This document shows positions 1 to 64,000 of a DNA stretch of 64,000 nucleotides, one piece after another. The DNA is from Campylobacterota bacterium (GTDB lineage Bacteria > Campylobacterota > Campylobacteria > Campylobacterales > Sulfurimonadaceae). Below the pieces are notes generated by a model that made no database searches, was not told where the DNA came from, and was given only the letters and a program-made list of their open reading frames with translations. Both the position numbers and the translations under genes were made by a program. The stretch is taken from the NCBI GenBank assembly GCA_030837195.1, contig JAUPKZ010000001.1, positions 5,104-69,103 on the forward strand. The letters run 5' to 3'. Every line of letters begins with the position of its first letter. Positions within the stretch are counted from its first letter, which is position 1.

Positions 1-14
1 AAAGATGAGTTAAA

Positions 15-590
15 ATGAGATGTCTTTTGTGTGAAAGCCTTTCACTGACACACATCTGCCTCTCATGCCAAAGAGAATTTTTAACTCCATCTCTCTACAC
101 AAGAGAACTTACAAAAGATATAAAAGTACTCTCTTTTTACAAATATAGTGACATAAAAGATCTGCTTCACACAAAACATACCGATTTGGGCTACTATATT
201 TACTCCATTTTGGCAAAAAACTCACTGCAAAAATTCGCAGCATCTTTTGAATATAAAGAGCCTCTATACTCAGTCGCAATTGACGATAAGGCAACACACG
301 GCTACTCACATACGGCACTTCTAAACAAAGCCCTAAATAGCAAAAACATAAAGCCTCTCTACAATAGACTCCGTGCAACAAACAGCGTAACATATAGCGG
401 AAAAAGCAAAGAGTTCAGGCTTCTTAATCCTCGCAATTTTGAGATAAAAAACCTATCTGCAAAAGAGCTTATTTTAGTAGATGACATCATCACGACAGGC
501 TCTACCCTAAATCAAGCGGTTGAAGCGGCAAAAAAACACAAAAACAGTATTATGTTTTGCTTAACTTTGGCAGATGCAAGTATAAACTAA
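15..590 (+). CDS. ComF-family protein with phosphoribosyltransferase domain
   Basis: 191-aa ORF. N-terminal Cys pairs (CLLC...CLSC) resemble the ComFC zinc finger. PRT signature LILVDDIITTGSTL lies near the C-terminus. Confidence 0.7.
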   Translation: MRCLLCESLSLTHICLSCQREFLTPSLYTRELTKDIKVLSFYKYSDIKDLLHTKHTDLGYYIYSILAKNSLQKFAASFEYKEPLYSVAIDDKATHGYSHTALLNKALNSKNIKPLYNRLRATNSVTYSGKSKEFRLLNPRNFEIKNLSAKELILVDDIITTGSTLNQAVEAAKKHKNSIMFCLTLADASIN

Positions 591-632
591 GGATTTATCA
601 AATATACTTTTGGGTTAACGATTTTTAAACAG

Positions 633-2513
633 GTGTATATGAAAAAAACTATCTTTTTACTATTTTTATCCACTCTTTTGCTAAGGGCAGAAGATTTTCT
701 TGATGAACTGCTATCCGAGTATAGAGAAGCCCAAGAATTATACATTGAGACGCAAGCACAAGAAGGCGGGCATGTTATAGTATTTTCTCGTGCAGACTTA
801 GATAAAATGCAAGCATATACTCTTAATGATGTGTTAAAAACTCTTAGAATGTTCACCCTAAAAACTACAAAATTCGGTTTGCCCACTCTGGTAAAAAGCC
901 CATATTCCGAACAAACGACATCAGGCGTAAAACTATTTATAGACTCTTATGAGGTCACTTCTCTAACAGCAGGAACAGGACTCTCACAATTTGGCAGAAT
1001 GGGGCTAAACCATATAGACCATATAGAGATATATCAAGCGTCAAATGCCATAGCATTTACCGGCGAACCCGGAAATATGGTTATAAAACTATATACAAAA
1101 GACCCTTCAAGAGAAAATGCAACGGTTGCCCAAATCTCACTAGACTCAAGAGGAGGCTCACGGGCTCAACTGATTGAAGCAAATAGCTTTGGCGAGTATC
1201 TCTACTTGGCAAATGCAGATATCAACAGATACAACCAAAAAGAGTACACGCTAGATGATGGCTCCGAACTCTCAAGAGACGGATATAGAGGTCAGTTTTA
1301 TTTTAATCTCTCTAAAAAAAATGATTTTAAACTAGAAGCAGGCGTTGCAAGCGAGAGAGATGAACTCTTTGACGGATTTGGCAACTCGATAGATGACGGA
1401 GAACTTTTTACAAAAAACTACTATGTCCAGTTTACGAAAGAGTTTGACGACAATATCCGCCTTATTTTAAATAGCTCATATGAAGAAGTTGAAGTTACAA
1501 ACAGGGATAGTCAAGGTTTTTACCTGCAAGGAGATCTGCCTGCTGACCCAAAAACAACTAACTTAGTTGTAAAAAACGGTCTTATAGTTCATAATGCCAT
1601 ACTTCAAAAACGCACACTATACGAGGATCACTCAATTTTACTCGGAGCAGAGCTAAAACTAAAAAATATGTTCCTTGATGAGCTAAAAAGCAATGAAGCA
1701 GACAGAGCTGTAGAGGTTGGTCCAAAAGATTTAAATGTCTATATGCTATATGCAGAAGATACTTATGCCATAAATAACAACAATAAAATAACTCTTGGCG
1801 CAAAACTTGACTTTTACGATAACCATTTTAGCAACACATCAACGGAACATGTCCTTAGATTTGGCTACCTTAGCTCGCTAGACAACGATACTTCGCTAAA
1901 AATATTTATACAAAAGGGGTATATATATCCTCTGTTTGCACAAACTACATTTGCACCGATATACAAACCAAATCCAAACTTAGAGAGTGTAAAAAATCTT
2001 GTTGCAAAAGTTGAAATCGAGAAAAAAATAGACAATTTAACCCTTACTCTAGGCGTAGGCGGCTCAAAGTCTAAAAACGGTATTGTATTTGACAGAACAC
2101 TCGGCATGTATGTAAACACTACTCAAAAATCTGATTTTGAACAATTTTTTATAAATTCAAACTATAAATTTGATGCCGACAACAAACTTATACTGGAGTA
2201 TTTTAGAGCCTATAACGAAAATGCCTCTTACAGCTCAGACAACGGTGCATTGATGCAGCTCTACAATAGAATAGGCAAGTTTGACATCTACAACGAGCTT
2301 ATATATAGATCTTCTTATGTAGGCATAGACGGCATAAAGATAGATACAGGCTATGACTATACGCTAGGGGCGATATACCATTACAATAAAAAGCTTACCC
2401 TAAAAGCAAAGGGTGAAAATCTCTTTGACAGAGCAAGCCAAATCGGCATAAACGGGCTAAAAATTGCACCTTACGACAGAAGAGCCATATTTACTATGGA
2501 GTATGTTTTTTAA
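633..2513 (+). CDS. TonB-dependent receptor-like outer-membrane beta-barrel (plug + barrel)
   Basis: Signal peptide (MKKTIFLLFLSTLLLRA). Plug-like segment (VIVFSRADLDKM...HIEIYQASNAIAFTGEPGNMVIKLYTK). Long beta-rich region ending in the aromatic terminal residue typical of OMPs (...TMEYVF). AGGTG RBS upstream. Confidence 0.6.
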   Translation: MYMKKTIFLLFLSTLLLRAEDFLDELLSEYREAQELYIETQAQEGGHVIVFSRADLDKMQAYTLNDVLKTLRMFTLKTTKFGLPTLVKSPYSEQTTSGVKLFIDSYEVTSLTAGTGLSQFGRMGLNHIDHIEIYQASNAIAFTGEPGNMVIKLYTKDPSRENATVAQISLDSRGGSRAQLIEANSFGEYLYLANADINRYNQKEYTLDDGSELSRDGYRGQFYFNLSKKNDFKLEAGVASERDELFDGFGNSIDDGELFTKNYYVQFTKEFDDNIRLILNSSYEEVEVTNRDSQGFYLQGDLPADPKTTNLVVKNGLIVHNAILQKRTLYEDHSILLGAELKLKNMFLDELKSNEADRAVEVGPKDLNVYMLYAEDTYAINNNNKITLGAKLDFYDNHFSNTSTEHVLRFGYLSSLDNDTSLKIFIQKGYIYPLFAQTTFAPIYKPNPNLESVKNLVAKVEIEKKIDNLTLTLGVGGSKSKNGIVFDRTLGMYVNTTQKSDFEQFFINSNYKFDADNKLILEYFRAYNENASYSSDNGALMQLYNRIGKFDIYNELIYRSSYVGIDGIKIDTGYDYTLGAIYHYNKKLTLKAKGENLFDRASQIGINGLKIAPYDRRAIFTMEYVF

Positions 2514-2945
2514 ATGAAAATTTTACTTACTCTTTTTATTTTTTCTTTTGCTCTATTGGCGTCAGACACGCCTATTGCACTTAAAAAACAGATACTAGAG
2601 AAGGTATTTAAAAATATTTCGCTTAATAAAGAGCTTGTTCTTTGGTGTGACGACAAAAATTTGCTAAGTGCTTTTAAAGAAGATAGTGCATTTAAAACAG
2701 CACAAACCCCCGAATCAGCTACACTGCTTATACTAAATGACAAACAAGCTTTACCTAAATCTATACAAAATAAAGCCGTTTTTGCTCTTGACTACACCCT
2801 GCTAAAAGAGTTGCCTCAAAGCTTCGGTGCTATGTTTTGGAAAAAAGGAAGACCCAATATCGTTATCATTGCCCCTAGAGCAAAAAATCAAAACATCCTT
2901 ATTTCAGAAAATTTAGACTCCTATGTGGAAGATGCCGTATGGTAA
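2514..2945 (+). CDS. YfiR/DUF4154-like periplasmic protein
   Basis: 143 aa with a signal peptide. C-terminal pattern AVFALDY...FGAMFWKKGRPNIVIIAPRAKNQNILISENL resembles the YfiR-family core. The start abuts the stop of the upstream receptor, and the ORF overlaps the downstream GGDEF/EAL gene. Confidence 0.5.
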   Translation: MKILLTLFIFSFALLASDTPIALKKQILEKVFKNISLNKELVLWCDDKNLLSAFKEDSAFKTAQTPESATLLILNDKQALPKSIQNKAVFALDYTLLKELPQSFGAMFWKKGRPNIVIIAPRAKNQNILISENLDSYVEDAVW

Positions 2946-4846
2946 AGAAAAAAGAGAGTATTGTTTTTCTATTTCTTTTAGCTCTTAGCATTATTTTAGT
3001 TCTTGTTTATAACAATATTAAAAAAACAAATAAAGAGATATATGAACGAATAGAAAAGCATGAAATAGCGCAAATCTCAACTATTATACATAACATAGAA
3101 CAGTATATACGGGATTCTTACGATATACAAGATTCTAAAAAACTATTTACCGTGCTAAGCGATGAAGTAATCCGCAATCACCATGAAAAATATATCATGC
3201 TAATGATGTCCTCAAACATCAAGTATACCTATATCTTATATAAAGATGAGAAAGATAAATTTAGATTTTTGCTTGACGCATCAAAAGCAGATAAAGCCAA
3301 TTTCAACCAAAAATTTGATGTACAAAATCAGGAGTATTTTGATATATACAAAACAAAAACACCGCAAATAATTAAACAAAAAGATATAGAAAATCTTTAC
3401 TTAACCTACCTATTCCCTATAATAAGCAATAATGAGGTTATCGCACTCTTTAGCGTGGACATAACAACCGATATTCAAAACTCCATCCTTAACTCCATAA
3501 AACCTCTGGAAAACTTTTTTATTCTTCTCATTGTTATTGTAGTCCTTTTTATGATTATAACTATCTTGCAACTATTTCACTACTTTGTTACACGAAAAAG
3601 AGTATTTACCGACCCTCTTACAAAAACATTTAATAGAAACTATTTAGAAGAGCTATTATTGGTAGTAAATTTAAAAGATTACAGTATTGCAATGCTTGAT
3701 TTGGATAAATTCAAACAGATAAACGATACTTACGGACACCAAGCAGGGGACTACATACTTGTACAAGCCAGCAGAATTTTCAAAGATTCCATTAGGGCTA
3801 GCGATATACTTGTGAGATACGGGGGAGAAGAATTTTTACTACTTATCCACAACAAAAACAGGGATGCTTCCGCATTGGAACTATGCGAGCGAATCAAAAA
3901 AAATATCTATAATAATACATTTTTATTTGACAATCATGAGATAAAAGTAAGCGTCTCCATCGGCCTTCATAAGCACCCTTCACTCGAAAAAAATCTACAA
4001 GAAGCCATAAAACTGGCAGACCAAATGCTCTACATAGCAAAGAAAAATGGAAGAAACAGAATAGAAATATATGACGAAAAAGCAAAAAACTGCGATTCGA
4101 CACTTTCAAAAGATCTGCTATTCGTAAAAGAAGCGCTTGATGAAAACAGGGTACTTTGCTATTATCAGCCTATTTATGACCATAAAGTAGATGAGATTTT
4201 AAAATATGAAGCTCTTGTACGCATAGTAACACAAGAAGGAAAAATCATTCCGCCTTTTGAGTTTTTGCCTCAAATAAAAGGGACAAATATGCACTACAAG
4301 CTCACACAAAGAATTTTACATATTGTATTTGAGAAGATTAAAGAGAGCAAAAAAGAGATAAGCATAAATATAAACTTTTCGGATCTTACAAACCAAGATA
4401 TCGAAGAGAGCATCATAAAGTATCTAAAAAGTCATCCCGAGTGCGCACAAAAAGTAACTTTTGAGATACTTGAGAGCGACGAGATAGACGATGTAGAGCT
4501 TTTCAAAGAAAAAACGGCTATGCTACACTCTCTTGGCGCAAAAGTTTCCATTGACGACTTTGGAAGCGGGTATTCAAACTTTAAAACGGTTATTGATATT
4601 GAGGCAAACTACCTAAAGATTGACGGCTCTTTAATCAAAAATATAGATAAAAACGACAAAGACTACAAAGTAGTAAAAAGTATAATTCACTTTGCAAAAA
4701 ATAGCGATATGCAAACGGTAGCAGAGTTTGTACACTCTAAAGAGGTCTATGATAAGCTAATAGCACTTGATATCAACTTTATGCAAGGGTATTATATATC
4801 TCCGCCTCAGGCAATGCTTGTAAAAAGCGACGAGATATTTCGCTAG
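2939..4846 (+). CDS. Membrane-bound bifunctional-type GGDEF/EAL c-di-GMP protein with periplasmic sensor loop
   Basis: Two TM segments flank a roughly 170-aa loop. I-site RASD lies 5 residues before GGEEF. EAL motifs are present: YEALVR, DDFGSGYSNF, QGYY. Confidence 0.9.
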   Translation: MVKKKESIVFLFLLALSIILVLVYNNIKKTNKEIYERIEKHEIAQISTIIHNIEQYIRDSYDIQDSKKLFTVLSDEVIRNHHEKYIMLMMSSNIKYTYILYKDEKDKFRFLLDASKADKANFNQKFDVQNQEYFDIYKTKTPQIIKQKDIENLYLTYLFPIISNNEVIALFSVDITTDIQNSILNSIKPLENFFILLIVIVVLFMIITILQLFHYFVTRKRVFTDPLTKTFNRNYLEELLLVVNLKDYSIAMLDLDKFKQINDTYGHQAGDYILVQASRIFKDSIRASDILVRYGGEEFLLLIHNKNRDASALELCERIKKNIYNNTFLFDNHEIKVSVSIGLHKHPSLEKNLQEAIKLADQMLYIAKKNGRNRIEIYDEKAKNCDSTLSKDLLFVKEALDENRVLCYYQPIYDHKVDEILKYEALVRIVTQEGKIIPPFEFLPQIKGTNMHYKLTQRILHIVFEKIKESKKEISININFSDLTNQDIEESIIKYLKSHPECAQKVTFEILESDEIDDVELFKEKTAMLHSLGAKVSIDDFGSGYSNFKTVIDIEANYLKIDGSLIKNIDKNDKDYKVVKSIIHFAKNSDMQTVAEFVHSKEVYDKLIALDINFMQGYYISPPQAMLVKSDEIFR

Positions 4847-4849
4847 TAC

Positions 4850-6850
4850 TTATTTTAACAGTTTTTGAAGTAGTTTATCAACTTTTTGTATAACTTTTTT
4901 ACCACTCTCGGATTCTAAAAATTTCTCCAAATCAATAGTAACTTTTGGAGCATCTATATCTCCGCTAAGATGTGCATTAAGAGTATCTTTTTTAGATGCA
5001 AGCATCAAATCTGCATCGATTATCTTTGTTTTTGTATTTAATTTAGCGCTATTTGACTTTATAGATGCTTCTTTTGAGCGAAGATCTACAAATGCTATGA
5101 GATTTTCTTTATCTAGCTTTGCATCTATATCGCCGTTAAAGTTTTCTCTATACATATCTATTTTAGTAAACTCTTTTAGTGTGTCAAATGTCTTGTTTTT
5201 TGAAAAAACACCGTTTAACACTTTGGCATCTATTGCACCTTTGCTTTGTTTAAAATCATAGTTTATAGCTGCATTTATAGTTGCATCAAAAACCTCAGGG
5301 TAAACCATCATATATAAAAACTTTGCACTTTTTAAACCATCTATGTTTGCATTCAAAGTATCATTATGCAGTTTAGCCCTAAGCACTCCCTCGGCGATTT
5401 TCGAGTTTATACTAATATCCAAATCTTTTGAGTTCTTTATATCTCCATTTAAAAGAAGATCTCCTCTTAAATGCCTCTGGGTTAAAAAGAACAGATTCTC
5501 CATATTTGGTATCTTCATCTCATAATCGCTATTTAGGGAGCTCTCTTTCATATCATAAAGAGCTTTTTTCATTGTAATATTTGCAAGATTTGAGTCAATT
5601 TTTATATTGCTTTTCATAGTGCTATCTTCAATTGCAGCATTTAAGTGTGCTTTGAACTCTACTTTTGGCATCTGCGACTTAAACTCATATCTTTTTGTTA
5701 AATAGCTTGAATTAAGCAAAGCCTTCTCAAGAGATGCAATAATGTTTCCATTTAATCCATCCGTCTCGGTATCCGTCATATCTGCTTCTATATTCAGAGT
5801 GCCGTTTGTATAAGAGGGCTGCTTTAGCATATAGAGCAATTTTGCAACATCAAGATGCTCTGATTTGACTTTTAATGAGAGGAGTTTAAAATCCTCTAAA
5901 AGCGCATCAATATTTGTGCTTGAAGATGCCAAATTGCTCTTTGCGGTTATGTTTAGCTTCTCTTTGCTCCCGCTAACACTGCCTTCCAACAAAAGAGGAC
6001 CCCTAATATCCTCTTTTGTTAACGGTTTTAGTACCTCTAAATTTTGAATATCTAAAAGATACCTCAAATCAGCACCAAAAGGCTCAGGAGTAAATTTCCC
6101 AGATGAAGCTATTTTAAATAGATTTGAACTCAAATCATAACTATATGCCACATCGTCTCCGCTAAGTTTAGCATCCATTTTTAGGCTAAAAGTGGTTTTT
6201 GGGATAGTTACATTAAAATCGCTAAGCATATATTTTGGGTCAATTTCACCGCCTTTGCTAATCAACCTAACTTCCCCGTCAAGTTTATGCGGAGTTATAT
6301 TTCTAAAATTAATGTCTATATCCATATCTGCATCTGCATAAGGATTTTGAGATAGCATAAAAAGCACTAAAGAGAGTTTTGCATCTTTTGCATTTACAAT
6401 AATCGAAGTAGGATTAAAATCTATAAGTGTTGCTTCATAAGTTGTTTTGCTAGAAGCAATGTCGCTCTCTCCATTGACTACAAACTCTTTTAAAGTCCCT
6501 TTTACTCTACCGTTTGTCCGAAGTTCACCTCTTAACTCTTGCTTTGTAAGTGCTTGCAATGTTTCCAAATGTTTCAAATCTAAAGCAAAAACAGCATCAA
6601 ATGCCTTTGAAAAAAGAGAATAACTCCCTTTTGCTTCCATATGATTAGCGTCATCTAGCTCCAATGAAATTTCAAAACTATCCATAGTTAATAAAAAAGT
6701 ATTTACTTTGCTCTGTATCGCCAACTCTTTATTGATTTTATTCTCAACAAACGGCTTAAGCATAGCATTCCCTATAGGCGTAAACGCAACTATATATAAA
6801 ATAACGATAAGCCCTAATACTAAAACACCTATCCAAGCCAGAGTTCTCAT
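4850..6850 (-). CDS. Large N-terminally membrane-anchored periplasmic protein (AsmA/TamB-like, function unknown)
   Basis: 666-aa ORF with a single N-terminal TM (WIGVLVLGLIVILYIVAF) followed by long beta-rich, low-Cys sequence. Family assignment is tentative. Confidence 0.4.
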   Translation of the reverse strand: MRTLAWIGVLVLGLIVILYIVAFTPIGNAMLKPFVENKINKELAIQSKVNTFLLTMDSFEISLELDDANHMEAKGSYSLFSKAFDAVFALDLKHLETLQALTKQELRGELRTNGRVKGTLKEFVVNGESDIASSKTTYEATLIDFNPTSIIVNAKDAKLSLVLFMLSQNPYADADMDIDINFRNITPHKLDGEVRLISKGGEIDPKYMLSDFNVTIPKTTFSLKMDAKLSGDDVAYSYDLSSNLFKIASSGKFTPEPFGADLRYLLDIQNLEVLKPLTKEDIRGPLLLEGSVSGSKEKLNITAKSNLASSSTNIDALLEDFKLLSLKVKSEHLDVAKLLYMLKQPSYTNGTLNIEADMTDTETDGLNGNIIASLEKALLNSSYLTKRYEFKSQMPKVEFKAHLNAAIEDSTMKSNIKIDSNLANITMKKALYDMKESSLNSDYEMKIPNMENLFFLTQRHLRGDLLLNGDIKNSKDLDISINSKIAEGVLRAKLHNDTLNANIDGLKSAKFLYMMVYPEVFDATINAAINYDFKQSKGAIDAKVLNGVFSKNKTFDTLKEFTKIDMYRENFNGDIDAKLDKENLIAFVDLRSKEASIKSNSAKLNTKTKIIDADLMLASKKDTLNAHLSGDIDAPKVTIDLEKFLESESGKKVIQKVDKLLQKLLK

Positions 6851-6956
6851 GCTTTCTCCTCTTTATCAACACTTATAATATTACTATAATTTGTTAAATT
6901 TTAAAACTTGATATAATAAGACTAAAGTTAATTGACAAAAATTATTCAATATACTA

Positions 6957-6985
6957 TTGACATTGTTACACTCAATATGTATAAT
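6957..6985 (+). promoter_or_regulatory. Consensus sigma-70-type promoter for grpE (TTGACA-17 nt-TATAAT)
   Basis: TTGACA at 6957-6962, exactly 17-nt spacer, TATAAT at 6980-6985, about 37 nt upstream of the grpE ATG. A second ATTGACA copy lies at 6931-6937. Confidence 0.55.
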
Positions 6986-7022
6986 TATGCTATCTTTTTA
7001 AAAAAGGAGTAGTTTAACAGTT

Positions 7023-7580
7023 ATGTCAAATGAAAAAAACGAAGAGTTACAGCCGGAATCCGCAGAAACTAAAGATGAAGTTTTAAAACAAAATGAGGCA
7101 GCTGCCGAAGCAGAGGCCGTAGAAAATGAGTTTAATCTTTTACAAGAAGAGTTAGCTACTCTAAAAGACAAATATGCTCGCGTTCATGCTGATTTTGAAA
7201 ATATTAAAAAGAGATTAGAGAGAGAAAAATATACTGCCGTTGAGTACGCAAACGAAAAGTTTGCAAAAGATATGATACCTGTCCTTGACTCACTTGAGGG
7301 TGCGTTAAACTCGGTAAACTCAGGCGCAAATATAGAAGAACTCTTTACAAAACTTAAAGAGGGTATAGAACTTACACATAAACAGTTGCTTACCTCTTTA
7401 GAAAAACACGGTGTTAAAAAGGTTTCTCATGATGAGCCTTTTGACCCAAATATTCACAATGCTATCCAAAGCGTTGCAAGTGATGCCGTAGAGAGTGGGC
7501 AGATAGTGCAAACTTTTCAAACAGGTTATAGGTATAAAGAACGCCCTCTAAGAGAGGCGATGGTAGTCGTTGCCAACTAG
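7023..7580 (+). CDS. grpE: Nucleotide exchange factor GrpE
   Basis: 185 aa. Acidic N-terminus, coiled coil LKDKYARVHADFENIKKR, C-terminal FDPNIHNAI...GYRYKERPLREAMV. AAGGAG RBS. Followed by dnaK. Confidence 0.95.
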   Translation: MSNEKNEELQPESAETKDEVLKQNEAAAEAEAVENEFNLLQEELATLKDKYARVHADFENIKKRLEREKYTAVEYANEKFAKDMIPVLDSLEGALNSVNSGANIEELFTKLKEGIELTHKQLLTSLEKHGVKKVSHDEPFDPNIHNAIQSVASDAVESGQIVQTFQTGYRYKERPLREAMVVVAN

Positions 7581-7738
7581 TTATTAGAACGGTATTTGGA
7601 ACAAAGTCCCAAATACTTACACTAGGTGCTGTGCCACTAAAGCACAAAACTTTAGTTTCTTTAGAAAAATGCTTTCGGCATTTTCACTTAGAACACAGCA
7701 ATAAATTAAATAAATAAAAATAAAAAGGAAATTATAAA

Positions 7739-9622
7739 ATGAGTAAAGTAATAGGTATAGATTTAGGAACAACAAACTCTTGTGTAGCAGTATATGAAGG
7801 CGGTGAGGCAAAAATCATCCCAAATAAAGAGGGTAAAAACACGACTCCATCAGTCGTAGCATTTACAGATAAAGGCGAAGTGTTGGTAGGAGACCCTGCA
7901 AAACGCCAAGCTATCACAAACCCAAACAAAACTATCTCTTCAATCAAGAGAATTATGGGTCTTATGATGAACGAAGAGAACGCAAAGGCAGCTCACGATA
8001 AAGTAACATACAACATCGTAAACAAAGACGGTATGGCTGCAGTTAATGTGGACGGCAAGATTTATACTCCGCAAGAAATCTCTGCAAAAATTCTTAGCAA
8101 ACTTAAAGAAGACGCTGAGAGCTACCTCGGACAGAGTGTTACGGATGCGGTTATTACCGTGCCTGCATACTTTAATGATGCACAAAGAAAAGCAACAAAA
8201 GATGCAGGAACGATTGCAGGGCTAAATGTTCTTCGTATCATCAATGAGCCTACGGCTTCTGCGCTTGCTTACGGACTTGAGAGCAAGGGTGATGAAAGAG
8301 TTTTGGTATATGACTTAGGAGGCGGAACATTCGATGTTACCGTTTTAGAGATAAGCGACGGAACTTTTGAGGTTTTAAGTACGGATGGAAACGCATTTCT
8401 AGGCGGAGACGACTTTGACAACAAAATCGTTGACTATCTAAATGCAGAGTTCAAAAGCTCACACGGGATAGACCTTAAAAATGACAAAATGGCGCTTCAA
8501 AGACTAAAAGATGCAGCTGAGAATGCTAAAAAAGAGCTATCAAGTTCAACCGAGACGGAGATAAACTTACCGTTCATCACTATGACTCAAGCAGGTCCGC
8601 AACACTTGGTTCTAAAGCTAACCAGAGCAAAATTTGAAAGTATGATAGATGCCCTTCTTGAAGAGACGATTGACCATATCAAAACTGCTCTAAAAGATGC
8701 AAGTCTAAGCAGCGGCGATATCAAAGAGATTATTATGGTCGGCGGTTCTACACGCGTGCCAAAAGCTCAAGATATGGTATCTGCTTACTTTGGAGGCAAA
8801 AAACTTAACAAAGGTGTAAATCCTGATGAAGTCGTTGCAGCAGGTGCGGCAATCCAAGGCGGAGTTTTAAGAGGAGATGTTAAAGATGTACTTCTTTTGG
8901 ATGTTACTCCGCTATCTTTAGGAATCGAGACTCTAGGCGGTGTTGCTACTAAAATTATCGAAAAAGGTACGACTATACCTGTTAAAAAATCTCAAATCTT
9001 CTCAACTGCAGAGGACAACCAACCTGCAGTTAGTATAAATGTAGTTCAAGGCGAGAGAGAGTTTGCAAGAGACAACAAATCGCTCGGCTTATTTGAGTTG
9101 CGTGACATTCCTGCGGCTCCTCGCGGCGTACCACAAATCGAGGTAACATTTGATATAGATGCAAACGGTATCTTAACTGTAAGCTCAACTGACAAAGGCA
9201 CAGGCAAATCTCAGTCGATTACAATTTCCGGAAGCTCAGGACTAAGCGAGGAAGAGATCAACAAAATGATCAAAGATGCAGAGCTTCACAAAGCAGAAGA
9301 TTCAAAAAGAAAAGAGTTGGTTGAGACTAAAAACCAAGCAGATGCACTTATAGCTCAAACAGAAAAAGCTCTAAGCGAAAATGCAGACAAAATAGAAGCA
9401 AGCGAAAAAGCTAAAATAGAGAGTGCTATAGTCGAACTCAAAGATACGCTAAAAGATACAAATGCAACAAAAGAACAGATTGATGCAAAGGTAAAAGTTT
9501 TAACGGAAGCAAGCCATAAAATGGCAGAAGCTATGTACAAGTCAAAAGAGGAAGGCGGCGCACAAGCAGCAGATAGTGCTAAGAAAAAAGATGATGATGT
9601 CATCGATGCCGAAATAGAGTAA
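7739..9622 (+). CDS. dnaK: Molecular chaperone DnaK (Hsp70)
   Basis: 627 aa with full-length Hsp70 signatures: [25 protein letters not shown], acidic C-terminus. Confidence 0.98.
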
Positions 9623-9630
9623 TACTCCTG

Positions 9631-9657
9631 CTCTCATACATTAAAATTGTATGAGAG
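9631..9657 (+). terminator. Hairpin terminator after dnaK
   Basis: CTCTCATACA / TGTATGAGAG 10-bp stem with 7-nt loop, 9 nt after the stop, followed by TTCTT. Confidence 0.6.
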
Positions 9658-9726
9658 TTCTTAACAACCTCTTAATGCTCTGTATAGTATAATTCCGCTT
9701 TTAAAAACCCATATAAGGAAAAAACA

Positions 9727-10764
9727 GTGTTTTATAAATATACTCTTTATATTTTAGTAACATCTCTACTATTTTCAGGCTGTACACCATCTGCAAACAA
9801 TAGCATCACACCTACGAAAAACATCGAAAAAAGCACATACAAAAGCAAAAGCGGCTACTACTTTGTTCTCATAGAAAAAGAGAATAAAAAATGGAAAATA
9901 GTAACAATTCAAGAAGAACCGATTGAAAAAATAAAAAATTCTAAGCAAGAGATATTAAGAGTAAGTCAAGACTACAAAGATATTCAACCATATTTCATAA
10001 ACGCTATGCCAAAAAGCCCTATCAACAGATATGACTGTACAAAATCTATAAATCTAAACCAATATAACCAATGCACAAGCGACCTTACAAGTCCATATGT
10101 CGGTGCAACCGTTGCAAAAAATATAGTAAGTGCCATAACGCTTAGCTCAACCTCAGGATCTCACAGATACATAGATCAAACGCTAATCAATGAAGCAATA
10201 GAGCAAACAAAGCTTTTTGATGCCATTGAAGAAAAAAAGAGTGCCCTGCAAAAAGAACAAGAGTATAAAAACTCATTTAATGAAGCAAAAACACTTGATG
10301 AGTATAACGCTTTTATAGAAAAATACTCCTCTTATGTACATAAAGAGAATTTAGTTGCTTTGGCTATAGAAAAAAGGGATTCTCTTTTGGCTAAGCAAAA
10401 AGCAGATGAAGAACTGCAAAAACAAAAAGAGTTAGAACTTCTGGCTGAGGAAGAGGCAAAAGAGAAAAAGTTTTACGAACATCGTAAAAGCATGGAAAAA
10501 GGGGTTATATCTATGGCAAAATCAGAACAAAATGCCATAGACAACCATAAAAATATGATAGCTACATTTAGAAAAAATCTCAGAGTAGGTACAGAAACAA
10601 ATTGTGGATCTATTGCAGAGATAAAAGAGCTATCGGCAAAAATAAATATATCCATAAAAGAGTCAAGCAAAAAAGAGGAGTGGATAAGCATAAACAAACT
10701 CTTTCCTAAAGAGTACGGCTGCCGTTTTGTAAAAGGAAACTACATAGCTCCTCCTACATTCTAA
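9727..10764 (+). CDS. Lipoprotein of unknown function with K/E-rich coiled-coil segment
   Basis: GTG start 7 nt after AAGGA. Lipobox LLFSGC. 345 aa with no recognisable catalytic motif. Confidence 0.55.
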   Translation: MFYKYTLYILVTSLLFSGCTPSANNSITPTKNIEKSTYKSKSGYYFVLIEKENKKWKIVTIQEEPIEKIKNSKQEILRVSQDYKDIQPYFINAMPKSPINRYDCTKSINLNQYNQCTSDLTSPYVGATVAKNIVSAITLSSTSGSHRYIDQTLINEAIEQTKLFDAIEEKKSALQKEQEYKNSFNEAKTLDEYNAFIEKYSSYVHKENLVALAIEKRDSLLAKQKADEELQKQKELELLAEEEAKEKKFYEHRKSMEKGVISMAKSEQNAIDNHKNMIATFRKNLRVGTETNCGSIAEIKELSAKINISIKESSKKEEWISINKLFPKEYGCRFVKGNYIAPPTF

Positions 10765-10770
10765 AACTGC

Positions 10771-12096
10771 TCAAGCTTTAAAAAAGACTGCATCTCTTCC
10801 TGAGTTTTTGGCTTCATACAGAGCACTGTCGGCTCTTGCTATAACGCTTTTTAAATCATCCTGCTCTTTAATTTCGGTAACACCAAAACTTGCAGTGACT
10901 TTAAAATGCTTTACTTGCTGCTCTTTTATAAGCCCTCTTATCTTATGTGCTATACTTAGAGCATTTTCAATATTTACAGACGGAAGAAGCATAACAAACT
11001 CCTCTCCGCCCCATCTGCATACTATATCCGTATCTCTTAATGCATTTAGAATAATGTTTGAAATATAAATAAGCACTTCATCCCCGACATTATGTCCGTA
11101 AGTATCGTTTATGCGTTTAAAATAGTCAATATCCATAATAACAAGCGACAAGGCATTTTCTCTCTCTAGCATCATTTTATAAGATGAAACAAAAAGCTTT
11201 GAAAACTTGTAACGATTATATAAATTTGTCAAAGGGTCTCTAGATGCAATTTGTTCAATCTGTTTGTTTTTATTTAGCAGAGTTGCATTGATTTGGTGTA
11301 GCTCTTCTTGATGCTCTTTCATCAAAATCGCCCACTTAGAGTAAGCCAAAGAGATAAGCTCTTTTTGCGTTATCATTCCCGACATATTTCCCATCTCATC
11401 TACGACAACAACTCTCTTATAATGCTTTTTATTTAAAAAGTCGAGCGCTTGTTTGACCGAACTCTGTTTTGCTATGGTTTCCACGGGCGTTGACATATAG
11501 TTACTTATGGGCTTTTCTAGGTCAAAGTTTTTTCTAATAACTCTTATAACATCTTTTGTGGTAAAAATACCTATCGGTTTTTTGTCTTCAACTATCATAA
11601 CGCTATCTGAAGAGTTTTTAAGCATATCATCAAGAACAACCGAAGTTGATAAATCTTTATTTATCCATCTAACTCTTTTGCCGAGTCTTAAAAAATCATT
11701 TAGGCAAAAATTATTCATAAGCGATTCGGGATCTATGCTGCTTGTAATATCAGTATGCGTAACAAGACCATAAAGTGAACCATCATCATTCGTAGCACAA
11801 ATATGCTCTATATCGCAGCTAAGATACTCCATCGTATTTAGTATATTTTCATCTTTATGCATTGTGGGTATTTTTGAGAGTTCTAACTCTTTTAGTAAAA
11901 GATCAAAATTTGCATTCCTCATCTTTATGCTAAGCAAATCACTAACACCAAGAAGATAAAACTCATCTTCATCTATAACCACTATATTTCTATGCCCGTT
12001 ATCACACATCACATCAATCGCTTCAGATATAGTATATCCTCTGTTTACCGCAACTACGGAAGTTGTAGCTATCTCACCTATTGTTGGAAATCTCAT
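10771..12096 (-). CDS. CBS-domain diguanylate cyclase (2 CBS pairs + GGDEF)
   Basis: 441 aa. Repeated CBS-like modules in the N-terminal 250 aa. I-site RDTD lies 5 residues before GGEEF. No EAL domain. Confidence 0.85.
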   Translation of the reverse strand: MRFPTIGEIATTSVVAVNRGYTISEAIDVMCDNGHRNIVVIDEDEFYLLGVSDLLSIKMRNANFDLLLKELELSKIPTMHKDENILNTMEYLSCDIEHICATNDDGSLYGLVTHTDITSSIDPESLMNNFCLNDFLRLGKRVRWINKDLSTSVVLDDMLKNSSDSVMIVEDKKPIGIFTTKDVIRVIRKNFDLEKPISNYMSTPVETIAKQSSVKQALDFLNKKHYKRVVVVDEMGNMSGMITQKELISLAYSKWAILMKEHQEELHQINATLLNKNKQIEQIASRDPLTNLYNRYKFSKLFVSSYKMMLERENALSLVIMDIDYFKRINDTYGHNVGDEVLIYISNIILNALRDTDIVCRWGGEEFVMLLPSVNIENALSIAHKIRGLIKEQQVKHFKVTASFGVTEIKEQDDLKSVIARADSALYEAKNSGRDAVFFKA

Positions 12097-12132
12097 AGTA
12101 TCACCTGTTATTATAAAAACAATATATTCAAA

Positions 12133-13275
12133 TTATATATCATTTAATGCTTTTAAAACTCTTAAAGCCTGAATATGTTCAGCCACATCATGCACTCTGA
12201 TGATGGAAGCTCCGTTTTTAATAGCTTCCATATGAAGAGTCAGCGTTCCGCTTAATCTATCTTGAGGCGATGACGCAGAGATCTTATCTATCATCGATTT
12301 TCTTGAAGCACCGATAAGCAAAGGTTTGTGAAGAGTCAAAAAATGCTCTTGATGTTTTATGAGCATCAAATTGTGCTCCAAAGTTTTGCCAAACCCTATG
12401 CCTACATCCAAAACAATATCTTTAACCCCAAAAGATTCTGCAACCTTGATTCTTTGTTCAAAAAAAGTATATATATCACTCAATATATGTTCATACCGAG
12501 GATTCTCCTGCATAGTTTGCGGCTCTTTTTGCATATGCATAATGACAGCCGTTGCACCATAAGATGCACAAAGCTTGCAGATATCGACATTTGACAATCC
12601 CGTAATATCATTTACTATTTTAAAACCTCTCTCAAGCGCATATGAGACAACCGTCGGTTCAAAACTATCTATGCTAAATTTTACCCTATCGTACAACTTT
12701 TCATCTTGTATCACATCAAGTATCGGCTTGACTCTTTCTAACTCTTCTTGAGCTCCTACATATATACTCTTTGGCGCAGAAGAAACACCGCCGATATCTA
12801 TGATATGTGCACCATCTTCTATCATCCTCTCTATGGCTTGTATGGCTTCTTTACCGCTAAATCTTGAATCTTTAAAAAAGCTGTCACTATTTGCGTTGAT
12901 GACGCCCATTACCTCAACTTCAGAGGGCTTTTGCACACTCAGAATCTCTTGAAGTTTTTTTGCAACCTCTTTTAGTCCAAAAGGTTGAATCGACTCCTTT
13001 TTAGAGAGAAGCTTAAGATGTTTTGTAGTTGCAATAAGGATACAATCTACAAACGGCTTTTTTGCGACAACGGTTCCGCGAGGCACTGCCAAATCAGCTC
13101 CTACGCTTAGAGCATCTTGTTTTAGTATATTTGCAGCACCCACATGCAAATCTCTTATATAGAGTATATGATGTGCTGCTTTAGATGCAAGAATAGCTAT
13201 ACCGCCGCTATCTACATCTATGTTTTTGAGGTATTTTTTTATATCTATGTCATTGGAAAGAAGTTCAACTTGCAT
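12133..13275 (-). CDS. folP: Dihydropteroate synthase (long epsilonproteobacterial form)
   Basis: 380 aa. Pterin-binding core GVINANSDSFF...IIDIGGVSSAP...DVGIGFGK...SRKS. Synteny holB-folP as in Helicobacter. Confidence 0.9.
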   Translation of the reverse strand: MQVELLSNDIDIKKYLKNIDVDSGGIAILASKAAHHILYIRDLHVGAANILKQDALSVGADLAVPRGTVVAKKPFVDCILIATTKHLKLLSKKESIQPFGLKEVAKKLQEILSVQKPSEVEVMGVINANSDSFFKDSRFSGKEAIQAIERMIEDGAHIIDIGGVSSAPKSIYVGAQEELERVKPILDVIQDEKLYDRVKFSIDSFEPTVVSYALERGFKIVNDITGLSNVDICKLCASYGATAVIMHMQKEPQTMQENPRYEHILSDIYTFFEQRIKVAESFGVKDIVLDVGIGFGKTLEHNLMLIKHQEHFLTLHKPLLIGASRKSMIDKISASSPQDRLSGTLTLHMEAIKNGASIIRVHDVAEHIQALRVLKALNDI

Positions 13276-13891
13276 TTTTTTCTCCTACAAAACTCATAAT
13301 GAGCATCGCAAGTACGCTTTGTGCTTTAGCATTTAACTCCAAGAGCCTATACGCCATATCAAAGTTATTAAGCACTCTTTGGCTAAGCACCAAACCTTCT
13401 GTAACTACTGCTCTGTGGTAAAGCGCTTCTACAACTTTTTTTGCTTCCGTCTTTTTTAGCTTTTGACTCTCTTTTAAAAATGAAAAAACTTGTGCATAGT
13501 CTATCTTTGATAAATTTAAATCAACGGTGTCTATCTTATGAGCTGTTTTTTCATTTATCAAAGGCATTCTTGAACGAATAGTAGGAAGCAAATTTGATTT
13601 TGAAGGCGAGATAATGATAAATTCTATATTTTTTGGAGGCTCTTCTAGTAGTTTTAAAAGAGAATTTTGAGATATGATATTAAAATTTTGAGATGCCAAA
13701 ATAATGTACTTTGTTTCTGCTTCACTAACATAGGCTTCTGCAACTACTGCCTTTGCATGCTCTAGTTTAAATTCATCTTCTACAAAACCTACTACCCTAT
13801 GCGTCTCTTTTAGCTTAGATGCAAGTTCTTCATACTTTAAACCTATATCCTTCGTTATGACGATATGGCTTCTTTTATAATCATAGAACAA
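13265..13891 (-). CDS. holB: DNA polymerase III delta-prime subunit
   Basis: 208 aa. LLKLLEEPP box and SRM(P) motif (TIRSRMP). Overlaps folP by 11 nt. Confidence 0.7.
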   Translation of the reverse strand: MFYDYKRSHIVITKDIGLKYEELASKLKETHRVVGFVEDEFKLEHAKAVVAEAYVSEAETKYIILASQNFNIISQNSLLKLLEEPPKNIEFIIISPSKSNLLPTIRSRMPLINEKTAHKIDTVDLNLSKIDYAQVFSFLKESQKLKKTEAKKVVEALYHRAVVTEGLVLSQRVLNNFDMAYRLLELNAKAQSVLAMLIMSFVGEKNAS

Positions 13892-14429
13892 CTTCTACCT
13901 CGCCAAACATCGCTGCATTTAGTGATGCATTAAAGAGTTTATAGAGTTGGATAAGTTTTACATCTAGCAGTTTATCGTATGATTTTAGATGAAAGGCATT
14001 AAGATACTCTTCATCAAGTATCCAAAAATAACTTGTATCTTTTCTCTTCGCAAGGTCGGCTCTTTTGTCTTCACCTTTTCCTATATACCAAAAGAAGTAA
14101 TCCTCTTTATGAGCTAAAGATATCATATCCTCAACCATATCCATCATCTCTGCACCGCTTACGCTGTTATAATACTGATAAAGGGAATCTATACTTACAA
14201 TCGGCAGAAGCGGTCGTTCTAACTGAGCGCTGTTTATGTTAAGAAGTATGTAGTTTTCAAACCATTTTCTCTTCTCATCGGTAATTAGAACAATAGTTTT
14301 TGCACTAAGGATTTGCTCTAAAGCTTGGAGTGTCGTCGTAGCCCAGTCAAATCTTTGCTCTTCAAGCCAGCTAAAACAACCGCCCTCTTCTCTGATGGCA
14401 TCCAAGCTCCATTGAGCGAAATCCTGCAT
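13881..14429 (-). CDS. HobA-like DnaA-binding replication initiation factor
   Basis: 182-aa ORF lying between lysC and holB, exactly where hobA lies in Helicobacter pylori, and of similar size. The assignment is mainly positional. Confidence 0.5.
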   Translation of the reverse strand: MQDFAQWSLDAIREEGGCFSWLEEQRFDWATTTLQALEQILSAKTIVLITDEKRKWFENYILLNINSAQLERPLLPIVSIDSLYQYYNSVSGAEMMDMVEDMISLAHKEDYFFWYIGKGEDKRADLAKRKDTSYFWILDEEYLNAFHLKSYDKLLDVKLIQLYKLFNASLNAAMFGEVEVVL

Positions 14430-14431
14430 TG

Positions 14432-15643
14432 CTACTTATCTAATTCATAGGCATTATGAAGAGATCTAACTGCCAATTCTGCATATTTTTCTGCAATTAC
14501 CATAGAAATTTTTATCTCTGATGTCGATATCATATTTATATTTATATTTTCACTTGCCATAGTCGAGAATGCTTTTGCAGCAACACCCGAGTGAGACTTC
14601 ATCCCGACACCTACGATAGAAACCTTACAAATATTTTCATCATAAGTTACCTCATCTACCTCAGACTCTTTTACAAATTTTTCCATTACGGCTTTAGCAT
14701 CATTCAAATCGCCAACAGGAACCGTAAAGTCTATGTTTGCTTTACCGTCATGCCCTACATTTTGGATAATCATATCAATATTTACATTGTTATTTGCCAG
14801 CTTTGTAAAGATATCTGAAGCGATTCCCGGTCTGTCTTTTACTCCGATTAACGATACGCGAGCCTGATTTTTATCCAACGCAATTCCACTTACTAACGGT
14901 TTTTCCATAATGTTCTCTTCCTTTGTAATTAATGTTCCCTCTTCATCTGAGAAACTTGTTCTTGTTACTAAATTTACATTCAATTTTTTTGCCAGTTCCA
15001 CTGAGCGGTTTTGAAGAACTTTCGCACCTAAAGAAGCCAATTCCAACATCTCGTCATAAGATATTTTATCTAGCTTTTTTGCCTTTGGCTCAATGCGTGG
15101 ATCTGTAGTAAAGATGCCGCTGACATCGGTATATATCTCACATAAATCGGCATTTAAAGCACCTGCAATAGCCACTGCAGAGAGGTCGCTTCCTCCGCGT
15201 CCTAAAGTCGTTACCGCGCCATCTTCGGTTACGCCTTGAAAACCTGCTACTACTACAATTTTTCCCTCTCTAAGCGCATCATTCATTGCTTGAGGGTCTA
15301 TGTTTTGAATACGCGCTTTTGTATGATGCATATCCGTTACGATTCCGGCTTTTCGCCCGCTCATTGCAATTGCACCGTGTCCCATCTCGTTTAGTGCTAT
15401 AGAAAGAAGAGATGCGGTAACTCTCTCTCCGGAGCTAAGAAGCATATCCATATCTGCCCTTGAAGCATTTTGAGAAAAATGCTCGGCATAAGCAATAAGT
15501 TTATTTGTCTCTCCGCTCATTGCAGAAACGACAACTACGACATCATGCCCCTCTTTTTTTGTTTTACTTACGCGATTTGCAACATTTTGGATACGATCCA
15601 AATCACCGACACTCGTTCCGCCAAATTTTTGAACTATTAACAT
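14432..15643 (-). CDS. lysC: Aspartate kinase
   Basis: 403 aa. Starts MLIVQKFGGTSVG, kinase core, two C-terminal ACT-like repeats. Confidence 0.95.
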   Translation of the reverse strand: MLIVQKFGGTSVGDLDRIQNVANRVSKTKKEGHDVVVVVSAMSGETNKLIAYAEHFSQNASRADMDMLLSSGERVTASLLSIALNEMGHGAIAMSGRKAGIVTDMHHTKARIQNIDPQAMNDALREGKIVVVAGFQGVTEDGAVTTLGRGGSDLSAVAIAGALNADLCEIYTDVSGIFTTDPRIEPKAKKLDKISYDEMLELASLGAKVLQNRSVELAKKLNVNLVTRTSFSDEEGTLITKEENIMEKPLVSGIALDKNQARVSLIGVKDRPGIASDIFTKLANNNVNIDMIIQNVGHDGKANIDFTVPVGDLNDAKAVMEKFVKESEVDEVTYDENICKVSIVGVGMKSHSGVAAKAFSTMASENININMISTSEIKISMVIAEKYAELAVRSLHNAYELDK

Positions 15644-16114
15644 TTATAACAAACCCTCATTTTTGAAATAATTTATCACACACTCATAAACATCTTTTTT
15701 AAAACTTGCACTTAGCTTTAAGATCTCATCCGTCGCTACAAATTTATAATCCCTAAACTCAGGATGTGCCGTTTGTATATTTATCTCTGCATTATCTTGC
15801 AATTTTACCAAAAAATACCTTTGTCTTTGACCTACAAAAGGCTTCATTGTCTCAGCAATTTTCGGAGGAAAATCATAAGAGAGCCACTCGGGAAACTCGG
15901 CTATAATCTCTACACTATTTGTGCCTATCTCCTCTTCAAGCTCCCTAAAAAGAGCCTCTAATACCTCTTCTCCCTCATCAATGCCGCCTTGAGGAAACTG
16001 CCACACATCCATCAAATCGTTTCTCTGCGCCAAAAAAATCTCTTTTTTATGCGGATACTCTTTGGAGAGAACCACAACTGCTACATTTGGACGATACAAA
16101 TCTATTTTGCTCAT
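15644..16114 (-). CDS. rppH: RNA pyrophosphohydrolase (Nudix)
   Basis: 156 aa. Nudix box GGIDEGEEVLEALFRELEEEIG. Adjacent to lysC as in Helicobacter and Campylobacter. Confidence 0.85.
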   Translation of the reverse strand: MSKIDLYRPNVAVVVLSKEYPHKKEIFLAQRNDLMDVWQFPQGGIDEGEEVLEALFRELEEEIGTNSVEIIAEFPEWLSYDFPPKIAETMKPFVGQRQRYFLVKLQDNAEINIQTAHPEFRDYKFVATDEILKLSASFKKDVYECVINYFKNEGLL

Positions 16115-16291
16115 ACTCTCACTTTAGGCAATTTTTCAAAATTATACAAAATTAGCAATTAATTTTAACTAAGTAATCCGTCCCTAATAATAAAAAATTG
16201 TTTAAAAAAAATTTTTATTTTTTTTTGTATTTATGAAACCTTATGTTTTATGATAAACTTCCGCAATACCAACAAAGACAAAGAGATAAAA

Positions 16292-16675
16292 ATGAAAGAG
16301 TATGTTTTAAAAAGCAATGATTTTTTAGTATCACAAACCGACTCAAAAGGCATAATTTTATTTGCCAACGATGACTTTTGCAAAGTTGCAGGCTACACAC
16401 TAGAGGAGCTAGTGGGCAAGCCTCACAATGTAGTGCGACATCCGGATATGCCAAAAGCGGCATTTAAAGATTTATGGGCAACCATAAAGAGCGATAAAGT
16501 TTGGACGGGGTATGTTAAGAACCGCTCTAAAGACGGTGGATTTTACTGGGTGTATGCAACCATATTCCCTATGTATGATGAAGTAAGAAGAGAAAAGGTT
16601 TATCTCTCTTGCAGAAGAAAACCATCTGCTAAAGAGATAGAAACGGCTCAAGAGCTATATAAAACATTAAGATAG
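16292..16675 (+). CDS. Stand-alone PAS-domain protein (Aer/CetB-like energy-taxis sensor)
   Basis: Internal ATG of the 16250 ORF chosen. Aer-type PAS motifs [22 protein letters not shown]...[19 protein letters not shown]...[10 protein letters not shown]. Immediately upstream of an MCP lacking a ligand domain. Confidence 0.75.
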
Positions 16676-16685
16676 GAAAACAGGT

Positions 16686-17798
16686 ATGAACAATATACAA
16701 AAAAATATAATTTTAAGCATTGCTTTTGCGGCTCTTGTATCTTCACTTTTTTTAGTTGAGTCAGCTATTATTCAAGCAGTTTTGGCATTTGTGCTCTTTG
16801 TAGCGGCAATCGGTTTAAATATGATTAAGACCTCTTCAAATGCTATTTTAAATCAAAAAAGATTAGACCTCATAGAGGTGATGGAGTTTGAGAGAAATAA
16901 AATCGAAATAGACGAAAACACAACCGATGAAGCCGAAAAAAACTTCAACAAAATCGTAGCAAGTTACCAAAACTCCGTTTTAGAAGACACAAGAGTTGCG
17001 GGAGAGATGGTTTTGCTTGCCGATAAAGTTTCAAAAGGTCACTACTCATGCAGAATAACATCAGACTCCAAAACGCCTTATGTACATGTTCTAAAAAATA
17101 GCCTTAACAATATGCTTGACAATGCAGAAAAAAATATAGACAATGCCATTACAACGCTGCAAAAATTCTCTCAAGGAAATTTTGAAACAAGAAGCGAAAT
17201 AGCGGTAGAAGCCAAAATGGCAGATTTGCTTATAAACATCAACCATCTCGGGCAAGCTCTGCAAAATATGGAAAAAGAGAATCTAAAAAGCAAAAATGAG
17301 ATTATCGAATCATCCAACAAGCTTAACGAAACGGTAGAAGAGATTACAAACAGCACAATCCGTGAGCTAAAAGATATGATAAACAAAGCCGTATCAAGAA
17401 TCCACCATGTATCTAGCAAAGAGAATGAGATGGTTGATAATCTTCAAACCCTTGTAAACAATGCCAATGAGACAAAAACCATCTTAGCTACAATCGGCGA
17501 TATAGCAGAGCAGACAAACCTCTTAGCACTCAATGCTGCCATCGAAGCTGCAAGGGCGGGCGAACACGGAAGAGGCTTTGCCGTTGTTGCCGATGAAGTG
17601 CGAAAACTGGCTGAGAGAACGCAAAAAAGTCTTGCCGAGACTTCGGCTACGACAAATGTGCTCATTCAGTCTATCTCTGAGAGCTCTGATGCGCTAAACA
17701 AAAACGCAGATGAAGTAAACGACATATCCGAAGAAGTTAGCCAAATTAGCAACAAGATGGATGAGATCATCTCCACGCTTAATGGTCTATCCAAATAA
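16686..17798 (+). CDS. Methyl-accepting chemotaxis signalling protein (CetA-like, TM hairpin + HAMP + MA domain)
   Basis: 370 aa. Two N-terminal TM segments without a periplasmic domain. Highly conserved MCP tip [38 protein letters not shown]. Confidence 0.85.
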
Positions 17799-17804
17799 TG
17801 GCAT

Positions 17805-17834
17805 TTTAGAGTAAAAAGACCTTTTTACTCTAAA
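17805..17834. terminator. Bidirectional hairpin between convergent MCP and EAL genes
   Basis: 13-bp perfect stem TTTAGAGTAAAAA / TTTTTACTCTAAA with loop GACC. It overlaps the last codons of the minus-strand EAL gene. Confidence 0.6.
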
Positions 17835-19180
17835 GCATACTCTTTTGGGCTTTTTGGCATACCAAGATAGTACCCTTGAACAAAATCAACACCTAGCTCT
17901 TTCATACAATCAAATAGCTCTTTTGAGCTTACAAACTCGGCTATTGTTTTTATATTTATGTTTTTTGCAAACTGTATAAGCCCTTGAACCATTATTTTTG
18001 CTTTTTTATCACTTAAAAGCTTTGTCGTAATAGAACCGTCTATTTTTATGAAGTCAATATTTAACTTGATTAAATTTGTAAAATTTGAGTAACCGCTTCC
18101 AAAATCATCTATAGATATCTTGCAGCCATACTCTTTAACCATTAAGATAAAATTTTCTACTACTTTGTAGTCATGTATCTCCTCTGTTTCTACTATTTCA
18201 AAAGTGATTCTCTCTCCACCGTACTTTTGAAGCCTGTTTTTTATATATTCAAGCATACTGTGCGACCTAATATTGTCATAAGTTAGATTCATAGAAATTT
18301 CACAACTATTGTTTGCATAGATGTTAAATACTTTTTGCATCATCTGTTTTGTGAAAAACTCAAAAGTTTTATCTTCTATCGCGGTATTTAAAAAATCATT
18401 GGGAGATACCACCGTACCGTCGCTAAGCACTATCCTCGCAAGAGCCTCGTACTTAATGATTTTTTCTGTTTGTGATGAAAATATAGGCTGAAAATATGGG
18501 ACGATATTGCCATCATGCAGCGCTGTTTTATAAATTTTATATTTATCAAGAGACCTCTTTTTTAACTCCATATGCTTTGGGTCGTCACTATATATTTTAT
18601 AATTTGTTTTTGAGATAATTGCCTCTTGCAGAGCAACATTTGCAGTGTGATGAAGATGCTCAGTGCCGTAAGATATGCCTGCGCAAAAATCGGATAAAAT
18701 TTTATCATTTTCATCTGTATGATATGTATAGTTGTCCAAATTATTGAAAATTTGATACTTTAAGATAGAAAAATATTTATTGAAATACCTCTCATCCTGT
18801 ACCAAAATAGCAAATTTTTCAAAGTTAATGCTATAAAGAGAGGCTTCTTCTTCTTTTAAAATTTCTTGTAGCTTCTGTGCCTTATCCGTTATGACTTTTT
18901 TTACTATATCAAAACCGTAAAGCTGCTTTATGGCGTCTATTTGATTTATATGCAAGATAATAAGCATTGCTCTATTTTTAAGAGATAGTATATCTTTCAT
19001 CAAAACATCTCTGCTTGGCAGATTTGTTATATTGTCTATTTTTTTGATGTAAAAAACTATATCTTCAATATCTTTACACTCAAAAATATTATCAAGTATG
19101 TAAAGTATGGAGTCTCGTTGTTCTTGGCTGCAAGTTATGTATTTTTGCTCTAATTTTTTAAAATATTCCCCTAAAACCAA
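17825..19180 (-). CDS. EAL phosphodiesterase with degenerate GGDEF-like N-terminal domain
   Basis: 451 aa, TTG start. EAL motifs YEALARI, EIVE, DDFGSGYSNF, QGYY. The upstream domain has NFEKF where GGDEF would be and no RxxD site. Confidence 0.85.
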   Translation of the reverse strand: MVLGEYFKKLEQKYITCSQEQRDSILYILDNIFECKDIEDIVFYIKKIDNITNLPSRDVLMKDILSLKNRAMLIILHINQIDAIKQLYGFDIVKKVITDKAQKLQEILKEEEASLYSINFEKFAILVQDERYFNKYFSILKYQIFNNLDNYTYHTDENDKILSDFCAGISYGTEHLHHTANVALQEAIISKTNYKIYSDDPKHMELKKRSLDKYKIYKTALHDGNIVPYFQPIFSSQTEKIIKYEALARIVLSDGTVVSPNDFLNTAIEDKTFEFFTKQMMQKVFNIYANNSCEISMNLTYDNIRSHSMLEYIKNRLQKYGGERITFEIVETEEIHDYKVVENFILMVKEYGCKISIDDFGSGYSNFTNLIKLNIDFIKIDGSITTKLLSDKKAKIMVQGLIQFAKNINIKTIAEFVSSKELFDCMKELGVDFVQGYYLGMPKSPKEYALE

Positions 19181-19283
19181 GCGCCTACCCTACTCTCTAA
19201 ATAAACAATTTTGGTATAACTTTACCCAATCTTGCTTTAATGGATATTAAGATAAAATTTTACATATTATCAGAGGTGGAGAG

Positions 19284-20336
19284 ATGCTTCTTTACATACA
19301 TATTCCATTTTGTGATTCTAAATGCTACTACTGCTCTTTTAACTCTTATGTAGATAAATTTCACCTAAAAAAAGCCTATATGCACTCTCTTTATGAGCAA
19401 CTTCAATTTGAACTACAAAGATTTGCGGTAAAAGAAAAAGAGATAGAGTCGTTATTTATAGGCGGAGGTACTCCATCTTGCGTTGAAGCCGCTTTATATA
19501 AAGAAATATTTGAACTTCTCACTCCGTATCTAAAAGAGAACATAGAGATAACAACCGAAGCAAACCCAAACAGCGCAACTCCTCAGTGGCTAGAGCAGAT
19601 GTATGAGCTAGGCGTAAATCGTGTAAGTTTCGGGGTGCAGAGTTTCAACGACGCAAAGCTAAAGCTTCTAAATCGCGCGCACAACAGCCATCAAGCCAAA
19701 GAAGCAATTCAAAATGCTTATAAAGTCGGATTTAAAAATATCTCATTAGATTTGATTTATGCAGTTGCAACCGACACCAAAGAGATTTTAGAAAACGACC
19801 TAAAAACCGCTTTTTCTCTGCCTATAAACCACCTAAGCGCTTATGCACTTACCATAGAGGAAGGTACGCCGTTTGAGAAAAAACCTCATCTAAGCCATGA
19901 AAAACTCAGCCTTACAAAGTGGTTATTTAAACAGATAGAAAGTTTTGGATGTAAGCAGTACGAAATCAGCAACTTTGGAAAATATAGAAGCTTCCACAAT
20001 ATGGGCTATTGGCAATACAAAGATTATATAGGAGCCGGAAGCGGTGCAGTCGGCAAAATGGGTTCAAATAGATACTATCCGACAACAAATCTTGAAGCCT
20101 ACATCGCAAACCCTCTTGATATACATACCGAAATGCTAAGCAAAGAAGACCAAAAGATAGAGAAAATTTTTCTAGGCCTTCGTTCTTGTGTTGGCGTAAA
20201 AGATAGTATTCTCAATGAAAATGAGCTAAAAAAAGCAAATATTCTCATAGATGAAAAAAAATTGATAATAAAAAATGATACTTTTTATAACACTGACTAT
20301 CTGCTTGCAGATGAAATAGCACTATTTATATCATAA
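19284..20336 (+). CDS. hemW: Radical SAM heme chaperone HemW (HemN-like, oxygen-independent coproporphyrinogen oxidase family)
   Basis: 350 aa. HIPFCDSKCYYCSF (CxxxCxxC) plus GGGTPS. The size fits HemW rather than HemN. Confidence 0.85.
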   Translation: MLLYIHIPFCDSKCYYCSFNSYVDKFHLKKAYMHSLYEQLQFELQRFAVKEKEIESLFIGGGTPSCVEAALYKEIFELLTPYLKENIEITTEANPNSATPQWLEQMYELGVNRVSFGVQSFNDAKLKLLNRAHNSHQAKEAIQNAYKVGFKNISLDLIYAVATDTKEILENDLKTAFSLPINHLSAYALTIEEGTPFEKKPHLSHEKLSLTKWLFKQIESFGCKQYEISNFGKYRSFHNMGYWQYKDYIGAGSGAVGKMGSNRYYPTTNLEAYIANPLDIHTEMLSKEDQKIEKIFLGLRSCVGVKDSILNENELKKANILIDEKKLIIKNDTFYNTDYLLADEIALFIS

Positions 20337-20388
20337 TTTAATTATTCTTTAGGTAAAATCCTCCTTCATTATGATTTAAGGATTTTTT

Positions 20389-20814
20389 ATGTTTGGTATG
20401 GGTTTTACTGAAATACTTGTAATTCTTATCGTAGCGATTCTTTTTCTTGGACCTGACAAACTTCCAAGCGCTATGGTTGAAATTGCTAAATTTTTAAGAA
20501 GCGCTAAGAATGCAATAGGCTCAATGAAAGACTCTCTAGAAGAGGAGATGAATGTAAAAAGTATGAAAGATGAGGCTCTGGCGTATAAAAAAGAGCTTCT
20601 TGATGCCGGCGATAAGTTAAAAGATGCAACCGATATGAAAAAAATGGCGGCAAAACTAACTTCACTCGAAGATGATACTTTCTCAAGCGATTCTCTATTT
20701 AGCGCGCCAAAAGATACTACAAATCCAAACAAGCCAGATGAGATAACTCTCAAGAAAAAAGAGAGCTCCCTTCAAGATACACCAAAAATAGAAGAAGATA
20801 AGAAAAATGTTTGA
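20389..20814 (+). CDS. tatB: Twin-arginine translocase subunit TatB (TatA/B/E family)
   Basis: MFGMGFTEILVILIVAILFLGPDKLP N-terminus with a long amphipathic, acidic tail. Overlaps tatC. Confidence 0.8.
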   Translation: MFGMGFTEILVILIVAILFLGPDKLPSAMVEIAKFLRSAKNAIGSMKDSLEEEMNVKSMKDEALAYKKELLDAGDKLKDATDMKKMAAKLTSLEDDTFSSDSLFSAPKDTTNPNKPDEITLKKKESSLQDTPKIEEDKKNV

Positions 20815-21616
20815 CGAAATAAAACCGCACTTAATCGAACTAAGAAAAAGGCTAGCAATCTCTGTTGCGAGTTTAATAGTTATGTTTTTTGTAATGTTTG
20901 CTTTTAATCAAGAAATTTTAGCATGGATAGTAGCTCCTCTTAATGAAGCTCTTTTGTCTGTAGGCAAAACTTCAGTTAATGCAGCTGATGGTATGGTTAC
21001 TACAAGCCAAGTAGGCGGAGCTTTCTTTGTTGCGCTTAAAGTGTCGTTTTTTGCTGCCCTGCTTGGAGCATTGCCTATTATCTTATGGCAAGTTTGGGCA
21101 TTTGTTGCTCCGGCGCTTTATGCAAACGAGAAAAAGATGGTTATCCCGTTTATATTTGGCGGAACCGGTATGTTTGCGGTAGGGGTTTTGTTTTCTTACT
21201 ATATAGTCACTCCTTTGGGTTTTGATTTTTTGATTGCTTTTGGTAGCTTTCAATTTACTCCTCTTATAAATATAGAAGACTATGTTGGCTTTTTTACAAA
21301 AATAATGTTTGGATTCGGGATAGCTTTTGAGTTGCCTATTTTCGCCTACTTTTTAGCTCTGCTTGGTATGCTAAACGACAGGCAAATGATAGAGTTCTTT
21401 AGATACGCAATTGTGCTTATATTTATAGTTGCTGCCATACTTACTCCGCCTGATGTTTTAACACAACTTCTGATGGCAGCGCCTCTTACTCTGCTTTACG
21501 GTATATCTATTTTAATCGTTAAGGTCGTAAATCCTGCCCCAAAAGAAGATGAAAACAACACAGATGTTGATGATGACAGTGATGATTTAGACATCATAAA
21601 ACAACTTCAGAGCTAA
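20807..21616 (+). CDS. tatC: Twin-arginine translocase subunit TatC
   Basis: 269 aa with 6 TM segments. HL.ELR.R N-terminal motif and conserved FIxPAL-like segment (WAFVAPALY). Confidence 0.95.
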   Translation: MFDEIKPHLIELRKRLAISVASLIVMFFVMFAFNQEILAWIVAPLNEALLSVGKTSVNAADGMVTTSQVGGAFFVALKVSFFAALLGALPIILWQVWAFVAPALYANEKKMVIPFIFGGTGMFAVGVLFSYYIVTPLGFDFLIAFGSFQFTPLINIEDYVGFFTKIMFGFGIAFELPIFAYFLALLGMLNDRQMIEFFRYAIVLIFIVAAILTPPDVLTQLLMAAPLTLLYGISILIVKVVNPAPKEDENNTDVDDDSDDLDIIKQLQS

Positions 21617-21618
21617 AA

Positions 21619-22647
21619 GTGAGTAGCAAAGAGCTGCTTACTTCAAGCTATGATTTTACTCTTCCAAAAGAGCTTATAGCAACACATCCTGCAAATCCAA
21701 GAGATAGCGCAAAACTTCTAGTTTATGACAGAGAGAAGGATGAGATTTTCCATGCATATTTTTATGATCTAGAGAAGTTTATCCCAAAAAATTGTGCCGT
21801 TATATTTAATGACACAAAAGTCATAAAAGCAAGGCTATTTGGCACAAAACCAAGCGGCGGCAAGATAGAGCTTCTCATAAATAGGGCTTTAAATGCGAAT
21901 GATATAAGTGTTTATATCCGAGGCAAAGTAAAAGTAGGCACAACCCTTATTTTTGGCGACGCTTTAAATGCAGAAGTAAAAGAAATCCTTGAAGACGGAA
22001 GCAGAATCGTCAATTTTTACAAAAACGGCTCTCTGCTTCGCTTTGAAGAGCTACTCCCCATTATAGATAAAATAGGACATATTCCTCTGCCGCCATATAT
22101 TCAAAGAGAAGATGCTAAAGAGGATGAGAGCGAGTACCAAAGCGTATTTGCCAAAGAAGAAGGTGCGGTTGCAGCGCCTACTGCATCACTGCACTTCACA
22201 AAAGAGCAGCATGAAAAAATTTGCAACAATTTTGCCGCTTCCTATGTAACCCTGCATATAGGAAGCGGTACATTTAAGCCTGTTGAGTGTGATATTATAA
22301 CCCAACATCCAATGCACTCCGAATATTATGAGATTTCAGATGAGGCAAAAAAACTTATAGACTCACAAACTCCGATTCTTAGCATAGGCACAACTTCAAC
22401 AAGAACGATTGAGTTTTATGTAAGAAACAAAAACATACAAAAAGGTGAAGCAAATCTATTTTTGCATCCAAACAATAAGCCCATAAGAGTAAATCATATT
22501 CTTACAAATTTTCATCTGCCAAAATCAACGCTTCTTATGCTTGTGGCATCATTTGTAGGGTTAGACAAAACAAAAGAACTATATAATATTGCCATACAAA
22601 ATAACTACCGTTTCTACTCATACGGCGATGCTATGCTTATTATATAA
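21619..22647 (+). CDS. queA: S-adenosylmethionine:tRNA ribosyltransferase-isomerase
   Basis: 342 aa, GTG start. YDF.LP.ELIA..P, GHIPLPPYI, TLHIGSGTF.PV, RFYSYGDAMLI. Confidence 0.95.
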   Translation: MSSKELLTSSYDFTLPKELIATHPANPRDSAKLLVYDREKDEIFHAYFYDLEKFIPKNCAVIFNDTKVIKARLFGTKPSGGKIELLINRALNANDISVYIRGKVKVGTTLIFGDALNAEVKEILEDGSRIVNFYKNGSLLRFEELLPIIDKIGHIPLPPYIQREDAKEDESEYQSVFAKEEGAVAAPTASLHFTKEQHEKICNNFAASYVTLHIGSGTFKPVECDIITQHPMHSEYYEISDEAKKLIDSQTPILSIGTTSTRTIEFYVRNKNIQKGEANLFLHPNNKPIRVNHILTNFHLPKSTLLMLVASFVGLDKTKELYNIAIQNNYRFYSYGDAMLII

Positions 22648-23407
22648 ATACAACCCCGTTTATAATTTTTACCTCCCCCATAAGCTCTGCTTCAAAAATT
22701 TTCTGCGGATATCTCTTGATGGCCTCTTCATATGTAGGATTTGTTTTACAATACTCAAAAAATTCATCTTTTTTCTCTGAAACCATAGAGTCGCCAAATC
22801 TCTCTACAAACTCATCTATATCATATATGGCTTTTGCCAGCCCGTCTTTTAAAAGCTTATTTGTCGCCAAACTCTCATCAAGGCGGTGAGGAAGTACAAA
22901 TATCTCTTTACCCATAGCAAGTGCAAACTCTACACTGCGCATAGTTCCGCTTCCGATATCTGCTTCGCCTATAACTAAAACATCGCCAAGAGCTACAACT
23001 ACCTCGTTTCTTAAAACAAAACTCCATGGCGTTGCTTCAAAACCATTTTTAAACTGGCTTAGCAGTAACCCGTTTTTTGCTATGTCTTCTATGAGATTTT
23101 TGTTTATTGCCGGGTATCTTTTATCTATGCCGCAAGGAAGGACCGCAATTGTATTTGAAGCTTTTGCGGCACTATGAGCAAGCGCATCAATGCCTATTGC
23201 CGCACCGCTTACTATACAAACTCCGTTTTTGGCAAGAAGAGATGATAGTTTTTGCACTTGCGCACGCGAATACTGCATAGGTTTTCTGCTTCCCACTATT
23301 GATACTTTTTTCATCTTAAGAAGCTCTAAATTGCCGCTATAAAAGAGCTCTTTTGGGTAACTCTTCATTTTAAAAAGTTCGGGTATTTCCCTCTCAATGA
23401 TACTCAT
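22640..23407 (-). CDS. dprA: DNA processing protein DprA (SMF family)
   Basis: 255 aa. VSIVGSRKP...SGAAIGIDA.AH Rossmann core. Confidence 0.85.
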   Translation of the reverse strand: MSIIEREIPELFKMKSYPKELFYSGNLELLKMKKVSIVGSRKPMQYSRAQVQKLSSLLAKNGVCIVSGAAIGIDALAHSAAKASNTIAVLPCGIDKRYPAINKNLIEDIAKNGLLLSQFKNGFEATPWSFVLRNEVVVALGDVLVIGEADIGSGTMRSVEFALAMGKEIFVLPHRLDESLATNKLLKDGLAKAIYDIDEFVERFGDSMVSEKKDEFFEYCKTNPTYEEAIKRYPQKIFEAELMGEVKIINGVVFI

Positions 23408-23418
23408 CTCAATCTCTT

Positions 23419-24540
23419 TTAATACAGTTTATCGACCAAAACCAAATCAATATCTCTAAAATATTTTTTAGACTCATGAATTGCAAGAATGGTATTTGAA
23501 TGCGGATGCCCTATAGCTACGGCATTTCCATGCTCTTTTGCTATCTCTATCGCTTTTCTTATTTGTGCTTTTATATACTCTTTTTCATGTTTATGGTCTA
23601 AAAAAACATCTCTTGCTACATATCTTTTTTGGTATTTTTTCATAACATTTGCAACTTTTGAAGAGCCGATTGTTCTGCTGTCGATAAAATTTATATTTTC
23701 TTCTTGAAGTGTAAGAATAAGCTTATCGACTGCTTCTTCGTTAGAAGTAAACTTGCTTCCGGTATGGTTATTTATATATTTGACCCTCGGGAAAAGCCGC
23801 TTTATCTCCCCTATTCTTTGTGCGATTGTTTCTTTAGAGTCGCCTGTTTTTAGCGTATATGGCTCCTCTTTTGTAAAACTTTGCGCTTCCATTGGCAGAT
23901 GAACCATATAAAAACTCTCTGCATCTGCAAGAGAGTGTGAATTTGGTCTCTCTTTACTTGGCGGTAAAAAAGACATCGTTAGAGGCAAATTTAAGCTTTT
24001 GATGGCATTGACTTGAGACTTTGTAGAGACATCATCTATGATGATTACCAATTTAGGTTTTACAACCCCCGTTAATTTTTCTCTTTTATATGTTTGAAGA
24101 ACAATCTCTCCCTCATACTCATGTGAGGCATTGCTATATTCCGTACTCTCTTTCTTGCTTTTTGGTTTATGTTCTTCTTGCTTAATCTCTTTTTTTAAAA
24201 CCTCTTTGAGTTTTTCTTTTAGCTCATCATCTTTAATATGCTCTTTTTTAGAAGGAATCTCTATAGCGGTAGATAAATTTTGCTCTTTTGGCTGCTCCTG
24301 CGGCTCTTTTTTTTGTTCTTTTTGCAAAATTGTTACATTATTATCTTCAATTTTACGAAGCTCTTTTATCTCAGGTGCTTTTTGCACTTTCTTAAGTGTA
24401 TCTTTTGAACTATCGTGCCCATAATAATAACCTGCTATAAAAACCACCATCGAAACTATAATTAATAATAAAAACCATAATGTTATATATAATAATTTGT
24501 TAGATTTTTTTTTAGAACTGCTTCTTTTTCTCTTTGCCAT
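23419..24540 (-). CDS. Divergent polysaccharide deacetylase family protein (YibQ-like), membrane anchored
   Basis: 373 aa. Basic N-terminus plus TM, K/E-rich linker. C-terminal domain with LVIIIDD...LP.T.SFLP...HLPME...NNH.GS...VAIGHPH. Confidence 0.6.
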   Translation of the reverse strand: MAKRKRSSSKKKSNKLLYITLWFLLLIIVSMVVFIAGYYYGHDSSKDTLKKVQKAPEIKELRKIEDNNVTILQKEQKKEPQEQPKEQNLSTAIEIPSKKEHIKDDELKEKLKEVLKKEIKQEEHKPKSKKESTEYSNASHEYEGEIVLQTYKREKLTGVVKPKLVIIIDDVSTKSQVNAIKSLNLPLTMSFLPPSKERPNSHSLADAESFYMVHLPMEAQSFTKEEPYTLKTGDSKETIAQRIGEIKRLFPRVKYINNHTGSKFTSNEEAVDKLILTLQEENINFIDSRTIGSSKVANVMKKYQKRYVARDVFLDHKHEKEYIKAQIRKAIEIAKEHGNAVAIGHPHSNTILAIHESKKYFRDIDLVLVDKLY

Positions 24541-24735
24541 CTATGCCCCGTTAAACAATTACAACTATATCTTAAAAAATATAAAAATCGACATAAAAGA
24601 TATTGCTTTTCTTAAGCATTATTTCTGTACAATTGCGCGTTCCTTTCTCTTTGTATCAAATTTTTTTTGATATATGCATATCCGAAAGGGAAACAAACGC
24701 CTATTTTAGGCAAATACCAAAGGGAGACTTACTCT

Positions 24736-25146
24736 ATGAGAAATTACGAAAACTTAGTAATCGTAAAACCGACATTAACAGCAGAAGAGATTCAAGCTAG
24801 CATTAAAGCAGTTGAAGAAACTATCACTTCTAACGGCGGCGAAATCGCTGCAACAGACAGCATGGGTATGAGAAAATTAGCATATCCTCTTGCAAAAAAC
24901 GAGCGTGGTTATTTCCATGTAATCTACTACTCGGCAGCTCCTTCGGCAATCAGCGAAATTGAAAGACGCTTTCGTATCAACGAAGATATCCTTCGTTTTG
25001 TAACTATCAAATATGATACAAACCGTGAAGTAAAAGCATGGCATCAACTTGTGCAAAAAGCACAGAAAAAGTCTGCTGCTCCTACGACAGAGGCTAAAAC
25101 TGAAAGCCCTAAAGTAGAAGAAGCAGCTGAAGCAGCAGCAGAGTAA
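24736..25146 (+). CDS. rpsF: 30S ribosomal protein S6
   Basis: ATG at 24736 preceded by AGGGAG. MRNYENLVIVKPTL start. A/E-rich C-terminal tail ending ...EEAAEAAAE. The upstream extension in the ORF track is rejected. Confidence 0.95.
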   Translation: MRNYENLVIVKPTLTAEEIQASIKAVEETITSNGGEIAATDSMGMRKLAYPLAKNERGYFHVIYYSAAPSAISEIERRFRINEDILRFVTIKYDTNREVKAWHQLVQKAQKKSAAPTTEAKTESPKVEEAAEAAAE

Positions 25147-25183
25147 TTTAGGTATATCCTAATTATAAAATAAGGAATATTTT

Positions 25184-25669
25184 ATGTACAACAAAGTTAT
25201 ATTGGTTGGAAATTTAACAAGAGATATAGAACTCAGATATACCCAAGGCGGAATGGCAGTAGCAAGCAGTGCACTCGCAACAAGTCGTAAATTTACTCTA
25301 AACGGTGAAAAAAAAGAGGAAGTCTGTTTTGTTGATATAACTTTTTTTGCAAGAAGTGCAGAAGTTGCCAACCAATACCTCAGAAAGGGTAGCAAAATCC
25401 TTGTTGAGGGAAGACTTAACTTTGAACAATGGAATGATCAAAACGGGCAAAAGCGTTCAAAGCACTCTGTCGTTGTAGAAACGATGCAGATGTTAGATAG
25501 CAAAGGTGAATCAAGCAGCAGTAGCGAATACCCTACTCAGCAAACGCAACAAAGCTATCAAAATCAACAGCCTGCTACTCAAAAGCAGCCTTATGTGCAA
25601 AACAGACAGATGCCAAATAACAATAGCATCCCCGAGATAGACATTGATGAAGATGAAATTCCGTTTTAG
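25184..25669 (+). CDS. ssb: Single-stranded DNA-binding protein
   Basis: OB-fold N-terminus MYNKVILVGNLTRD, Q/S-rich linker, acidic tip DEDEIPF. Confidence 0.95.
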   Translation: MYNKVILVGNLTRDIELRYTQGGMAVASSALATSRKFTLNGEKKEEVCFVDITFFARSAEVANQYLRKGSKILVEGRLNFEQWNDQNGQKRSKHSVVVETMQMLDSKGESSSSSEYPTQQTQQSYQNQQPATQKQPYVQNRQMPNNNSIPEIDIDEDEIPF

Positions 25670-25697
25670 AAAAAAATAGATAACAAAAGGAAATAAC

Positions 25698-25961
25698 ATG
25701 GCAGAAAGAAGAAAGTATAAAAAAAGATACTGCAAGTATTGTGAAGCAAAAGTGGATTTTATGGATTATAAAGATGTAGGAGCACTTCGTTTCTCACTAT
25801 CTGAAAGATATAAAATTATGCCTCGTCGTTTAACAGGTAACTGTAAACGCCACCAAGATATGATCTCTACGGTAATCAAAAGAGCTCGCGCAGCAGCACT
25901 TGTTCCATATACCGTAACTAGAAAAGCAGTTGTAACTGCTCCATTTGAAAATTTGAAATAA
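25698..25961 (+). CDS. rpsR: 30S ribosomal protein S18
   Basis: 87 aa. KRYCKYC...DYKD...L..F.....KI.PRR.TG.C.KHQ. Canonical rpsF-ssb-rpsR order. Confidence 0.95.
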
Positions 25962-26015
25962 TTTTCAAAAAAGCCACAAACTGGGGCTTGAAAATTTGAA
26001 ATAATTTTCAAAAAA
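25945..26015 (+). repeat. Tandem 28-bp direct repeat duplicating the rpsR 3' end
   Basis: TTGAAAATTTGAAATAATTTTCAAAAAA occurs at 25945-25972 (including the last rpsR codons and the stop) and identically at 25988-26015. Each copy is itself a TTGAAAAT/ATTTTCAA hairpin. Confidence 0.85.
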
Positions 26016-26016
26016 A

Positions 26017-26044
26017 GTGAGGAGAGAAATCTTCTCACGCTTTT
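26017..26044 (+). terminator. Rho-independent terminator of the rpsF-ssb-rpsR operon
   Basis: GTGAGGAGA-GAAA-TCTTCTCAC stem-loop (one G-U pair) followed by GCTTTT. Confidence 0.6.
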
Positions 26045-26125
26045 AATACGACTCTTAAAATAAACAGCCTCATTCATTTCACAAATATAATATTTTTGAT
26101 ATAATACTTGCTAAAAAGTAGCACT

Positions 26126-27334
26126 ATGCATTATTTTATCCTTACAATTTTCCTTATCTCTTCGCTTTTTGCAAAAAACTCGGAATTTTCTATCATTATC
26201 GACAAATCTTCTCAAAATATTTTTTATGATATTTCTCAAAGTAGCAGCAATATGTTAAGTAGCGCTCTATTTTTAAAAAAAGAAGCTCAAGAAGAAAAAA
26301 AAGAGCCTAAAACTTACACAAACGCTTTTGATTATCTCTCATCCCTCTCGGAATCAAGCGGTATGAAAATGCAGCTTATAAGAATTGATGACAAAGCAAA
26401 AATACTCTTTGACAAATCAACAAATTTAACAAATTTTGATAAAGTATATACTTATACAAAAACAGAACAGAATGAATATATCGTTATAGGTTCAAACACA
26501 AATAACGAACTTCTTTATGCAAAATTAAATGAAAATACAGAGATCATAACTTCCAAAACAATAAGCGGTACTTTACAAAATAAAATAAACGCTCTTTTAT
26601 CTCTTAAAGATGGTTCATTACTAATCATAGGCTCTTCTGCAACGACAAAAAGCCAAAGCTATGACCTTTTTAATCAAGGGCTAGGTCTTAACGATATCTA
26701 TATTTTAAAAATTTCAAAAGATGGAACTCTTCTTTGGGGTAAAAAATACGGCACTCAGTATGACGATAATGGCATAGACGCCATAGAAGCGTCTGATGGT
26801 ACCATAGTTGTTTTAGGGCAAACAAACCATGAAAAACAACACGGTATAACTACTCTGCGCTTAACTCCTGATGGTGATCAAATATGGATAAACCATAGTA
26901 AAAATGAGAAAAATACGACTGCCAATAAAATTGTAGCACTAAAAAACGGCAACTTTCTTCTCTCTTTATCGGTAGAAGATGAGATGAGCAAAGAGCAAAT
27001 CCGCCTCATAAAATTTGATATTCATAAAAATATTTTACTCGACAAAGTTATTGCAACAAGATATGCAAGCGTATTAAAAGATATAAAAGAGTACGCCAAT
27101 GGGCAATTTGCAGGTGTGGGCTATGTAAAAGACAAAGAAGACACCGACGCTCTTGCGGTTATGCTTGATAAAAACTTTAATATTCTCGCACAAGAGCACT
27201 ATGGGGATATAGCCTATGATACCTTTGAGAAAGTGAGCATTTTAAAAAATGGTCAAATCGCAGCTATAGGCACAAAAGCAAATAAGATATGGGTAGTAAA
27301 ACTAGATAAAAATCTCTCAATTGCCGGCAAGTAA
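26126..27334 (+). CDS. Secreted repeat protein of unknown function (possible beta-propeller-like repeats)
   Basis: Signal peptide MHYFILTIFLISSLFA. Recurring (I/V)V.G...........DG...W units. Start ambiguous between TTG 26108 and ATG 26126. Confidence 0.5.
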   Translation: MHYFILTIFLISSLFAKNSEFSIIIDKSSQNIFYDISQSSSNMLSSALFLKKEAQEEKKEPKTYTNAFDYLSSLSESSGMKMQLIRIDDKAKILFDKSTNLTNFDKVYTYTKTEQNEYIVIGSNTNNELLYAKLNENTEIITSKTISGTLQNKINALLSLKDGSLLIIGSSATTKSQSYDLFNQGLGLNDIYILKISKDGTLLWGKKYGTQYDDNGIDAIEASDGTIVVLGQTNHEKQHGITTLRLTPDGDQIWINHSKNEKNTTANKIVALKNGNFLLSLSVEDEMSKEQIRLIKFDIHKNILLDKVIATRYASVLKDIKEYANGQFAGVGYVKDKEDTDALAVMLDKNFNILAQEHYGDIAYDTFEKVSILKNGQIAAIGTKANKIWVVKLDKNLSIAGK

Positions 27335-27344
27335 TGAGCTTGGC

Positions 27345-27683
27345 TTAAGAGGACATATCTTCAAAGTCTTCTTCTAGCGCATCTGCTCTAAGCGCTAGTC
27401 GTACTTTGTCTTGTTTTAGTTTTTTATATAATTTAAATTTTGCCTTTTGCAACTCTTCGTCATTGGCAAAACCAAATTGCTCTTTTATAGCTTCATTGCT
27501 TTGACTCGCGCTATCCATGGCAAATAGTTTTAGCTCTTTTTTTGTAAGCTTTTTTTTAAGAACATTGTAAAGACTTTTATCATCTTCTATCATATCAACG
27601 GCTGATAGTCTGCAATATTTTGCAATCATCTCTCTAAAACTGTTCTCACTGTTGTATTGTCTCCAGATACTATTTTTAAGCAT
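27345..27683 (-). CDS. Small hypothetical protein, possible sigma-70 region-4/LuxR-like HTH
   Basis: 112 aa. Segment LTKKELKLFAM....SNEAIKEQFGF.N.EELQKAKFKLYKKLK resembles an r4-type HTH. The start overlaps the serB stop by 1 nt. Confidence 0.35.
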   Translation of the reverse strand: MLKNSIWRQYNSENSFREMIAKYCRLSAVDMIEDDKSLYNVLKKKLTKKELKLFAMDSASQSNEAIKEQFGFANDEELQKAKFKLYKKLKQDKVRLALRADALEEDFEDMSS

Positions 27684-28306
27684 TATATTTTCTCCAATAT
27701 TTTTGTTAAATCTTTTGTCTCAATCACGATATTTGCCTCTTTTTTTAGTATCTCTTTAGCACAAAATGCAACTCTAGTACCCGCATGGGCAAACATAGAG
27801 AGGTCGTTTGCACCGTCTCCGCATACTAGCGTTTCATCCTCTTTGACCCCCAATAAACCCTGCAAACGAATCAACATATCACCTTTTGAGTAGCCAAACA
27901 TCATATCTCCGCCGACAAGACCAGTGAGAATCTGATTTTTATGATGCAGTACATTTGAAAAATCGGCATCGTATCCTAAAATATTTTTTGCATATCCCGT
28001 CGCACTTCTAAATCCACCGCTAAAACAGACTACTTTCATACCCCTGCTCTTTAACTCCGCTATTGTCTCTTTTGCACCTTTCATATATGGTAGATTGTGG
28101 CTTATCTTCTCAACTACGCTATACTCCAATCCCTTTAAAAGCCCGACTCTTTGTTGAAGTGATTCAAAAAAATCAAGCTCTCCGTTCATTGCTGCCTCAG
28201 TTATTTTACTTACCTGTTCTTTTAGTCCAAGTTCTGCTGCAAAAAAGTCTATTGTTTCTCCGTCCATAAGCGTAGAATCAAAATCAAAAACCGCCAGTTT
28301 TAACAT
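27683..28306 (-). CDS. serB: Phosphoserine phosphatase (HAD superfamily)
   Basis: 207 aa. DFDSTL motif I, SGGF motif, GDGANDL motif. Confidence 0.85.
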   Translation of the reverse strand: MLKLAVFDFDSTLMDGETIDFFAAELGLKEQVSKITEAAMNGELDFFESLQQRVGLLKGLEYSVVEKISHNLPYMKGAKETIAELKSRGMKVVCFSGGFRSATGYAKNILGYDADFSNVLHHKNQILTGLVGGDMMFGYSKGDMLIRLQGLLGVKEDETLVCGDGANDLSMFAHAGTRVAFCAKEILKKEANIVIETKDLTKILEKI

Positions 28307-28360
28307 ATATTTTTCTCTCTTTAGTTATAATTACGCAATTATACCCACTTAGGACTCTTT

Positions 28361-29263
28361 TTGTTTGATGAACTAATACATAAACTAAAATACGGCACTT
28401 ATATAACGCTGGAGACTACTCCATCACACTCTGCGGCATTTAAACCGATTGTAGATAAAATAGAGTCTTTAGGACTTCACAACTTAGTAGATGGTTTTAC
28501 GACAACGGACAATCCTCTAGCAAAGCTAAAATACAACTCACTCTTTGGCGCAAAGCTGCTGCAAGATAGATTTAACAAACCTGCTATTGCTACTATGAGT
28601 ATGCGTGATAGAAACAAAATAGCACTGCAATCTGACTTACTGGGTGCAAACGAATTTGATATAAGAGCTATATTGGCGCTAACAGGAGATCCTGCTACCA
28701 TATCTGACCAACCAAAAGCAAAAGGTGTTTTTGAAGCGGACAGCACGCTTCTTTTGGATATCATTAGCTCATTTAACAAAGGTTTTGATTATGCACAAAA
28801 AGAGTTTACCCAAAAACCAAAAGAGATATATCCTTTTGCAGTCGTAAACTCTCATGCAAAAAATCCAAAAACACTACAAAAGAAGATGCAAAAAAAGATA
28901 GCTCACGGGGCGTCAGGCATTATAACACAGCCTGTATATGATATAGAAAATGCAAAAGTTCTACTAGAGCTGATAAATGAGGCAAACAATGTCGTATCAG
29001 GGAATTCAGTAATTATTTTAGGACTTTTCCCCATAACAAAACTAAGAACTGCACAGTTTTTAGACTCAAATGTTCCGGGCATTAATGTACCGAAAAAATG
29101 GCTTGATGCTTTGAGCGTTGCTAGTCAAAGAGGAGTAGATGAGGAGTATAGAGTAGGTTTTGAGCTAAGTAAAAACCTATTTTTAGAACTAAAAGCTCTT
29201 CACCCAAAAATTCATCTAATGACTGCAAACCAGTTTCAAATAGCCAAAGATATAATTTCTTAA
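28361..29263 (+). CDS. Methylenetetrahydrofolate reductase family protein
   Basis: 300 aa, TTG start. MTHFR-like segments T.D.P.....S......L, LALTGD, TQPVYD. Confidence 0.7.
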   Translation: MFDELIHKLKYGTYITLETTPSHSAAFKPIVDKIESLGLHNLVDGFTTTDNPLAKLKYNSLFGAKLLQDRFNKPAIATMSMRDRNKIALQSDLLGANEFDIRAILALTGDPATISDQPKAKGVFEADSTLLLDIISSFNKGFDYAQKEFTQKPKEIYPFAVVNSHAKNPKTLQKKMQKKIAHGASGIITQPVYDIENAKVLLELINEANNVVSGNSVIILGLFPITKLRTAQFLDSNVPGINVPKKWLDALSVASQRGVDEEYRVGFELSKNLFLELKALHPKIHLMTANQFQIAKDIIS

Positions 29264-31668
29264 GTATTAAAAGTAGAGATAAACTCTCTAAATTTTTCTA
29301 GCTTAAGAGGCTTGCTAAAATAGTACCCTTGTACTTTATGACAATCTAGTGCCCATAAAGTGTCAATATGCGCCTCGGTTTCTGACCCCTCTGCAATAAC
29401 ATCTTTGCCAAGTGATCTTGCCATTGCGATTATAGCTCCGACTATTGAGCGGTCATCTTCATTCTTATCTACATCAAGAACAAAAGAGCGATCTATCTTT
29501 ATCGTTTTTGCAGGTAGTTTTTTAAGATAATTAAGCGACGAGTACCCTGTTCCAAAATCATCGATGGATATAGCAAAACCCCTTGTATGAAGCGTATTTA
29601 AGATTGCTAATGTTTTATCGACATTTTTCATAATATGGCTCTCGGTAATCTCTAACTCTATATATTTTTTATCTAACCCCGCTTCATTTGCAATCATACA
29701 AATACTATCCGCAAAAGAGGCATCGCCTAGCTGTTTACTCGATACATTGATAGAGACTATAACCTCTTTGCCCTCGTTATGAAGCTTCTTTGTATCCGTA
29801 ATTGCTTGCTTTGCAACCCATAGTCCTATCTGTAGTATCTGCCCCGTCTCCTCAGAGATGCCGATAAACTCATCAGGTCTTATAAGCCCTTTTTTTGTAT
29901 GATTCCAACGAATAAGCGCCTCCATACCGTAAACGCTTTTTGTTTTTAGGTCTATCTTTGGCTGATACTCTAAAAACAGCTCATCTCTTGCAATAGCGTA
30001 ATGCAAATCATTTTCTATAAGCATTCGTTTTGTTACTTTTTCATTCATAGCAGGAGTGTAGAATTTATAGCCGTTCTTTCCATGCTCTTTTACCTGATAC
30101 ATTGCAGTATCCGCAGCTTTTACAAGGTCATCATAAGTTGTTCCGTCATCCGGATATATACTTATGCCTATGCTAGCTCCCGTGTAAAAATCTTTATTGT
30201 CTATAACAACGGGCTTTTTAAATCTCTCAATAATTTTATCTGCAACAGAGGCTACTGTCGAGATTGATTCTACCTCTTCTAAAATCACGGTAAACTCATC
30301 TCCGCCGAGTCTTGCTAGTGTATCTTCTCCGCGAATAAGCGATTTTATAGCTTTTGATACTTCTATTAAAAATTTATCTCCCATTAAATGCCCGAATGTG
30401 TCATTAATATTTTTAAAGTTATCCATATCTATGAAAAATATTGCAATTCTTTTTGAGTTTCTTTGCAATGCAGGTATTTTACTTACGACCTTTTCTTGAA
30501 ACAGTGCTCTGTTTGGGAGGTTTGTAAGTACATCAAAATATGCAAGATTGTGGATCAAACTCTCTTTTTGCTTCTTTTCGCTTATATCGTTGGCTATAGA
30601 TATATAATTTGTCAATACGCCGTTTTTATCATGCAAAGCAATGATATTTAGCTCAGAGGTATATAACTCGCCACCCTTCCTACGGTCAACTATCTCTCCG
30701 TTCCATTGCCCTTTTGTGTTGATTTCATTCCACAAATTCTGATAAAAAGCACTATTATGCCACCCTGAACTAAATATATTTGGAGTTTTGCCTATAACTT
30801 CCTCGGCAGAATATCCGGATATAGCGCTAAATGCACTATTTACTGTTACTATTCTCTGTTTTGCATCGGTAATCAAAACGCCGTCACTCATTTTCTCAAA
30901 AACGGCAGATGCTAAAATAAGTTCATTTTCTGCATTTTTGCGTTTTGTTATATCGTGCACGGTGCCTATGGATCTCGTAGGATTGCCCTTGGCATCAAAC
31001 TCATGTTCGCATCTCTCTTCCACAAACCCTATTTCACCGTTTTTTCTAACTATCCGATGTTCAATATAATATCCGCGTTTTTCTTTGATGGATGCGTTAT
31101 AGGCATTGTTTACCACATCTACATCATCGGGATGAACATGATTTAAAAAGGCTTCATAGGTTGCCTCAAACTCTTGAGGCTTTAAACCGAATATGCGATA
31201 CACCTCATCAGACCAATAAAGAGAGTTATTTGCCAAATCAAGCTCCCAATGCCCTATATTTGCCAAAGCTTGTGCCTGATTTAGTCCTGATTGAAGTTTT
31301 TTAATATAATTTTCTTGCTTTTTTTCTTCTGTAATATCCCAAAAAACACCAAGCAAAGCCACCGCTTTACCATCTTTATAAATAGGCTTTTTAATAGTAT
31401 GAACTAAACGCAATTCACTATTTGAAACAGTTTCTTCTTCTATATCGATAACCTCTTTGGTATCAAAAACAGTAGTATCGTCATCTCTGTATTTTTGCGC
31501 AAGCTCCCTTGGAAATATATCAAAATCGCTTTTCCCTATAAAATCTTGCGGAGTTTTCCCCATAAACAATGCAAAAGCTTTATTTACAAAAATATAGGTA
31601 TATGAACTGTCTTTTACAAAAATATTTTGTTCTAAAGAGTCAATAATTATCTCACTGCTAAATGGCAT
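29260..31668 (-). CDS. Cytoplasmic multi-PAS GGDEF/EAL c-di-GMP protein
   Basis: 802 aa. Three PAS/PAC-like modules. I-site RGED lies 5 residues before GGDEF. EAL motifs MEALIRW, EITE, DDFGTGYSSL, QGYY. Confidence 0.9.
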   Translation of the reverse strand: MPFSSEIIIDSLEQNIFVKDSSYTYIFVNKAFALFMGKTPQDFIGKSDFDIFPRELAQKYRDDDTTVFDTKEVIDIEEETVSNSELRLVHTIKKPIYKDGKAVALLGVFWDITEEKKQENYIKKLQSGLNQAQALANIGHWELDLANNSLYWSDEVYRIFGLKPQEFEATYEAFLNHVHPDDVDVVNNAYNASIKEKRGYYIEHRIVRKNGEIGFVEERCEHEFDAKGNPTRSIGTVHDITKRKNAENELILASAVFEKMSDGVLITDAKQRIVTVNSAFSAISGYSAEEVIGKTPNIFSSGWHNSAFYQNLWNEINTKGQWNGEIVDRRKGGELYTSELNIIALHDKNGVLTNYISIANDISEKKQKESLIHNLAYFDVLTNLPNRALFQEKVVSKIPALQRNSKRIAIFFIDMDNFKNINDTFGHLMGDKFLIEVSKAIKSLIRGEDTLARLGGDEFTVILEEVESISTVASVADKIIERFKKPVVIDNKDFYTGASIGISIYPDDGTTYDDLVKAADTAMYQVKEHGKNGYKFYTPAMNEKVTKRMLIENDLHYAIARDELFLEYQPKIDLKTKSVYGMEALIRWNHTKKGLIRPDEFIGISEETGQILQIGLWVAKQAITDTKKLHNEGKEVIVSINVSSKQLGDASFADSICMIANEAGLDKKYIELEITESHIMKNVDKTLAILNTLHTRGFAISIDDFGTGYSSLNYLKKLPAKTIKIDRSFVLDVDKNEDDRSIVGAIIAMARSLGKDVIAEGSETEAHIDTLWALDCHKVQGYYFSKPLKLEKFREFISTFNT

Positions 31669-31737
31669 CTGCGCAAAGCCCCTTGAAAATTTTAAAATGC
31701 TCTATTTTATCATAGAATATGCTTAAATATTTTATTT

Positions 31738-31746
31738 TGCTATAAT
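31738..31746 (+). promoter_or_regulatory. Extended -10 element (TGcTATAAT) upstream of serS
   Basis: TGCTATAAT lies 28 nt upstream of the ATG at 31774, the typical epsilonproteobacterial promoter format. Confidence 0.45.
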
Positions 31747-31773
31747 TACGATACTTATTTAATGGAAAAAAGA

Positions 31774-33021
31774 ATGATTGATTTAAAACTATTGCAAAAA
31801 GATTTTGATGAAGTAAGCACAAAACTATCTCGAAAAAATGTCGATGCAAAGCTCCTTGAAGAGCTAAAAACCAAAAACCAAGAGTTAAAAGAAGCAAAAG
31901 CTACATATGAGAACCTTCAAGCTGCTCAAAACAGTATGAGCAAAGAGTTTGGACTTTATAAACAACAAGGCAAAGACACAAGTGAACTAAAACAAAAAGT
32001 TGATGCAAACAAAATAAAAATCGCAGAAGCCATAGAAGTTCAACGCATCAAAGAAGATGAGTTAGAAAAAATCGCAATGGCAATTCCAAATATCCCTGAT
32101 GAGGATGTACCTACGGGAGCAAGCGAAGATGACAATCTAGAGATAAAAAAAGTGCTGACTCCAAAAGAGTTTGCCTTTACTCCAAAAGAGCATTGGGAGC
32201 TAGCTGAGCAAAACGGATGGATAGATTTTGAAAGAGGCGTTAAACTTGCAACCAGTCGCTTTAGTGTTGCTTTTGGGATGGGTGCAAAACTAGAGAGGGC
32301 GCTTATAAACTTTATGTTAAATTTTAACTCAAAAAGAGGATTTGCAGAAGTTAGCGTTCCTGCAATCGTAAACAGAGCAGCGCTAGAGGGAACAGGACAA
32401 CTTCCGAAATTTGAAGAAGATCTCTATAAACTTCAAGATCAAGAACTATTTCTAATCCCGACGGCAGAAGTCCCTGTTACAAATCTCTATCAAGACGAAA
32501 TAATTCCAAAAGAGGCTCTTCCTATAAAAATGACGGCTTACACTCCTTGCTTTAGAAAAGAAGCAGGCGCAGCAGGACGCGATACAAGAGGGATGATAAG
32601 ACAGCATCAATTTCACAAAGTAGAGCTTGTTGCCATCACGACACCGGATGAGAGCGATAAAGTGTTTGATGAAATGGTTGCTTGTGCATCCGATTTGCTA
32701 AATGCCCTAGAACTTCCTCACCGTCTTGTAATGCTCTGTAGCGGAGATCTTGGTTTTGGCGCAGCAAAAACCGTAGATATCGAGGTTTGGCTTCCGGGAC
32801 AAAACAGGTATAGAGAAATAAGCTCAGTATCAAACACACGGGATTTTCAAGCAAGACGCGCAAAAATTCGCTTTAAAGAGAATGACAAAAACCTGCTTGT
32901 TCATACTTTAAACGGCTCTTCTTTGGCAGTAGGAAGAACGCTAGTCGCTATTATGGAGAACTTTCAAAATGAAGACGGAAGCATCACCATTCCAAAGGCG
33001 TTAGAACCATACTTAAATTAA
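31774..33021 (+). CDS. serS: Seryl-tRNA synthetase
   Basis: MIDLKLL start (an in-frame ATG at 31762 is also possible). Coiled-coil arm and class II motifs ([23 protein letters not shown]). Confidence 0.95.
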
Positions 33022-33073
33022 TCATATGGCATAATTTTTGCTAGTATAAAAGTAATATTACCCAAGGCAGCTA

Positions 33074-35425
33074 ATGGCGAGTGAGTTAGAAGAAGAGATT
33101 ATAATCATAGAAGAAGGTGACCTTGCAAATGAAAGCGCAAGTGCAAAAAAATCCTCTTCCGGCTCAAAAAAAATATTTCTGCCGGATAAAAAAAAGATTA
33201 TCATAGCCGGTATCGGATTATTTCTTATTATTCTACTTATTGTTTTGACTATTGTTTTGCTAAAACAAAAAAAAACAACAACTCCAAATATTGCTTCTAC
33301 TCAACAAATTGAAGAAAAACTTGAAAACAGCACAGAGGTTATTGAGCCAAGCAAGCTTGAAAATATGATAGCTAAAGCCGACTATCTATACTCAAACGGT
33401 TCAAAAAATGAAGCTCTTTTACTATACGAAAAAATCGCACAACACAGCGAAGCTGTGTCTGCTTATAACTTAGGCGTTGCGCAACTAAAGGATGGTCAAT
33501 ACGAAAACGCTCTTGGGAACTTTCAAAGAGCAATACACAACAATGAAAACAGATGTGTAAGTGCCATTAATGCGGCAGTATGTTCTTTACATCTAAACAA
33601 TAAAGAGAGTTTCAACTACTATATAGATTTAGCACATGCATTTTTACCGTATGAAAACCAATCTCCTCTTTATTCTTACTACTATACGCTTGTAAACTAC
33701 TATAAAGGTAATTATTACGAAGCTCTCAGCTCTCTAAACAACCCGACTACAAATGAATATAGCAACATACAAAATAATCTTAGTGCTAAAATAAATGCTC
33801 TTTTTAAAAATGACTATAAAGCAATTGAAGTTTTAGAAAAAAACACACAGCTTGAAAATGACTTCGCATTAGGTTTGCTATATGCAAGAATAGGCGATCT
33901 TGCTCTTGCTAAAGATTATCTGCAAAACTCTATAAAAAACAATACCGAACCCGTCAAATCTCAAGTCGCTCTTGGATATGTCTATCTAAAAGCAGGTCAA
34001 ATTCAAGATGCTGCAAAAGAGATAGAAAATGTTACCGATATGTTTGGCGAAGAAGCATATAAGCCCTATCCGATAAAAGTTTTTTTAAAGAGCTCACTAT
34101 TTGAACCGGATGAGGCTCAAACAAAATATAGAGATATCATAAGCAAAAGCAAAAGTGCTAACTACCAAAAAATCTTCTATTTCTCCCCATACAAAACTTT
34201 CAATGCAAATCAAACAATTAACTATATAAGAAAAGGAACTGCAAATATCTTTGTCGAAAATATTGCTTCGGCTCAAGGATATCTGCAAGAGAGCGTCGCA
34301 TCTTCAAGTGTAAATAAAGAGATTGTCAGAGCAATTCAAAAAGCCCTCTCATTTAAGCTGCGAGATGCAAACGAAATTTTGCAAAAGCTCGTAGATGTGC
34401 AACCAAAACACTCTGTTTTACACTATAATCTAGCACTCACTTATGCTCAACTTGACAATATGTCAGAAGCACATAAACATTTTTTGCGTTCATACAACCT
34501 TGATGCAAAAAATTATCTATCCGGTATATATGCAGTTATGACGGCACAACTCATCGATAAAGATAGCTCAAAGCTGCTCTCTATTTTAAAAGATGCCATA
34601 TCACATGAAGAGAAAAGTGAAGATATAGAACTCTACACAACCCTGCTGCATCTAAGCGAAGACGATACTTTTGCTACTTCCGACTGGATAGAGAGAGAGT
34701 ATAAACAAACTCCTCTTTATCTAGCACTTGATACCATAATAGCACTCAAACTAAATAATGCCGACTTAGCTCAAAAGGCATCTAAGAAACTCTCTATTTT
34801 GCTTCCGGATGAAATTGTTCCTCATATAATGTATATCGATGCACACTTTAAAGACCTAAAAACAAAAGAGTATGCAAAAGAGGTTCTTAACTATCTTAAA
34901 GTACAAAACTTTGACTTTAACGATCTCTATTTCGGCCCAAGTGTCGTAAGATATCTATATATTCAACAAAATCTTATTACCGGCAAACTGTTTTTTCTAA
35001 AAAAACAACTTGAAGCAGTTTTAGAGTCCACTACGGAGTCAACTAAGGAGCTAACAAGCGCACTTGCCCTTACATCTCTATATAATAAAGATTTTGAAGA
35101 GTCATTTATGCACTACAACAACCTAATAGACAATCTAAAAGTAAAAGATACTCAAACACTATTTTTAGGCGCAGTTGCTTCAACAGCAGCAAATCATCAT
35201 GCAAATGCAATAGCGCTTTTAGAGTTATCAAAAATGAGAGATTTTACTTTTTTAGAGAGCAGATATGCCCTTGGGCTTTTGTATCTAGAATCAAAAAATA
35301 ATGAAGGAGCACTTATACAATTTTATAAAATTGCAAAAAATAACTTTAACACACAGTTTTTTGATTTTGGAATTGACTCCGAAAAATTACTATTTGAAAA
35401 AAATCAAGCAGAAGAAAAAAACTAA
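33074..35425 (+). CDS. Inner-membrane-anchored TPR-repeat protein, possible PflB-type flagellar motor scaffold
   Basis: 783 aa. Acidic N-terminus, one TM (IIIAGIGLFLIILLIVLTIVLL), then many TPR-like A..Y......G.Y..A units. It lies directly after serS, as I recall the C. jejuni TPR protein PflB does. Confidence 0.5.
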   Translation: MASELEEEIIIIEEGDLANESASAKKSSSGSKKIFLPDKKKIIIAGIGLFLIILLIVLTIVLLKQKKTTTPNIASTQQIEEKLENSTEVIEPSKLENMIAKADYLYSNGSKNEALLLYEKIAQHSEAVSAYNLGVAQLKDGQYENALGNFQRAIHNNENRCVSAINAAVCSLHLNNKESFNYYIDLAHAFLPYENQSPLYSYYYTLVNYYKGNYYEALSSLNNPTTNEYSNIQNNLSAKINALFKNDYKAIEVLEKNTQLENDFALGLLYARIGDLALAKDYLQNSIKNNTEPVKSQVALGYVYLKAGQIQDAAKEIENVTDMFGEEAYKPYPIKVFLKSSLFEPDEAQTKYRDIISKSKSANYQKIFYFSPYKTFNANQTINYIRKGTANIFVENIASAQGYLQESVASSSVNKEIVRAIQKALSFKLRDANEILQKLVDVQPKHSVLHYNLALTYAQLDNMSEAHKHFLRSYNLDAKNYLSGIYAVMTAQLIDKDSSKLLSILKDAISHEEKSEDIELYTTLLHLSEDDTFATSDWIEREYKQTPLYLALDTIIALKLNNADLAQKASKKLSILLPDEIVPHIMYIDAHFKDLKTKEYAKEVLNYLKVQNFDFNDLYFGPSVVRYLYIQQNLITGKLFFLKKQLEAVLESTTESTKELTSALALTSLYNKDFEESFMHYNNLIDNLKVKDTQTLFLGAVASTAANHHANAIALLELSKMRDFTFLESRYALGLLYLESKNNEGALIQFYKIAKNNFNTQFFDFGIDSEKLLFEKNQAEEKN

Positions 35426-36066
35426 CTCTTTTTTTCTGCCGTAAAATACCCGATTAGTGTTTCAGAAGCGCGCAACTCATTTCCTACATCGATATTTAGT
35501 CTGAAATTTCTAGGAACATAAATAGTTGTGATGCCATTTAACATAAAACCGTATCTCACGCCTTGAAGTACATTTTTACCTTCATAGGCATCTATTTCTA
35601 TGGATTTAAAACTCTGTTTTAACATATGAATAATTCTAATAGTATATCCGCTTTTATTACTAAATACTATCTCTGCATTTTCATTTATATCTTTTGCCAA
35701 TGGACTATTTAGTTGAAGTCTGGCACCGTGATTTATGTTAATTCTTTGTAGTGAAGCAGTAAAAGGAGCTCTAAGAAGAGATACATTAAAGTATGTACTA
35801 TCTATCTCAACTTTATATTCATTCATTTGACTAAGTTCTTCAATAGATACGACTACTCCATCTACGGGACTTACTACACTCTCTTGCTCATATGCAACAC
35901 TCTCTCTTTCTGGATTTCTAAAAACATAAACAAAAAAAGCCGTTGCCAAAAAAGCCATAAATTCAAGATTGTCAAAATCTAAAAAAGCAAAAAACAAGAA
36001 AAGAGCCGCTGAAACATATAAAAAGTACCATCCTTCTCTTGCAATAGGTAAGAGATTACTCTTCAT
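35422..36066 (-). CDS. Phosphatidylserine decarboxylase-related membrane protein (short form, atypical cleavage motif)
   Basis: 214 aa. N-terminal TM pair and a PSD-like C-terminal core (...[18 protein letters not shown]...V.G..L.A.ETLIGY). Synteny with cheY-prmA-ftsH as in C. jejuni. Confidence 0.55.
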
Positions 36067-38059
36067 CCTGCACCTCTATATTTTTTTTGGAGCCGTTCTT
36101 CTTTTCTGTTTCGCCATTAGACATTTTTGCATCGGCTTTTAACTCCTCTTCAATGTCATTGACCAGCACTACGACTTTTGACTCTATATTGTTCGCTTTT
36201 TCAAAATTTAATATTATATCTCTAACTTCGTCACCGGTAATATTTTCTTTTTTATAGAGAAGTTTAACGATACTCTCAATAGCACCGCTATACTCCCTTA
36301 ATCTTTTTACGACATCTTCATATCTTTCTTTGAGTGTAGATTTTATAAATGCATCCATCTCTTCTGCCATTTTATCACTATACTCTCTTGAGCTCTGTCC
36401 ATAACCGCCTAAAAATGACTGTCTGCTCTTTTCTAGTACCATAAGCCCTGCGACATCACTCATACCGTAGGTCTGCACCATCGCTTTTATGATATCAGTT
36501 GCTCTTTCTAAATCATTTCCGGCACCAGTCGAAATCTCGCCTATAAAAACTTCCTCTGCCGCTCGTCCGCCTAAGAGTACATCAACTTCTGCTAAAAGCT
36601 CATGTTTTTGAGCCATAAACTTATTTTCTTCAGGCGTATTTAGAGTATATCCTAGCGCTGCTAATCCTCTTGGAACAATTGAGACTTTTGAAACTTTTTT
36701 TGCACCCTCGGTCGTTTCTGCCATAAGTGCATGCCCGCTCTCGTGGTATGCAACAATCTTTTTCTCTTTAGGGTTTATTCTTCTTGATTTTTTAGCAAGT
36801 CCAGCTAACGCTCTCTCAACAGATTCGTATAGGTCTTTTTGCTTTACCGTTTTTTGGCTTTTTCTACCGGCTAAAAGAGCTGCCTCGTTTACAACATTTG
36901 CCAAATCCGCACCTGCTAGTCCTGCAGTCAGTCGCGCAATCTCTTCAAGCTCGACATCATCGTCCATTTTAACGCCTTTAACATGGACTTTTAGTATTTT
37001 TACACGCCCCTCAAAATCCGGCTTATCTACAAGTACCTGTCTATCAAATCTACCCGGTCTAAGAAGCGCTTGGTCAAGTATCTCAGGTCTGTTTGTAGCG
37101 GCTAATATAATTATAGGAGTATCCGTGCCAAATCCATCCATCTCTGCTAGAAGCTGGTTTAGAGTCTGTTCTCTCTCATCATTACCGCCCATAGATGCAC
37201 CTGCCATACGGCTTTTACCTATAGCATCTATCTCATCTATAAATATAATGCTTGGAGCATCCTTTTTTGCCTGTTCAAATAAATCTCTGACTCTAGCAGC
37301 CCCTACCCCAACAAACATCTCTATAAAACTAGAGCCTGTAACTGAGAAAAAAGGCACACTCGCTTCGCCTGCTACAGCTTTTGCAAGTAGCGTTTTACCA
37401 GTTCCGGGGCTTCCGACAAGAAGCACGCCTTTTGGTATTTTTGCACCAATCTCAACATACCTTCCCGGATATTTTAAAAAGTCAACTATCTCTTGAACTT
37501 CCTCTTTTGCCTCTTCTACACCTGCGACATCATCAAATTTAGTTTTAGGCTTCTCGGAATTTATCATTCGCTTTGATGCGCCCATTCCCAAAATACCGCC
37601 GCCCATACTCTTTTGCATTCTTCCTGCAAAAAACATCCATATTGCTATAATTATTAAAAACGGAAATAGCCATCCAAACATCTCCGTAAACCAATTTGTT
37701 TCGCTAAAACCGTCATACTCTATGCCGTTTTTTTCAAGCTCTTGAACTAGCGTATCATCGCCTTTTATGATTCTTGTAGTATAAAGCGTTGTATTGTCGG
37801 CTCCATATGCTTTTATATAGCTCTGACCTATTTCAACTTTTTTCAATCCTTTAGATGCGACAAGCGATTTAAACTCCGAATAGGTAACTTGCTTAGCTCT
37901 TTTTGCACTGCCAAGCACTTCATCCGAAGCCGGATTTTCACCGATAATTGCTCTAAATAGCATTATTATGATTACCGAAAAAATCGCAAATGTTATTAGG
38001 GGATTTTGGTTAAAAAAATTATTATTTTTATTATTGTTATTATTTTCTTGATTTTGCAT
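36056..38059 (-). CDS. ftsH: ATP-dependent zinc metalloprotease FtsH
   Basis: 667 aa. Walker [12 protein letters not shown] region, HESGHAL zinc site. Confidence 0.97.
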
Positions 38060-38060
38060 A

Positions 38061-38888
38061 TTATTTCCTGCTTAACACTAATGTAACCCAACCGTCTTGA
38101 GCTATTTTCTCTTCTATTTTAAAATCTGCATAACATTTTAAAACTTTTTGTTCATATTTATCCAATATACCTGAGAGTATCAATATACCCTCTTCTTTTA
38201 GAACTTTTTTAATATCGTTTGCTATAAATACTAAAACATCCGCAACGATATTGGCAACTACCAAATCATAAACATCTTTTGCCTTATTACAAGAGCCTTC
38301 CCATATATTTTCAAATGAGACTTTGTTTAGCTGTGCATTTTCGATACTGTTTTGAATGCTAAGACTATCGGTATCGCAAGCGTCCACGATAGCGCCTAGT
38401 TTAATTGCTCCGACACCGAGGATACCGCTTCCGCAGCCTACATCTAAAACTTTATCGCCTTTTTTTACATATTTTGCAATTGCTCTTAATGCCGATTCCG
38501 TTGTCGGATGATGCCCGGTTCCAAACGCCAATGCAGGGTTGATGGCTATATTTATAAGCTCATTGCTTGGCTCATTCCATGTCGGATGTATATAAAATTT
38601 ATCTATTGTTAAAGGCTGTATGCTCTGCTGATAGAGCGCGACCCAATCACTGTTAAGCAATTTTGTCTGCTTGCACTCAATCTCTATATTTTGACCCACT
38701 GCTTTTTGCAAAGCTTCTCTAAACTGCTCCAAGCCCCATGCTATTGTTTCAAGGTCATCTTCACTTCTAATGATAAATCCATCATCAATCTCTTCAAATC
38801 CATCCGGCAGCGTGTCTGCTAAAAAGTCGCTAAATAGTGAGTGATGCGAGGAAACTTTAACAACTAGTTCATAGTAATGTTCTTGCAT
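38061..38888 (-). CDS. prmA: Ribosomal protein L11 methyltransferase
   Basis: 275 aa. FGTGHHPTT and SAM motif [12 protein letters not shown]. Confidence 0.9.
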
Positions 38889-39262
38889 TACCCCTCAATA
38901 CCCATAACTGCAGCAAGTTTTTCTTTGAGTACTTGCGGTGTAAAAGGCTTCACTATATAGTTGTTAACCCCTGCTTTAAGAGCTGTTATAACTTCTGCCT
39001 TACCACCTTCGGTAGTAACCATTATAATCGGTAAATCGGAAAATCTGCTATCTGCACGAACTTTTTTTACAAGCTCCAAACCGTTCATCTCAGGCATATT
39101 CCAATCCGTTATAAGCATATCTATATCCGGATTGCTATTAAGTGCATTCCAACCCTCGACCCCGTCACCGCCTTCTAATATATCCTGATGACCAAGTCTA
39201 ACCAAAGTATTTTTAATGATTCGACGCATCGTAGAGCTATCGTCAACAACAAGTAATTTCAA
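38888..39262 (-). CDS. cheY: Chemotaxis response regulator CheY
   Basis: 124-aa single REC domain. DD at 7-8, phospho-acceptor in LITDWNMPEMNG, and K in VKPF. Confidence 0.9.
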   Translation of the reverse strand: MKLLVVDDSSTMRRIIKNTLVRLGHQDILEGGDGVEGWNALNSNPDIDMLITDWNMPEMNGLELVKKVRADSRFSDLPIIMVTTEGGKAEVITALKAGVNNYIVKPFTPQVLKEKLAAVMGIEG

Positions 39263-39319
39263 ACGAAATCCTTTTCTTTAAAATATTTTAAAATCTATAT
39301 TATCATAGCTAAATTTTAT

Positions 39320-40039
39320 TTACATTATGATTAAGCACTGCTTAAACATTTTTTCTAAATCAAGAGTACCCTCATAATATGCTTTGCCTATAATAACACC
39401 ATCAACGCACTTTGTAGCTGTAAGAGCTTCTATATCTCTCTCATCTCTTACGCCTCCGCTAGCAATCGTGCTAATACCGCTTGCTTTTGCGATTTCAACG
39501 GTAAAATCGACATTTACGCCGCTTAGTGTTCCATCTTTGCTTACATCCGTACAAATAATTGCATCGACTCCTGCATTTGCAAACTCTTTAGCCAAATCGG
39601 TTGCTCTCATAGAACTTACTTCACCCCATCCCTCAACCGCTACAAAACCATCAATTGCATCAATTCCTACTGCAATCCTGTACTTTTTTGCCATATCTTT
39701 TACAAACTGAGGGTCTTTTACCGCAATAGAACCGAGTATAACTCTATCAATTCCTATCTCTACCATTTTTTTGATTGTTGCTTCATCGCGGATACCGCCG
39801 CCAAGCTCAAGCTTAACGCTGCAGTTTTGTCTGATTTTAACAATCTGCTCTAGATTTTTTGGCTCGCCCGCAAATGCGCCGTTTAAGTCAACTAAATGCA
39901 CCCATTCAGCGCCCATTTCTTCAAATTTCTTCACAAGAAGCCACGGTTCATCAGAGTAAATTTTTGCACTCTCCATAAGCCCTTTTGTAAGCCTTACGGC
40001 TTTGCCGTCTTTTAAATCTATCGCCGGATATAATGTCAT
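39320..40039 (-). CDS. hisA: ProFAR isomerase HisA
   Basis: 239 aa. YPAIDL.DGK.VRL..G start, LH.VDLNGA, GGGIR, GKA.YEG. Confidence 0.93.
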
Positions 40040-40047
40040 CTCTATTC

Positions 40048-40659
40048 CTATAATTTTATAAAATTTTCTAATATTTTAAGCCCGTTTTTATGGCTTTTTT
40101 CAGGGTGAGGCTGTATGCCGAGTATATTGTTATGAGCAACCGCAGAGGTAAACTCATAACCATAAATAGTTCTTCCTATGATATCTTCTTCATCGGTGCA
40201 GTTTACATGAAAACTGTGTACAAAGTAGAGGTAATGCTCCTCATCCAAACCATCAAAAAGAGGGTGCTTTTTTGTAAACATTCTATTCCATCCCATATGC
40301 GGAACTTTTAAATTTTGGCTAAACTTTGTAGTATCAAAAGCGCTAACATTTCCACGAATTAGAGACAGTCCCTCATGAAATCCAAACTCCTCGCTGCTCT
40401 CAAAAAGAAGCTGCATTCCAAGACATATACCAAACATATATTTACCGCTTTGTGCATACTCTCTAAGAGCTTCTACCATATTTCTCTCTCTTAGATGCTC
40501 CATCGCATCCCCAAAAGCACCTACTCCGGGCAGAAGCAATTTATCGTAGGATTTAAATTTATCGGGGTCGCTCTCTACCGCCGTTTTTGTACCCAAAGAG
40601 GCAAATGCATTCTGAACACTTGCCAAATTTCCCATATTGTAGTCAACGATACCTATCAT
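40048..40659 (-). CDS. hisH: Imidazole glycerol phosphate synthase glutaminase subunit HisH
   Basis: 203 aa. [18 protein letters not shown] catalytic Cys, QPHPEKS. Confidence 0.93.
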
Positions 40660-41561
40660 TCTTCAATCTTTAATTTTGTAAATTTTATATAAACCGCAAG
40701 AGTTACAAGAAGCAATGAAACACCTGCTACGATATACATTGCATAGATAAGTTTTTCAGGGTCGGTAATAGCAAATTTAAATACAAGCATAAGAGCTTCT
40801 ATGGAAAGTGCTATGATAATTGAACCCAAAAATCTAACCATTGTTTTATGAGGTCCTGAGATACTATTTTCTTTAATCCTGCCAAATATCTCCTCTTCAA
40901 TAAGCGTTTTTGCAAGGTCAAATATTGCTAAAGAGAGCGTAAGAAGAATTGTTGCTTCAAAAACATCTCCTATTTTAAAGTGACCCGGTGTTATCTCGTA
41001 AACAAAAAAGCTCTGAATACCTTTGAAAAAAAGAAGAAGCGAAACCGACATAAGAGCAAAAGCAAATACCATATATACATATCTAAATAAATTTATAGAA
41101 AATTTATCAAATCTGCTTGAACGAGAGATAAGCACGACTTCATTTAGCGGCATATCAAGACAAGCAACATATTTTAACTCTCCGTGTTCATCGTAAATAG
41201 GCTGTGAAGAGGTAACGGTTAAATCGCCTGTAATAAGCGATGGGTAGGGATCTGTTATGGTACATCTGCCTTCTCTTACTGCACGATAGTAGTATGCTCT
41301 ATCGGCTCTTATTTTTCCGATATCATCATCTATTCTTTTTGTCGGAGTAATTGTAGGCGAAACCTGAACGCCTCTGTGATCCAGAAGATAAACACCCTCA
41401 CAGTGCTCTAAATCTGCTTTAATTTTTAATAGGCGAGGCATTATCATCTCTACGGAGAGAGAAGGGAGCCTATTTGGAATATTTTTAGAAAAAAGATAAC
41501 AAAAATAAGCTCTCGCCTTTGTGCGACCCTCGGAAAAATTTTGTATGTCAGGTATTATCAT
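40656..41561 (-). CDS. Membrane protein with N-terminal Cache/PDC-like fold and C-terminal multi-TM region (function unknown)
   Basis: 301 aa. Cache-type signature RADRAYYYRAV.EG...ITDPYPSLITGDLTVTSSQPIYDE.GELKYVACLDM, but no preceding signal peptide or TM. Four hydrophobic helices follow. The stop overlaps the hisH start. Confidence 0.4.
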   Translation of the reverse strand: MIIPDIQNFSEGRTKARAYFCYLFSKNIPNRLPSLSVEMIMPRLLKIKADLEHCEGVYLLDHRGVQVSPTITPTKRIDDDIGKIRADRAYYYRAVREGRCTITDPYPSLITGDLTVTSSQPIYDEHGELKYVACLDMPLNEVVLISRSSRFDKFSINLFRYVYMVFAFALMSVSLLLFFKGIQSFFVYEITPGHFKIGDVFEATILLTLSLAIFDLAKTLIEEEIFGRIKENSISGPHKTMVRFLGSIIIALSIEALMLVFKFAITDPEKLIYAMYIVAGVSLLLVTLAVYIKFTKLKIEE

Positions 41562-41594
41562 CTTATACTTACCTTGTAAAATATTGTTTTATGT

Positions 41595-41619
41595 GATTAT
41601 AACAAAGGGATTATAACAA
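41595..41619. repeat. Two 11-bp direct repeats GATTATAACAA in a divergent promoter region
   Basis: Copies at 41595-41605 and 41609-41619, followed by reiterated ATTTGAT(T) units at about 41631-41655. Confidence 0.7.
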
Positions 41620-41674
41620 TTTCATTAGCTATTTGATTTGATTGATTTGATATAATTCTATTTTAGGAGTCTAG

Positions 41675-42559
41675 ATGGGGTTTAAACTTTTTTTACTGTT
41701 TGAAAAATTTTTAATGATTTTGCCTAAAGCGGTAAGAAAAAGTTTTTTTACTTTTTTAGCAACGCTTGCTTATTATATATCTTCTCGCTACCGAAAAGTC
41801 GGTTTTATAAATCTAGATTTTATTTTTGAAGATAAGCTTACGCACAAAGAAAAAGAGGATATAGTAAAATATAGCTTTAGAAATCTCTTGCTTAATTTTT
41901 TTCATCTTATGGAGATGAGGCATATATCCAAAGAGGAACTGGCAAAGAAAATAACCATAAAAAATAAAGAAATCGTAGATGCCATTCACTCTCAAAACAG
42001 AGCAATCATATATGTAACTCCTCACTACTGCGCTTGGGAAATGGGCGGAATTTCCATAGGAGCTTTCATAGAACCGGTATCCGTGGTCTTTAAAAAAATG
42101 AAAAATAAAGAGTATGAAAAATGGGTTTTAGAGTCCCGCTCTAGTTTTGGAAACGGTTCTTTTGAAAAAACAAATGTCATAAAACCTCTAATAAACCTTA
42201 TAAAAAAAGGTGGGGCAAGCGGTATTTTGATAGACACCTCCATCAATAAAAGAGAAGGTATTGAAGTCGAGTTTTTAGGCAAAAAGGTTTTTCAAACACC
42301 AAGCCCCGCCTATTTGGCTAGAAAATACAATGCCGCAATCGTTCCTGCAACAATGATAAGTACAGATGAAGAGAATTATGAGCTTATATTTTTTGACGAA
42401 ATCCCAATCCAAAGAACAGACAATGAGAAAGAAGACATACAAAAGGCAACTCAGCTTCAAGCCGATTGGCTTAGTTCTTTAATCTACAAAGAACCTAAAT
42501 TTTGGTTTTGGATACATCGCAAATTTAAAGGTGATTACCCTCAAATCTATAAAAAATAG
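41675..42559 (+). CDS. Lipid A biosynthesis late acyltransferase (LpxL/HtrB family)
   Basis: 294 aa. N-terminal TM and HHC/HxxxxE-type motif region (TPHYCAWEMGG). Confidence 0.75.
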   Translation: MGFKLFLLFEKFLMILPKAVRKSFFTFLATLAYYISSRYRKVGFINLDFIFEDKLTHKEKEDIVKYSFRNLLLNFFHLMEMRHISKEELAKKITIKNKEIVDAIHSQNRAIIYVTPHYCAWEMGGISIGAFIEPVSVVFKKMKNKEYEKWVLESRSSFGNGSFEKTNVIKPLINLIKKGGASGILIDTSINKREGIEVEFLGKKVFQTPSPAYLARKYNAAIVPATMISTDEENYELIFFDEIPIQRTDNEKEDIQKATQLQADWLSSLIYKEPKFWFWIHRKFKGDYPQIYKK

Positions 42560-42564
42560 CCTTT

Positions 42565-43605
42565 TTATATCGTATATTCTTTTGTTCTTGCCTCAAAAAG
42601 TTTCAAAAGAGTTAAAAAGAACGCTGTTATGGCAGGACCTAAAATCATCCCCCAAAACCCGAATGTCGCAAGCCCTGCAATAATTGCAAAAAATATAACA
42701 AGTTCATTGATTTTTGTATCATCCTCTTTTAGAAGTTTTTGACTTATCTCTTTGATAATAAGCGGTTTTATAAAAGTATCTGCAATAATTGAGATCATTA
42801 CGATAGAGTAAAGCGCAATAAATATACCGTTAGCCTCATTGCCTAAAGAGAATTCAAAGAGCATAAAAGGAAGCCACATAACGGCTCCACCTATGACCGG
42901 TATAAGCGAAGCAAACCCATACATAACACCGAATAAAACGCCGTTGTAGCCCATAAAAGATATTGCCACGCCAAAGAGAATGCCTTGTAGCATAGCATTA
43001 ATGATGATAGAGTAAAAAACAACTCCCATGACCGACGAGAGCTCTTTAAGAAGTGTTGAACTCTCCTCACTGCTCATCTGTACTACTCTTCTTAAAAATG
43101 TAAAAATATGCTCTCCGTTATAAAGAACAAAGAAGTAAAAAACAATCATCAAAAAAGCATTTTTAAAAAAACCGATACTAATAGCTCCGACCGTTCCCGT
43201 GTAAGATAGTGCTTTTGCTTCAAAAGATGCCAAATCAAACTTTTCCATATTTTCTAAAATGTAGGGCTTAATGAAAATAAGATACTCGGGAGGGTTGTCT
43301 ATTTTCGCACTAATATACTCTTTGATATTTATGAAGATTTGAGGGTCAAGATTGTTTAGTTTTATGCTAAGTGTTATCAAAAAATAGCCAAGCGGAACAA
43401 AAAAGAGTACGGCAAGCAAAATTGTAGATACAAGCGAAGCATAAAATTTATTTTTTAAATATTTAAGAAAAAAGTCTTGTATGTTGGATGTAGATATAGC
43501 GAGCAAAATAGCAATAGTTATAGCAAGTAGAAACGGTGCATATAAAAGATACATCCAGTAAATAGATGTTGCAAAGAGAAGTGCTACAAAATATTGAGGT
43601 TTCAA
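42565..43605 (-). CDS. AI-2E (PerM/YhhT) family transporter
   Basis: 346 aa with about 8 TM segments. Conserved IP.IG....W.P and ..P.I...I motifs. Confidence 0.75.
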
Positions 43606-44615
43606 AAAAGTCCTTTTTCGTTGGATTTTGAGGGTGCTACATTTAAAACCATAAATGTATTTTGAGTTGCCTTTCTGCCCTTTGCGGTTCTCTCTAAGTA
43701 CCCGTTAGCTATAAGATAAGGCTCTATTACATCTTCAACTGTTCCCTCATCCTCGCTAAGAGCTGCTGCAATCGTGCTAAGTCCCATAGCTCTGCCGTTT
43801 GCTTCAACCAAGAGATTTAGAAGTCTAATATCCATCTCATCAAATCCATAAGAGTTAATACCTAGCTCATCAAGAGCATACTGCGTTGTTATATGATTTA
43901 TCTCTTTTTCATCTGCCACATCTGCAAAGTCTCTTACACGACGAAGCAGTCTTAGTGCTATGCGGGGAGTCCCTCTGCTTCGCTTTGCTATCTCTACGCT
44001 TGCTTGATGCTCTATAGTCTTAAAAAGCTTCTTTGAGGCTTGGGCAATAATTTTAGACAGCTCCTCCGGGTTATAAAACTGCATTCTAAAATTCATCCCA
44101 AATCTATCTCTTAGAGGATTTGACAACATTCCTGCCCTTGTTGTAGCTCCTATAAGCGTAAAACGGGGCAAATCAATTTTGACTGTTTGTGCAGCCGGAC
44201 CGCTACCTATGATGATATCTATCCTAAAATCTTCCATAGATGAGTAAAGTATCTCTTCAACGGCAGGAGATAGTCGATGTATTTCATCTATAAAAAGTAT
44301 ATCATTTTCTTGCAAATTTGTTAAAATTGCGGCCAAATCACCGCTTTTTTCTATCATCGGAGCAGCAGTGACTTTTATGTTTGCATTCATCTCGTTTGCA
44401 ACTATAAGAGCCAATGTAGTCTTGCCAAGCCCAGGAGGTCCGTAAAAAAGGATATGATCAAGCGCTTCGCCTCTTTTTTTGCTTGCTTCTATAAAAACAC
44501 CCAGATTTTTTTTAATCTGCTCTTGTCCTATATACTCACTCCAAGCATTTGGACGAAGAGATATCTCAGAACTCTCTTCGGCATCAAATTTCTCTATTTC
44601 TACTATTCTTTGCAT
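43602..44615 (-). CDS. ruvB: Holliday junction helicase RuvB
   Basis: 337 aa. [32 protein letters not shown]. Confidence 0.97.
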
Positions 44616-44628
44616 TGTTTCTCTTGCA

Positions 44629-45417
44629 TCAGTATGTATGAATCTCTTGTGGAAATTCTCTTGTTTTTACTTCATCACTATACTTTTTAACCGCACTTTT
44701 AACCAAGGAAGCACCGTCTAAATATTTTTTTACAAATTTTGGCGTAAACTCCTCAAAAAAACCAAGCATATCACTCCATACCAAAACTTGCCCATCTACT
44801 CCGTTTCCTGCGCCTATGCCTATGACCGGAATCAAAACACTTTTTGCAACCTCTGCAGCCACATCGGCTTTTACTCCCTCTATAACTATACAAAAAGCGC
44901 CTGCTTTCTCAATTGCTTTTGCATCTTTTATAAGAGATGCCCTTCCCTCATCGCTTCTGCCTTTGACCTTGTAGCCGCCTTCTGAACGAACTGCTTGAGG
45001 CAAAAGCCCTATATGCCCGCATACCGCAATACCGTTTGAGCAAAGATGTGCAACAATGTCGGCTTTGTCTTCACCGCCTTCTATTTTGATGGCATCGGCA
45101 GGTGTTTCTTGAAAAACTTTGATAGCATTTTTTAGTGCCTCTTTTTTGTTAACATAGGTGCCAAAAGGCATATCACATATCAAAAAAGTCTCTTTTGCTC
45201 CCATAGCAACTGCATTTGTATGGTATATCATCTGTTCTAGCGTTGCACTTAGAGTATCACTTTTACCTGCAAAACTCATATTTAGGCTATCACCGACAAG
45301 CAACACATCTGCTTCTTCTTGAAACAACCTTGCAAAAAGCGCGTCATAAGCAGTAATCATCACCAGAGGCGTGACACCCTTACTTTTTTTTATAGAATTG
45401 ATTGTCATTTTTTTCAT
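44629..45417 (-). CDS. panB: 3-methyl-2-oxobutanoate hydroxymethyltransferase
   Basis: Start moved to the MKKMTINS methionine. TAYD, VGDSL, KIEGG, GHIGL.PQ motifs. Confidence 0.92.
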
Positions 45418-45551
45418 ACTTGTAAAACTCTTATATTTGATAATAGTAATTTTAACTAAAATTTTGCAATAACGCATAAAGTTGATTAAAGAATATCAAA
45501 GTTTATAATTATGGTAGTATAATTCGAGGAACTAAAACGAAGGATAGGTAG

Positions 45552-46418
45552 GTGCATAAAAAGGGAACTCATTTTCTATTAACCACTATTTTCCCTCTTG
45601 CTTTTGTTGGTTGTACCCATACATATGTGCCTACCCAAAAAAATGATACTGAGTCGCTTAATGCACAGTTTCTAACTCTTGAGCGCTCCATAAAAGATTT
45701 AAAAAATGAAGTAAAAACACAAGAAGAAGATTTGCTGGATGCTTTTACTCTAAAACAAAACAGCAATACTCACACTATAAAAACACAGATTCAAACAACG
45801 CAAATTCAACTTGAAGATAAAATCACCAAAGAGCTTCAAGAAGCAATCAAATCTCTTAAAGCGCAAAATGCAGCTACCATAATGCCGCAACAACAAGAGC
45901 GTTTGCAGGAAAAAGAAAAAGAAAAAGAAAAAGAAAAAGTAGTCGTCTATAAAACACTAAAAGAGCCGTGTCTTTTAGCAGGCAAGTTTATAGTAGGCGA
46001 GTTTGAAGATGTCAGAATTGACCCGCCTGCTCTAATAGCAGCCGCTAGAATCGACTCAGGCGCCGAAACCTCATCAATTGATGCAAGAAATATCTTTGAG
46101 TTTCAAAGAGACGGCGCGAACTGGGTTAGATTTGACTTTGTAGATAGAAAAAACAATACGATTCACGCTATAGAGACAAAAATTGCAAGATATGCGACGG
46201 TCTTTCAATCTTCACAAAAAGATAAAAGCGACAAAAGAATCGTTATAAAGCTAAAAATAGATATCGGTAACCATTCAGACTTAGCAGAGTTTACTCTTGC
46301 AAACAGGGCTTCTATGAACTTTGCCGTTCTAATAGGAAGAAATATTCTCAAAGATATAGCAGTTATCGATATAAGCGGAAAAAATTTGGCGCCTCTGGCG
46401 GATACTAAAACAAAATGA
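45552..46418 (+). CDS. Lipoprotein with coiled coil and C-terminal retropepsin-like domain ('ATP-dependent zinc protease'/DUF785 family)
   Basis: GTG start after an AGGA-containing RBS. Lipobox LAFVGC. (EK)5 linker. C-terminal domain GEFEDVRI......ARIDSGAETSSIDA...F...G..WVRF... with a D-S-G-A aspartic-protease-type motif. Confidence 0.65.
   Translation: MHKKGTHFLLTTIFPLAFVGCTHTYVPTQKNDTESLNAQFLTLERSIKDLKNEVKTQEEDLLDAFTLKQNSNTHTIKTQIQTTQIQLEDKITKELQEAIKSLKAQNAATIMPQQQERLQEKEKEKEKEKVVVYKTLKEPCLLAGKFIVGEFEDVRIDPPALIAAARIDSGAETSSIDARNIFEFQRDGANWVRFDFVDRKNNTIHAIETKIARYATVFQSSQKDKSDKRIVIKLKIDIGNHSDLAEFTLANRASMNFAVLIGRNILKDIAVIDISGKNLAPLADTKTK
45909..45938 (+). repeat. (GAAAAA)5 hexanucleotide microsatellite inside a CDS
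   Basis: Five perfect GAAAAA units encoding EKEKEKEKEK. Confidence 0.9.
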
Positions 46419-47929
46419 TTAAGTTTAGTTTTTATTTTATCATACTTCTTCACATCGGGCTTGGTATATTTATAGCATACCAAAGACATCATCAAACTCA
46501 GATACCGTTTTTACCGGGTGAAGAGACAAAGGTTTGGCTTATTGAGGCAAAAGTTGAATTTTTGGCAAATCCAAACACCCCGACTATGATATCCTTAAGT
46601 GTGCCGAGTGAAGTTCCAAACTATAAAATATTTTTTGAGCAAAGCTCTTCTGCAGGATACGGCTTTAACAAAGTTGAAGAAAACGGACAAAAAAAAGCAC
46701 AATGGAGCATTAGAGAAGCTACTTCAAAGCAGACTCTTTATTATAAAGTTCAAGCTGCACGAGGAGACTCACAACAACCACCGACACAGCAGATCAACAC
46801 AGAGGATAAAAAACTCTCTTCTCTTATGTGGACAAAAGCCGAAGAACTTGCGATAGAAGATATACTAAGCGAGGCAAAAAGCCGCTCAAGCAATGATGAA
46901 ACACTAACAATAGAGCTTATCAAACTCTTTGCAAGCAAATCTATGGGGGAGAGCTCTTCACTTCTTTTATACAATAAAGATCGAGTGGAAGTTATAAATG
47001 CAATCCTAAATCAAGCAGGAGTTCAAAGCAGAATTGCTATGGGGCTAAAGCTAGAAGATGCCAGAAGAAACCAAAGCTTAATATCGATGATTGAAATATA
47101 TACTAACGGTAAATGGGTGCTTTTTGACACACTTAGCGCAGAGAAAAATATAGAAGAAAACTTCTTTTTATGGCATAGAGGAAACTCTCTTCTTGATATC
47201 AGCGGAGCAGAAGACGCAAAAGTCACTTTTTCTATGATAGAGCAAAATATTTCAAATATGGAGCTTGCAAAAGTTTACTATGACAAATCAATTTTTAGAC
47301 TATTTAGCATACACTCTTTGCCAATAGAAGAACAAGGCATATTTAAGATGCTGCTTTTATTACCGCTTGGCGCTCTTATTACGGTATTTTTACGACTGAT
47401 CGTAGGCATTAAAACATCCGGAACATTTATGCCTGTTCTCATAGCAATGGCATTTTTACAAACTTCTCTTCTTCCTGGCATTACGGCTTTTATTGTTATC
47501 GTAGCCATGGGTCTTGTCATTAGAAACTATCTATCATATCTTAACCTTCTATTGGTTGCAAGAATAGCCACCACAATAGTCGTTGTTATTTTTATGATGG
47601 TTACTGCAAGCCTCATCGGGTATAATCTGGGGTTTAACACGGGAATGACCGTTGCGGCTTTTCCTATCATCATTTTAGCATGGACAATTGAGAGGATGTC
47701 TATACTCTGGGAAGAAGAAGGAGCAAAAGAGGTATTTATTCAAGGAGGAGGAAGCCTTTTTGTTGCTACGCTTGCTTATCTGGCAATGCAAAACTCTTTT
47801 GTCGAGCATCTAACCTTTAACTTTCCGGAGCTTAACTTTATACTTCTCTCATTTATGCTCTTTCTTGGCAGATATACCGGCTATAGGCTCTTAGAGCTCT
47901 ATAGATTTAGAGAGTTTAAAGGTCAATAA
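46415..47929 (+). CDS. Membrane protein: N-terminal TM + extracytoplasmic (inactive transglutaminase-like) domain + 7 C-terminal TM helices
   Basis: 504 aa. ATGA overlap with the upstream gene. One TM at 5-25, a roughly 280-aa soluble region, then 7 hydrophobic helices from about residue 310. The architecture matches the family described as 'inactive transglutaminase fused to 7TM'. Confidence 0.55.
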   Translation: MIKFSFYFIILLHIGLGIFIAYQRHHQTQIPFLPGEETKVWLIEAKVEFLANPNTPTMISLSVPSEVPNYKIFFEQSSSAGYGFNKVEENGQKKAQWSIREATSKQTLYYKVQAARGDSQQPPTQQINTEDKKLSSLMWTKAEELAIEDILSEAKSRSSNDETLTIELIKLFASKSMGESSSLLLYNKDRVEVINAILNQAGVQSRIAMGLKLEDARRNQSLISMIEIYTNGKWVLFDTLSAEKNIEENFFLWHRGNSLLDISGAEDAKVTFSMIEQNISNMELAKVYYDKSIFRLFSIHSLPIEEQGIFKMLLLLPLGALITVFLRLIVGIKTSGTFMPVLIAMAFLQTSLLPGITAFIVIVAMGLVIRNYLSYLNLLLVARIATTIVVVIFMMVTASLIGYNLGFNTGMTVAAFPIIILAWTIERMSILWEEEGAKEVFIQGGGSLFVATLAYLAMQNSFVEHLTFNFPELNFILLSFMLFLGRYTGYRLLELYRFREFKGQ

Positions 47930-48876
47930 TGGCTTTTCTTGCAACCTTTAACACACTCAAAAAAAACGGTATTTTGGGTATGAATGAGAGAAATGTAAAC
48001 TATATATCGAAGTATAATGACAGAAGACTCTATCCTTTGGTTGACGACAAACTACAAACAAAACTCTTAGCTCAAAAAATGGGTATCAGCACACCAAATC
48101 TTTTTTTTACTATTGCCCATCAACACGATGTAAAAGAGCTCTCAAAAAAGTTAGAACCTCTAGATGCTTTTGTCATTAAGCCCTCCAGAGGTTCAGGCGG
48201 AAAAGGGATTTTAGTCATAAAATCTAAAACAAAAGAGGGTTTTGTAAAAACAAACGATGAAATTATCACGATTGAAACAATTATGCGACATGTTACAAAT
48301 ATCCTATCAGGACTTTATTCACTAAGCAGCACTCCGGATGTCGCTATATTTGAAGATTTGGTTATTGCAAATTCTGTTTTAAAAAAATACTCATATCAAG
48401 GCGTTCCTGATATTAGAATTATTGTTTTTAGGGGGTACCCTATTATGGCTATGCTAAGGCTCTCTACAAAATCATCCGACGGAAAAGCAAACCTTCATCA
48501 AGGTGCAGTCGGTGTAGGAATAGATATAAAAAGTGCTAAAGCAATTTCTGCCGTACAGGAACAAACAAGAGTTTATGAGCACCCTGATACCAAAAATAGC
48601 CTCGATAAAATAGAATTAGAAAATTGGATAGAACTTTTAGAACTAAGCGCTAAGTGCTACGATATGACAAAATTAGGCTATTTGGGCGTAGATATCGTAC
48701 TAGATGAAAAACGCGGACCTATGCTTCTTGAGCTCAATGCAAGACCGGGCTTATCTATACAAGTAGCCAATTCTCAAGGGTTGCTCCCAAGACTTCAAGA
48801 GATAGAAAAAATAGAAGAGATAGCGCCAAATGCCAAAGAAAGAGTCTCTTTTGTGCTTGAGAAAAACTGGGTTTAA
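47929..48876 (+). CDS. RimK-related ATP-grasp ligase (alpha-L-glutamate ligase-like protein)
   Basis: 315 aa. TAATG overlap with the upstream gene. ATP-grasp motifs FVIKPSRGSGGKGILVI, DIRIIVFRG, NLHQGA.G, GVDIVLDEKRGPMLLELNARPGL. Confidence 0.75.
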   Translation: MAFLATFNTLKKNGILGMNERNVNYISKYNDRRLYPLVDDKLQTKLLAQKMGISTPNLFFTIAHQHDVKELSKKLEPLDAFVIKPSRGSGGKGILVIKSKTKEGFVKTNDEIITIETIMRHVTNILSGLYSLSSTPDVAIFEDLVIANSVLKKYSYQGVPDIRIIVFRGYPIMAMLRLSTKSSDGKANLHQGAVGVGIDIKSAKAISAVQEQTRVYEHPDTKNSLDKIELENWIELLELSAKCYDMTKLGYLGVDIVLDEKRGPMLLELNARPGLSIQVANSQGLLPRLQEIEKIEEIAPNAKERVSFVLEKNWV

Positions 48877-48908
48877 CCATTTGGCAGTTTTTTTAAACGC
48901 CTTATTTA

Positions 48909-48937
48909 TTGAACGGATTGCAAAAAAGTGCTATAAT
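48909..48937 (+). promoter_or_regulatory. Near-consensus promoter (TTGAAC-17 nt-TGcTATAAT) for the HPt-trpA unit
   Basis: TTGAAC at 48909-48914, 17-nt spacer ending in TGC, TATAAT at 48932-48937, followed by an AGGAGA RBS. Confidence 0.5.
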
Positions 48938-48962
48938 CTCCATTATATAGGAGATATTTTGG

Positions 48963-49367
48963 ATGGGTGCTAAAAGTGTCTTAGATTCTAACTTTGATTA
49001 TGAAATAGTCGATGAATTTTTAGACCACTACTCTATAATGATAGACTGTATGGAGAGTATGATTTTAGACCTAAGAAAACCGGACATGTTTGAGCAAAGC
49101 ATAAATGAACTCTTTAGGGTTTTTCACAACATAAAGTCTTCATCTGCTTTTTTGCAGTTGACACCTATGTCAAAATTAGCAGCTTTTGTCGAGAGCGTTT
49201 TAGATGAAATAAGAGCAAATAAGAGCAGCGTCAACGAAGAGACCATAAACTGGCTTCTTGATGTTAGCGATATGTTTGCCATATGGAGAGATGATCTAAG
49301 GCTTGACAATGAACTCACACGCATAAAATACTCTCTGCTTAAATTACCTGATTTGGAGTCAAATTGA
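48963..49367 (+). CDS. Stand-alone HPt (histidine phosphotransfer) domain protein
   Basis: 134 aa. LFRVFHNIKSSSAFLQL....LA.FVES.LD.IR matches the CheA-P1/HPt pattern (H..KG.a..f). Confidence 0.5.
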   Translation: MGAKSVLDSNFDYEIVDEFLDHYSIMIDCMESMILDLRKPDMFEQSINELFRVFHNIKSSSAFLQLTPMSKLAAFVESVLDEIRANKSSVNEETINWLLDVSDMFAIWRDDLRLDNELTRIKYSLLKLPDLESN

Positions 49368-50104
49368 AAAAACTGGTTGCATATATAACTTCAGGATATC
49401 CTGAAAAATCTTTTAGCATTGATTTGGCACTTGCCCTTAAAGAGAGCGGGGTCGATACACTTGAGCTCGGAGTTCCGTTTTCAGATCCGGTTGCGGATGG
49501 TCCGCTTATAGAAAAAGCTAACCATAAAGCTCTGGAGCTTGGTTTTAAATTTAAAGATCTCTTGGAGATTTCAAAAGTTATTGCTCCTCAAGTAGATACA
49601 CTATGGATGGGTTATTTCAACAGTTTTTATCAACATAAGTTTGATAAAACACTTCAGAAAGCAAAAGAGCTTGGCGTTAATGGATTTATCATACCGGATC
49701 TTCCGTATGAAGAGTCATTGATATATAACGACATTTTTAACTCCAAAGAACTTGCAAACATCTCTTTTGTTGCACCGACTGATACAGAACAGAGGATTAA
49801 AACTATTGTAAAAGATTCTAGAAAATTTATCTACCTTGTAGCATACACCGGAATTACAGGCTCAGGAACAGCAGAAAATTTACAACCTATCATCACATCT
49901 ATCAAAAAATATACGCAAACACCTGTTTTTGTAGGATTTGGCGTCAATAAAAAAACTGCAAAAGAGAAAGTAAAGGGTGCTGATGGTGTTATCGTGGGAA
50001 GTGCTTTTGTCGAAATACTTTTGAACGAGAATTTAAGTTATAATGAAAAGATCATCAATTGTAGCGAACTTGCAAGATTTTTAAAAAGTGAGATAAACAG
50101 CTAA
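49364..50104 (+). CDS. trpA: Tryptophan synthase alpha chain
   Basis: 246 aa. TTG start overlapping the upstream stop (TTGA). LELGVPFSDPVADGP, GFG motif, GVIVGSA. Confidence 0.9.
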   Translation: MKKLVAYITSGYPEKSFSIDLALALKESGVDTLELGVPFSDPVADGPLIEKANHKALELGFKFKDLLEISKVIAPQVDTLWMGYFNSFYQHKFDKTLQKAKELGVNGFIIPDLPYEESLIYNDIFNSKELANISFVAPTDTEQRIKTIVKDSRKFIYLVAYTGITGSGTAENLQPIITSIKKYTQTPVFVGFGVNKKTAKEKVKGADGVIVGSAFVEILLNENLSYNEKIINCSELARFLKSEINS

Positions 50105-50131
50105 GTGATTTAAATAAAATGTAGCGAAATA

Positions 50132-50208
50132 TGGTACGCCCGAAGGGATTTGAACCCCTGACCACTGGTACCGCAAACCAGTGCTCTATCCAGCTGAGCT
50201 ACGGACGC
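50132..50208 (-). tRNA. tRNA-Arg, anticodon read as GCG
   Basis: The reverse complement folds as a 77-nt cloverleaf GCGTCCG-TA-GCTCAGCTGGATAGAGC-A-CTGGT-TTGCGGT-ACCAG-TGGTC-AGGGGTTCAAATCCCTT-CGGGCGT-ACCA. It closely resembles E. coli tRNA-Arg apart from the anticodon loop. CCA is encoded. Confidence 0.85.
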
Positions 50209-50266
50209 ACATTGCCTCTTTAAGAGGATGAAATTATATCACTTTTAACTTATACAATAATAAATT

Positions 50267-50491
50267 TTAGTAAGAAATATCTAGCTTTCCTACAAGTTCT
50301 TCTATTTTTTGTTCTTGCGTAAAAAGCTCATGGTTTTTTCTTATGTATGCTTGAAGAAGAATTTTCAAGTCGTTATTCCCTTCAACATTAAAATCTTTTC
50401 TTAACTGTTTCTCTAAAAAAGGAGCAAAACTATCTTCTACATCAACATCAAAACGGCGTCCGCCGATGTTTAAGCCAAGTTTTTTACTCAT
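50267..50491 (-). CDS. Small protein, possibly ZapA-like cell-division factor
   Basis: 74 aa. LNIGGRRFDVDVED...L pattern reminiscent of the ZapA N-terminal domain, plus a short helix. Weak assignment. Confidence 0.35.
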   Translation of the reverse strand: MSKKLGLNIGGRRFDVDVEDSFAPFLEKQLRKDFNVEGNNDLKILLQAYIRKNHELFTQEQKIEELVGKLDISY

Positions 50492-50494
50492 ACG

Positions 50495-50722
50495 CTAAAC
50501 CATTATGCTTTCGATCTTTTGAACTATCTCTTCTATCTCTAAATCTTTAAGACTGTTTTGTTCAATCAACTTTTCTATTTCTTGGTTTTTTATCTCATTT
50601 TCTGCTTTTTGCTTTACTACTTCGAGTCTTAGAGCCTCGTTTTCACCTTTTAGTTGGCTATACTTCTCTATCATTGCGGATATTTTGTCATTTAATTTGA
50701 TTAAATTTGTCTGATTTTGCAT
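50495..50722 (-). CDS. Small coiled-coil protein (ZapB-like)
   Basis: 75 aa, essentially one heptad-repeat helix (E/K/L/I/Q rich). Lies 3 nt upstream of the previous ORF. Confidence 0.35.
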   Translation of the reverse strand: MQNQTNLIKLNDKISAMIEKYSQLKGENEALRLEVVKQKAENEIKNQEIEKLIEQNSLKDLEIEEIVQKIESIMV

Positions 50723-50814
50723 TTAAGCTCTCCTATATATTTAAAAAGCGAAGCAAATGACCACCTCTTTTGTAAGTCATTGCATCGATTAAAATCCGCT
50801 ATTTACTTTAAAAT

Positions 50815-51066
50815 TTAATCGTAATCTTCGGAAAACTTGCTTCTGTGTCGAAATTTTTGAACATGCCCGTAGTCGTCATCTTCATCATCGTCATACTCAT
50901 CGCCAAACTCATTTTCAAGCAATCTCTCATAACCCATTTTTTCGAGTTCATCATCAATTTGCTCTTTGTCCAAGCCATTTTTTTTACTAAAATCTAAGAT
51001 GTATTCAACATCTTTTCTCATTACACCGTTTAGCTCTAAAACAAATTCCAAATCTTTAAATGTCAT
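50815..51066 (-). CDS. Small acidic hypothetical protein
   Basis: ATG at 51066 has an AAGG RBS 5 nt upstream (the track ORF starts at 51096). The C-terminus carries a DEYDDDEDDDY acidic run. Confidence 0.4.
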   Translation of the reverse strand: MTFKDLEFVLELNGVMRKDVEYILDFSKKNGLDKEQIDDELEKMGYERLLENEFGDEYDDDEDDDYGHVQKFRHRSKFSEDYD

Positions 51067-51246
51067 ATTTGCCTTCTTTACAAACATACTCCACAAACTT
51101 ATGGAACATTTATGTTATTTCCTTATTCTTAAATTTTAATTTTATAGCAAAATTATACTCTCAAATAATTTTTTTTTCGCTAAAAAAAATCTTAAAAAAA
51201 AGCATATTTTTCTTTATCAAATTTGTAAAACTTTCTCTGCATTCTA

Positions 51247-51255
51247 TGTTATAAT
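51247..51255 (+). promoter_or_regulatory. Extended -10 element (TGtTATAAT) upstream of the rimK-fusion operon
   Basis: TGTTATAAT lies 16 nt before the first ATG (51272), preceded by a long A/T-rich tract. Confidence 0.4.
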
Positions 51256-51271
51256 TTAACCAAAATAGCGG

Positions 51272-52690
51272 ATGTGTCTTATGTCTGAAAAAACAATTAT
51301 CGGTGCTAGAGAAATCATTTCAATTGCAGATTTAAACTTATACGACCTTGATGTAAAGATTGACACGGGTGCCGATTCAAATGCGCTTCATTGTGATGAT
51401 ATTTTTGTAGATGAAAACAATATAGTCCATTTCAAACTTCTTGATGAAGTTCATCCTGCATACCACGGTAAAGAGATGCATATGCCGCTTTATGAGATGA
51501 AAAAAATCAAAAGCTCAAACGGTGAGGTACAGCAAAGACCCTCCATAAAAGCAAAAGTTGAATTTTTCGGCAAAAGATATACAACGGTTATATCACTAAC
51601 GGATAGATCCGATATGAAATATCCTATGCTTCTTGGAAAAAAATTTCTTAAAAAAAATTTCTTAGTTGATATTTCACAAGAATATCTCTCAAAATCTCAT
51701 AAAAAATCTGCTGCCGTAGAACAGCCAAAAGATGCTACACAACAAAAAACAACACCGATAAGAGTCTATGTACTATCAAGAAACAAAGAGCTATATTCGA
51801 CAAAAAGGCTAGTTCAGGCAGCTGAACAAAGAGGTTGGGAAGTAAAGGTCATTGATTATTTAAAATGCAGCATCGAGATTATGAAAGATGAGTTAAAGGT
51901 AAACTATCTAGGCAAAGAGCTGCCAAAACCGGATGCTATAATCCCAAGAATAGGCGCTAGCAGAACATTTTACGGAACTGCTATGGTACGCCATTTTGAA
52001 ATGATGGATGTTTTTACAACAACCGGAAGTTTGGCTATTAAACGCAGCAGAGATAAGCTAAGAAGCCTTCAAATACTCTCAAAAAACGGTATCGATTTGC
52101 CAAAAACCGTATTTGCTTCTAACAAATCAAGTACAAAAGATGTAATAGCCCTAAGCGGAGGAGCTCCGCTTGTTCTTAAGATTTTAGAAGGAACTCAGGG
52201 GGTCGGCGTTGTTTTAGTTGAGAGCGAAAAAGCAGCAAAATCCGTGCTAGATGCTTTTTACGGCATGGATGTAAATATGCTTGTTCAAGAGTACATAAAA
52301 GAGTCTGGTGGTTCCGACATCAGAGCCTTTATAGTAGGAGGTAAAATTGTCGGAGCAATGAGGCGCCAAGGCATAGAGGGCGACTTTAGGTCAAACCTTC
52401 ATCAAGGCGGTAGAGCTACTGCACATAAACTCACGAAAAAAGAAAAAGAGACTGCCCTTGCCGCTGCCAAAGCTATGGGTCTTAATGTGTGCGGGGTAGA
52501 TATGATCCCATCTGCCAGAGGACCTTTAGTTATGGAAGTAAACTCTTCACCCGGACTTGAAGGTATCGAGAAATCAACAAATATAGATATTGCCTCTAAG
52601 ATTATGGAGTACATAGAAAAAAATGTTACACAAAAAAATAGAGCACTTACAAAAAAATCAAGAATAAAAAAAGATAGCATAGGAGCTTAA
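51272..52690 (+). CDS. rimK: Fusion protein: retropepsin-like (DUF785/'Zn protease') domain + RimK ribosomal protein S6 glutamate ligase
   Basis: 472 aa. N-terminal about 140 aa with IGAREIISI..L......VKIDTGADSNALHC (D-T-G-A). The C-terminal 300 aa is co-linear with RimK (LVLKILEGTQGVGVVLVES, DIRAFIVGG, NLHQGG, CGVDMIPSARGPLVMEVNSSPGLEGIE). Confidence 0.85.
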   Translation: MCLMSEKTIIGAREIISIADLNLYDLDVKIDTGADSNALHCDDIFVDENNIVHFKLLDEVHPAYHGKEMHMPLYEMKKIKSSNGEVQQRPSIKAKVEFFGKRYTTVISLTDRSDMKYPMLLGKKFLKKNFLVDISQEYLSKSHKKSAAVEQPKDATQQKTTPIRVYVLSRNKELYSTKRLVQAAEQRGWEVKVIDYLKCSIEIMKDELKVNYLGKELPKPDAIIPRIGASRTFYGTAMVRHFEMMDVFTTTGSLAIKRSRDKLRSLQILSKNGIDLPKTVFASNKSSTKDVIALSGGAPLVLKILEGTQGVGVVLVESEKAAKSVLDAFYGMDVNMLVQEYIKESGGSDIRAFIVGGKIVGAMRRQGIEGDFRSNLHQGGRATAHKLTKKEKETALAAAKAMGLNVCGVDMIPSARGPLVMEVNSSPGLEGIEKSTNIDIASKIMEYIEKNVTQKNRALTKKSRIKKDSIGA

Positions 52691-52699
52691 AATATAAAT

Positions 52700-53731
52700 A
52701 TGGAACTATTTTATGATGTATTAAAGCAGCTTATTCGCGTTCCTAGCGTGGTGGGAGCCGAGCATCCTTTTTTTTTATTTATAAAAAGAGAACTTGAAGA
52801 AGCGGGAATTACGGTAGAGTACTACGATGGGGTACTAGTCGCAAAAGGAGATTCTCCTGAGGATGGGTATATATCTGCTCATGCCGATAGACACGGGCTC
52901 ATTTGTACCGGACACAATGAGTTTCAGTATGCAGCTTTCATAGCAAAAAATAAAGCAGACCTAATGGGAAACTCAAACTCCGAGCAGCTTTTAAATAATT
53001 TTACAGCGCGATTTGTAGATGAAAAAGTACAAGCTTATGACCCTTGGTCTGGAAGCTATATAGGGCTTGGAACCATTAAAGATGCTTTTTTATGCCAAAG
53101 AAGGAACAATATTATATTTAAAGTTGAAGGTTTTGACTATCTCTTTCCCGGAACTCCTATTGCATTTATGGATAAACTAGATTTTCAAGAGGAACTTATT
53201 TCTGCACAACTTGACAATGTTTTGAGCGTTGCAATCATCATCTATCTATATCTCATAGGGTACAAAGGTACGGCTTTTTTTACGGCATCCGAAGAAGCGG
53301 GAAAGAGTTGGAGATTTTTACTTGAGTATTTCAGAAGGTTCGATATCGCCACAAATGAACTCTTGGTCTTAGATACAAGCCCCTACCCTACACTTGAAGA
53401 TATAAAAAATATAGACATTGTTTTAAGAAACAGAGATTCAAATGCCGTTTTTAAATCACCGCTTAAAGATAGAATCAAAAAAATAGCAAAAAAAGAGAAG
53501 ATCAAATACGACTTTAAAGATAAATATCTAAGAAATAAAATCAAAAAAAATGGCGCAAAAGGATCCATAGGCACGACGGAGTTAGGAAGGCTTATCCATG
53601 CAACGAAAGGACAACTTCAAGGTACTACGCTGCAAATTCCTACAATTGGGTATCATACGGTAAATGAAACAACGACAAAAAGCTCTGTTGAGAGCATGAT
53701 TAATGTCTTAAAAAAAGTATATATAAAATAA
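52700..53731 (+). CDS. M42-family (glutamyl-aminopeptidase-like) metallopeptidase
   Basis: 343 aa. Putative metal and catalytic positions are all present in order: SAHADRHG, QLDN, SEEAG, LVLDTS, GYHTVNE. Starts 9 nt after rimK. Confidence 0.6.
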   Translation: MELFYDVLKQLIRVPSVVGAEHPFFLFIKRELEEAGITVEYYDGVLVAKGDSPEDGYISAHADRHGLICTGHNEFQYAAFIAKNKADLMGNSNSEQLLNNFTARFVDEKVQAYDPWSGSYIGLGTIKDAFLCQRRNNIIFKVEGFDYLFPGTPIAFMDKLDFQEELISAQLDNVLSVAIIIYLYLIGYKGTAFFTASEEAGKSWRFLLEYFRRFDIATNELLVLDTSPYPTLEDIKNIDIVLRNRDSNAVFKSPLKDRIKKIAKKEKIKYDFKDKYLRNKIKKNGAKGSIGTTELGRLIHATKGQLQGTTLQIPTIGYHTVNETTTKSSVESMINVLKKVYIK

Positions 53732-53753
53732 ACCTGTTATTATAGGATAGGCA

Positions 53754-54539
53754 ATGAGCAATATTCATAATTTAGTAGATAATTTACACTTGGAAGATTT
53801 AAGAAATGCAAATCATCCCTCAATTTTTGATGAAAATGAGTTATACGATATGCTCATTATAAGACTACCTATCATTGAAAAAACAATTAAAGTAAACTCT
53901 ATCGGGTTTATAATTACCCATGACAACAGCTACTTTTACAATAGAGAAAAAGATACTTTTGAAGAGTTAGGCAACCGTTTTGAAGCTCCGTATGAGATTT
54001 TGGATGACATAGTAGATGCTTTATTGAAGTCATTTGAAGGTTATGACGATTTGATTGTAGATATGGAAGAAACTTTATATATAAACAAAACGAAAAGCTC
54101 TTTTATGAAACAATGGCTTACCCTTAAACACAATATTGTAAAAATAGAGAGAATACTAATGCATGCCTCTTCGACGATGGATAAAGCTATCGGGTACTAT
54201 GAAAAAACTGAAAAATTTCCCATAAACCACTATACGGATTTGCACGAGCATATAGAAAGAACTCTAAGATCCGCTACGCTACAACTCTCTAAACTTGACT
54301 ATATCTATAACTTTTACAGTGCATTAACAAACGAGAGAACAAATCATTCAATCTATATACTGACTATTATTTCTGCAGTATTTTTACCGCTAAATCTGAT
54401 TGTCGGTTTTTTTGGTATAAACACAAGCGGTCTGCCTTTTAGCGACGGGAGTTCAGGAACGACCAATGTTATAGTACTTATGTTTTTTGTGTTGATTGTT
54501 TCTATAGTGTTGATTAATTTTGTAAGAAATAGAGCTTAA
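53754..54539 (+). CDS. CorA/ZntB-like divalent cation channel (short form, GIN motif)
   Basis: 261 aa. Cytoplasmic helical domain, then two C-terminal TM segments joined by FFGINTSGLPF (GxN motif, closer to ZntB GVN than CorA GMN). Confidence 0.6.
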   Translation: MSNIHNLVDNLHLEDLRNANHPSIFDENELYDMLIIRLPIIEKTIKVNSIGFIITHDNSYFYNREKDTFEELGNRFEAPYEILDDIVDALLKSFEGYDDLIVDMEETLYINKTKSSFMKQWLTLKHNIVKIERILMHASSTMDKAIGYYEKTEKFPINHYTDLHEHIERTLRSATLQLSKLDYIYNFYSALTNERTNHSIYILTIISAVFLPLNLIVGFFGINTSGLPFSDGSSGTTNVIVLMFFVLIVSIVLINFVRNRA

Positions 54540-54545
54540 TAAATA

Positions 54546-54567
54546 AAATAGGTCAAAAGACCTATTT
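54546..54567. terminator. Bidirectional hairpin between convergent corA-like gene and small ORF
   Basis: AAATAGGTC-AAAA-GACCTATTT 9-bp stem, 7 nt after the plus-strand stop. Confidence 0.6.
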
Positions 54568-54593
54568 CAGAGGGAGAAATAAAGAAGGATCGC

Positions 54594-54725
54594 TTAGTAA
54601 ATATCTGAACTAGGGTGGTTCGGTTTTGAGATATTGCTACCAGCGTCTTTTGTATCATAGTGTACTGTGTTGTCAGCTTGAAGAGCACCTAATGTTAATG
54701 CGATTAGTAAAATGATCTTTTTCAT
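54594..54725 (-). CDS. Unlisted 43-aa ORF encoding a signal-peptide-bearing small protein
   Basis: Hand translation: MKKIILLIALTLGALQADNTVHYDTKDAGSNISKPNHPSSDIY*. AGGA RBS 7 nt upstream, A-x-A-like cleavage site (LQA|D), hairpin downstream. Falls below the length cut-off of the supplied ORF track. Confidence 0.5.
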   Translation of the reverse strand: MKKIILLIALTLGALQADNTVHYDTKDAGSNISKPNHPSSDIY

Positions 54726-54885
54726 TTTGGTTTCCTTTGGTAAGAACGCGTTACGCTCTTGTTTTTTAAATCGGAGAAATTTTATCCTATTTAACTTTTA
54801 TCTTTCTTATTGCTTTTTAATTATCTGTTTATTTTAAGTTTTGATTTATTTTATGATAAAGTTACACAACTACTCAAGGGGTTAT

Positions 54886-55758
54886 ATGCAGTTTCATCGC
54901 GTTTATATAGAAATAACAAATATTTGTGGACTTGCATGCAGTTTCTGTCCTCCAAAACCTGCACCGTCAAAAACAATGTCGCTACTATTTTTTGAAAAAA
55001 TACTCCAAGAGCTTAAACCTTTTACAAAAACTCTTGCATTTCATGTTATGGGCGACCCTCTGACACTCTCAAATTTACACGACTATCTAGCGCTTTCATA
55101 CTCACACGGTTTTAAAGTTGAACTTACTACAAGCGGCTACTATCTATCCAAACACACTCCGCAAACAATTTTTCATAAGGCAACAAGGCAACTAAATATC
55201 TCACTAAACAGCTACAACAAAAACAATCTAAATATCTCTTTTGATGAGTATATGGATAAAGTTTTAGAGTTCTGTGAGCAAAAGATACTTCACCACCCGC
55301 AACCTTTTATAAATCTTCGTCTTTGGAATCTTGATGAAGTCTGCAGCGAAGCCGAATACAACAAACTACTATTTAAAAAATTATGCTCATTTTTTAATAC
55401 TAAGATTGACGAAAACAAGATATATAGAGAAAAGATTAAATCAATTCGTTTGGCTCCAAAAGTGCTGCTAAATTTTGATAGCTACTTTGAGTGGCCATCT
55501 TTAGCCTCTTCTCACAACAACAATGGAACATGTTACGGTTTAAAATCTCACATAGGAATTCTTGCAAATGGAACCGTTGTGCCGTGCTGTTTGGACGGAG
55601 ATGGCATTATAGCCCTTGGAAATCTGCATGAAAGCTCACTTTTTGAAATACTACACTCGCAAAGAGCTCAAAATATGATTGATGGTTTTAAAAATTTCAA
55701 GGCAGTTGAAGAACTTTGCAAAAAATGCAGTTATAAAGATAGATTTACAAAGGGTTAA
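54886..55758 (+). CDS. Radical SAM enzyme with C-terminal SPASM/twitch-like Cys cluster
   Basis: ATG at 54886 after AAGGGG. IEITNICGLACSFCP (CxxxCxxC). C-terminal GTCYG...VVPCCLDG...LCKKCSY cysteines. Confidence 0.8.
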   Translation: MQFHRVYIEITNICGLACSFCPPKPAPSKTMSLLFFEKILQELKPFTKTLAFHVMGDPLTLSNLHDYLALSYSHGFKVELTTSGYYLSKHTPQTIFHKATRQLNISLNSYNKNNLNISFDEYMDKVLEFCEQKILHHPQPFINLRLWNLDEVCSEAEYNKLLFKKLCSFFNTKIDENKIYREKIKSIRLAPKVLLNFDSYFEWPSLASSHNNNGTCYGLKSHIGILANGTVVPCCLDGDGIIALGNLHESSLFEILHSQRAQNMIDGFKNFKAVEELCKKCSYKDRFTKG

Positions 55759-55788
55759 TGTTTAATATTTTCTGTTATACTTCAAGCT

Positions 55789-56100
55789 ATGCGAATACGA
55801 AAATTCTGGACACTGCTATTGTTAATATCGATTGCTTTTTTCGTAGCACATGCTTCGGTTTTCTCGGCAGTTCAAGACGAGCACTGCAGTGTTAGCGAAT
55901 ATGTTCAGGAAATTTCACAACCTGTAGAGTGTGGGGATATATGCGATACACACTATGTGTTTCATATGAGCTTTATCCTTCCTTTTAAAAACAATCTCGA
56001 CATGTATAACAATAGTCCGTTGCTTCCACCTATTCATTCTAATGAGCATTATCAAAATGGCTCAATTTTACCATCTTACCGCCCTCCAATTACCGCTTAA
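55789..56100 (+). CDS. Small Cys/His-rich membrane-anchored protein (putative metal-related accessory protein)
   Basis: 103 aa. N-terminal TM (FWTLLLLISIAFFVAHA), then DEHCSVSEY....PVECGDICDTHYVFH and a C-terminal ...YRPPITA. Lies upstream of the RND metal-efflux operon. Confidence 0.45.
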   Translation: MRIRKFWTLLLLISIAFFVAHASVFSAVQDEHCSVSEYVQEISQPVECGDICDTHYVFHMSFILPFKNNLDMYNNSPLLPPIHSNEHYQNGSILPSYRPPITA

Positions 56101-56185
56101 CTTTTTATTTACATACTAAACCATTACCACTAACTCCCTTTTGAGGGAGATTATATACCTATCTATTTATTTTAAAGGATTACGC

Positions 56186-56509
56186 ATGAAATTTATCATA
56201 TTAATATGGAGCATAATGCTCGTATTGCAGGCAGAAACAACAAGTATTACGGTTCAAGAACACAACTCTTTTCATAACGCGAATAATCGTACTACTCTAA
56301 AAGCGTACAAAAAAAGAAAAATGCACGCTTTACACAAAATTGATGAAAAGCAGGCGGCGCAATTGGTTAAAAATGAAACGGGTGAAGAGATTATTTCTAG
56401 TACATTAACACATAGAGGAAACTCTCTTTTCTATGATATTGATACCAAAAACCATACTGTTGAGCTAGATGCAATTGATGGAACAATTCTCAAGAAAGTT
56501 AAAAAATGA
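56186..56509 (+). CDS. PepSY-domain periplasmic protein
   Basis: ATG at 56186 after AAGGA. Signal peptide MKFIILIWSIMLVLQA. C-terminal PepSY-like pattern (I.S..L.......FYDIDT......VELDAIDGTILK). Confidence 0.55.
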   Translation: MKFIILIWSIMLVLQAETTSITVQEHNSFHNANNRTTLKAYKKRKMHALHKIDEKQAAQLVKNETGEEIISSTLTHRGNSLFYDIDTKNHTVELDAIDGTILKKVKK

Positions 56510-57654
56510 TTAAGTTTATTTTGCCTATCACACTTCTATGCACTATCGGTTACGCCGAAAACTTTGAAACTTTTTTGGCACGCGCAGTTGAAAATAGCAC
56601 ATATATTCAATCCTCTCATCTAACGATTGAACAATCTCGCTTGGAGGGGAAAATCATAAAACGGTATGAAAACCCAAAGGTTGAAATGGAAGCATCCAGC
56701 TTTGAAAGTGAAAATGGCTATCGCGTAGCCATCGCTCAACCTATACGCCTTTGGGAAGTAAGCGCCGATAAAGAACATTTTGCAACCTCTAAAGAGGCAA
56801 ATGCCAAAGCCAATGTTTCGGCCATGCATGCTCAGTTTGTAAAAGAGATATCTTTTTTATATGCAGAGTATTCACAAAAACAAAAACTGCTGAACTTAGC
56901 CAATGAAGAGCTTAAAATAGCTCAAAAAATAAATGAGATATCAAATCAGCGCTTTCTTAGCGGTTCGCTCTCAAAGGCTTTGATGCTCCAAGCGAATGTT
57001 GATTACGCAAATGCGCAAAGCAATGTTCTTGAACATGAGAGAGAGCGTTCATTAAGCCATTACAACTTGTTGGCATTTGCAGGAGTTACAGAAGAACTCC
57101 AGATTGAGCCAAACTATCAATTTAGACTCATCAATAACGAGAAAGAGAATCCGGATATTGCACTGCTTGAATCCGAAAATGCTATGTCGATATCCGAATC
57201 CAAACTAAATACATATACAGTTGAATCTATCGAGGTGTTTGGTGAATATGAAAGAGAGGGTAATCAAAATATTTACCGTGCCGGAGTCTCAATTGCCTTG
57301 CCTTTTTTTAACGACAAGAGTGAAGAAAAATCGATTTTATCACTGCAAGAACGCCGCAGTGCATTAGCATTAAAGGCTTATAAAAACCGTCTTCAAACTA
57401 AAACAGCCACACTCAAAAAAGAGTTGGACACTCTAAATATACTGCTTCAAAAGCGTCAATCAAATCTAAAAAATGAAGAGGAGCTAATGAACATGTACAA
57501 TGATGCGTATGCCATAGCCACAATCAATATTTTAGAACTCTATGAGATTAAAAATAGAGTTCTTTCTACAAAGCGCGAAGTAATAAATCTGCAAGCACAG
57601 ATAGACCGCGCAACAGTCGAGTACAACTACACACAAGGAAATTACAATGAATAA
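56506..57654 (+). CDS. TolC-family outer membrane efflux protein (CzcC-like)
   Basis: 382 aa with a signal peptide and two repeated coiled-coil/beta halves. ATGA overlap with the upstream ORF and overlap with the downstream adaptor gene. Confidence 0.75.
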   Translation: MIKFILPITLLCTIGYAENFETFLARAVENSTYIQSSHLTIEQSRLEGKIIKRYENPKVEMEASSFESENGYRVAIAQPIRLWEVSADKEHFATSKEANAKANVSAMHAQFVKEISFLYAEYSQKQKLLNLANEELKIAQKINEISNQRFLSGSLSKALMLQANVDYANAQSNVLEHERERSLSHYNLLAFAGVTEELQIEPNYQFRLINNEKENPDIALLESENAMSISESKLNTYTVESIEVFGEYEREGNQNIYRAGVSIALPFFNDKSEEKSILSLQERRSALALKAYKNRLQTKTATLKKELDTLNILLQKRQSNLKNEEELMNMYNDAYAIATINILELYEIKNRVLSTKREVINLQAQIDRATVEYNYTQGNYNE

Positions 57655-58762
57655 AATTATATTGAGGCTCTTTTTTTTACTATCGGCTACACTGCTTGGA
57701 GCGCTTGATATTCCTACTCAAACAGCTCAAATTCGCCCCTTTGGTGCAACAATCGATGTTAACGCCAAAATTATCCAGCAAAACAGTGATCAACAAGCCA
57801 TCACATCCCCTTTGAGCGGATACATTGAAGCATATTATGTTCGTGCCGGAGAGAGAGTCAAAAAAGGAGACAAGATAGCAAAAATAGTCTCAGCCGAACT
57901 TTCAAAAATGGCAGTAAATTATCAGTCTCTAAAAACACAATACGGATATTTGGATAAAAATTTCCAATCCAATAAAGAGCTGTATGAACGCGGAATGATC
58001 TCTGCTCAAGAGTTTACATCAAAGCAAATCGAACGAGATGCCATGCATTCACAAATAAGGAGCATAGAAGCCACTCTTAAAACATCAAATATAAAACAGG
58101 AATCACTTAACACTTCAAACTCTGCGTACTTTATTTATGCAACCGTTTCAGGAACTATTTCTGAGATCATTCAGCCTCTTGGTTCATATGTAAAAGAGGA
58201 TACTTCTTTAGCGCACATTATCAATAAAAATGCCTTCTTTTTAGAGTGCTATGTTCCTCAGCGTTACGCCATGGATGTCAAAAATGGGCAAAAAGTGCTT
58301 ATTAAGAACAACTCATCAACTCCTATGTACGGGAAGATTGAGCGTATTTTACCGTCGATAGATGAAAAAACTCAGCGTTTGAGTGTTTTGGCTTCTATAG
58401 AACCTCCTTTGCAAGAGCTTTATCTCAACCAATATGTCGGTGCAACTATCTACACCCAAAAAGATAAAAACTATCTCTCTGTGAAAAAATCTGCGCTCAC
58501 CTTTTTTCAAAATGAGTGGGTTGTCTTTGTTCCGGTACAAAAAAGCCCTTCTGTAAAACAAGAAGAACACAAGGAACATGAAGAACACGATGAGGATAAA
58601 GCGAGTTCCCCGTACGAAGCCAGAGTAGTTGAAATAATAACCAAAGATGATGATTATATTGCAATTCGCGGGCTAGAGGAAGGTGAGAGCTATGTCAGCG
58701 ATAAAAGCTATTATGTAAAATCGATGCTGTTAAAATCAGCTATCGGTGAGCATGGGCATTGA
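57647..58762 (+). CDS. RND efflux periplasmic adaptor (CzcB/CusB-like) with His/Glu-rich insert
   Basis: 371 aa. Lipoyl/hairpin motif (I.SPLSGYI....V..G..VKKGD.IA.I) and an EEHKEHEEHDED segment. Confidence 0.85.
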   Translation: MNKIILRLFFLLSATLLGALDIPTQTAQIRPFGATIDVNAKIIQQNSDQQAITSPLSGYIEAYYVRAGERVKKGDKIAKIVSAELSKMAVNYQSLKTQYGYLDKNFQSNKELYERGMISAQEFTSKQIERDAMHSQIRSIEATLKTSNIKQESLNTSNSAYFIYATVSGTISEIIQPLGSYVKEDTSLAHIINKNAFFLECYVPQRYAMDVKNGQKVLIKNNSSTPMYGKIERILPSIDEKTQRLSVLASIEPPLQELYLNQYVGATIYTQKDKNYLSVKKSALTFFQNEWVVFVPVQKSPSVKQEEHKEHEEHDEDKASSPYEARVVEIITKDDDYIAIRGLEEGESYVSDKSYYVKSMLLKSAIGEHGH

Positions 58763-58771
58763 GGAAAAAAT

Positions 58772-61700
58772 ATGATTGATAAACTTATAGATATTTCCCT
58801 CAAATACCGTGCTTTGGTTCTTGTAGCATTTCTGGCAATTATTGCTTTGGGAGTAAAATCGTATCGCGATATACCTGTTGACGCATTTCCTGACATTACA
58901 CCAAAGCAGGTCGTTATTTACACCGAAAGCCCCGGTAATTCTGCCGAAGATATAGAAAAACTAATTACCTATCCGATTGAATCAGCACTATCAGGGATGG
59001 CAGGCGTAAAAATGATTATGTCAAACTCTATTTTTGGACTCTCCTATGTATCCATCTTTTTTGAAGATGACATGGATATCTATTTTCTGAGACAGCTTGT
59101 CAATGAACGCCTAAGCAGTGTTGAAATACCAGAAGGATGGGGAAAACCTGTACTTGGTCCAAATACCACCGGTCTTGGTCAAGTGCTATGGTATCAAATT
59201 CAAGATAAAACAGGAAAATTTTCACTGAGCCAACTGAGACAACTTCAAGAATATGTCGTAGCTCCGTTATATAAAAGTGTATCGGGGGTTGAAGAGGTTA
59301 CGGGATGGGGAGGTCATGAAAAGCAGTATGATGTACTCATTGACACACAAAAGCTTCAAGATTTTGATATAACATACGGTAGCGTGGTTAATGCTTTACA
59401 AAAAAGTAATAGTGCCGCAGGAGGACAGTATCTTGAATTTAACCAAGAGCAATATCTTATACGAGGGGTAGGACTTTACAATTCATTGGACGATATTCGC
59501 AACACCCCGATAAAGCACCTCAACGGTGATTCTATAACCATTAACGATATCGCTGAAGTTAAAGAAGGGACATCTCCACGGTTTGGAGCGGTATCGGTTG
59601 ACACAAAAGAGGCCGTTATGGGGATGGTGTTGCAACGCACTCAGACCAATGCGGCTGAAGTTGTTGAACAACTAAAAGAAAAAACAAAGACAATCAACAC
59701 AACCCTTCCCGAAGGTGTCAGCATAAAACTTTTGTACGACCGTACAGAGATAACAAAAAAAGCGGTTGACACTATGGATGAGGCACTACTGAGCGGGATG
59801 ATACTTGTAGGAATCGTTTTGTTCTTATTTTTATTTGAGTTGCGCTCGGCATTTATCGTTATTCTCTCGCTTCCTGTTTCATTGTTAATCGCTTTTTTAC
59901 TAATGGATTATTATGGACTTAGCGCCAATTTGATGAGCTTGAGCGGTCTGGCTATTGCCGTGGGTATGATTGTTGACGGAACGGTTGTTGTAGTCGAAAA
60001 CAGTTTTAGAAAGCTGCATGACCACCCAGAGTTATCACATTTTGAGGTAATCTCATCAGCAGCTAAAGATGTTTCAACACCGGTGACATTCGCGATTTTA
60101 ATAATTGCCGTTGTTTTTTTACCGCTGCTTAGCCTCGATGGTTTAGCCGGAAAACTCTATGTTCCGATGGCACTTAACATAACATTTGTAATGCTGGGTT
60201 CGCTCGTTGTTGCTCTTGTTTTAGTGCCTGTTTTAGCAACTTATCTGCTAAAACCCACGACTCATCACGATAATATTATTATGCGCGCACTTAAGAGAAG
60301 ATACACTCCGATGCTCAACTTCGCACTATCTCATGCCAAAGCATTGCTAAGCGGAGCATCCATACTTTTTTTAGCTTCTATTGTAATGCTAACTCAGCAT
60401 GGGCGTGAATTTATGCCGGAACTAAACGAAGAGTCAATTATGTATCGTGTCACTTCTATCCCCGGTACCAGTTTGTCGCAGTCAACACAGACGGCTCAAG
60501 AAATAGAAAAGTTCATACTTGAGCATCACGGCAATGAAGTAGAGTCTGTTTTATCAATGATTGGACGAAGTGAAAAAGGAGAAACAGCACAGGCAAACTA
60601 TATGGAGGTGCTTTTAATACTCAAGCCAACCATTGAAAACTATGAAACTCTTTCAAAACAAATTGACACAGAACTTGATAAAGAGTTTGAATTTGTTCAA
60701 TTTACCCCGACTCAGCCAATCGCCATGCGGATTGAAGAACTGCTCGAAGGAGTAAAAGCAGAACTTGCAATTAAAATCTACGGTGAAGACCAAAAAACAC
60801 TCCAATCGATTGCAAATGAGATACAAGAGAGCATCGGTTCTGTAAGCGGGGTTCAAGGCATAGAGGTTGAATCACAATTAGGGCAGGCTCAAATCAAAAT
60901 CGAACCTGATTATGCCGCCCTTGCACGACATGGCATCAGCGTAGATGAAGTAATGGATATTATTCGCTACGGTATCGGAGAAGAGCCTGCTACATACATG
61001 ATTGAAGGTGTGCGCCGCTATGGTATAGTGCCGAAAATCAAAGATGCAAAAATTGACATCGATGCAATAAAAAATATTTCTATACGCTCAAATAATGAAC
61101 AAATGATTACACTCGATCAGGTTTGCCATATCGATACAATACAAGGTTCTTCATTTATCAAGCGTGAAAATATGAGCCGTTACATGGTGCTATCCATTGA
61201 TGTTGAGGGGCGTGATATCGCCTCATTTGTCAAAGAAGCAGATTCACTTATAAATAAAAACATAAATATGCCTGATGGCTATTATCTGGGGTGGGCAGGG
61301 GATTTCAAAAATATGCAAGAGGCAACGCAAAAGCTGCTTATTATTATCCCTATTACGCTGCTTTTAATAATCCTGCTTCTTTATATGGCATTTAATTCAC
61401 TCTCCAAAGCAGGGCTTATTTTGCTTAATGTTCCTTTTGGATTGATAGGTGCCGTTGCCGCGCTGTTGATTAGCGGCGTATATCTATCGGTTTCTGCAAT
61501 TGTAGGATTTATAGCCATCTTTGCGATTGCGGTTCTTAACGGAATCGTTCTGGTCAGTTTTATTGATGAAATGCGAACAAAATTCCCGGATGTAGATCTA
61601 AAAGAGGTAGTCAAAAATGCAACTCTTTTACGATTGCGACCGGTACTCATGACTGCTTCTACCGCGCTGCTTGGAATTTTGCCTTTGCTCTTTGCCACAG

Positions 61701-61834
61701 GTGTCGGAAGCGAAATCCACTATCCTCTTGCCATTGTAGTAGCAGGTGGAATCATCAGCTCTACAATCTTAACTCTGTTGATATTGCCATCGACATATTG
61801 GATGTTTTATCGTAAAGTTCCTACTAAACTATAG
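58772..61834 (+). CDS. Heavy-metal RND efflux pump, CzcA/CusA family
   Basis: 1020 aa, 12-TM RND topology. N-terminal signature DAFPDITPKQV.I.TE.PG..AE..E..IT.PIE typical of the HME-RND subfamily. Confidence 0.92.
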   Translation: MIDKLIDISLKYRALVLVAFLAIIALGVKSYRDIPVDAFPDITPKQVVIYTESPGNSAEDIEKLITYPIESALSGMAGVKMIMSNSIFGLSYVSIFFEDDMDIYFLRQLVNERLSSVEIPEGWGKPVLGPNTTGLGQVLWYQIQDKTGKFSLSQLRQLQEYVVAPLYKSVSGVEEVTGWGGHEKQYDVLIDTQKLQDFDITYGSVVNALQKSNSAAGGQYLEFNQEQYLIRGVGLYNSLDDIRNTPIKHLNGDSITINDIAEVKEGTSPRFGAVSVDTKEAVMGMVLQRTQTNAAEVVEQLKEKTKTINTTLPEGVSIKLLYDRTEITKKAVDTMDEALLSGMILVGIVLFLFLFELRSAFIVILSLPVSLLIAFLLMDYYGLSANLMSLSGLAIAVGMIVDGTVVVVENSFRKLHDHPELSHFEVISSAAKDVSTPVTFAILIIAVVFLPLLSLDGLAGKLYVPMALNITFVMLGSLVVALVLVPVLATYLLKPTTHHDNIIMRALKRRYTPMLNFALSHAKALLSGASILFLASIVMLTQHGREFMPELNEESIMYRVTSIPGTSLSQSTQTAQEIEKFILEHHGNEVESVLSMIGRSEKGETAQANYMEVLLILKPTIENYETLSKQIDTELDKEFEFVQFTPTQPIAMRIEELLEGVKAELAIKIYGEDQKTLQSIANEIQESIGSVSGVQGIEVESQLGQAQIKIEPDYAALARHGISVDEVMDIIRYGIGEEPATYMIEGVRRYGIVPKIKDAKIDIDAIKNISIRSNNEQMITLDQVCHIDTIQGSSFIKRENMSRYMVLSIDVEGRDIASFVKEADSLINKNINMPDGYYLGWAGDFKNMQEATQKLLIIIPITLLLIILLLYMAFNSLSKAGLILLNVPFGLIGAVAALLISGVYLSVSAIVGFIAIFAIAVLNGIVLVSFIDEMRTKFPDVDLKEVVKNATLLRLRPVLMTASTALLGILPLLFATGVGSEIHYPLAIVVAGGIISSTILTLLILPSTYWMFYRKVPTKL

Positions 61835-61852
61835 TCCTTTTCTGGACTATAG
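61829..61852 (+). terminator. Hairpin overlapping the RND pump stop codon
   Basis: CTATAGTCC-TTTTCT-GGACTATAG 9-bp perfect stem. No strong U-tract, so function is uncertain. Confidence 0.4.
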
Positions 61853-61888
61853 AAAATAACATAAACACCAAATTAGCTATAATTCCGT

Positions 61889-63754
61889 ATGTCAAAATTT
61901 AAAGTAATATCAAATTATCAACCTGCAGGAGACCAGCCAAAAGCTATTGAGCTTCTAAGCGATTCTATTCTCAAAGGCAACCGCTACCAAGCCCTAGAGG
62001 GAGTCACGGGAAGCGGCAAAACTCATACAATGGCAAGAGTTATAGAAAAAACACAGCTTCCCACGCTCATAATGACTCACAACAAAACTCTTGCCGCTCA
62101 GCTCTACAGCGACAGCGCCATAAACGATGAGCTTGAGCGCCTTCGCCTCTCTTCAACCGCAAATCTCCTCTCTTATGATGATGTTATCGTCGTGGCATCC
62201 GTCTCTGCAAACTATGGTTTGGGAGACCCGGAAGAGTATGAAAATATGGTACAGTCTATTGCCGTGGGAGATACTATAGCACAAAAAAAGCTTCTACATC
62301 GCCTTGTAGAAATGGGCTACAGCCGTAACGACACATACTTTGATAGCGGACAGATAAGAGTAAACGGAGAGAGTATGGATGTCTATCCGCCCTACTTTGA
62401 ACAAGAAGCCATCCGCATAGAATTTTTCGGCGATGAGATAGAGGCTATCTATACATTTGATATTATCGACAACAAACGGCTTGAAGAGCATAAAAAATTT
62501 ACTATTTATGCAACTTCACAATTTAGCGTAAGCCAAGAGAAGATGGCAGTTGCCATAAAACGCATAGAGGAAGAGCTTGACGAGAGGCTTGCCTACTTCC
62601 AAAAAGAGGGTAAACTTGTCGAGTATCAGCGCCTTAAACAGAGGGTTGAGTTCGACCTTGAGATGCTTCAAACAACGGGAATGTGCAAAGGAGTTGAGAA
62701 CTACTCAAGACTGCTTACAAACAAAAAGCAAGGAGAAGCTCCTTATACTCTGCTTGACTACTTTTCACTACACCACAAAGAGTATCTTGTAATAGTTGAT
62801 GAGTCTCATGTTTCACTTCCACAGTTTCGTGGAATGTTTGCCGGAGATAGAGCTAGAAAAGAGGTTTTGGTAGAGTACGGTTTTCGTCTGCCAAGCGCGC
62901 TTGACAACAGACCCTTAATGCTAGATGAGTACATACACAAGGCTCCACACTATCTTTTTGTCTCCGCAACGCCCTCTATCTACGAGCTTGAACTCTCAAG
63001 TGCTATAGCAAAGCAAATTATTCGCCCAACAGGACTTCTTGACCCTGTTTTGGAGATAAAACCATCTACAAATCAGGTAGAAGATATACACGATGAGATA
63101 AAAAAAGTGACAGCTAAAAATGAACGCGTTTTAATAACCGTTCTTACAAAAAAGATGGCAGAAGCGCTTACAAAATATCTGGCAGATTTAGGCATAAAAG
63201 TGCAGTATATGCACTCGGATATAGATACGATAGAGAGAAATCAGATTATCAGAGCGCTCCGCATAGGAGAGTTTGATGTTCTAATAGGTATAAACTTGCT
63301 TCGTGAGGGGCTTGATTTGCCGGAAGTTAGCCTTGTAGCCATTTTAGATGCCGATAAAGAGGGATTTTTAAGAAGCGAGACGGCTCTTATTCAGACAATC
63401 GGGCGCGGAGCCAGAAATGTAAACGGCAGAGTTATTTTGTATGCAAACAAAATTACAGGCTCCATGCAAAGGGCAATTGACATAACCAATGCAAGAAGAG
63501 AGATGCAGGAGAGATACAATAAAGAGCATAATATTACGCCGGTGACTACTGTGCGCACAATAGATGAAAATCTAAAAGTAGAAGATTACGGCAGTATTTA
63601 CCAAAAAAATAAAAAAATTGATAAAATGCCGCCATCGGAAAAAAAAGCTCTTATAACACAGCTATCACTAAAGATGAAAGAAGCAGCAAGGGAGCTTAAC
63701 TTTGAAGAAGCGGCCAGACTTCGCGATGAAATCGCAAAATATAAAAAACTATAA
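61889..63754 (+). CDS. uvrB: Excinuclease ABC subunit B with in-frame internal deletion of the beta-hairpin region
   Basis: 621 aa. [12 protein letters not shown], helicase motifs and the C-terminal UVR domain ([13 protein letters not shown]) are intact. The segment between NKTLAAQLY and the (E/Q).RLS.T box is 9 residues long instead of about 45. Confidence 0.9.
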
Positions 63755-63760
63755 GGAGAA

Positions 63761-64000
63761 ATGCTACTAATGGAAGATACATTTAGCAACTTAGCGACAT
63801 ATGGGTATATAGGACTTTTTCTCTATTCGCTTGGCGGTGGTTTTGTGGCCATTGTTGCAGCAGGAGTTCTATCTTACATGGGAAAGATGGATTTGACGCT
63901 CTCGATTGCCATTGCATTTATAGCAAATGCGCTAGGCAGTTTTATGTTGTTTTATATGGCAAGATATCAAAAAAGCATGATGATGGATGGGCTTAGAAAA
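63761..64000 (+). CDS. Membrane protein, possibly DedA/VTT family (5' partial, runs off the window)
   Basis: ATG at 63761 after AAGGAG. Open to the end of the window (80 codons). Hydrophobic YGYIGLFLYSLGGGFVAIVAAGVL... sequence. Confidence 0.45.
   Translation, partial: MLLMEDTFSNLATYGYIGLFLYSLGGGFVAIVAAGVLSYMGKMDLTLSIAIAFIANALGSFMLFYMARYQKSMMMDGLRK

Follow-up and report, generated by a model that had tools for sequence, protein, structure and literature searches.

A tightly joined rloABC gene trio in a Campylobacterota bacterium, with a long-form and plausibly lipid-anchored RloA

Three genes of a Campylobacterota bacterium lie on one strand and are joined by overlapping stop and start codons, and the question they raise is whether they form an undescribed envelope machine or a copy of a system found elsewhere. 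The stretch of DNA that was analysed, 64 kb in full, is referred to here as the window. An original prediction had described three same-strand ORFs with ATGA and TAATG overlaps and had assigned a domain family to each; both overlaps were re-found at the same coordinates (Table 1), and the three domain calls were borne out by very strong profile matches for all three ORFs (Pfam and NCBIfam, E 5e-32 to 2e-124), with PF05618 in the first protein, PF14400 plus PF14402 in the second and PF14397/TIGR02291 in the third. The welded trio is a genuine Campylobacterota copy of rloABC, from an uncultured bacterium, and a member of an already-known system.

The name rloABC and the genetic characterisation of the operon come from work on Pseudomonas aeruginosa (Lormand et al., mBio 2025, PMC12239564); in that species the genes are PA1768-PA1766, with PA14_41710 as rloB and PA14_41730 as rloC. 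Crystal structures of RloA are available (9G58 and 9G59), and the P. aeruginosa RloA proteases cleave runs of at least eight Glu residues in vitro. Low-osmolarity medium is lethal to a triple rloA mutant, which also has antibiotic, biofilm and cell-shape phenotypes, and deletion of rloB or rloC suppresses its defects, including hypo-osmotic death (PMC12239564). Because both RloA cleavage and mutant phenotypes are reported there, the earlier statement that no substrate or phenotype had been demonstrated is outdated. The possibility, also raised earlier, that this trio had already been characterised proved correct for the genetics and for RloA biochemistry but not for the biochemistry of RloB and RloC (PMC12239564). 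Functional data on rlo all come from Pseudomonas and none from Campylobacterota.

The NCBIfam models for RloA1-3 and RloB are of the 'exception' or 'equivalog' type and are tuned to close Pseudomonas-type orthologues. The window RloA scored 67.9 bits against a cut-off of 280 for RloA1, 69 against 250 for RloA2 and 84.7 against 210 for RloA3, while the window RloB scored 311 bits against a cut-off of 900. Given that tuning, these scores indicate distance from the Pseudomonas proteins, not a separate family.

Conservation of the gene order was assessed in 80 genomes from four phyla, comprising Gammaproteobacteria, Desulfobacterota, Campylobacterota and one Spirochaetota MAG. The trio was kept throughout, as the proposed gene-neighbourhood check required: rloA and rloB kept their order and shared a strand in 80 of 80 loci from other genomes, and rloC followed in all 75 loci whose contig continues. 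The junctions were similarly tight, with the 4 nt rloA/rloB overlap of the window present in 53 of the 80 related loci, and with a 4 nt overlap (31), a 1 nt overlap (22) or a 1 nt gap (15) between rloB and rloC in the 75 that could be followed. No fourth gene was conserved beside the trio beyond single genera or families in the 80-locus set. In the window, the promoter-like site lies inside the 74 nt gap separating rloA from the divergent panB. The G+C content of the host bacterium is 36 %. PADLOC protein models gave no matches for the window RloA, RloB or RloC.

Table 1. Positions of the rlo genes and of their parts and signals in the window
Feature	Position	Strand	Remarks
Promoter-like site TTGATT-16-TATAAT	45482..45509	+	consensus match only
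AAGGA/TAGG Shine-Dalgarno-like stretch, upstream of rloA	45541-45550
rloA	45552..46418	+	GTG start, 288 aa; long-form retropepsin-like aspartic peptidase
Lipoprotein-type signal peptide (predicted)	45552..45614	+	n-region HKK, h-region FLLTTIFPLAFV, lipobox-like FVG-C21, Thr at +2
Spacer/stalk, aa 22-140	45615..45971	+	polar; K, E, Q, T-rich; 84-aa Pro/Gly-free run; ends at Cys140
GAAAAA x5.2 hexanucleotide repeat	45909..45939	+	codes for (EK)5, aa 120-129
Retropepsin-like protease domain, aa 141-288	45972..46415	+	catalytic D168-S-G-A (aa 168-171)
ATGA, rloA/rloB start/stop overlap	46415..46418	+	ATG of rloB over TGA of rloA
rloB	46415..47929	+	membrane protein, 504 aa
Periplasmic transglutaminase-like domain, aa 23-300	46481..47314	+	AF2 model, mean pLDDT 78
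7TM module, aa 301-504	47315..47926	+	basic cytoplasmic C-terminal tail
TAATG, rloB/rloC stop/start overlap	47927..47931	+	one base common to rloB TAA and rloC ATG
rloC	47929..48876	+	cytoplasmic ATP-grasp ligase, 315 aa

The protease domain of RloA matched PF05618 at aa 147-279 (111 bits against a cut-off of 27, E 5e-32). Its best NCBIfam matches were RloA3, RloA2, RloA1 and RimB, all under their narrow cut-offs (60.7 bits against 200 for RimB). The DSGA motif agrees with the D-T/S-G-A active site by which RloA is recognised, and the protein could be aligned to both crystal structures. In the 9g58 alignment, R166, R213, R229 and R252 correspond to K46, R92, R114 and R137 of P. aeruginosa RloA, a mapping that assumes a constant numbering offset of +20 between the 9g58 chain and full-length RloA. 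These four P. aeruginosa residues are poly-Glu contacts (PMC12239564). By alignment, the catalytic Asp and the four basic residues predicted to hold poly-glutamate are kept in the window RloA. A disulfide-forming Cys pair has been described as conserved among periplasmic RloA orthologues (PMC12239564); the only cysteines of the window RloA are Cys21 in the lipobox and Cys140 before the protease domain, and since the domain itself has none, the pair of the Pseudomonas-type periplasmic proteins is missing. The Marinobacter long-form RloAs that were inspected likewise have cysteines in the spacer only.

Several features of the N-terminal half had been predicted, and the lipobox LAFVGC (Cys21), the (EK)5 stretch and the D-S-G-A motif were all found, while the coiled coil can be kept only as a possible feature (crude heptad z = 2.0 in the window protein, family median 0.6). 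A signal peptide separates RloA from the cytoplasmic RimB, and one is recognisable here by its sequence pattern (basic n-region, 12-residue hydrophobic core, FVG-C21). A lipobox-like motif occurs in at least 65 of 80 homologous RloAs, and Asp at +2 after the lipobox was seen in none of 53. It is plausible, on this pattern, that RloA is a lipoprotein. The distance from the lipid Cys to the catalytic Asp is 147 aa in the window protein and 103-136 aa in 52 of 53 measurable homologues (median 113). RloA usually takes this long form, with a lipobox and some 120 aa of spacer, in the clade sampled here (the nearest relatives of RloB, from Campylobacterota, Desulfobacterota and many marine Gammaproteobacteria); PMC12239564 makes no mention of a lipobox-bearing long form. 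Near-identical metagenome RloAs carry (EK)4 (P0001, 99 % identical) or (EK)2 (P0002, 92 % identical), which indicates an in-frame length polymorphism.

RloB was predicted to start with a single TM helix, followed by about 280 aa of soluble domain and then by seven further helices, and this layout was recovered, with the seven helices at aa 312-488. PF14400 matched aa 24-186 (146 bits) and PF14402 matched aa 258-501 (343 bits), and the NCBIfam RloB model was matched end to end (protein 8-501, model 10-505 of 508). Homologues fall into more than 5600 protein clusters, and identity to gammaproteobacterial proteins is about 50 %. The sole significant Foldseek match of the periplasmic domain was 3isr (E 4e-8, TM-score 0.55 on the target). 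The window RloB contains no cysteine anywhere, which makes transglutaminase or papain chemistry impossible, and an alignment of 37 homologues contained no invariant Cys or His. An active transglutaminase or papain-like cysteine peptidase was ruled out on the lack of a catalytic Cys, and the transglutaminase-like domain is predicted to be catalytically dead.

Invariant residues of the periplasmic domain among the 37 homologues include R206, D215, R217, R218 and Q220. In the 7TM module, K-T-S-G-T-F (333-338), R370-N-Y-L-S-x-L-N-L-L-L, R383, E426-R-M-S and P471-E are invariant, and W432-E-E-E-G, in a cytoplasmic loop, is nearly so. Lys and Arg residues of the module are confined to predicted cytoplasmic loops, and this positive-inside topology would place the C-terminal tail and most of the invariant motifs on the cytoplasmic side. 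No solved structure resembling the module was found by fold (Foldseek) or by sequence.

The third protein had been called an ATP-grasp enzyme with a RimK-like C-terminal motif, and this description held. RloC scored 414.5 bits with TIGR02291, 'alpha-L-glutamate ligase-like', over the cut-off of 314.2, and its best Pfam model was PF14397, 'sugar-transfer associated ATP-grasp' (300 bits). The motifs VIKPS82, GSGGKG88, NLHQG188, GVDIV253 and LELNARPGL267-275 were identified; K84 and the DIR, NLHQG, GVD and E-x-N motifs are common to RloC and RimK, and identity to the RimK part of the window RimBK is 25 % over the ATP-grasp core. RloC is predicted to be catalytically intact, the Mg/ATP motifs of the ATP-grasp fold being present as in RimK. 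Profile search detected no pre-ATP-grasp N domain of RimK (about 95 aa, PF18030) in RloC, and no TM segment was found. Glutamate specificity of RloC would be an extrapolation, because of the 'sugar-transfer associated' Pfam name and the absence of this acceptor-binding domain. The sequence is identical to NCBI MDQ1263051.1, a protein of a Campylobacterota bacterium MAG annotated as hypothetical.

The window also contains a true Rim system, separate from the trio, in the RimBK gene (ORF 51272-52690), which passes the cut-offs of both rimK_fam and PRK10446; RloC, by contrast, scored 53.5 bits against 143.4 and 20.9 against 331, respectively. The RimB domain of this hybrid starts directly, without a signal peptide, and is the sole other PF05618 domain found in the 64 kb window, where no second RloA paralogue lies. 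RimB-RimK was rejected as the identity of the trio, given the missing PF18030 domain and sub-threshold rimK_fam score of RloC and, in RloA, the signal peptide and a score below the RimB cut-off.

The reading favoured here, with a probability of roughly 0.6, is that rloABC is a self-contained three-gene envelope system in which RloC synthesises an acidic peptide that RloB moves and RloA then shortens. RloC would dock onto the invariant cytoplasmic face of RloB and polymerise an acidic product, most likely alpha-linked glutamate, which the 7TM module would move through the inner membrane to the RloB periplasmic domain. A dimeric RloA would then cleave long acidic runs, keeping the amount or length of the periplasmic polyanion safe, and in this bacterium it would do so as a lipid-anchored protein held on a stalk of some 120 aa. 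Translational coupling might maintain the balance among the three proteins, because the product of RloB and RloC would be harmful without RloA. We infer the transport role of RloB, and the lack of a structural relative for its 7TM module counts against that role. The sub-threshold NCBIfam scores, the missing disulfide pair and the restriction of functional data to Pseudomonas also weigh against the favoured reading. The original prediction of a membrane-associated machine for peptide tailing and processing stands in its general idea of polymer making and processing; protein tailing is only one of two options, the other being export of a free polymer.

In the tailing option, RloC would put a poly-Glu tail or branch on a specific envelope-bound protein, possibly RloB or a client that it exports, and periplasmic RloA would remove it, as RimK and RimB act on RpsF. 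The operon parallels rimB-rimK, paralogues of both lie in the same window (27 % and 25 % identity), and RloA cuts poly-glutamylated RpsF as well as internal 8E or 10E runs of reporter proteins; RloC also has a weak match to TTL, the tubulin-tyrosine ligase (24.3 bits against a cut-off of 20.1). The nearly invariant cytoplasmic W-E-E-E-G loop of RloB also speaks for tailing. Against it, a tail put on a cytoplasmic loop in the cytoplasm would be out of reach of a periplasmic protease, and the RloB C-terminus is basic (…RFREFKGQ), unlike the Glu-ended RpsF. Moreover, P. aeruginosa has no periplasmic or extracellular protein encoding a run of at least eight Glu, the acidic loop of CprS is uncut, and the genes next to the trio include no conserved client, which leaves tailing unlikely though worth keeping in view.

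Two further explanations were weighed. RloC might attach an amino acid to an acceptor other than a protein, for instance a precursor of peptidoglycan or a polymer of uronic acids, with RloB as flippase or scaffold and with the in vitro poly-Glu activity of RloA non-physiological. The name of the best Pfam model for RloC fits such a role, as do the wall-defect-like phenotypes of Pseudomonas mutants (cell shape, beta-lactam sensitivity, hypo-osmotic lysis), the induction of Vibrio orthologues by the VxrAB cell-wall damage regulon and the over-production of membrane vesicles by a Shewanella rloB-type mutant. However, substitutions of the poly-Glu-binding RloA residues R114 and R137, both conserved in the window, abolish in vivo complementation, TIGR02291 and the RimK-like motifs indicate an amino-acid or peptide acceptor, and glycosyltransferase or Mur-type genes are not conserved next to the trio, making amidation of the cell wall or a polysaccharide improbable. 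A sensor role is very improbable: in that model RloB would be a 7TM receptor, its dead transglutaminase domain would detect a cue in the envelope and turn RloC on or off, nothing would be exported, and RloA would act on RloB or an unrelated substrate. Dead enzyme domains often turn into binding or sensing modules, as the cysteine-less RloB might have done, and conservation peaks on the cytoplasmic face, the side on which a partner would bind; however, such a receptor does not account for the finding that cells die without a periplasmic poly-Glu protease only if the cytoplasmic ligase is present, and the RloB periplasmic domain has no acidic run for RloA to cut.

The favoured reading, synthesis, carriage and trimming of an acidic peptide, can be extended speculatively: RloBC may be a new kind of synthesis-coupled exporter, in which RloC on the 7TM module threads a poly-alpha-glutamate-like peptide, the fixed periplasmic polyanion sets the osmotic/Donnan balance, and a lipid-anchored, stalked RloA dimer acts as a length or level 'valve' in long-form systems. 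This extension is rather unlikely. The long-form architecture narrows the range of models, as it would tie the protease to the membrane instead of leaving it free. The system matters since in P. aeruginosa it affects osmotic survival, beta-lactam tolerance, biofilm formation and cell shape, and this locus shows the trio to be an invariant, tightly coupled module far beyond Gammaproteobacteria. The RloB conservation map provides targets for mutagenesis, namely K-T-S-G-T, R-N-Y-L-S, E-R-M-S and W-E-E-E-G on the cytoplasmic side and D-A-R-R-N-Q in the periplasm. No new question is opened by the locus alone.

Among known proteins, 3isr, a transglutaminase-like putative cysteine protease of Cytophaga hutchinsonii, has the fold of the RloB periplasmic domain, but sequence identity is 13 % and RloB is cysteine-less and fused to a 7TM module. 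In Bacillus, PgsBCA/CapBCA together with PgdS/CapD make and release poly-gamma-glutamate. This arrangement resembles Rlo in that a cytoplasm-facing ATP-dependent amide ligase and membrane proteins export a glutamate polymer (export by Rlo being presumed) and an extracytoplasmic hydrolase trims it; however, the proteins are unrelated, PgsB is of the Mur-ligase type and not ATP-grasp, no 7TM/transglutaminase protein takes part, the polymer is gamma-linked and the organism Gram-positive. RimABK, the poly-glutamylation system of ribosomal protein S6, of which a RimBK hybrid is known (PMC11957791), has common ancestry with Rlo and likewise pairs a poly-Glu-specific retropepsin-like endopeptidase with an opposing ATP-grasp alpha-L-glutamate ligase, whereas every Rim protein is cytoplasmic, a membrane partner is absent and the target is RpsF, and RloC has no Rimk_N domain. 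The P. aeruginosa rloABC operon is closest. Its RloA has 179 aa against 288 in the window, where the protein differs further by its lipobox-type signal peptide, by a variable (EK)n repeat in a spacer of about 120 aa and by the lack of the disulfide pair, and the window proteins fall under the Pseudomonas-centred NCBIfam cut-offs. In both bacteria, however, the same three domain families occur in the same order, co-directional and tightly joined, with an RloA that has a signal peptide, a D-T/S-G-A active site and four basic poly-Glu contacts, an RloB that combines an inactive transglutaminase domain with a 7TM module, a cytoplasmic ATP-grasp RloC about 24-25 % identical to RimK, and a separate RimB/RimK system in the same genome.

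The original prediction, which referred to comparative genomics of amidoligases, assigned each protein of the trio to a domain family, and profile searches bore out all three assignments. ORF1 matched PF05618 (once 'Zn_protease', now 'RimB-like') with 111 bits, and its top NCBIfam matches were the retropepsin-like peptidases RloA3, RloA2, RloA1 and RimB. ORF2 matched PF14400 (inactive transglutaminase) and PF14402 (7TM), and its alignment with the NCBIfam model 'osmotic stress tolerance membrane protein RloB' ran from end to end. ORF3 matched PF14397 and scored 414.5 bits on TIGR02291, 'alpha-L-glutamate ligase-like protein', above the curated cut-off (314.2). The window RloA and RloB scored under the cut-offs of the NCBIfam models, which are narrow and of the 'exception/equivalog' type. 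The predicted architecture was also recovered: three same-strand ORFs joined by ATGA and TAATG; a lipobox (C21), an (EK)5 run at the end of the spacer and D-S-G-A at aa 168–171 in ORF1; a single TM helix at the N-terminus of ORF2, followed there by a soluble domain of about 280 aa and seven more helices; and the ATP-grasp hallmarks with a RimK-like C-terminal motif in ORF3 (VIKPS82, GSGGKG88, DIR161, NLHQG188, GVD253 and LELNARPGL267). The order of the genes, their domains, the signals for compartment and the residues of the active sites all identify the locus as an rloABC operon.

The rloABC genes (retropepsin-like osmotic stress tolerance) were named by Lormand et al. (mBio 2025; PMC12239564), whose rloABC genetics and RloA biochemistry supersede the earlier statement that no substrate, product or phenotype had been demonstrated. 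RloA proteases have a signal peptide and assemble as retropepsin-type dimers (PDB 9G58, 9G59) with a basic substrate channel, and in vitro they cleave runs of at least eight Glu (PMC12239564). Without its three rloA genes, P. aeruginosa cannot grow in salt-free medium and also shows biofilm, beta-lactam and cell-shape defects, and deletion of rloB or rloC rescues this mutant; the biochemical function of RloB and RloC was left open (PMC12239564). No later paper settling the biochemistry of RloB and RloC or the product of RloC was found in the literature, and searches under the Pfam names and accessions of the trio gave no matches. In a Shewanella study, disruption of an RloB-type gene led to more membrane vesicles.

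Features of the rlo locus and its surroundings (window positions unless a related locus, L, or aa is given)
Feature	Position	Strand	Remarks
Promoter-like site upstream of ORF1	45482-45509	+	TTGATT-16-TATAAT
ORF1 (rloA)	45552-46418	+	GTG start, 288 aa
GAAAAA x5.2 perfect repeat within rloA	45909-45939	+	encodes (EK)5
ORF1/ORF2 junction	46415-46418	+	ATGA
ORF2 (rloB)	46415-47929	+	504 aa
W-E-E-E-G of RloB	47708-47722		aa 432-436
ORF2/ORF3 junction	47927-47931	+	TAATG
ORF3 (rloC)	47929-48876	+	315 aa
Promoter-like site ahead of the Hpt ORF	48909-48937	+	promoter-like match
Hpt protein, stand-alone	48963-49367	+	CheA-P1-like, 134 aa; PF01627, 35.9 bits
Putative trpA	49364-50104	+	246 aa; start overlaps Hpt stop by 4 nt
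Small ORF	50267-50491	-
Small ORF	50495-50722	-
Small ORF	50815-51096	-
RimBK	51272-52690	+	472 aa; PF05618 at aa 9-141 (IDTGA at 30), then Rimk_N + RimK
343-aa ORF	52700-53731	+	begins 10 nt past RimBK
Second RloA-like ORF, Nitrincola	L018 8453-8905	-	immediately after rloC
Second RloA-like ORF, Nitrincola	L029 8439-8900	-	immediately after rloC
Second RloA-like ORF, Nitrincola	L030 8440-8904	-	immediately after rloC
RloB invariant sites, predicted cytoplasmic	aa		R327; K333-T-S-G-T-F; R370-N-Y-L-S-x-L-N-L-L-L; R383; E426-R-M-S; W432-E-E-E-G; G-x-Y-T-G-Y…R-F tail
RloB kept sites, periplasmic domain	aa		R206; D215-A-R-R-N-Q220; G81-Y-G

The G+C content of the locus (37 %) was similar to that of the window (36 %). 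Promoter-like sites precede both ORF1 and the gene following the trio, so that rloABC looks like a single unit; a terminator scan gave no convincing terminator after rloC. No RNA family was detected in 45300-49100 (Rfam) and no anti-phage defence model matched the trio (PADLOC). The window RloC was identical (100 % sequence match) to MDQ1263051.1, annotated as hypothetical in a 'Campylobacterota bacterium' MAG; exact-sequence look-ups for the RuvB, PanB and RimBK proteins gave no match. Downstream of the trio, the pairing of the Hpt ORF with a putative trpA, read from the translation alone, is odd and was absent from the rlo locus of Arcobacter sp. MAG LH_M16. Three small minus-strand ORFs between putative trpA and RimBK had no confident family; one was ZapB-like at 20.9 bits, under the Pfam cut-off, and one was highly acidic (…DEYDDDEDDDYGH…).

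In a pattern scan that took one genome per species, 596 RloB relatives were found, and the best 80 loci were retained. These came from Marinobacter, Cellvibrio and Cellvibrionaceae, Halieaceae, Nitrincola, Chromatiales, Desulfuromonadales, Desulfurivibrio, Desulfobacterales and Sulfurimonas, together with one Arcobacter, one Campylobacterales and one Spirochaetota MAG. Among these best 80, the three genes were co-conserved, with an RloA gene directly upstream of rloB on the same strand in every locus (80/80) and an RloC gene directly downstream wherever the contig ran on (75/75). In 53 of the 80 loci rloA and rloB overlapped by 4 nt; of the 75 B/C junctions, 31 overlapped by 4 nt and 22 by 1 nt, while 15 had a gap of 1 nt. 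This recurrence indicates that tight coupling is a family trait. No conserved fourth gene was detected within ±3 kb of the 75 loci, where synteny was confined to genus or family level, indicating that the three rlo genes are the whole conserved module. The genes flanking the trio in the window were not those of the locus in Arcobacter sp. MAG LH_M16 (L001/L003), whose RloA and RloB are 42 % and 65 % identical to the window proteins. Conservation increased from A to C: identity was about 50 % and confined to the protease domain for RloA, about 50 % over the full length against Gammaproteobacteria for RloB, and 54–73 % for RloC. No RloB-RloC fusion was present among the best 120 matches of either protein, a weak test limited to top matches. 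In Nitrincola, a second, short RloA-like ORF lies on the opposite strand, which suggests local duplication of the protease, comparable to the three Pseudomonas RloA paralogues.

The window RloA, at 288 aa, is longer than RloA of Pseudomonas aeruginosa (RloA-Pa, PA1768; 179 aa, mature form 23–179), the extra part consisting of a lipobox-type signal peptide (MHKKGTHFLLTTIFPLAFVG-C21) and a polar spacer of about 120 aa with Cys140 also marking its end. Of the 80 related RloAs, at least 65 had a lipobox-like motif behind a hydrophobic stretch. The lipid Cys preceded the catalytic Asp by 103–136 aa in 52 of 53 RloAs with both motifs locatable (median 113), and by 147 aa in the window protein. Asp at +2 was found in none of 53 sequences (52 homologues and the window RloA), which may indicate outer-membrane sorting, a rule from E. 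coli that may not hold in these phyla. BLAST alignments with several Marinobacter proteins were full-length (33–35 % identity over 94–98 %), indicating homology of the spacer between phyla. Lipoproteins, coiled coils and Campylobacterota are not mentioned in PMC12239564, and the long-form, lipobox-bearing RloA is a widespread, unstudied sub-architecture.

The coiled coil originally proposed for this spacer is plausible, since the sequence has an 84-aa run free of Pro and Gly and the enzyme is an obligate dimer; it was not established by a crude heptad-occupancy test (z=2.0, family median 0.6). Near-identical metagenome RloAs carried (EK)4 (P0001, 99 % identical) and (EK)2 (P0002, 92 % identical), indicating that stalk length drifts in frame, and the variation is read as an in-frame slippage polymorphism. 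In the protease domain, with D168 as the catalytic Asp, R166, R213, R229 and R252 aligned with K46, R92, R114 and R137 of RloA-Pa (9g58 alignment, assuming a constant +20 offset between the chain and full-length RloA). These four residues contact poly-Glu, and R114 and R137 are required in vivo (PMC12239564). A disulfide Cys pair is reported as conserved in periplasmic RloAs (PMC12239564); the window domain has no Cys.

RloB contains no Cys, and no Cys or His was invariant among 37 homologues, which precludes transglutaminase activity. Its AF2 model (pLDDT 78) matched only 3isr, a transglutaminase-like putative Cys protease of Cytophaga hutchinsonii, in a Foldseek search of the PDB (E 4e-8, via the periplasmic domain). 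Matches that extended into the TM part (all at E>0.1, with tiny TM-scores) were taken as noise, and a stand-alone model of the 7TM module was dropped from the fold search (pLDDT 49). Searching PDB chains with RloB by sequence and by profile gave no match even at E=10, and neither these searches nor Foldseek detected a relative of the 7TM module in the PDB. Beyond the large periplasmic domain, all K/R residues lie in alternate loops and the C-tail, as expected for an N-in, 1+7 TM, C-in topology. The predicted cytoplasmic side holds most of the invariant residues, and this degree of conservation would favour active docking, gating or transport over a passive anchor. The nearly invariant W-E-E-E-G, in a loop predicted to be cytoplasmic, adjoins the invariant E-R-M-S; its acidic triplet would face a glutamate-ligase-like enzyme and may be a primer or a site for docking or cations.

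Ligation must be cytoplasmic because ATP is needed, the RloA protease is extracytoplasmic, and RloB is the sole membrane component of the trio and invariably co-encoded. Epistasis in Pseudomonas shows that the joint product of B and C is harmful in the absence of A. In the simplest chain, an acidic polymer would be made by RloC, moved outward by RloB and trimmed by RloA. The polymer could be either protein-bound or a free periplasmic polyanion, the latter with a possible osmotic role. The free form is favoured, at a probability of about 0.4, over attachment to a protein, rated about half as probable, since no client gene is conserved, no poly-Glu envelope protein is encoded in Pseudomonas (PMC12239564) and the RloB C-terminus is not Glu-ended. 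Beside synthesis, export and trimming of a polymer, a role for the trio in amidation of the wall or a polysaccharide is less likely, as is that of a pure sensor.

The RimK domain, encoded 2.4 kb downstream, has the same ATP and Mg motifs as RloC; RloC lacks the pre-ATP-grasp N domain of RimK (about 95 aa) and has two insertions. The trio was rejected as a RimB/RimK system, the genuine one being the RimBK hybrid, of known type (PMC11957791), which scored 370 bits against PRK10446 (cut-off 331). RimBK is the cytoplasmic paralogue system of rloA (27 % identity) and rloC (25 % identity); such hybrids are proteolytically active in Desulfotalea (PMC11957791). The 343-aa ORF beyond it matched only Peptidase_M42 of Pfam (glutamyl aminopeptidase), weakly at 26.8 bits, with no match in NCBIfam; its putative product could be an exopeptidase finishing oligo-Glu breakdown. 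As an rloABC operon, the window locus falls short only of the narrow, Pseudomonas-tuned cut-offs and in the disulfide feature.

Follow-up and report, generated by a model that had tools for sequence, protein, structure and literature searches.

This locus raises the question of why a gene fusing a retropepsin-like protease to the glutamate ligase RimK stands directly ahead of genes for a metallopeptidase and a divalent-cation channel, and whether the three act together on glutamate chains. RimK-class enzymes add alpha-linked glutamates to the C-terminus of proteins and also make free poly-alpha-glutamate. The Rim system is among the few known bacterial routes to retuned ribosomes and poly-alpha-glutamate and, to our knowledge, has been studied almost solely in Pseudomonas and E. 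coli. The window, the whole stretch of 64,000 nt that was analysed, contained the following features at and near the three genes.

45552-48876, upstream of rimBK: rloABC triad, with a retropepsin-like protease plus an ATP-grasp enzyme resembling RimK
50815..51066, minus strand: 83-aa acidic protein, divergently oriented, a conserved companion in relatives
51247..51254, plus strand: TGtTATAAT extended -10-like element found by eye, candidate promoter
51272..52690, plus strand: rimBK, comprising a RimB-like retropepsin domain, a linker and a RimK alpha-L-glutamate ligase (ORF; Pfam, NCBIfam and structure matches)
51272..51688, plus strand: RimB-like retropepsin domain (PF05618, NF052261, D-T-G-A motif)
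51689..51760, plus strand: fusion linker SKSHKKSAAVEQPKDATQQKTTPI (junction DNA set against that of 8 close relatives)
51758..52690, plus strand: RimK domain, pre-ATP-grasp and ATP-grasp (Pfam, NCBIfam, structure match, relatives)
52700..53731, plus strand: M42-fold metallopeptidase homologue of 343 aa, here called M42L, of a small divergent subfamily (Pfam, AlphaFold model, alignments)
53754..54539, plus strand: short CorA-family divalent-cation channel of 261 aa (PF01544, alignment to TmCorA, motif survey of orthologues)
54544..54569, no strand assigned: 11-bp hairpin directly after the channel gene, called as a terminator-like site on the minus strand

The three ORFs lay on the plus strand where the first-pass annotation had placed them, with the gaps of 9 and 22 nt that it had given, and these gaps alone suggest that rimBK, M42L and the CorA gene may be co-transcribed. 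The extended -10-like element lay behind an A/T-rich tract, 18 nt 5' of the first ATG of rimBK; the consensus scan did not pick it up, and it is offered as a lead only for the promoter of the unit. The hairpin had no T-run on the plus strand and was common to a convergent small ORF (54594-54725); it likely marks the end of the rimBK-M42L-CorA unit.

The rimBK ORF encoded 472 aa from its first ATG and 469 aa from its second (51281; the start used in public gene calls). Its protease domain matched PF05618 (Pfam Zn_protease/RimB-like) over aa 9-141 (72.3 bits; cut-off 27), and its top NCBIfam retropepsin model was NF052261 RimB (64.9 bits), ahead of RloA3 (50.6) and RloA (44), at a score below the NF052261 equivalog cut-off of 200. 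The catalytic D31-T-G-A occupied aa 31-34 (nt 51362-51373), and the domain also matched the solved retropepsin-like structures 9g58 and 9g59. The N-terminus, MCLMSEKTIIGAREI, read by eye, had no hydrophobic leader, which suggests that the RimB-like domain is probably cytoplasmic, unlike RloA. In the RimK part, PF18030 (Rimk_N) and PF08443 (RimK) were both complete, NF007764 'S6--L-glutamate ligase' scored 370 bits (cut-off 331; NCBIfam / TIGR00768), the Pseudomonas RimK structure 7qyr aligned over aa 164-452 (354 bits), and the separate 310-aa RimK proteins of relatives were 80-88% identical. Judged by these sequence matches, the RimK part is a genuine RimK-family ATP-grasp ligase. Pfam and NCBIfam thus agreed on what had been proposed from the letters, a D-T-G-A retropepsin-like domain fused to a bona fide RimK in one 472-aa ORF.

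The type of fusion is already known from the published RimBK hybrid DP2392 (J Biol Chem 2025, PMC11957791), in which a single polypeptide likewise joins an N-terminal RimB retropepsin-like domain to a C-terminal RimK. The published hybrids cluster in Flavobacteriales and Rhodobacterales and have no accessory M42-like or CorA genes described, whereas the present fusion arose separately in Sulfurimonas and has a unique linker. Compared with 8 close relatives, the linker of rimBK took up the place where these have the stop codon of rimB, a ribosome-binding site and the ATG of rimK, and ATA (Ile) occupied the RimK Met position; having lost its own start codon and ribosome-binding site, RimK can be produced only within the fusion. 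The rimB and rimK genes were separate ORFs in 52/52 related Campylobacterota loci, and 119 of the best 120 homologues were unfused RimK of 308-325 aa. Because the closest relatives were unfused, an event in common with the published hybrids was not supported, and comparison of the genes points to an independent, recent, strain-level fusion inside Sulfurimonas. The independent fusion shows that selection favours joint action of protease and ligase.

It is very improbable that the fusion is an artefact of assembly or sequencing, or a pseudogene in decay. The source genome is a 134-contig metagenome assembly and no fused gene was found among the 52 related loci, as an artefact would predict, but the exact 469-aa product with the same two neighbours recurred in independent assemblies from at least 5 sequencing runs and is therefore no assembly artefact. 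The junction moreover differed from that of relatives by a longer in-frame linker and not by a one-base change, both domains retained full-length family matches and catalytic motifs, and a second, independent fusion was seen (P0271). Pseudomonas RimABK/RimB-RimK (PLoS Genet 2016, 2020; PMC4741518, PMC7343187) has the same RimK ligase and glutamate-removing RimB protease; the unit here differs in having no gene for RimA (EAL phosphodiesterase), in its fused rimB and rimK, in its extra M42L and CorA genes and in another S6 tail.

The rloABC triad ended at 48876 and rimBK started 2395 nt downstream, in agreement with the distance of about 2.4 kb first reported. The occurrence of the two systems within 7 kb had been taken as a sign of functional linkage or of duplication with divergence; comparison weakened the idea of duplication with divergence. 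Identity between the Rim and Rlo parts was 27% for the protease and 25% for the ligase, the same level as between Rim and Rlo in Pseudomonas (PMC12239564); at such low identity the two are separate systems, and the triad is no local duplicate but an ancient paralogue. Proximity of rlo and rim was found in 0/80 related loci, and in one other genome (G254) genes of the two systems were neighbours. The rloABC system of Pseudomonas aeruginosa (mBio 2025, PMC12239564) likewise combines a retropepsin-like protease and an ATP-grasp enzyme of RimK type, and genomes bearing Rlo usually have Rim too, with which 4/4 genomes here agreed; it differs from Rim in that the Rlo protease is exported and that Rlo includes a 7-TM inactive transglutaminase.

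The match of M42L to PF05343 (Peptidase_M42) was weak (26.8 bits; cut-off 23.2) and covered aa 151-334 only, and no NCBIfam model matched. The family profile matched 2gre at E = 7e-14, and the AlphaFold model (pLDDT 90) had only M42/TET aminopeptidases among its best 50 PDB folds (TM about 0.70). The putative ligands H61, D63 and D172 were invariant among 62 diverse homologues, E198, E199, D225 and H319 were present in at least 90% of them, and all aligned with the TET1/2gre motifs AHxD, LDD, EE and YxH. The earlier description of an M42-type peptidase retaining its metal and catalytic positions (HxD, D, EE, D, H) was borne out by this conservation. M42L shares with the M42 (TET) aminopeptidases (P. 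horikoshii TET1/TET2, B. cereus deblocking aminopeptidase 2gre) the two-domain fold and the His/Asp/Glu-Glu/Asp/His positions, but its identity to characterised M42 enzymes was only 13-18%, and it belongs to a distinct small subfamily (248 clusters found at E<=0.001 in a set of 1.84 billion representatives) with invariant residues of its own (R64, N173, R243, D246, Q312 and E323; K273 and T293-E-L-G almost so). Some M42 members (PepA, TET1) favour N-terminal Glu/Asp.

Of 301 Campylobacterota genomes, 25 had the M42L gene, and rimK was present in 24 of these, against a frequency of rimK of 28/301 overall. It was present in 24/28 rimK-positive genomes and absent from 272/273 rimK-negative ones (Fisher p = 3e-30 for 301 genomes, uncorrected for phylogeny). 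The distance from M42L to rimK was at most 5 kb in 53/61 fully flanked loci and in 65/80 loci overall. Co-occurrence and proximity gave comparative support to the proposal that the peptidase is functionally tied to the ligase and protease.

The same data bear on the possibility that M42L and CorA are plain housekeeping genes, held beside rimBK by inherited gene order and with no tie to glutamylation. The short CorA family was frequent in rimK-less genomes, in none of four contexts that were informative did distant members of the M42L subfamily outside Campylobacterota lie beside rimK, and the synteny counts are inflated because all data come from one phylum with shared ancestry. This explanation is nonetheless improbable, given the near-absence of M42L from rimK-negative genomes and its presence in most rimK-positive ones. 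Within the genus Sulfurimonas, M42L was gained and lost along with rimK, and in one genus (g15) both genes were retained though 1.5 Mb apart, so that the co-occurrence held where they were unlinked. The order around the pair also varied (same strand, convergent, with or without an astE-like gene), against simple inheritance of position, and two non-orthologous CorA-superfamily genes adjoined M42L.

The channel ORF matched PF01544 (CorA; 113 bits, cut-off 27), aligned to T. maritima CorA residues 171-344 and had two C-terminal hydrophobic segments. It scored below the cut-offs of TIGR00383 CorA (68.6; cut-off 200.75) and of ZntB NF007092 (34 bits; cut-off 292). The motif G-I-N lay at aa 221-223 (nt 54414-54422); GIN was also found in the nearest relatives and G-M-N in most orthologues. 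The channel shares with T. maritima CorA the C-terminal two-helix pore and GxN loop, and differs from CorA/ZntB channels in being about 60-90 residues shorter N-terminally and in having GIN, not GMN. In 24/80 loci a CorA-superfamily gene was no more than 5 kb away, and in 14 it adjoined M42L; several orientations were seen, and two types that are not orthologous, the short CorA and a different, 323-aa ZntB-like gene (283 bits to NF007092, cut-off 292). In two related genomes (G214 and G268) a CorA-type gene was an operon member behind rimK. The short CorA family occurred in 51/273 rimK-negative genomes, so the link is facultative and the channel is not dedicated to the Rim system. The proposal that a GxN channel is part of the system therefore stood for the CorA-type identity of the gene and was reduced, as to membership, to a facultative association.

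Other companions were seen in relatives. An AstE/aspartoacylase-like gene lay between rimK and M42L in about half of them; none was found in this genome, where it was lost. In related operons, rimK and the astE-like gene were immediately followed by channel genes of the mini-MscS (mechanosensitive) and CorA types. The acidic protein, with a three-helix N-domain followed by a disordered Asp/Glu-rich tail, was a conserved companion of rimB/rimK or of the M42L gene, in three different gene arrangements, and occurred in 21/28 RimK-positive vs 8/273 other genomes. Its C-terminal residue varied (D, E or S).

The S6 acceptor of E. coli has an acidic C-terminus with Glu-Glu as its last residues. S6 in the window (24667-25146) ended in ...VEEAAEAAAE, with a single terminal Glu preceded by Ala. 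The S6 of RimK-positive Arcobacteraceae ended in ...KRASK, ...KKEQK or ...SAAKA, and S6 tails were alike in RimK-positive and RimK-negative Sulfurimonas. The case for S6 as target, made in the first-pass annotation, was weakened by the lack of a Glu-Glu end and by the Lys or Ala ends of relatives, and kept the terminal Glu of this strain in its favour. On these tails, S6 may be an acceptor in this strain and is doubtful as a conserved target of the whole group.

Rim might then act here on something other than S6, either in turnover of free poly-alpha-glutamate or on another acceptor such as the acidic protein, for glutamate, osmotic or cation homeostasis. This is possible, though it must be considered rather unlikely. 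Peptidases and ion channels would serve such a role, and the S6 tails unlike the E. coli acceptor, the acidic protein with its distribution and its three arrangements, and the mini-MscS and CorA channels linked to rimK point to a non-S6 target or purpose. The D. psychrophila RimBK hybrid failed to glutamylate Pseudomonas RpsF, and the authors left open any target or purpose other than S6 (PMC11957791); the paralogous Rlo system is linked to osmotic stress (PMC12239564). Against this, the S6 tail of this strain and of most Sulfurimonas, acidic and rich in Ala, did finish with Glu, RimK here had an equivalog-level score for the E. coli S6 ligase, and the acidic protein is a putative acceptor only, with a variable C-terminal residue.

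The favoured reading, which is moderately probable, is a Campylobacterota version of the Rim system, making and cutting alpha-linked glutamate chains, compacted here into a three-gene unit. The RimK domain would build the chains and the RimB domain would cut polyglutamate and release free oligo-glutamate pieces. RimB proteins and the Desulfotalea psychrophila RimBK hybrid cut polyglutamylated RpsF, and poly-alpha-glutamate synthesis by RimK is stimulated by RimB (PMC11957791). M42L, as a cytoplasmic exopeptidase, would digest the released pieces back to glutamate; since it would act on free pieces, it would recycle and not trim protein tails. The short CorA-type channel would supply or balance divalent cations, whether Mg used in ligation by the ATP-grasp enzyme, Co or Zn used by the peptidase, or ions to counter the charge of the polyanion. 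The write/trim cycle put forward earlier was accordingly narrowed: an aminopeptidase is unable to trim C-terminal protein tails, but free peptides released by RimB are still a possible substrate. A write/trim/recycle reading of the rimBK unit is plausible from its gene content. An exopeptidase gained and lost with rimK, and a second one in relatives, would supply the missing step that returns cut glutamate chains to the pool.

More tentatively, and with a good deal of doubt, the Rim genes of Campylobacterota may form the centre of a bigger module, not yet described, that makes and recycles poly-alpha-glutamate independently of S6. Its members may be rimB, rimK, the AstE-like deacylase/carboxypeptidase, a dedicated M42-like aminopeptidase, the acidic three-helix protein (a possible acceptor or regulator), and the CorA/ZntB and mini-MscS channels. 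Such a module would have a role in glutamate, osmotic or divalent-cation homeostasis, and the fusion would be one step of its compaction. The RimBK type of fusion was known; the linkage of M42L, the AstE-like gene, the CorA-superfamily channels and the acidic protein appear to be new, none being found as a Rim companion in the literature searched.

Among cultivable relatives, Sulfurimonas denitrificans carries the M42L gene and Arcobacter nitrofigilis carries rimK.

The locus comprised three open reading frames on one strand, at exactly the positions and with the gaps (9 and 22 nt) reported in the first-pass annotation:

51272-52690, + strand: rimBK, 472 aa from its first ATG
52700-53731, + strand: M42-like metallopeptidase gene, 343 aa
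53754-54539, + strand: short CorA-family channel gene, 261 aa

The source genome was a Sulfurimonas assembly (1.69 Mb, 134 contigs). An A/T-rich tract with TGtTATAAT at its end, read by eye, lay 18 nt 5' of the first rimBK ATG, purine-rich stretches preceded the ATG of the M42-like and channel genes, and an 11-bp hairpin followed the channel-gene stop codon. The observations of the first-pass annotation were confirmed and its interpretation was partly supported. The core of the locus is a known kind of system with an already known fusion type; undescribed in the literature searched are the accessory genes accompanying rimK in Campylobacterota, not the RimB/RimK core or the fusion type itself.

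Residues 9-141 of RimBK matched the retropepsin-like RimB/Zn_protease family (PF05618, 72 bits), with the catalytic D31-T-G-A present. Residues 164-456 were a full-length RimK match (NCBIfam NF007764, 370 bits vs. a cut-off of 331), and the RimK part also matched the Pseudomonas RimK structure 7qyr (354 bits), all of which bore out the earlier description of a D-T-G-A retropepsin joined to a bona fide RimK in one reading frame. The architecture was the same as that of the Desulfotalea psychrophila hybrid known since 2025, the protease domain of which cuts polyglutamylated RpsF (PMC11957791). Such hybrids occur in 12% of rim-bearing genomes, chiefly Flavobacteriales and Rhodobacterales (PMC11957791). 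Sequence and published work on homologues together showed a predicted glutamate ligase and polyglutamate endopeptidase on a single chain.

In all 52 related Campylobacterota loci with both genes, rimB (~125-170 aa) and rimK (~310 aa, mostly with an MRVYILSRN start) were separate. Among the best 120 database homologues, 119 were unfused RimK proteins (308-325 aa, 80-88% identity), and the single fused one (452 aa, 66% identity) had a junction unlike that of RimBK in the window. At this junction a 24-residue linker replaced the stop codon, ribosome-binding site and ATG of the relatives, the position of the RimK Met was ATA, and no in-frame start was nearby; since the linker held no RimK start or ribosome-binding site of its own, the ligase could be made only as a fusion. 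Read from its second ATG (51281), the product has 469 aa; precisely this protein, together with both downstream genes, was found in Logan assemblies from five or more sequencing runs, and its recurrence in independent assemblies made an assembly artefact unlikely. Exact look-up of the 472-aa version returned no match; public gene calls begin at the second ATG. Judged by these comparisons, the fusion in this strain is an independent, recent event of the known type.

The M42-like protein matched Pfam M42 weakly (26.8 bits, aa 151-334) and no NCBIfam model, with a best sequence-based PDB match of E = 0.1. Its subfamily was small and distinct (248 clusters at E <= 0.001 among 1.84 billion representatives). 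A 62-member profile of it matched the M42 structures 2gre (E = 7e-14), TET1 and TmPep1050, and the top 50 PDB folds against its AlphaFold model (pLDDT 90, pTM 0.90) were M42/TET aminopeptidases only (TM ~0.70, 13-18% identity). Positions H61-x-D63, D172, E198-E199, D225 and H319 were invariant or nearly so in the family and aligned to motifs known from TET1 and 2gre (AHxD, LDD, EE and YxH), in agreement with the earlier claim that the peptidase retains every metal and catalytic position. Profile, motif and modelled-fold comparisons firmly place the protein as a predicted member of M42.

In 301 evenly drawn Campylobacterota genomes, the M42-like gene was present in 25 and rimK in 28, and 24 of the 25 M42-like carriers had rimK (Fisher p = 3e-30, uncorrected for phylogeny). 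Within Sulfurimonas the two genes were jointly present or absent in 13 of 14 genomes sampled, the exception (G187) having rimK without the M42-like gene; one genus (g15) retained both ~1.5 Mb apart. Synteny was compared in the best 80 of 561 loci from a narrower M42-like alignment (A2), all of them in Campylobacterota. Within this set rimK lay <=5 kb from the M42-like gene in 65 of 80 loci (53 of the 61 fully flanked) and upstream on the same strand in 55 of 80, and an AstE/aspartoacylase-type gene (PF24827) was located between the two in 34 of 80. An AstE-like gene was not found by tblastn in the source genome (assembly 97% complete), and its true loss is more probable than its concealment in an assembly gap. 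Six distant M42-like representatives from outside the phylum (36-52% identity) gave four informative contexts, two contigs being too short to judge, and rimK was absent from all four; the link to rimK is therefore clade-specific and does not extend to the family as a whole. In the literature searched (short of the 2009 Iyer amidoligase survey, a possible source on RimK neighbourhoods), no pairing of RimK with M42 or AstE-type enzymes was found, and the companions of rimK in Campylobacterota (M42-like, AstE-like, acidic protein, ion channels) were undescribed.

The channel protein belonged to the CorA family (PF01544, 113 bits). Its N-terminal domain was shortened, the usual two hydrophobic helices were present at the C-terminus, and its loop read GIN, as in its nearest relatives; most orthologues had the canonical GMN. 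It fell below both NCBIfam cut-offs, CorA and ZntB. The tie of the channel to the cluster was looser than that of the M42-like gene: short CorA genes were spread over 64 of the 301 genomes (51 of the 273 rimK-negative ones among them), and, of the 80 loci compared (the best of 561), 24 had a CorA-superfamily gene <=5 kb from the M42-like gene and 14 had it directly adjoining. Placement varied: in some loci the gene was downstream (same strand), in others convergent or upstream, and in others again it separated rimK from the M42-like gene. Beside the M42-like gene of some Arcobacter lineages, a non-orthologous 323-aa ZntB-like transporter gene (283 bits vs. the ZntB cut-off of 292) replaced the short CorA gene, at the following loci of the compared genomes:

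L073, 5636-6607: ZntB-like transporter gene
L080, 8038-9009: ZntB-like transporter gene
L082, 8040-9011: ZntB-like transporter gene
L105, 6030-7001: ZntB-like transporter gene

Two Arcobacteraceae genomes (G214 and G268) had operons in the order rimB, rimK, astE-like, a gene for a 172-aa MscS-type mechanosensitive channel, and short CorA; the M42-like gene was missing from one of the two genomes.

L149 (G214), 3432-7146: rim operon, co-directional, gene ends overlapping
L150 (G268), 3017-6736: rim operon, co-directional, gene ends overlapping

A further neighbour was an acidic protein:

50815-51066, - strand: gene for an 83-aa protein with a three-helix N-domain and a disordered Asp/Glu-rich tail

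It matched no Pfam or NCBIfam family, and a fold search yielded no match (best E = 4.5). Its gene was present in 21 of 28 rimK-positive and 8 of 273 other genomes, and across families three arrangements placed it beside rimB, rimK or the M42-like gene. The protein is a candidate acceptor or regulator. A SnoaL-like protein (133-141 aa) was encoded beside short CorA in Arcobacter and beside the acidic-protein gene in rimK-negative genomes of family f11, an indirect tie between the two genes. Several Arcobacteraceae had, directly 3' of the M42-like gene, a second retropepsin-like gene, for an RloA-like 156-aa protein with a hydrophobic leader, and no rloB or rloC nearby.

L078, 8831-9232: SnoaL-like gene
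L147, 6378-6794: SnoaL-like gene
L058, 8041-8511 (also L059, L062, L064, L066, L089, L090 and L105): RloA-like gene after the M42-like gene

The first-pass annotation proposed that ligase, protease, exopeptidase and channel may form a write/trim cycle for oligo-glutamate tails or peptides. An enzyme of aminopeptidase-type fold would be unable to take residues off the C-terminal tail of a protein, which weakens the tail-trimming reading. The M42-like enzyme may instead act on free alpha-oligo-glutamates made by RimK and released by RimB and so feed glutamate back into the pool; the AstE-like enzyme of relatives would digest them from the opposite end. A supply or balance of divalent cations through the channel might serve the Mg-ATP ligase, the Co/Zn peptidase or the polyanion.

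Ribosomal protein S6 had been proposed as the target, and its gene was in the window:

24667-25146: ribosomal protein S6 gene; long Ala/Glu-rich C-terminal extension, end ...VEEAAEAAAE

Among 29 related genomes (G254 left out), the S6 tail was uncorrelated with the presence of rimK. Terminal Glu and Ala/Glu-rich tails were common in Sulfurimonas with or without rimK, and S6 of RimK-positive Arcobacteraceae ended in ...KRASK, ...KKEQK or ...SAAKA; the Ala/Glu-rich extension was absent in Arcobacteraceae. Tails that do not track rimK count against S6 as a conserved acceptor, which is unlikely across the group; S6 is a possible acceptor in this strain. Pseudomonas RpsF was not glutamylated by the published hybrid (PMC11957791).

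A paralogous system lay upstream of rimBK:

45552-48876: rloABC operon

Rlo and Rim in the window shared 27% identity between proteases and 25% between ligases (RimK domain), near the 31% and 24%, respectively, of Pseudomonas (PMC12239564), and the paralogy is therefore ancient. Neither rloB nor rloC was found in any of the related loci (best 80 of 561). The duplication with divergence suggested earlier was discarded as a local event, given the 25-27% identity and the non-conserved proximity. RloB occurred in 4 of 301 genomes, all four with rimK and the M42-like gene, which agrees with the published finding that Rim is usually also present in Rlo genomes (PMC12239564). One higher-GC genome of the Sulfurimonas family (f1) held, in a single 8-kb cluster, the acidic-protein gene, rloB, rloC, a PPK2 polyphosphate kinase gene (ppk2), and the M42-like, astE-like and rimK genes. 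There are hints here of a functional relation between Rlo and Rim.

L026 (G254), 1-4020, and G254:C1:1164183-1171823: rlo/rim cluster of this genome

Follow-up and report, generated by a model that had tools for sequence, protein, structure and literature searches.

What does it mean that a uvrB gene, in every other respect well kept, is without the codons for the β-hairpin of its product? The question is raised by a 621-codon open reading frame in a stretch of 64,000 nucleotides from a contig of a metagenome-assembled genome (MAG) of Campylobacterota, the whole of which is here called the window. Three things have to be settled: what exactly has been lost, whether the loss exists in cells or only in the assembly, and how the protein would behave in the former case.

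The uvrB orthologue and its missing segment

The open reading frame at 61889-63754 is an orthologue of the 657-660-aa UvrB of Sulfurimonas. The NCBIfam equivalogs NF003673 (cut-off 743 bits) and TIGR00631 (cut-off 750.1) match it at 879.9 and 854.4 bits, respectively; both matches fall into two stretches and skip profile positions ~77-108. Pfam domains follow each other in the normal order (ResIII, UvrB_inter, Helicase_C, UvrB, UVR), and solved UvrB structures align with the product from end to end (E ~1e-198, ~50-55% identity over the whole length). Helicase motifs of superfamily 2 (I, Ia, II-VI) are all kept, and motif Ia NKTLAAQ (N65-Q71) and motif III SAT (S359-T361) coincide with invariant columns in an alignment of 24 relatives. 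Over domain 2 there were also weak matches to Mfd. The features of the locus are as follows:

61856..61883, forward strand: promoter-like ATAACA-16 nt-TATAAT, matching the consensus at 10 of 12 positions
61889..63754, forward strand: uvrB coding sequence, 621 codons and stop; codons 75-110 of the orthologues missing
62009..62023, forward strand: Walker A / helicase motif I GSGKT, residues 41-45; columns G41-T45 invariant in 24 relatives; intact
62106..62117, forward strand: deletion junction ACAGCG-ACAGCG, from the DNA alignment with the nearest relative (L001) and the junctions of 80 relatives
62258..62524, forward strand: domain 2 (UvrA/Mfd-type interaction), residues 124-212; PF17757 UvrB_inter, E 1.6e-27, profile positions 3-91 of 91; intact
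62798..62809, forward strand: helicase motif II DESH, residues 304-307; D304, E305, S306 and H307 in invariant columns; intact
63083..63418, forward strand: Helicase_C, second RecA-like domain, residues 399-510; PF00271, E 2.6e-20; intact
63437..63562, forward strand: UvrB-specific motif region, residues 517-558; PF12344, E 1.6e-18, profile positions 1-42 of 43; intact
63644..63748, forward strand: C-terminal UVR domain (UvrC-binding, auto-inhibitory domain 4), residues 586-620; PF02151, E 3.6e-10, profile positions 1-35 of 36; intact

An earlier reading, made from the sequence alone, had described a 621-aa UvrB that lacks about 36 in-frame codons, the β-hairpin included, and is otherwise collinear and intact. 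The open reading frame, its coordinates and the peptide context were confirmed from the window sequence, and the structure, Pfam and NCBIfam alignments agree on the integrity of the rest. The length of ~657 aa that it had given for relatives is borne out as well: among 120 listed proteins, 65 have 657 aa and 49 have 660 aa.

The TATAAT of the promoter-like element (61878-61883) ends 5 nt ahead of the uvrB ATG, and a box ...GCTATAATTCC.. at equal distance from the ATG is kept in 11 of 13 relatives; a leaderless or near-leaderless uvrB mRNA is suggested. Downstream, an open reading frame begins 7 nt after uvrB, at a place where L001 has a VTT/DedA-type gene (homology judged by eye), and this neighbour looks conserved between the two.

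The DNA alignment with L001 contains a single clean gap of 108 columns, and the protein alignment with 119 homologues sets the missing peptide, earlier put at about 36 residues, at exactly 36 (108 nt). Against structures and NCBIfam profiles the protein aligns in two collinear pieces, query 1-75 with reference 1-76 and query 72/75-620 with reference 109-657, which leaves ~32-36 residues of the reference without a partner. The loss covers codons 75-110 of the 657-aa form, corresponding to E76-K111 in Bacillus caldotenax numbering, and with them the four tyrosines equivalent to Y92, Y93, Y95 and Y96. The absent β-hairpin with its conserved aromatics is invariant in 24 of the 24 aligned close relatives, and the 36 missing residues taken together are invariant or nearly so in the same set. 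Judged by a low-confidence model and by the B. caldotenax structure, the lost part runs from the final turn of the motif-Ia helix through the strand HVEYFVS and takes in the whole β-hairpin. By descent the gene is uvrB; by the criterion of the hairpin, its putative product is not a working UvrB.

The sequence-only reading had proposed an alignment of orthologues as a check, and in this alignment the close relatives are full length and none has the short form. A gap in the hairpin region was found in none of the 119 best other homologues (Sulfurimonas-type UvrBs, 657-680 aa) from a collection of 5.8 billion proteins. Likewise, the segment is carried by all 162 related uvrB loci, which come from species genomes in GTDB and from JGI metagenomes, and none of them has the short form; these loci take in 80 from GTDB species representatives and the best 80 protein-guided loci from JGI metagenomes. 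A degenerate DNA pattern for the junction peptide had 0 matches in 241 million JGI metagenome records. Among the best 150 of 1.84 billion representatives, near-complete UvrBs align in two pieces, the second starting from their own residue 107-112, which means that the hairpin segment is present in them; the sole exception, P0218, belongs to another clade and is itself a fragment, of 413 aa, broken by several internal gaps. Within the 64-kb window we found neither a second uvrB nor the lost 108 nt at another place. On these comparisons the deletion is a singleton. We rejected a conserved short-form paralogue, as the short form did not recur among the 119 homologues, the 162 loci or the near-complete UvrBs of the best 150 representatives, and the junction pattern had no match. 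A chimera of two known lineages, fused at this point, was rejected too, since no protein segment is near-identical to any database sequence.

Junction, age and reality of the deletion

Positions 62106-62117 of the window consist of two hexamers in tandem, ACAGCGACAGCG. The string across the junction is CTCTACAGCGACAGCGCCAT, and the form with the 108 nt reads ...TAYTAYGAYTAYTAYCARCCNGARGC...; the loss lies between 62110|62111 and 62112|62113, the exact break being ambiguous by the common GA. The sequence-only reading had noted CAGCG-A-CAGCG at 62107-62117, which is present in the window DNA, and had regarded the 5-nt direct repeat as compatible with a microhomology-mediated deletion. The latter proposal finds no support, because both copies of the repeat are ancestral, 114 nt apart, and both have been kept. 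In all close relatives the left copy lies in TAC AGC GAG (Y-S-E) and the right one in GAC AGC GCC (D-S-A). Slippage between the hexamers would remove 114 nt and leave one copy; since 108 nt were deleted and two copies remain, direct-repeat slippage is not supported.

The true overlap of the break points is 2 nt, GA. Microhomology of 2 nt is unusual for spontaneous bacterial deletions, which counts against a real deletion. Both end points adjoin the same hexamer, a coincidence with a chance of ~1 in 1000 by a rough estimate that was not computed. A DNA stem joining the end points was also considered and rejected: minimum-free-energy folds of five reconstructed ancestral sequences gave no consistent stem, and the fold energies ranged from within ~0.5 SD to 2.8 SD below those of mononucleotide shuffles.

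The nearest Sulfurimonas UvrB is 92.8% identical outside the gap, at a synonymous divergence of ~0.96, and the window belongs to an otherwise unsampled Sulfurimonas species. Values of dN/dS between the window uvrB and its relatives are 0.046-0.069, those among the relatives 0.03-0.05. A three-point estimate gave ~0.054 for the own branch of the window uvrB over a dS of ~0.7, so that neutral evolution can have occupied at most ~1-2% of this branch. Of 443 columns conserved at 98% or more, a single one has a private change, the conservative L558I, and the whole 621-aa protein has four private residues, none of them near the junction. A decayed pseudogene was rejected on these grounds, the frame being open, one of the 443 conserved columns changed and dN/dS ~0.05. 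As there is no decay beyond the deletion, either the lesion arose very recently, or it is an artefact, or selection still acts on the remainder; a deletion that has been tolerated is the least likely of the three.

We infer that the allele is likely to exist in cells and not just in the assembly. A little less firmly, we favour a very recent, strain-specific 108-bp in-frame loss-of-function deletion in the chromosomal uvrB orthologue as the probable account of the locus. Its main rival, to be taken as a tentative possibility, is an artefact of assembly, scaffolding, gap-closing or consensus in an organism whose uvrB is full length. Several observations are what such an artefact would produce. 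The allele is a singleton on one contig, the gene is flawless apart from one clean lesion, as an assembly or consensus error would look, and ends butt-joined as ...CTCTACAGCG and ACAGCGCC... would yield the observed tandem hexamer; public collections do contain UvrB singletons with odd gaps, such as P0218. Furthermore, the same strain is present in at least eight other sequencing runs, and the 621-aa product is on record, by cluster look-up, from the single 71,307-nt NCBI MAG contig alone.

Other properties of the contig argue against an artefact. The flanks of the deletion have a repeat of 6 nt only, far below the k-mer of an assembler. A de Bruijn-graph contig cannot hold a junction that is absent from the reads, and an assembler of this kind, if one was used here, would have needed the junction in its reads. 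Fourteen other genes of the window, with orthologues at 65% identity or more, served as controls; they are collinear with these and have 0-3 gap positions, versus 36 in uvrB. Finally, the contig agrees base for base with independent Logan assemblies over 6.9 kb (50174-54747 and 57017-59301, 100% identity, 0 indels).

Exact copies of the neighbouring proteins were found in the Logan assemblies SRR24011154-60 and SRR25469172 and in two JGI metagenomes. The same-strain Logan contigs measure at most 4.6 kb and end short of uvrB; because of this length, and with the long neighbouring genes for CzcA and DnaK missing as well, the lack of the 621-aa product in Logan is uninformative. Queries with residues 1-160 and 1-74 found no same-strain uvrB fragment above ~88-90% identity, where the fragment searches seem to list targets near the query length and those of 131-151 or 281-589 aa could be missed. 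Exact look-ups of two reconstructed full-length proteins, and of C-terminal fragments starting from D75 or S76, gave no match.

Predicted behaviour of the 621-aa protein

In UvrB, the hairpin threads between the DNA strands; Y92 and Y93 bind phosphates, Y92, Y93 and Y96 touch the clamped strand, and Y96 stacks on the base beside the extruded nucleotide (PMC6750098). The Y96A substitution arrests repair at the UvrAB-DNA stage, and deletion of the hairpin costs the protein DNA contacts, with UvrC still bound (PMC3643590). With a chromosomal uvrB lacking the hairpin, UvrA of E. coli dwells 148 s on DNA, 15-fold the normal time (PMC7083872). It is from such published hairpin mutants (PMC3643590, PMC6750098, PMC7083872) that loss of function is deduced for the window protein. 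If folded, it would still bind UvrA and UvrC, and would be expected neither to clamp the damaged strand nor to verify lesions or form the pre-incision complex. By analogy, the 621-aa product is predicted to be null for nucleotide excision repair (NER), and may hold UvrA longer on DNA. The proposal of the sequence-only reading that the allele binds UvrA and is NER-defective is plausible, agreeing with the published Y96A and hairpin-deletion mutants.

Binding of UvrA presupposes a fold, and the deletion cuts into the core of domain 1a, which makes misfolding a possibility; folded or not, the product is predicted to be NER-null. An AlphaFold2 model of a full-length relative with 24 close homologues reached a mean pLDDT of 54.8, with values below 50 at residues 81-255, and was a poor control.

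Compared with bacterial UvrBs of known structure (1D9X, 1T5L, 2FDC, 6O8E), the window protein has the same domain order, motifs, domain 2 and UVR domain, but is without the 36-residue hairpin and its leading strand, which they possess. In the engineered mutants (B. caldotenax Δβ-hairpin and Y96A, E. coli uvrB(ΔβHG)) the hairpin is likewise lost and the ATPase core and domains 2 and 4 are kept; their phenotype is one of poor DNA loading, no damage verification and long residence of UvrA (PMC3643590; PMC7083872). The B. caldotenax and E. coli deletions were engineered, whereas that of the window arose naturally or in silico. The constructs of Skorvaga et al. 2002 reportedly take the hairpin tip only (~Q97-D112), with a linker bridging the gap. 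At about twice the size of the engineered deletions, that of the window includes Y92, Y93, Y95 and Y96 and a core strand, and has no linker. At best, the 621-aa UvrB would work like the engineered hairpin-less mutants.

More distantly, its architecture recalls Mfd's UvrB-homology module (D1a-D2-D1b), which binds UvrA via domain 2 and, where UvrB has its hairpin, shows a short loop (PMC7835731). Mfd has lost the ATPase motifs and represents an ancient, conserved architecture, whereas the window protein has intact ATPase motifs and is a singleton loss. Could the hairpin-less UvrB then be a selected, functional protein, either a UvrA-binding modulator like the Mfd module or the basis of a heritable mutator or anti-recombination state? 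The deletion preserves the reading frame, the other motifs are all kept at a dN/dS of ~0.05, and the UvrB-like module of Mfd does recruit UvrA with a short loop (PMC7835731). However, a very recent event explains the low dN/dS equally well, and no second instance turned up in the databases searched, so that there is no evidence of persistence. In domain 1a a core strand and a piece of a helix are gone, unlike in Mfd or the engineered mutants, and compensating changes are lacking, with none of the few private residues near the junction. We regard selection for this form as very improbable. Just as faint is the chance of a maintained, non-repairing UvrB that binds UvrA (and UvrC) and tunes or shuts off NER as an Mfd-like UvrA sink or mutator state, made perhaps by aberrant recombination at the putative island-integration site in hairpin-coding uvrB that is described below.

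If the recent deletion that we favour is real, the allele would be a natural counterpart of the laboratory β-hairpin deletions. It would imply an environmental Sulfurimonas population without nucleotide excision repair, with UvrA possibly trapped on DNA, and would matter for the mutation rate and for the uptake of DNA in a habitat that is dark and sulfidic. As an artefact, the locus would be a caution: a MAG gene with a clean in-frame loss of a catalytic element passes curated family cut-offs (879.9 versus 743 bits), and score thresholds alone would therefore not flag it. Real or artefact, it reveals no new repair mechanism.

Displaced 5' copies of uvrB in relatives

Of more lasting interest may be the displaced uvrB 5' copies, with their cargo, in related Campylobacterota. 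A query with the first 74 residues retrieved proteins of 107, 110 or 111 aa in ~40 distinct clusters; they consist of UvrB residues 1-100 and a short, conserved tail, in most of them x-H-x-x-x-[A/V/S]-A, before the stop. On the same strand, a complete uvrB follows downstream of these fragments (uvrB'), after 0.3 to >10 kb of unrelated cargo. The fragment and the complete copy are homologous exactly as far as the PEAY codon (codon 100/101), and paired RRCAGC motifs are situated near both ends of the inserted DNA. In these relatives, the hairpin-coding site of uvrB looks like an integration hotspot for islands, at which the element would supply a replacement 5' end.

Elements of the SXT/R391 type integrate at prfC, within the 5' portion of a housekeeping gene, and bring a 5' end that takes the place of the old one. 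The displaced 5' fragment, the cargo, the complete hybrid gene and the sharp boundary of homology in the relatives are all alike to those of this type. They differ in the target, uvrB codon 100/101, and in that most instances are without an integrase in the fetched interval. Our literature search found no paper on integration into uvrB. A phage origin of the 5' fragments was rejected: the 42 matches in IMG/VR are not such fragments but uvrB genes of the host that flank prophages and are either complete or cut off by the contig end.

The crossover point at codon 100/101 falls inside the interval deleted in the window. The deletion might accordingly be seen as a scar of mobile-element traffic at this hotspot, in which aberrant integration, excision or 5'-end replacement took 78 nt to the left and 30 nt to the right of the attachment site. 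Such an event would be a sub-case of the real deletion and concerns its origin only; we think it unlikely. A random deletion of 108 nt, out of 1971 nt, would cover the crossover with a chance of ~5.5%. Left of the junction, identity over the 74 codons is 85.9%, where 92.8% ± 4% is expected at the overall distance, and pN is ~2x the value for the remaining gene with no rise in pS, which fits a different history of the 5' part. The genes upstream of uvrB vary, moreover, with czcCBA in the window versus MacAB/TolC, radical-SAM and Ank genes in L001. Each of the supporting statistics is nevertheless weak (~0.05) and was noticed after the fact, and N-terminal differences also occur in other relatives, at variable positions. 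The end points of the deletion are not at the crossover site, and near uvrB the window has no uvrB' fragment, element-end sequence or integrase; a search for element-end motifs across the window gave none.

As to the cargo between the uvrB' fragments and the complete genes, locus L051 encodes a 1220-aa P-loop protein, L172 has GGDEF proteins, and L173-L176 carry a TonB receptor together with two-component genes. An integrase-family open reading frame of 197 aa is present in L173 and L174.

Displaced uvrB 5′ fragments in Campylobacterota

A displaced 5′ fragment of uvrB is present in many Campylobacterota. It comprises UvrB residues 1-100 followed by a short tail, and its homology to uvrB ends exactly 3′ of the PEAY codon. 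About 40 protein clusters, with sizes of 107, 110 or 111 aa, consist of such a fragment and tail; in most of them the tail has seven residues, x-H-x-x-x-[AVS]-A. The order at these loci is uvrB 5′ fragment, unrelated cargo and complete uvrB.

Fragment-bearing loci
L051: 63-395 and 4461-6443
L172: 10001-10324 and 16125-18098
L173-L176
L099: 1124-1306
L075: 1771-2016
L112: 2983-3162
L134: 449-647

The hairpin-coding core of uvrB, around codon 100/101 and inside the interval deleted in the window, looks like an integration hotspot with 5′-end replacement in Campylobacterota. We found no literature on a displaced uvrB 5′ fragment or on an integration hotspot in uvrB.

Gene content 5′ of uvrB

The interval from a CorA-like gene to uvrB differs between species (window 54540-61834 vs 692-9931 in the relative L001), with the CorA-like gene conserved at its far end. 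In the window it contains a 305-aa ORF, a 122-aa ORF and a TolC-like/CzcB/CzcA operon, and in L001 MacAB-TolC, radical-SAM/SPASM, 2OG-Fe(II) oxygenase and ankyrin-repeat genes. Directly 5′ of uvrB lies a site of variable cargo. The GGDEF-EAL, DnaK and FtsH genes listed below mark ordinary chromosomal surroundings, not a mobile element.

Features of the window
2939-4846 and 29260-31668: two large GGDEF-EAL proteins (c-di-GMP turnover), one with PAS domains
7739-9622: DnaK
36056-38059: FtsH
56506-61834: TolC-like/CzcB/CzcA metal-efflux operon

The same strain was identified in Logan assemblies of SRR24011154-60 and SRR25469172, at 100% identity and without indels; the same-strain or near-same-strain contigs L163-L171 match window stretches 50174-54747 and 57017-59301. 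Two JGI metagenomes hold a strain 99.8-99.9% identical to the window. Five independent Logan contigs all break off at 54747, in the gap that separates the CorA-like gene from the following ORF; this point may represent a strain-variable boundary.

The uvrB start region

Just 5′ of the uvrB ATG, with 5-6 nt between, lies a conserved GCTATAAT box (61878-61883 in the window), which occupies the same position in L003, L005, L007, L009-L011, L013, L014, L018, L024 and L025. This spacing, together with the absence of a Shine-Dalgarno sequence, suggests that uvrB mRNA is leaderless in this group; L004 and L008 differ, their leader being 26 nt long and including AGAGGA.

Overlapping the czcA stop codon is a perfect 9-bp inverted repeat, CTATAGTCC-TTTTCT-GGACTATAG (61829-61852), with the uvrB promoter-like site immediately downstream. 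The repeat may act as a terminator or bind a protein.

Divergence left of the junction and a further gapped UvrB

At non-synonymous sites, divergence in the first 74 codons of uvrB (61889-62110), up to the junction, is roughly double that of the remaining gene (pN 0.076-0.106 vs 0.038-0.060), with no increase in pS. Identity over these codons is 85.9%, against 92.8% ± 4% for relatives at equal overall distance. Since the differing residues also occur in other relatives, the 5′ end looks like a mosaic rather than a product of decay.

P0218, a 413-aa record from the library of protein cluster representatives, is a further UvrB without the hairpin region. It passes from ...TTAWLIE straight to KDSSVNEE..., has a later second internal gap and a truncation, and looked to be of actinobacterial type from its sequence. 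As an example, it shows that public assemblies contain sporadic gapped UvrB singletons.
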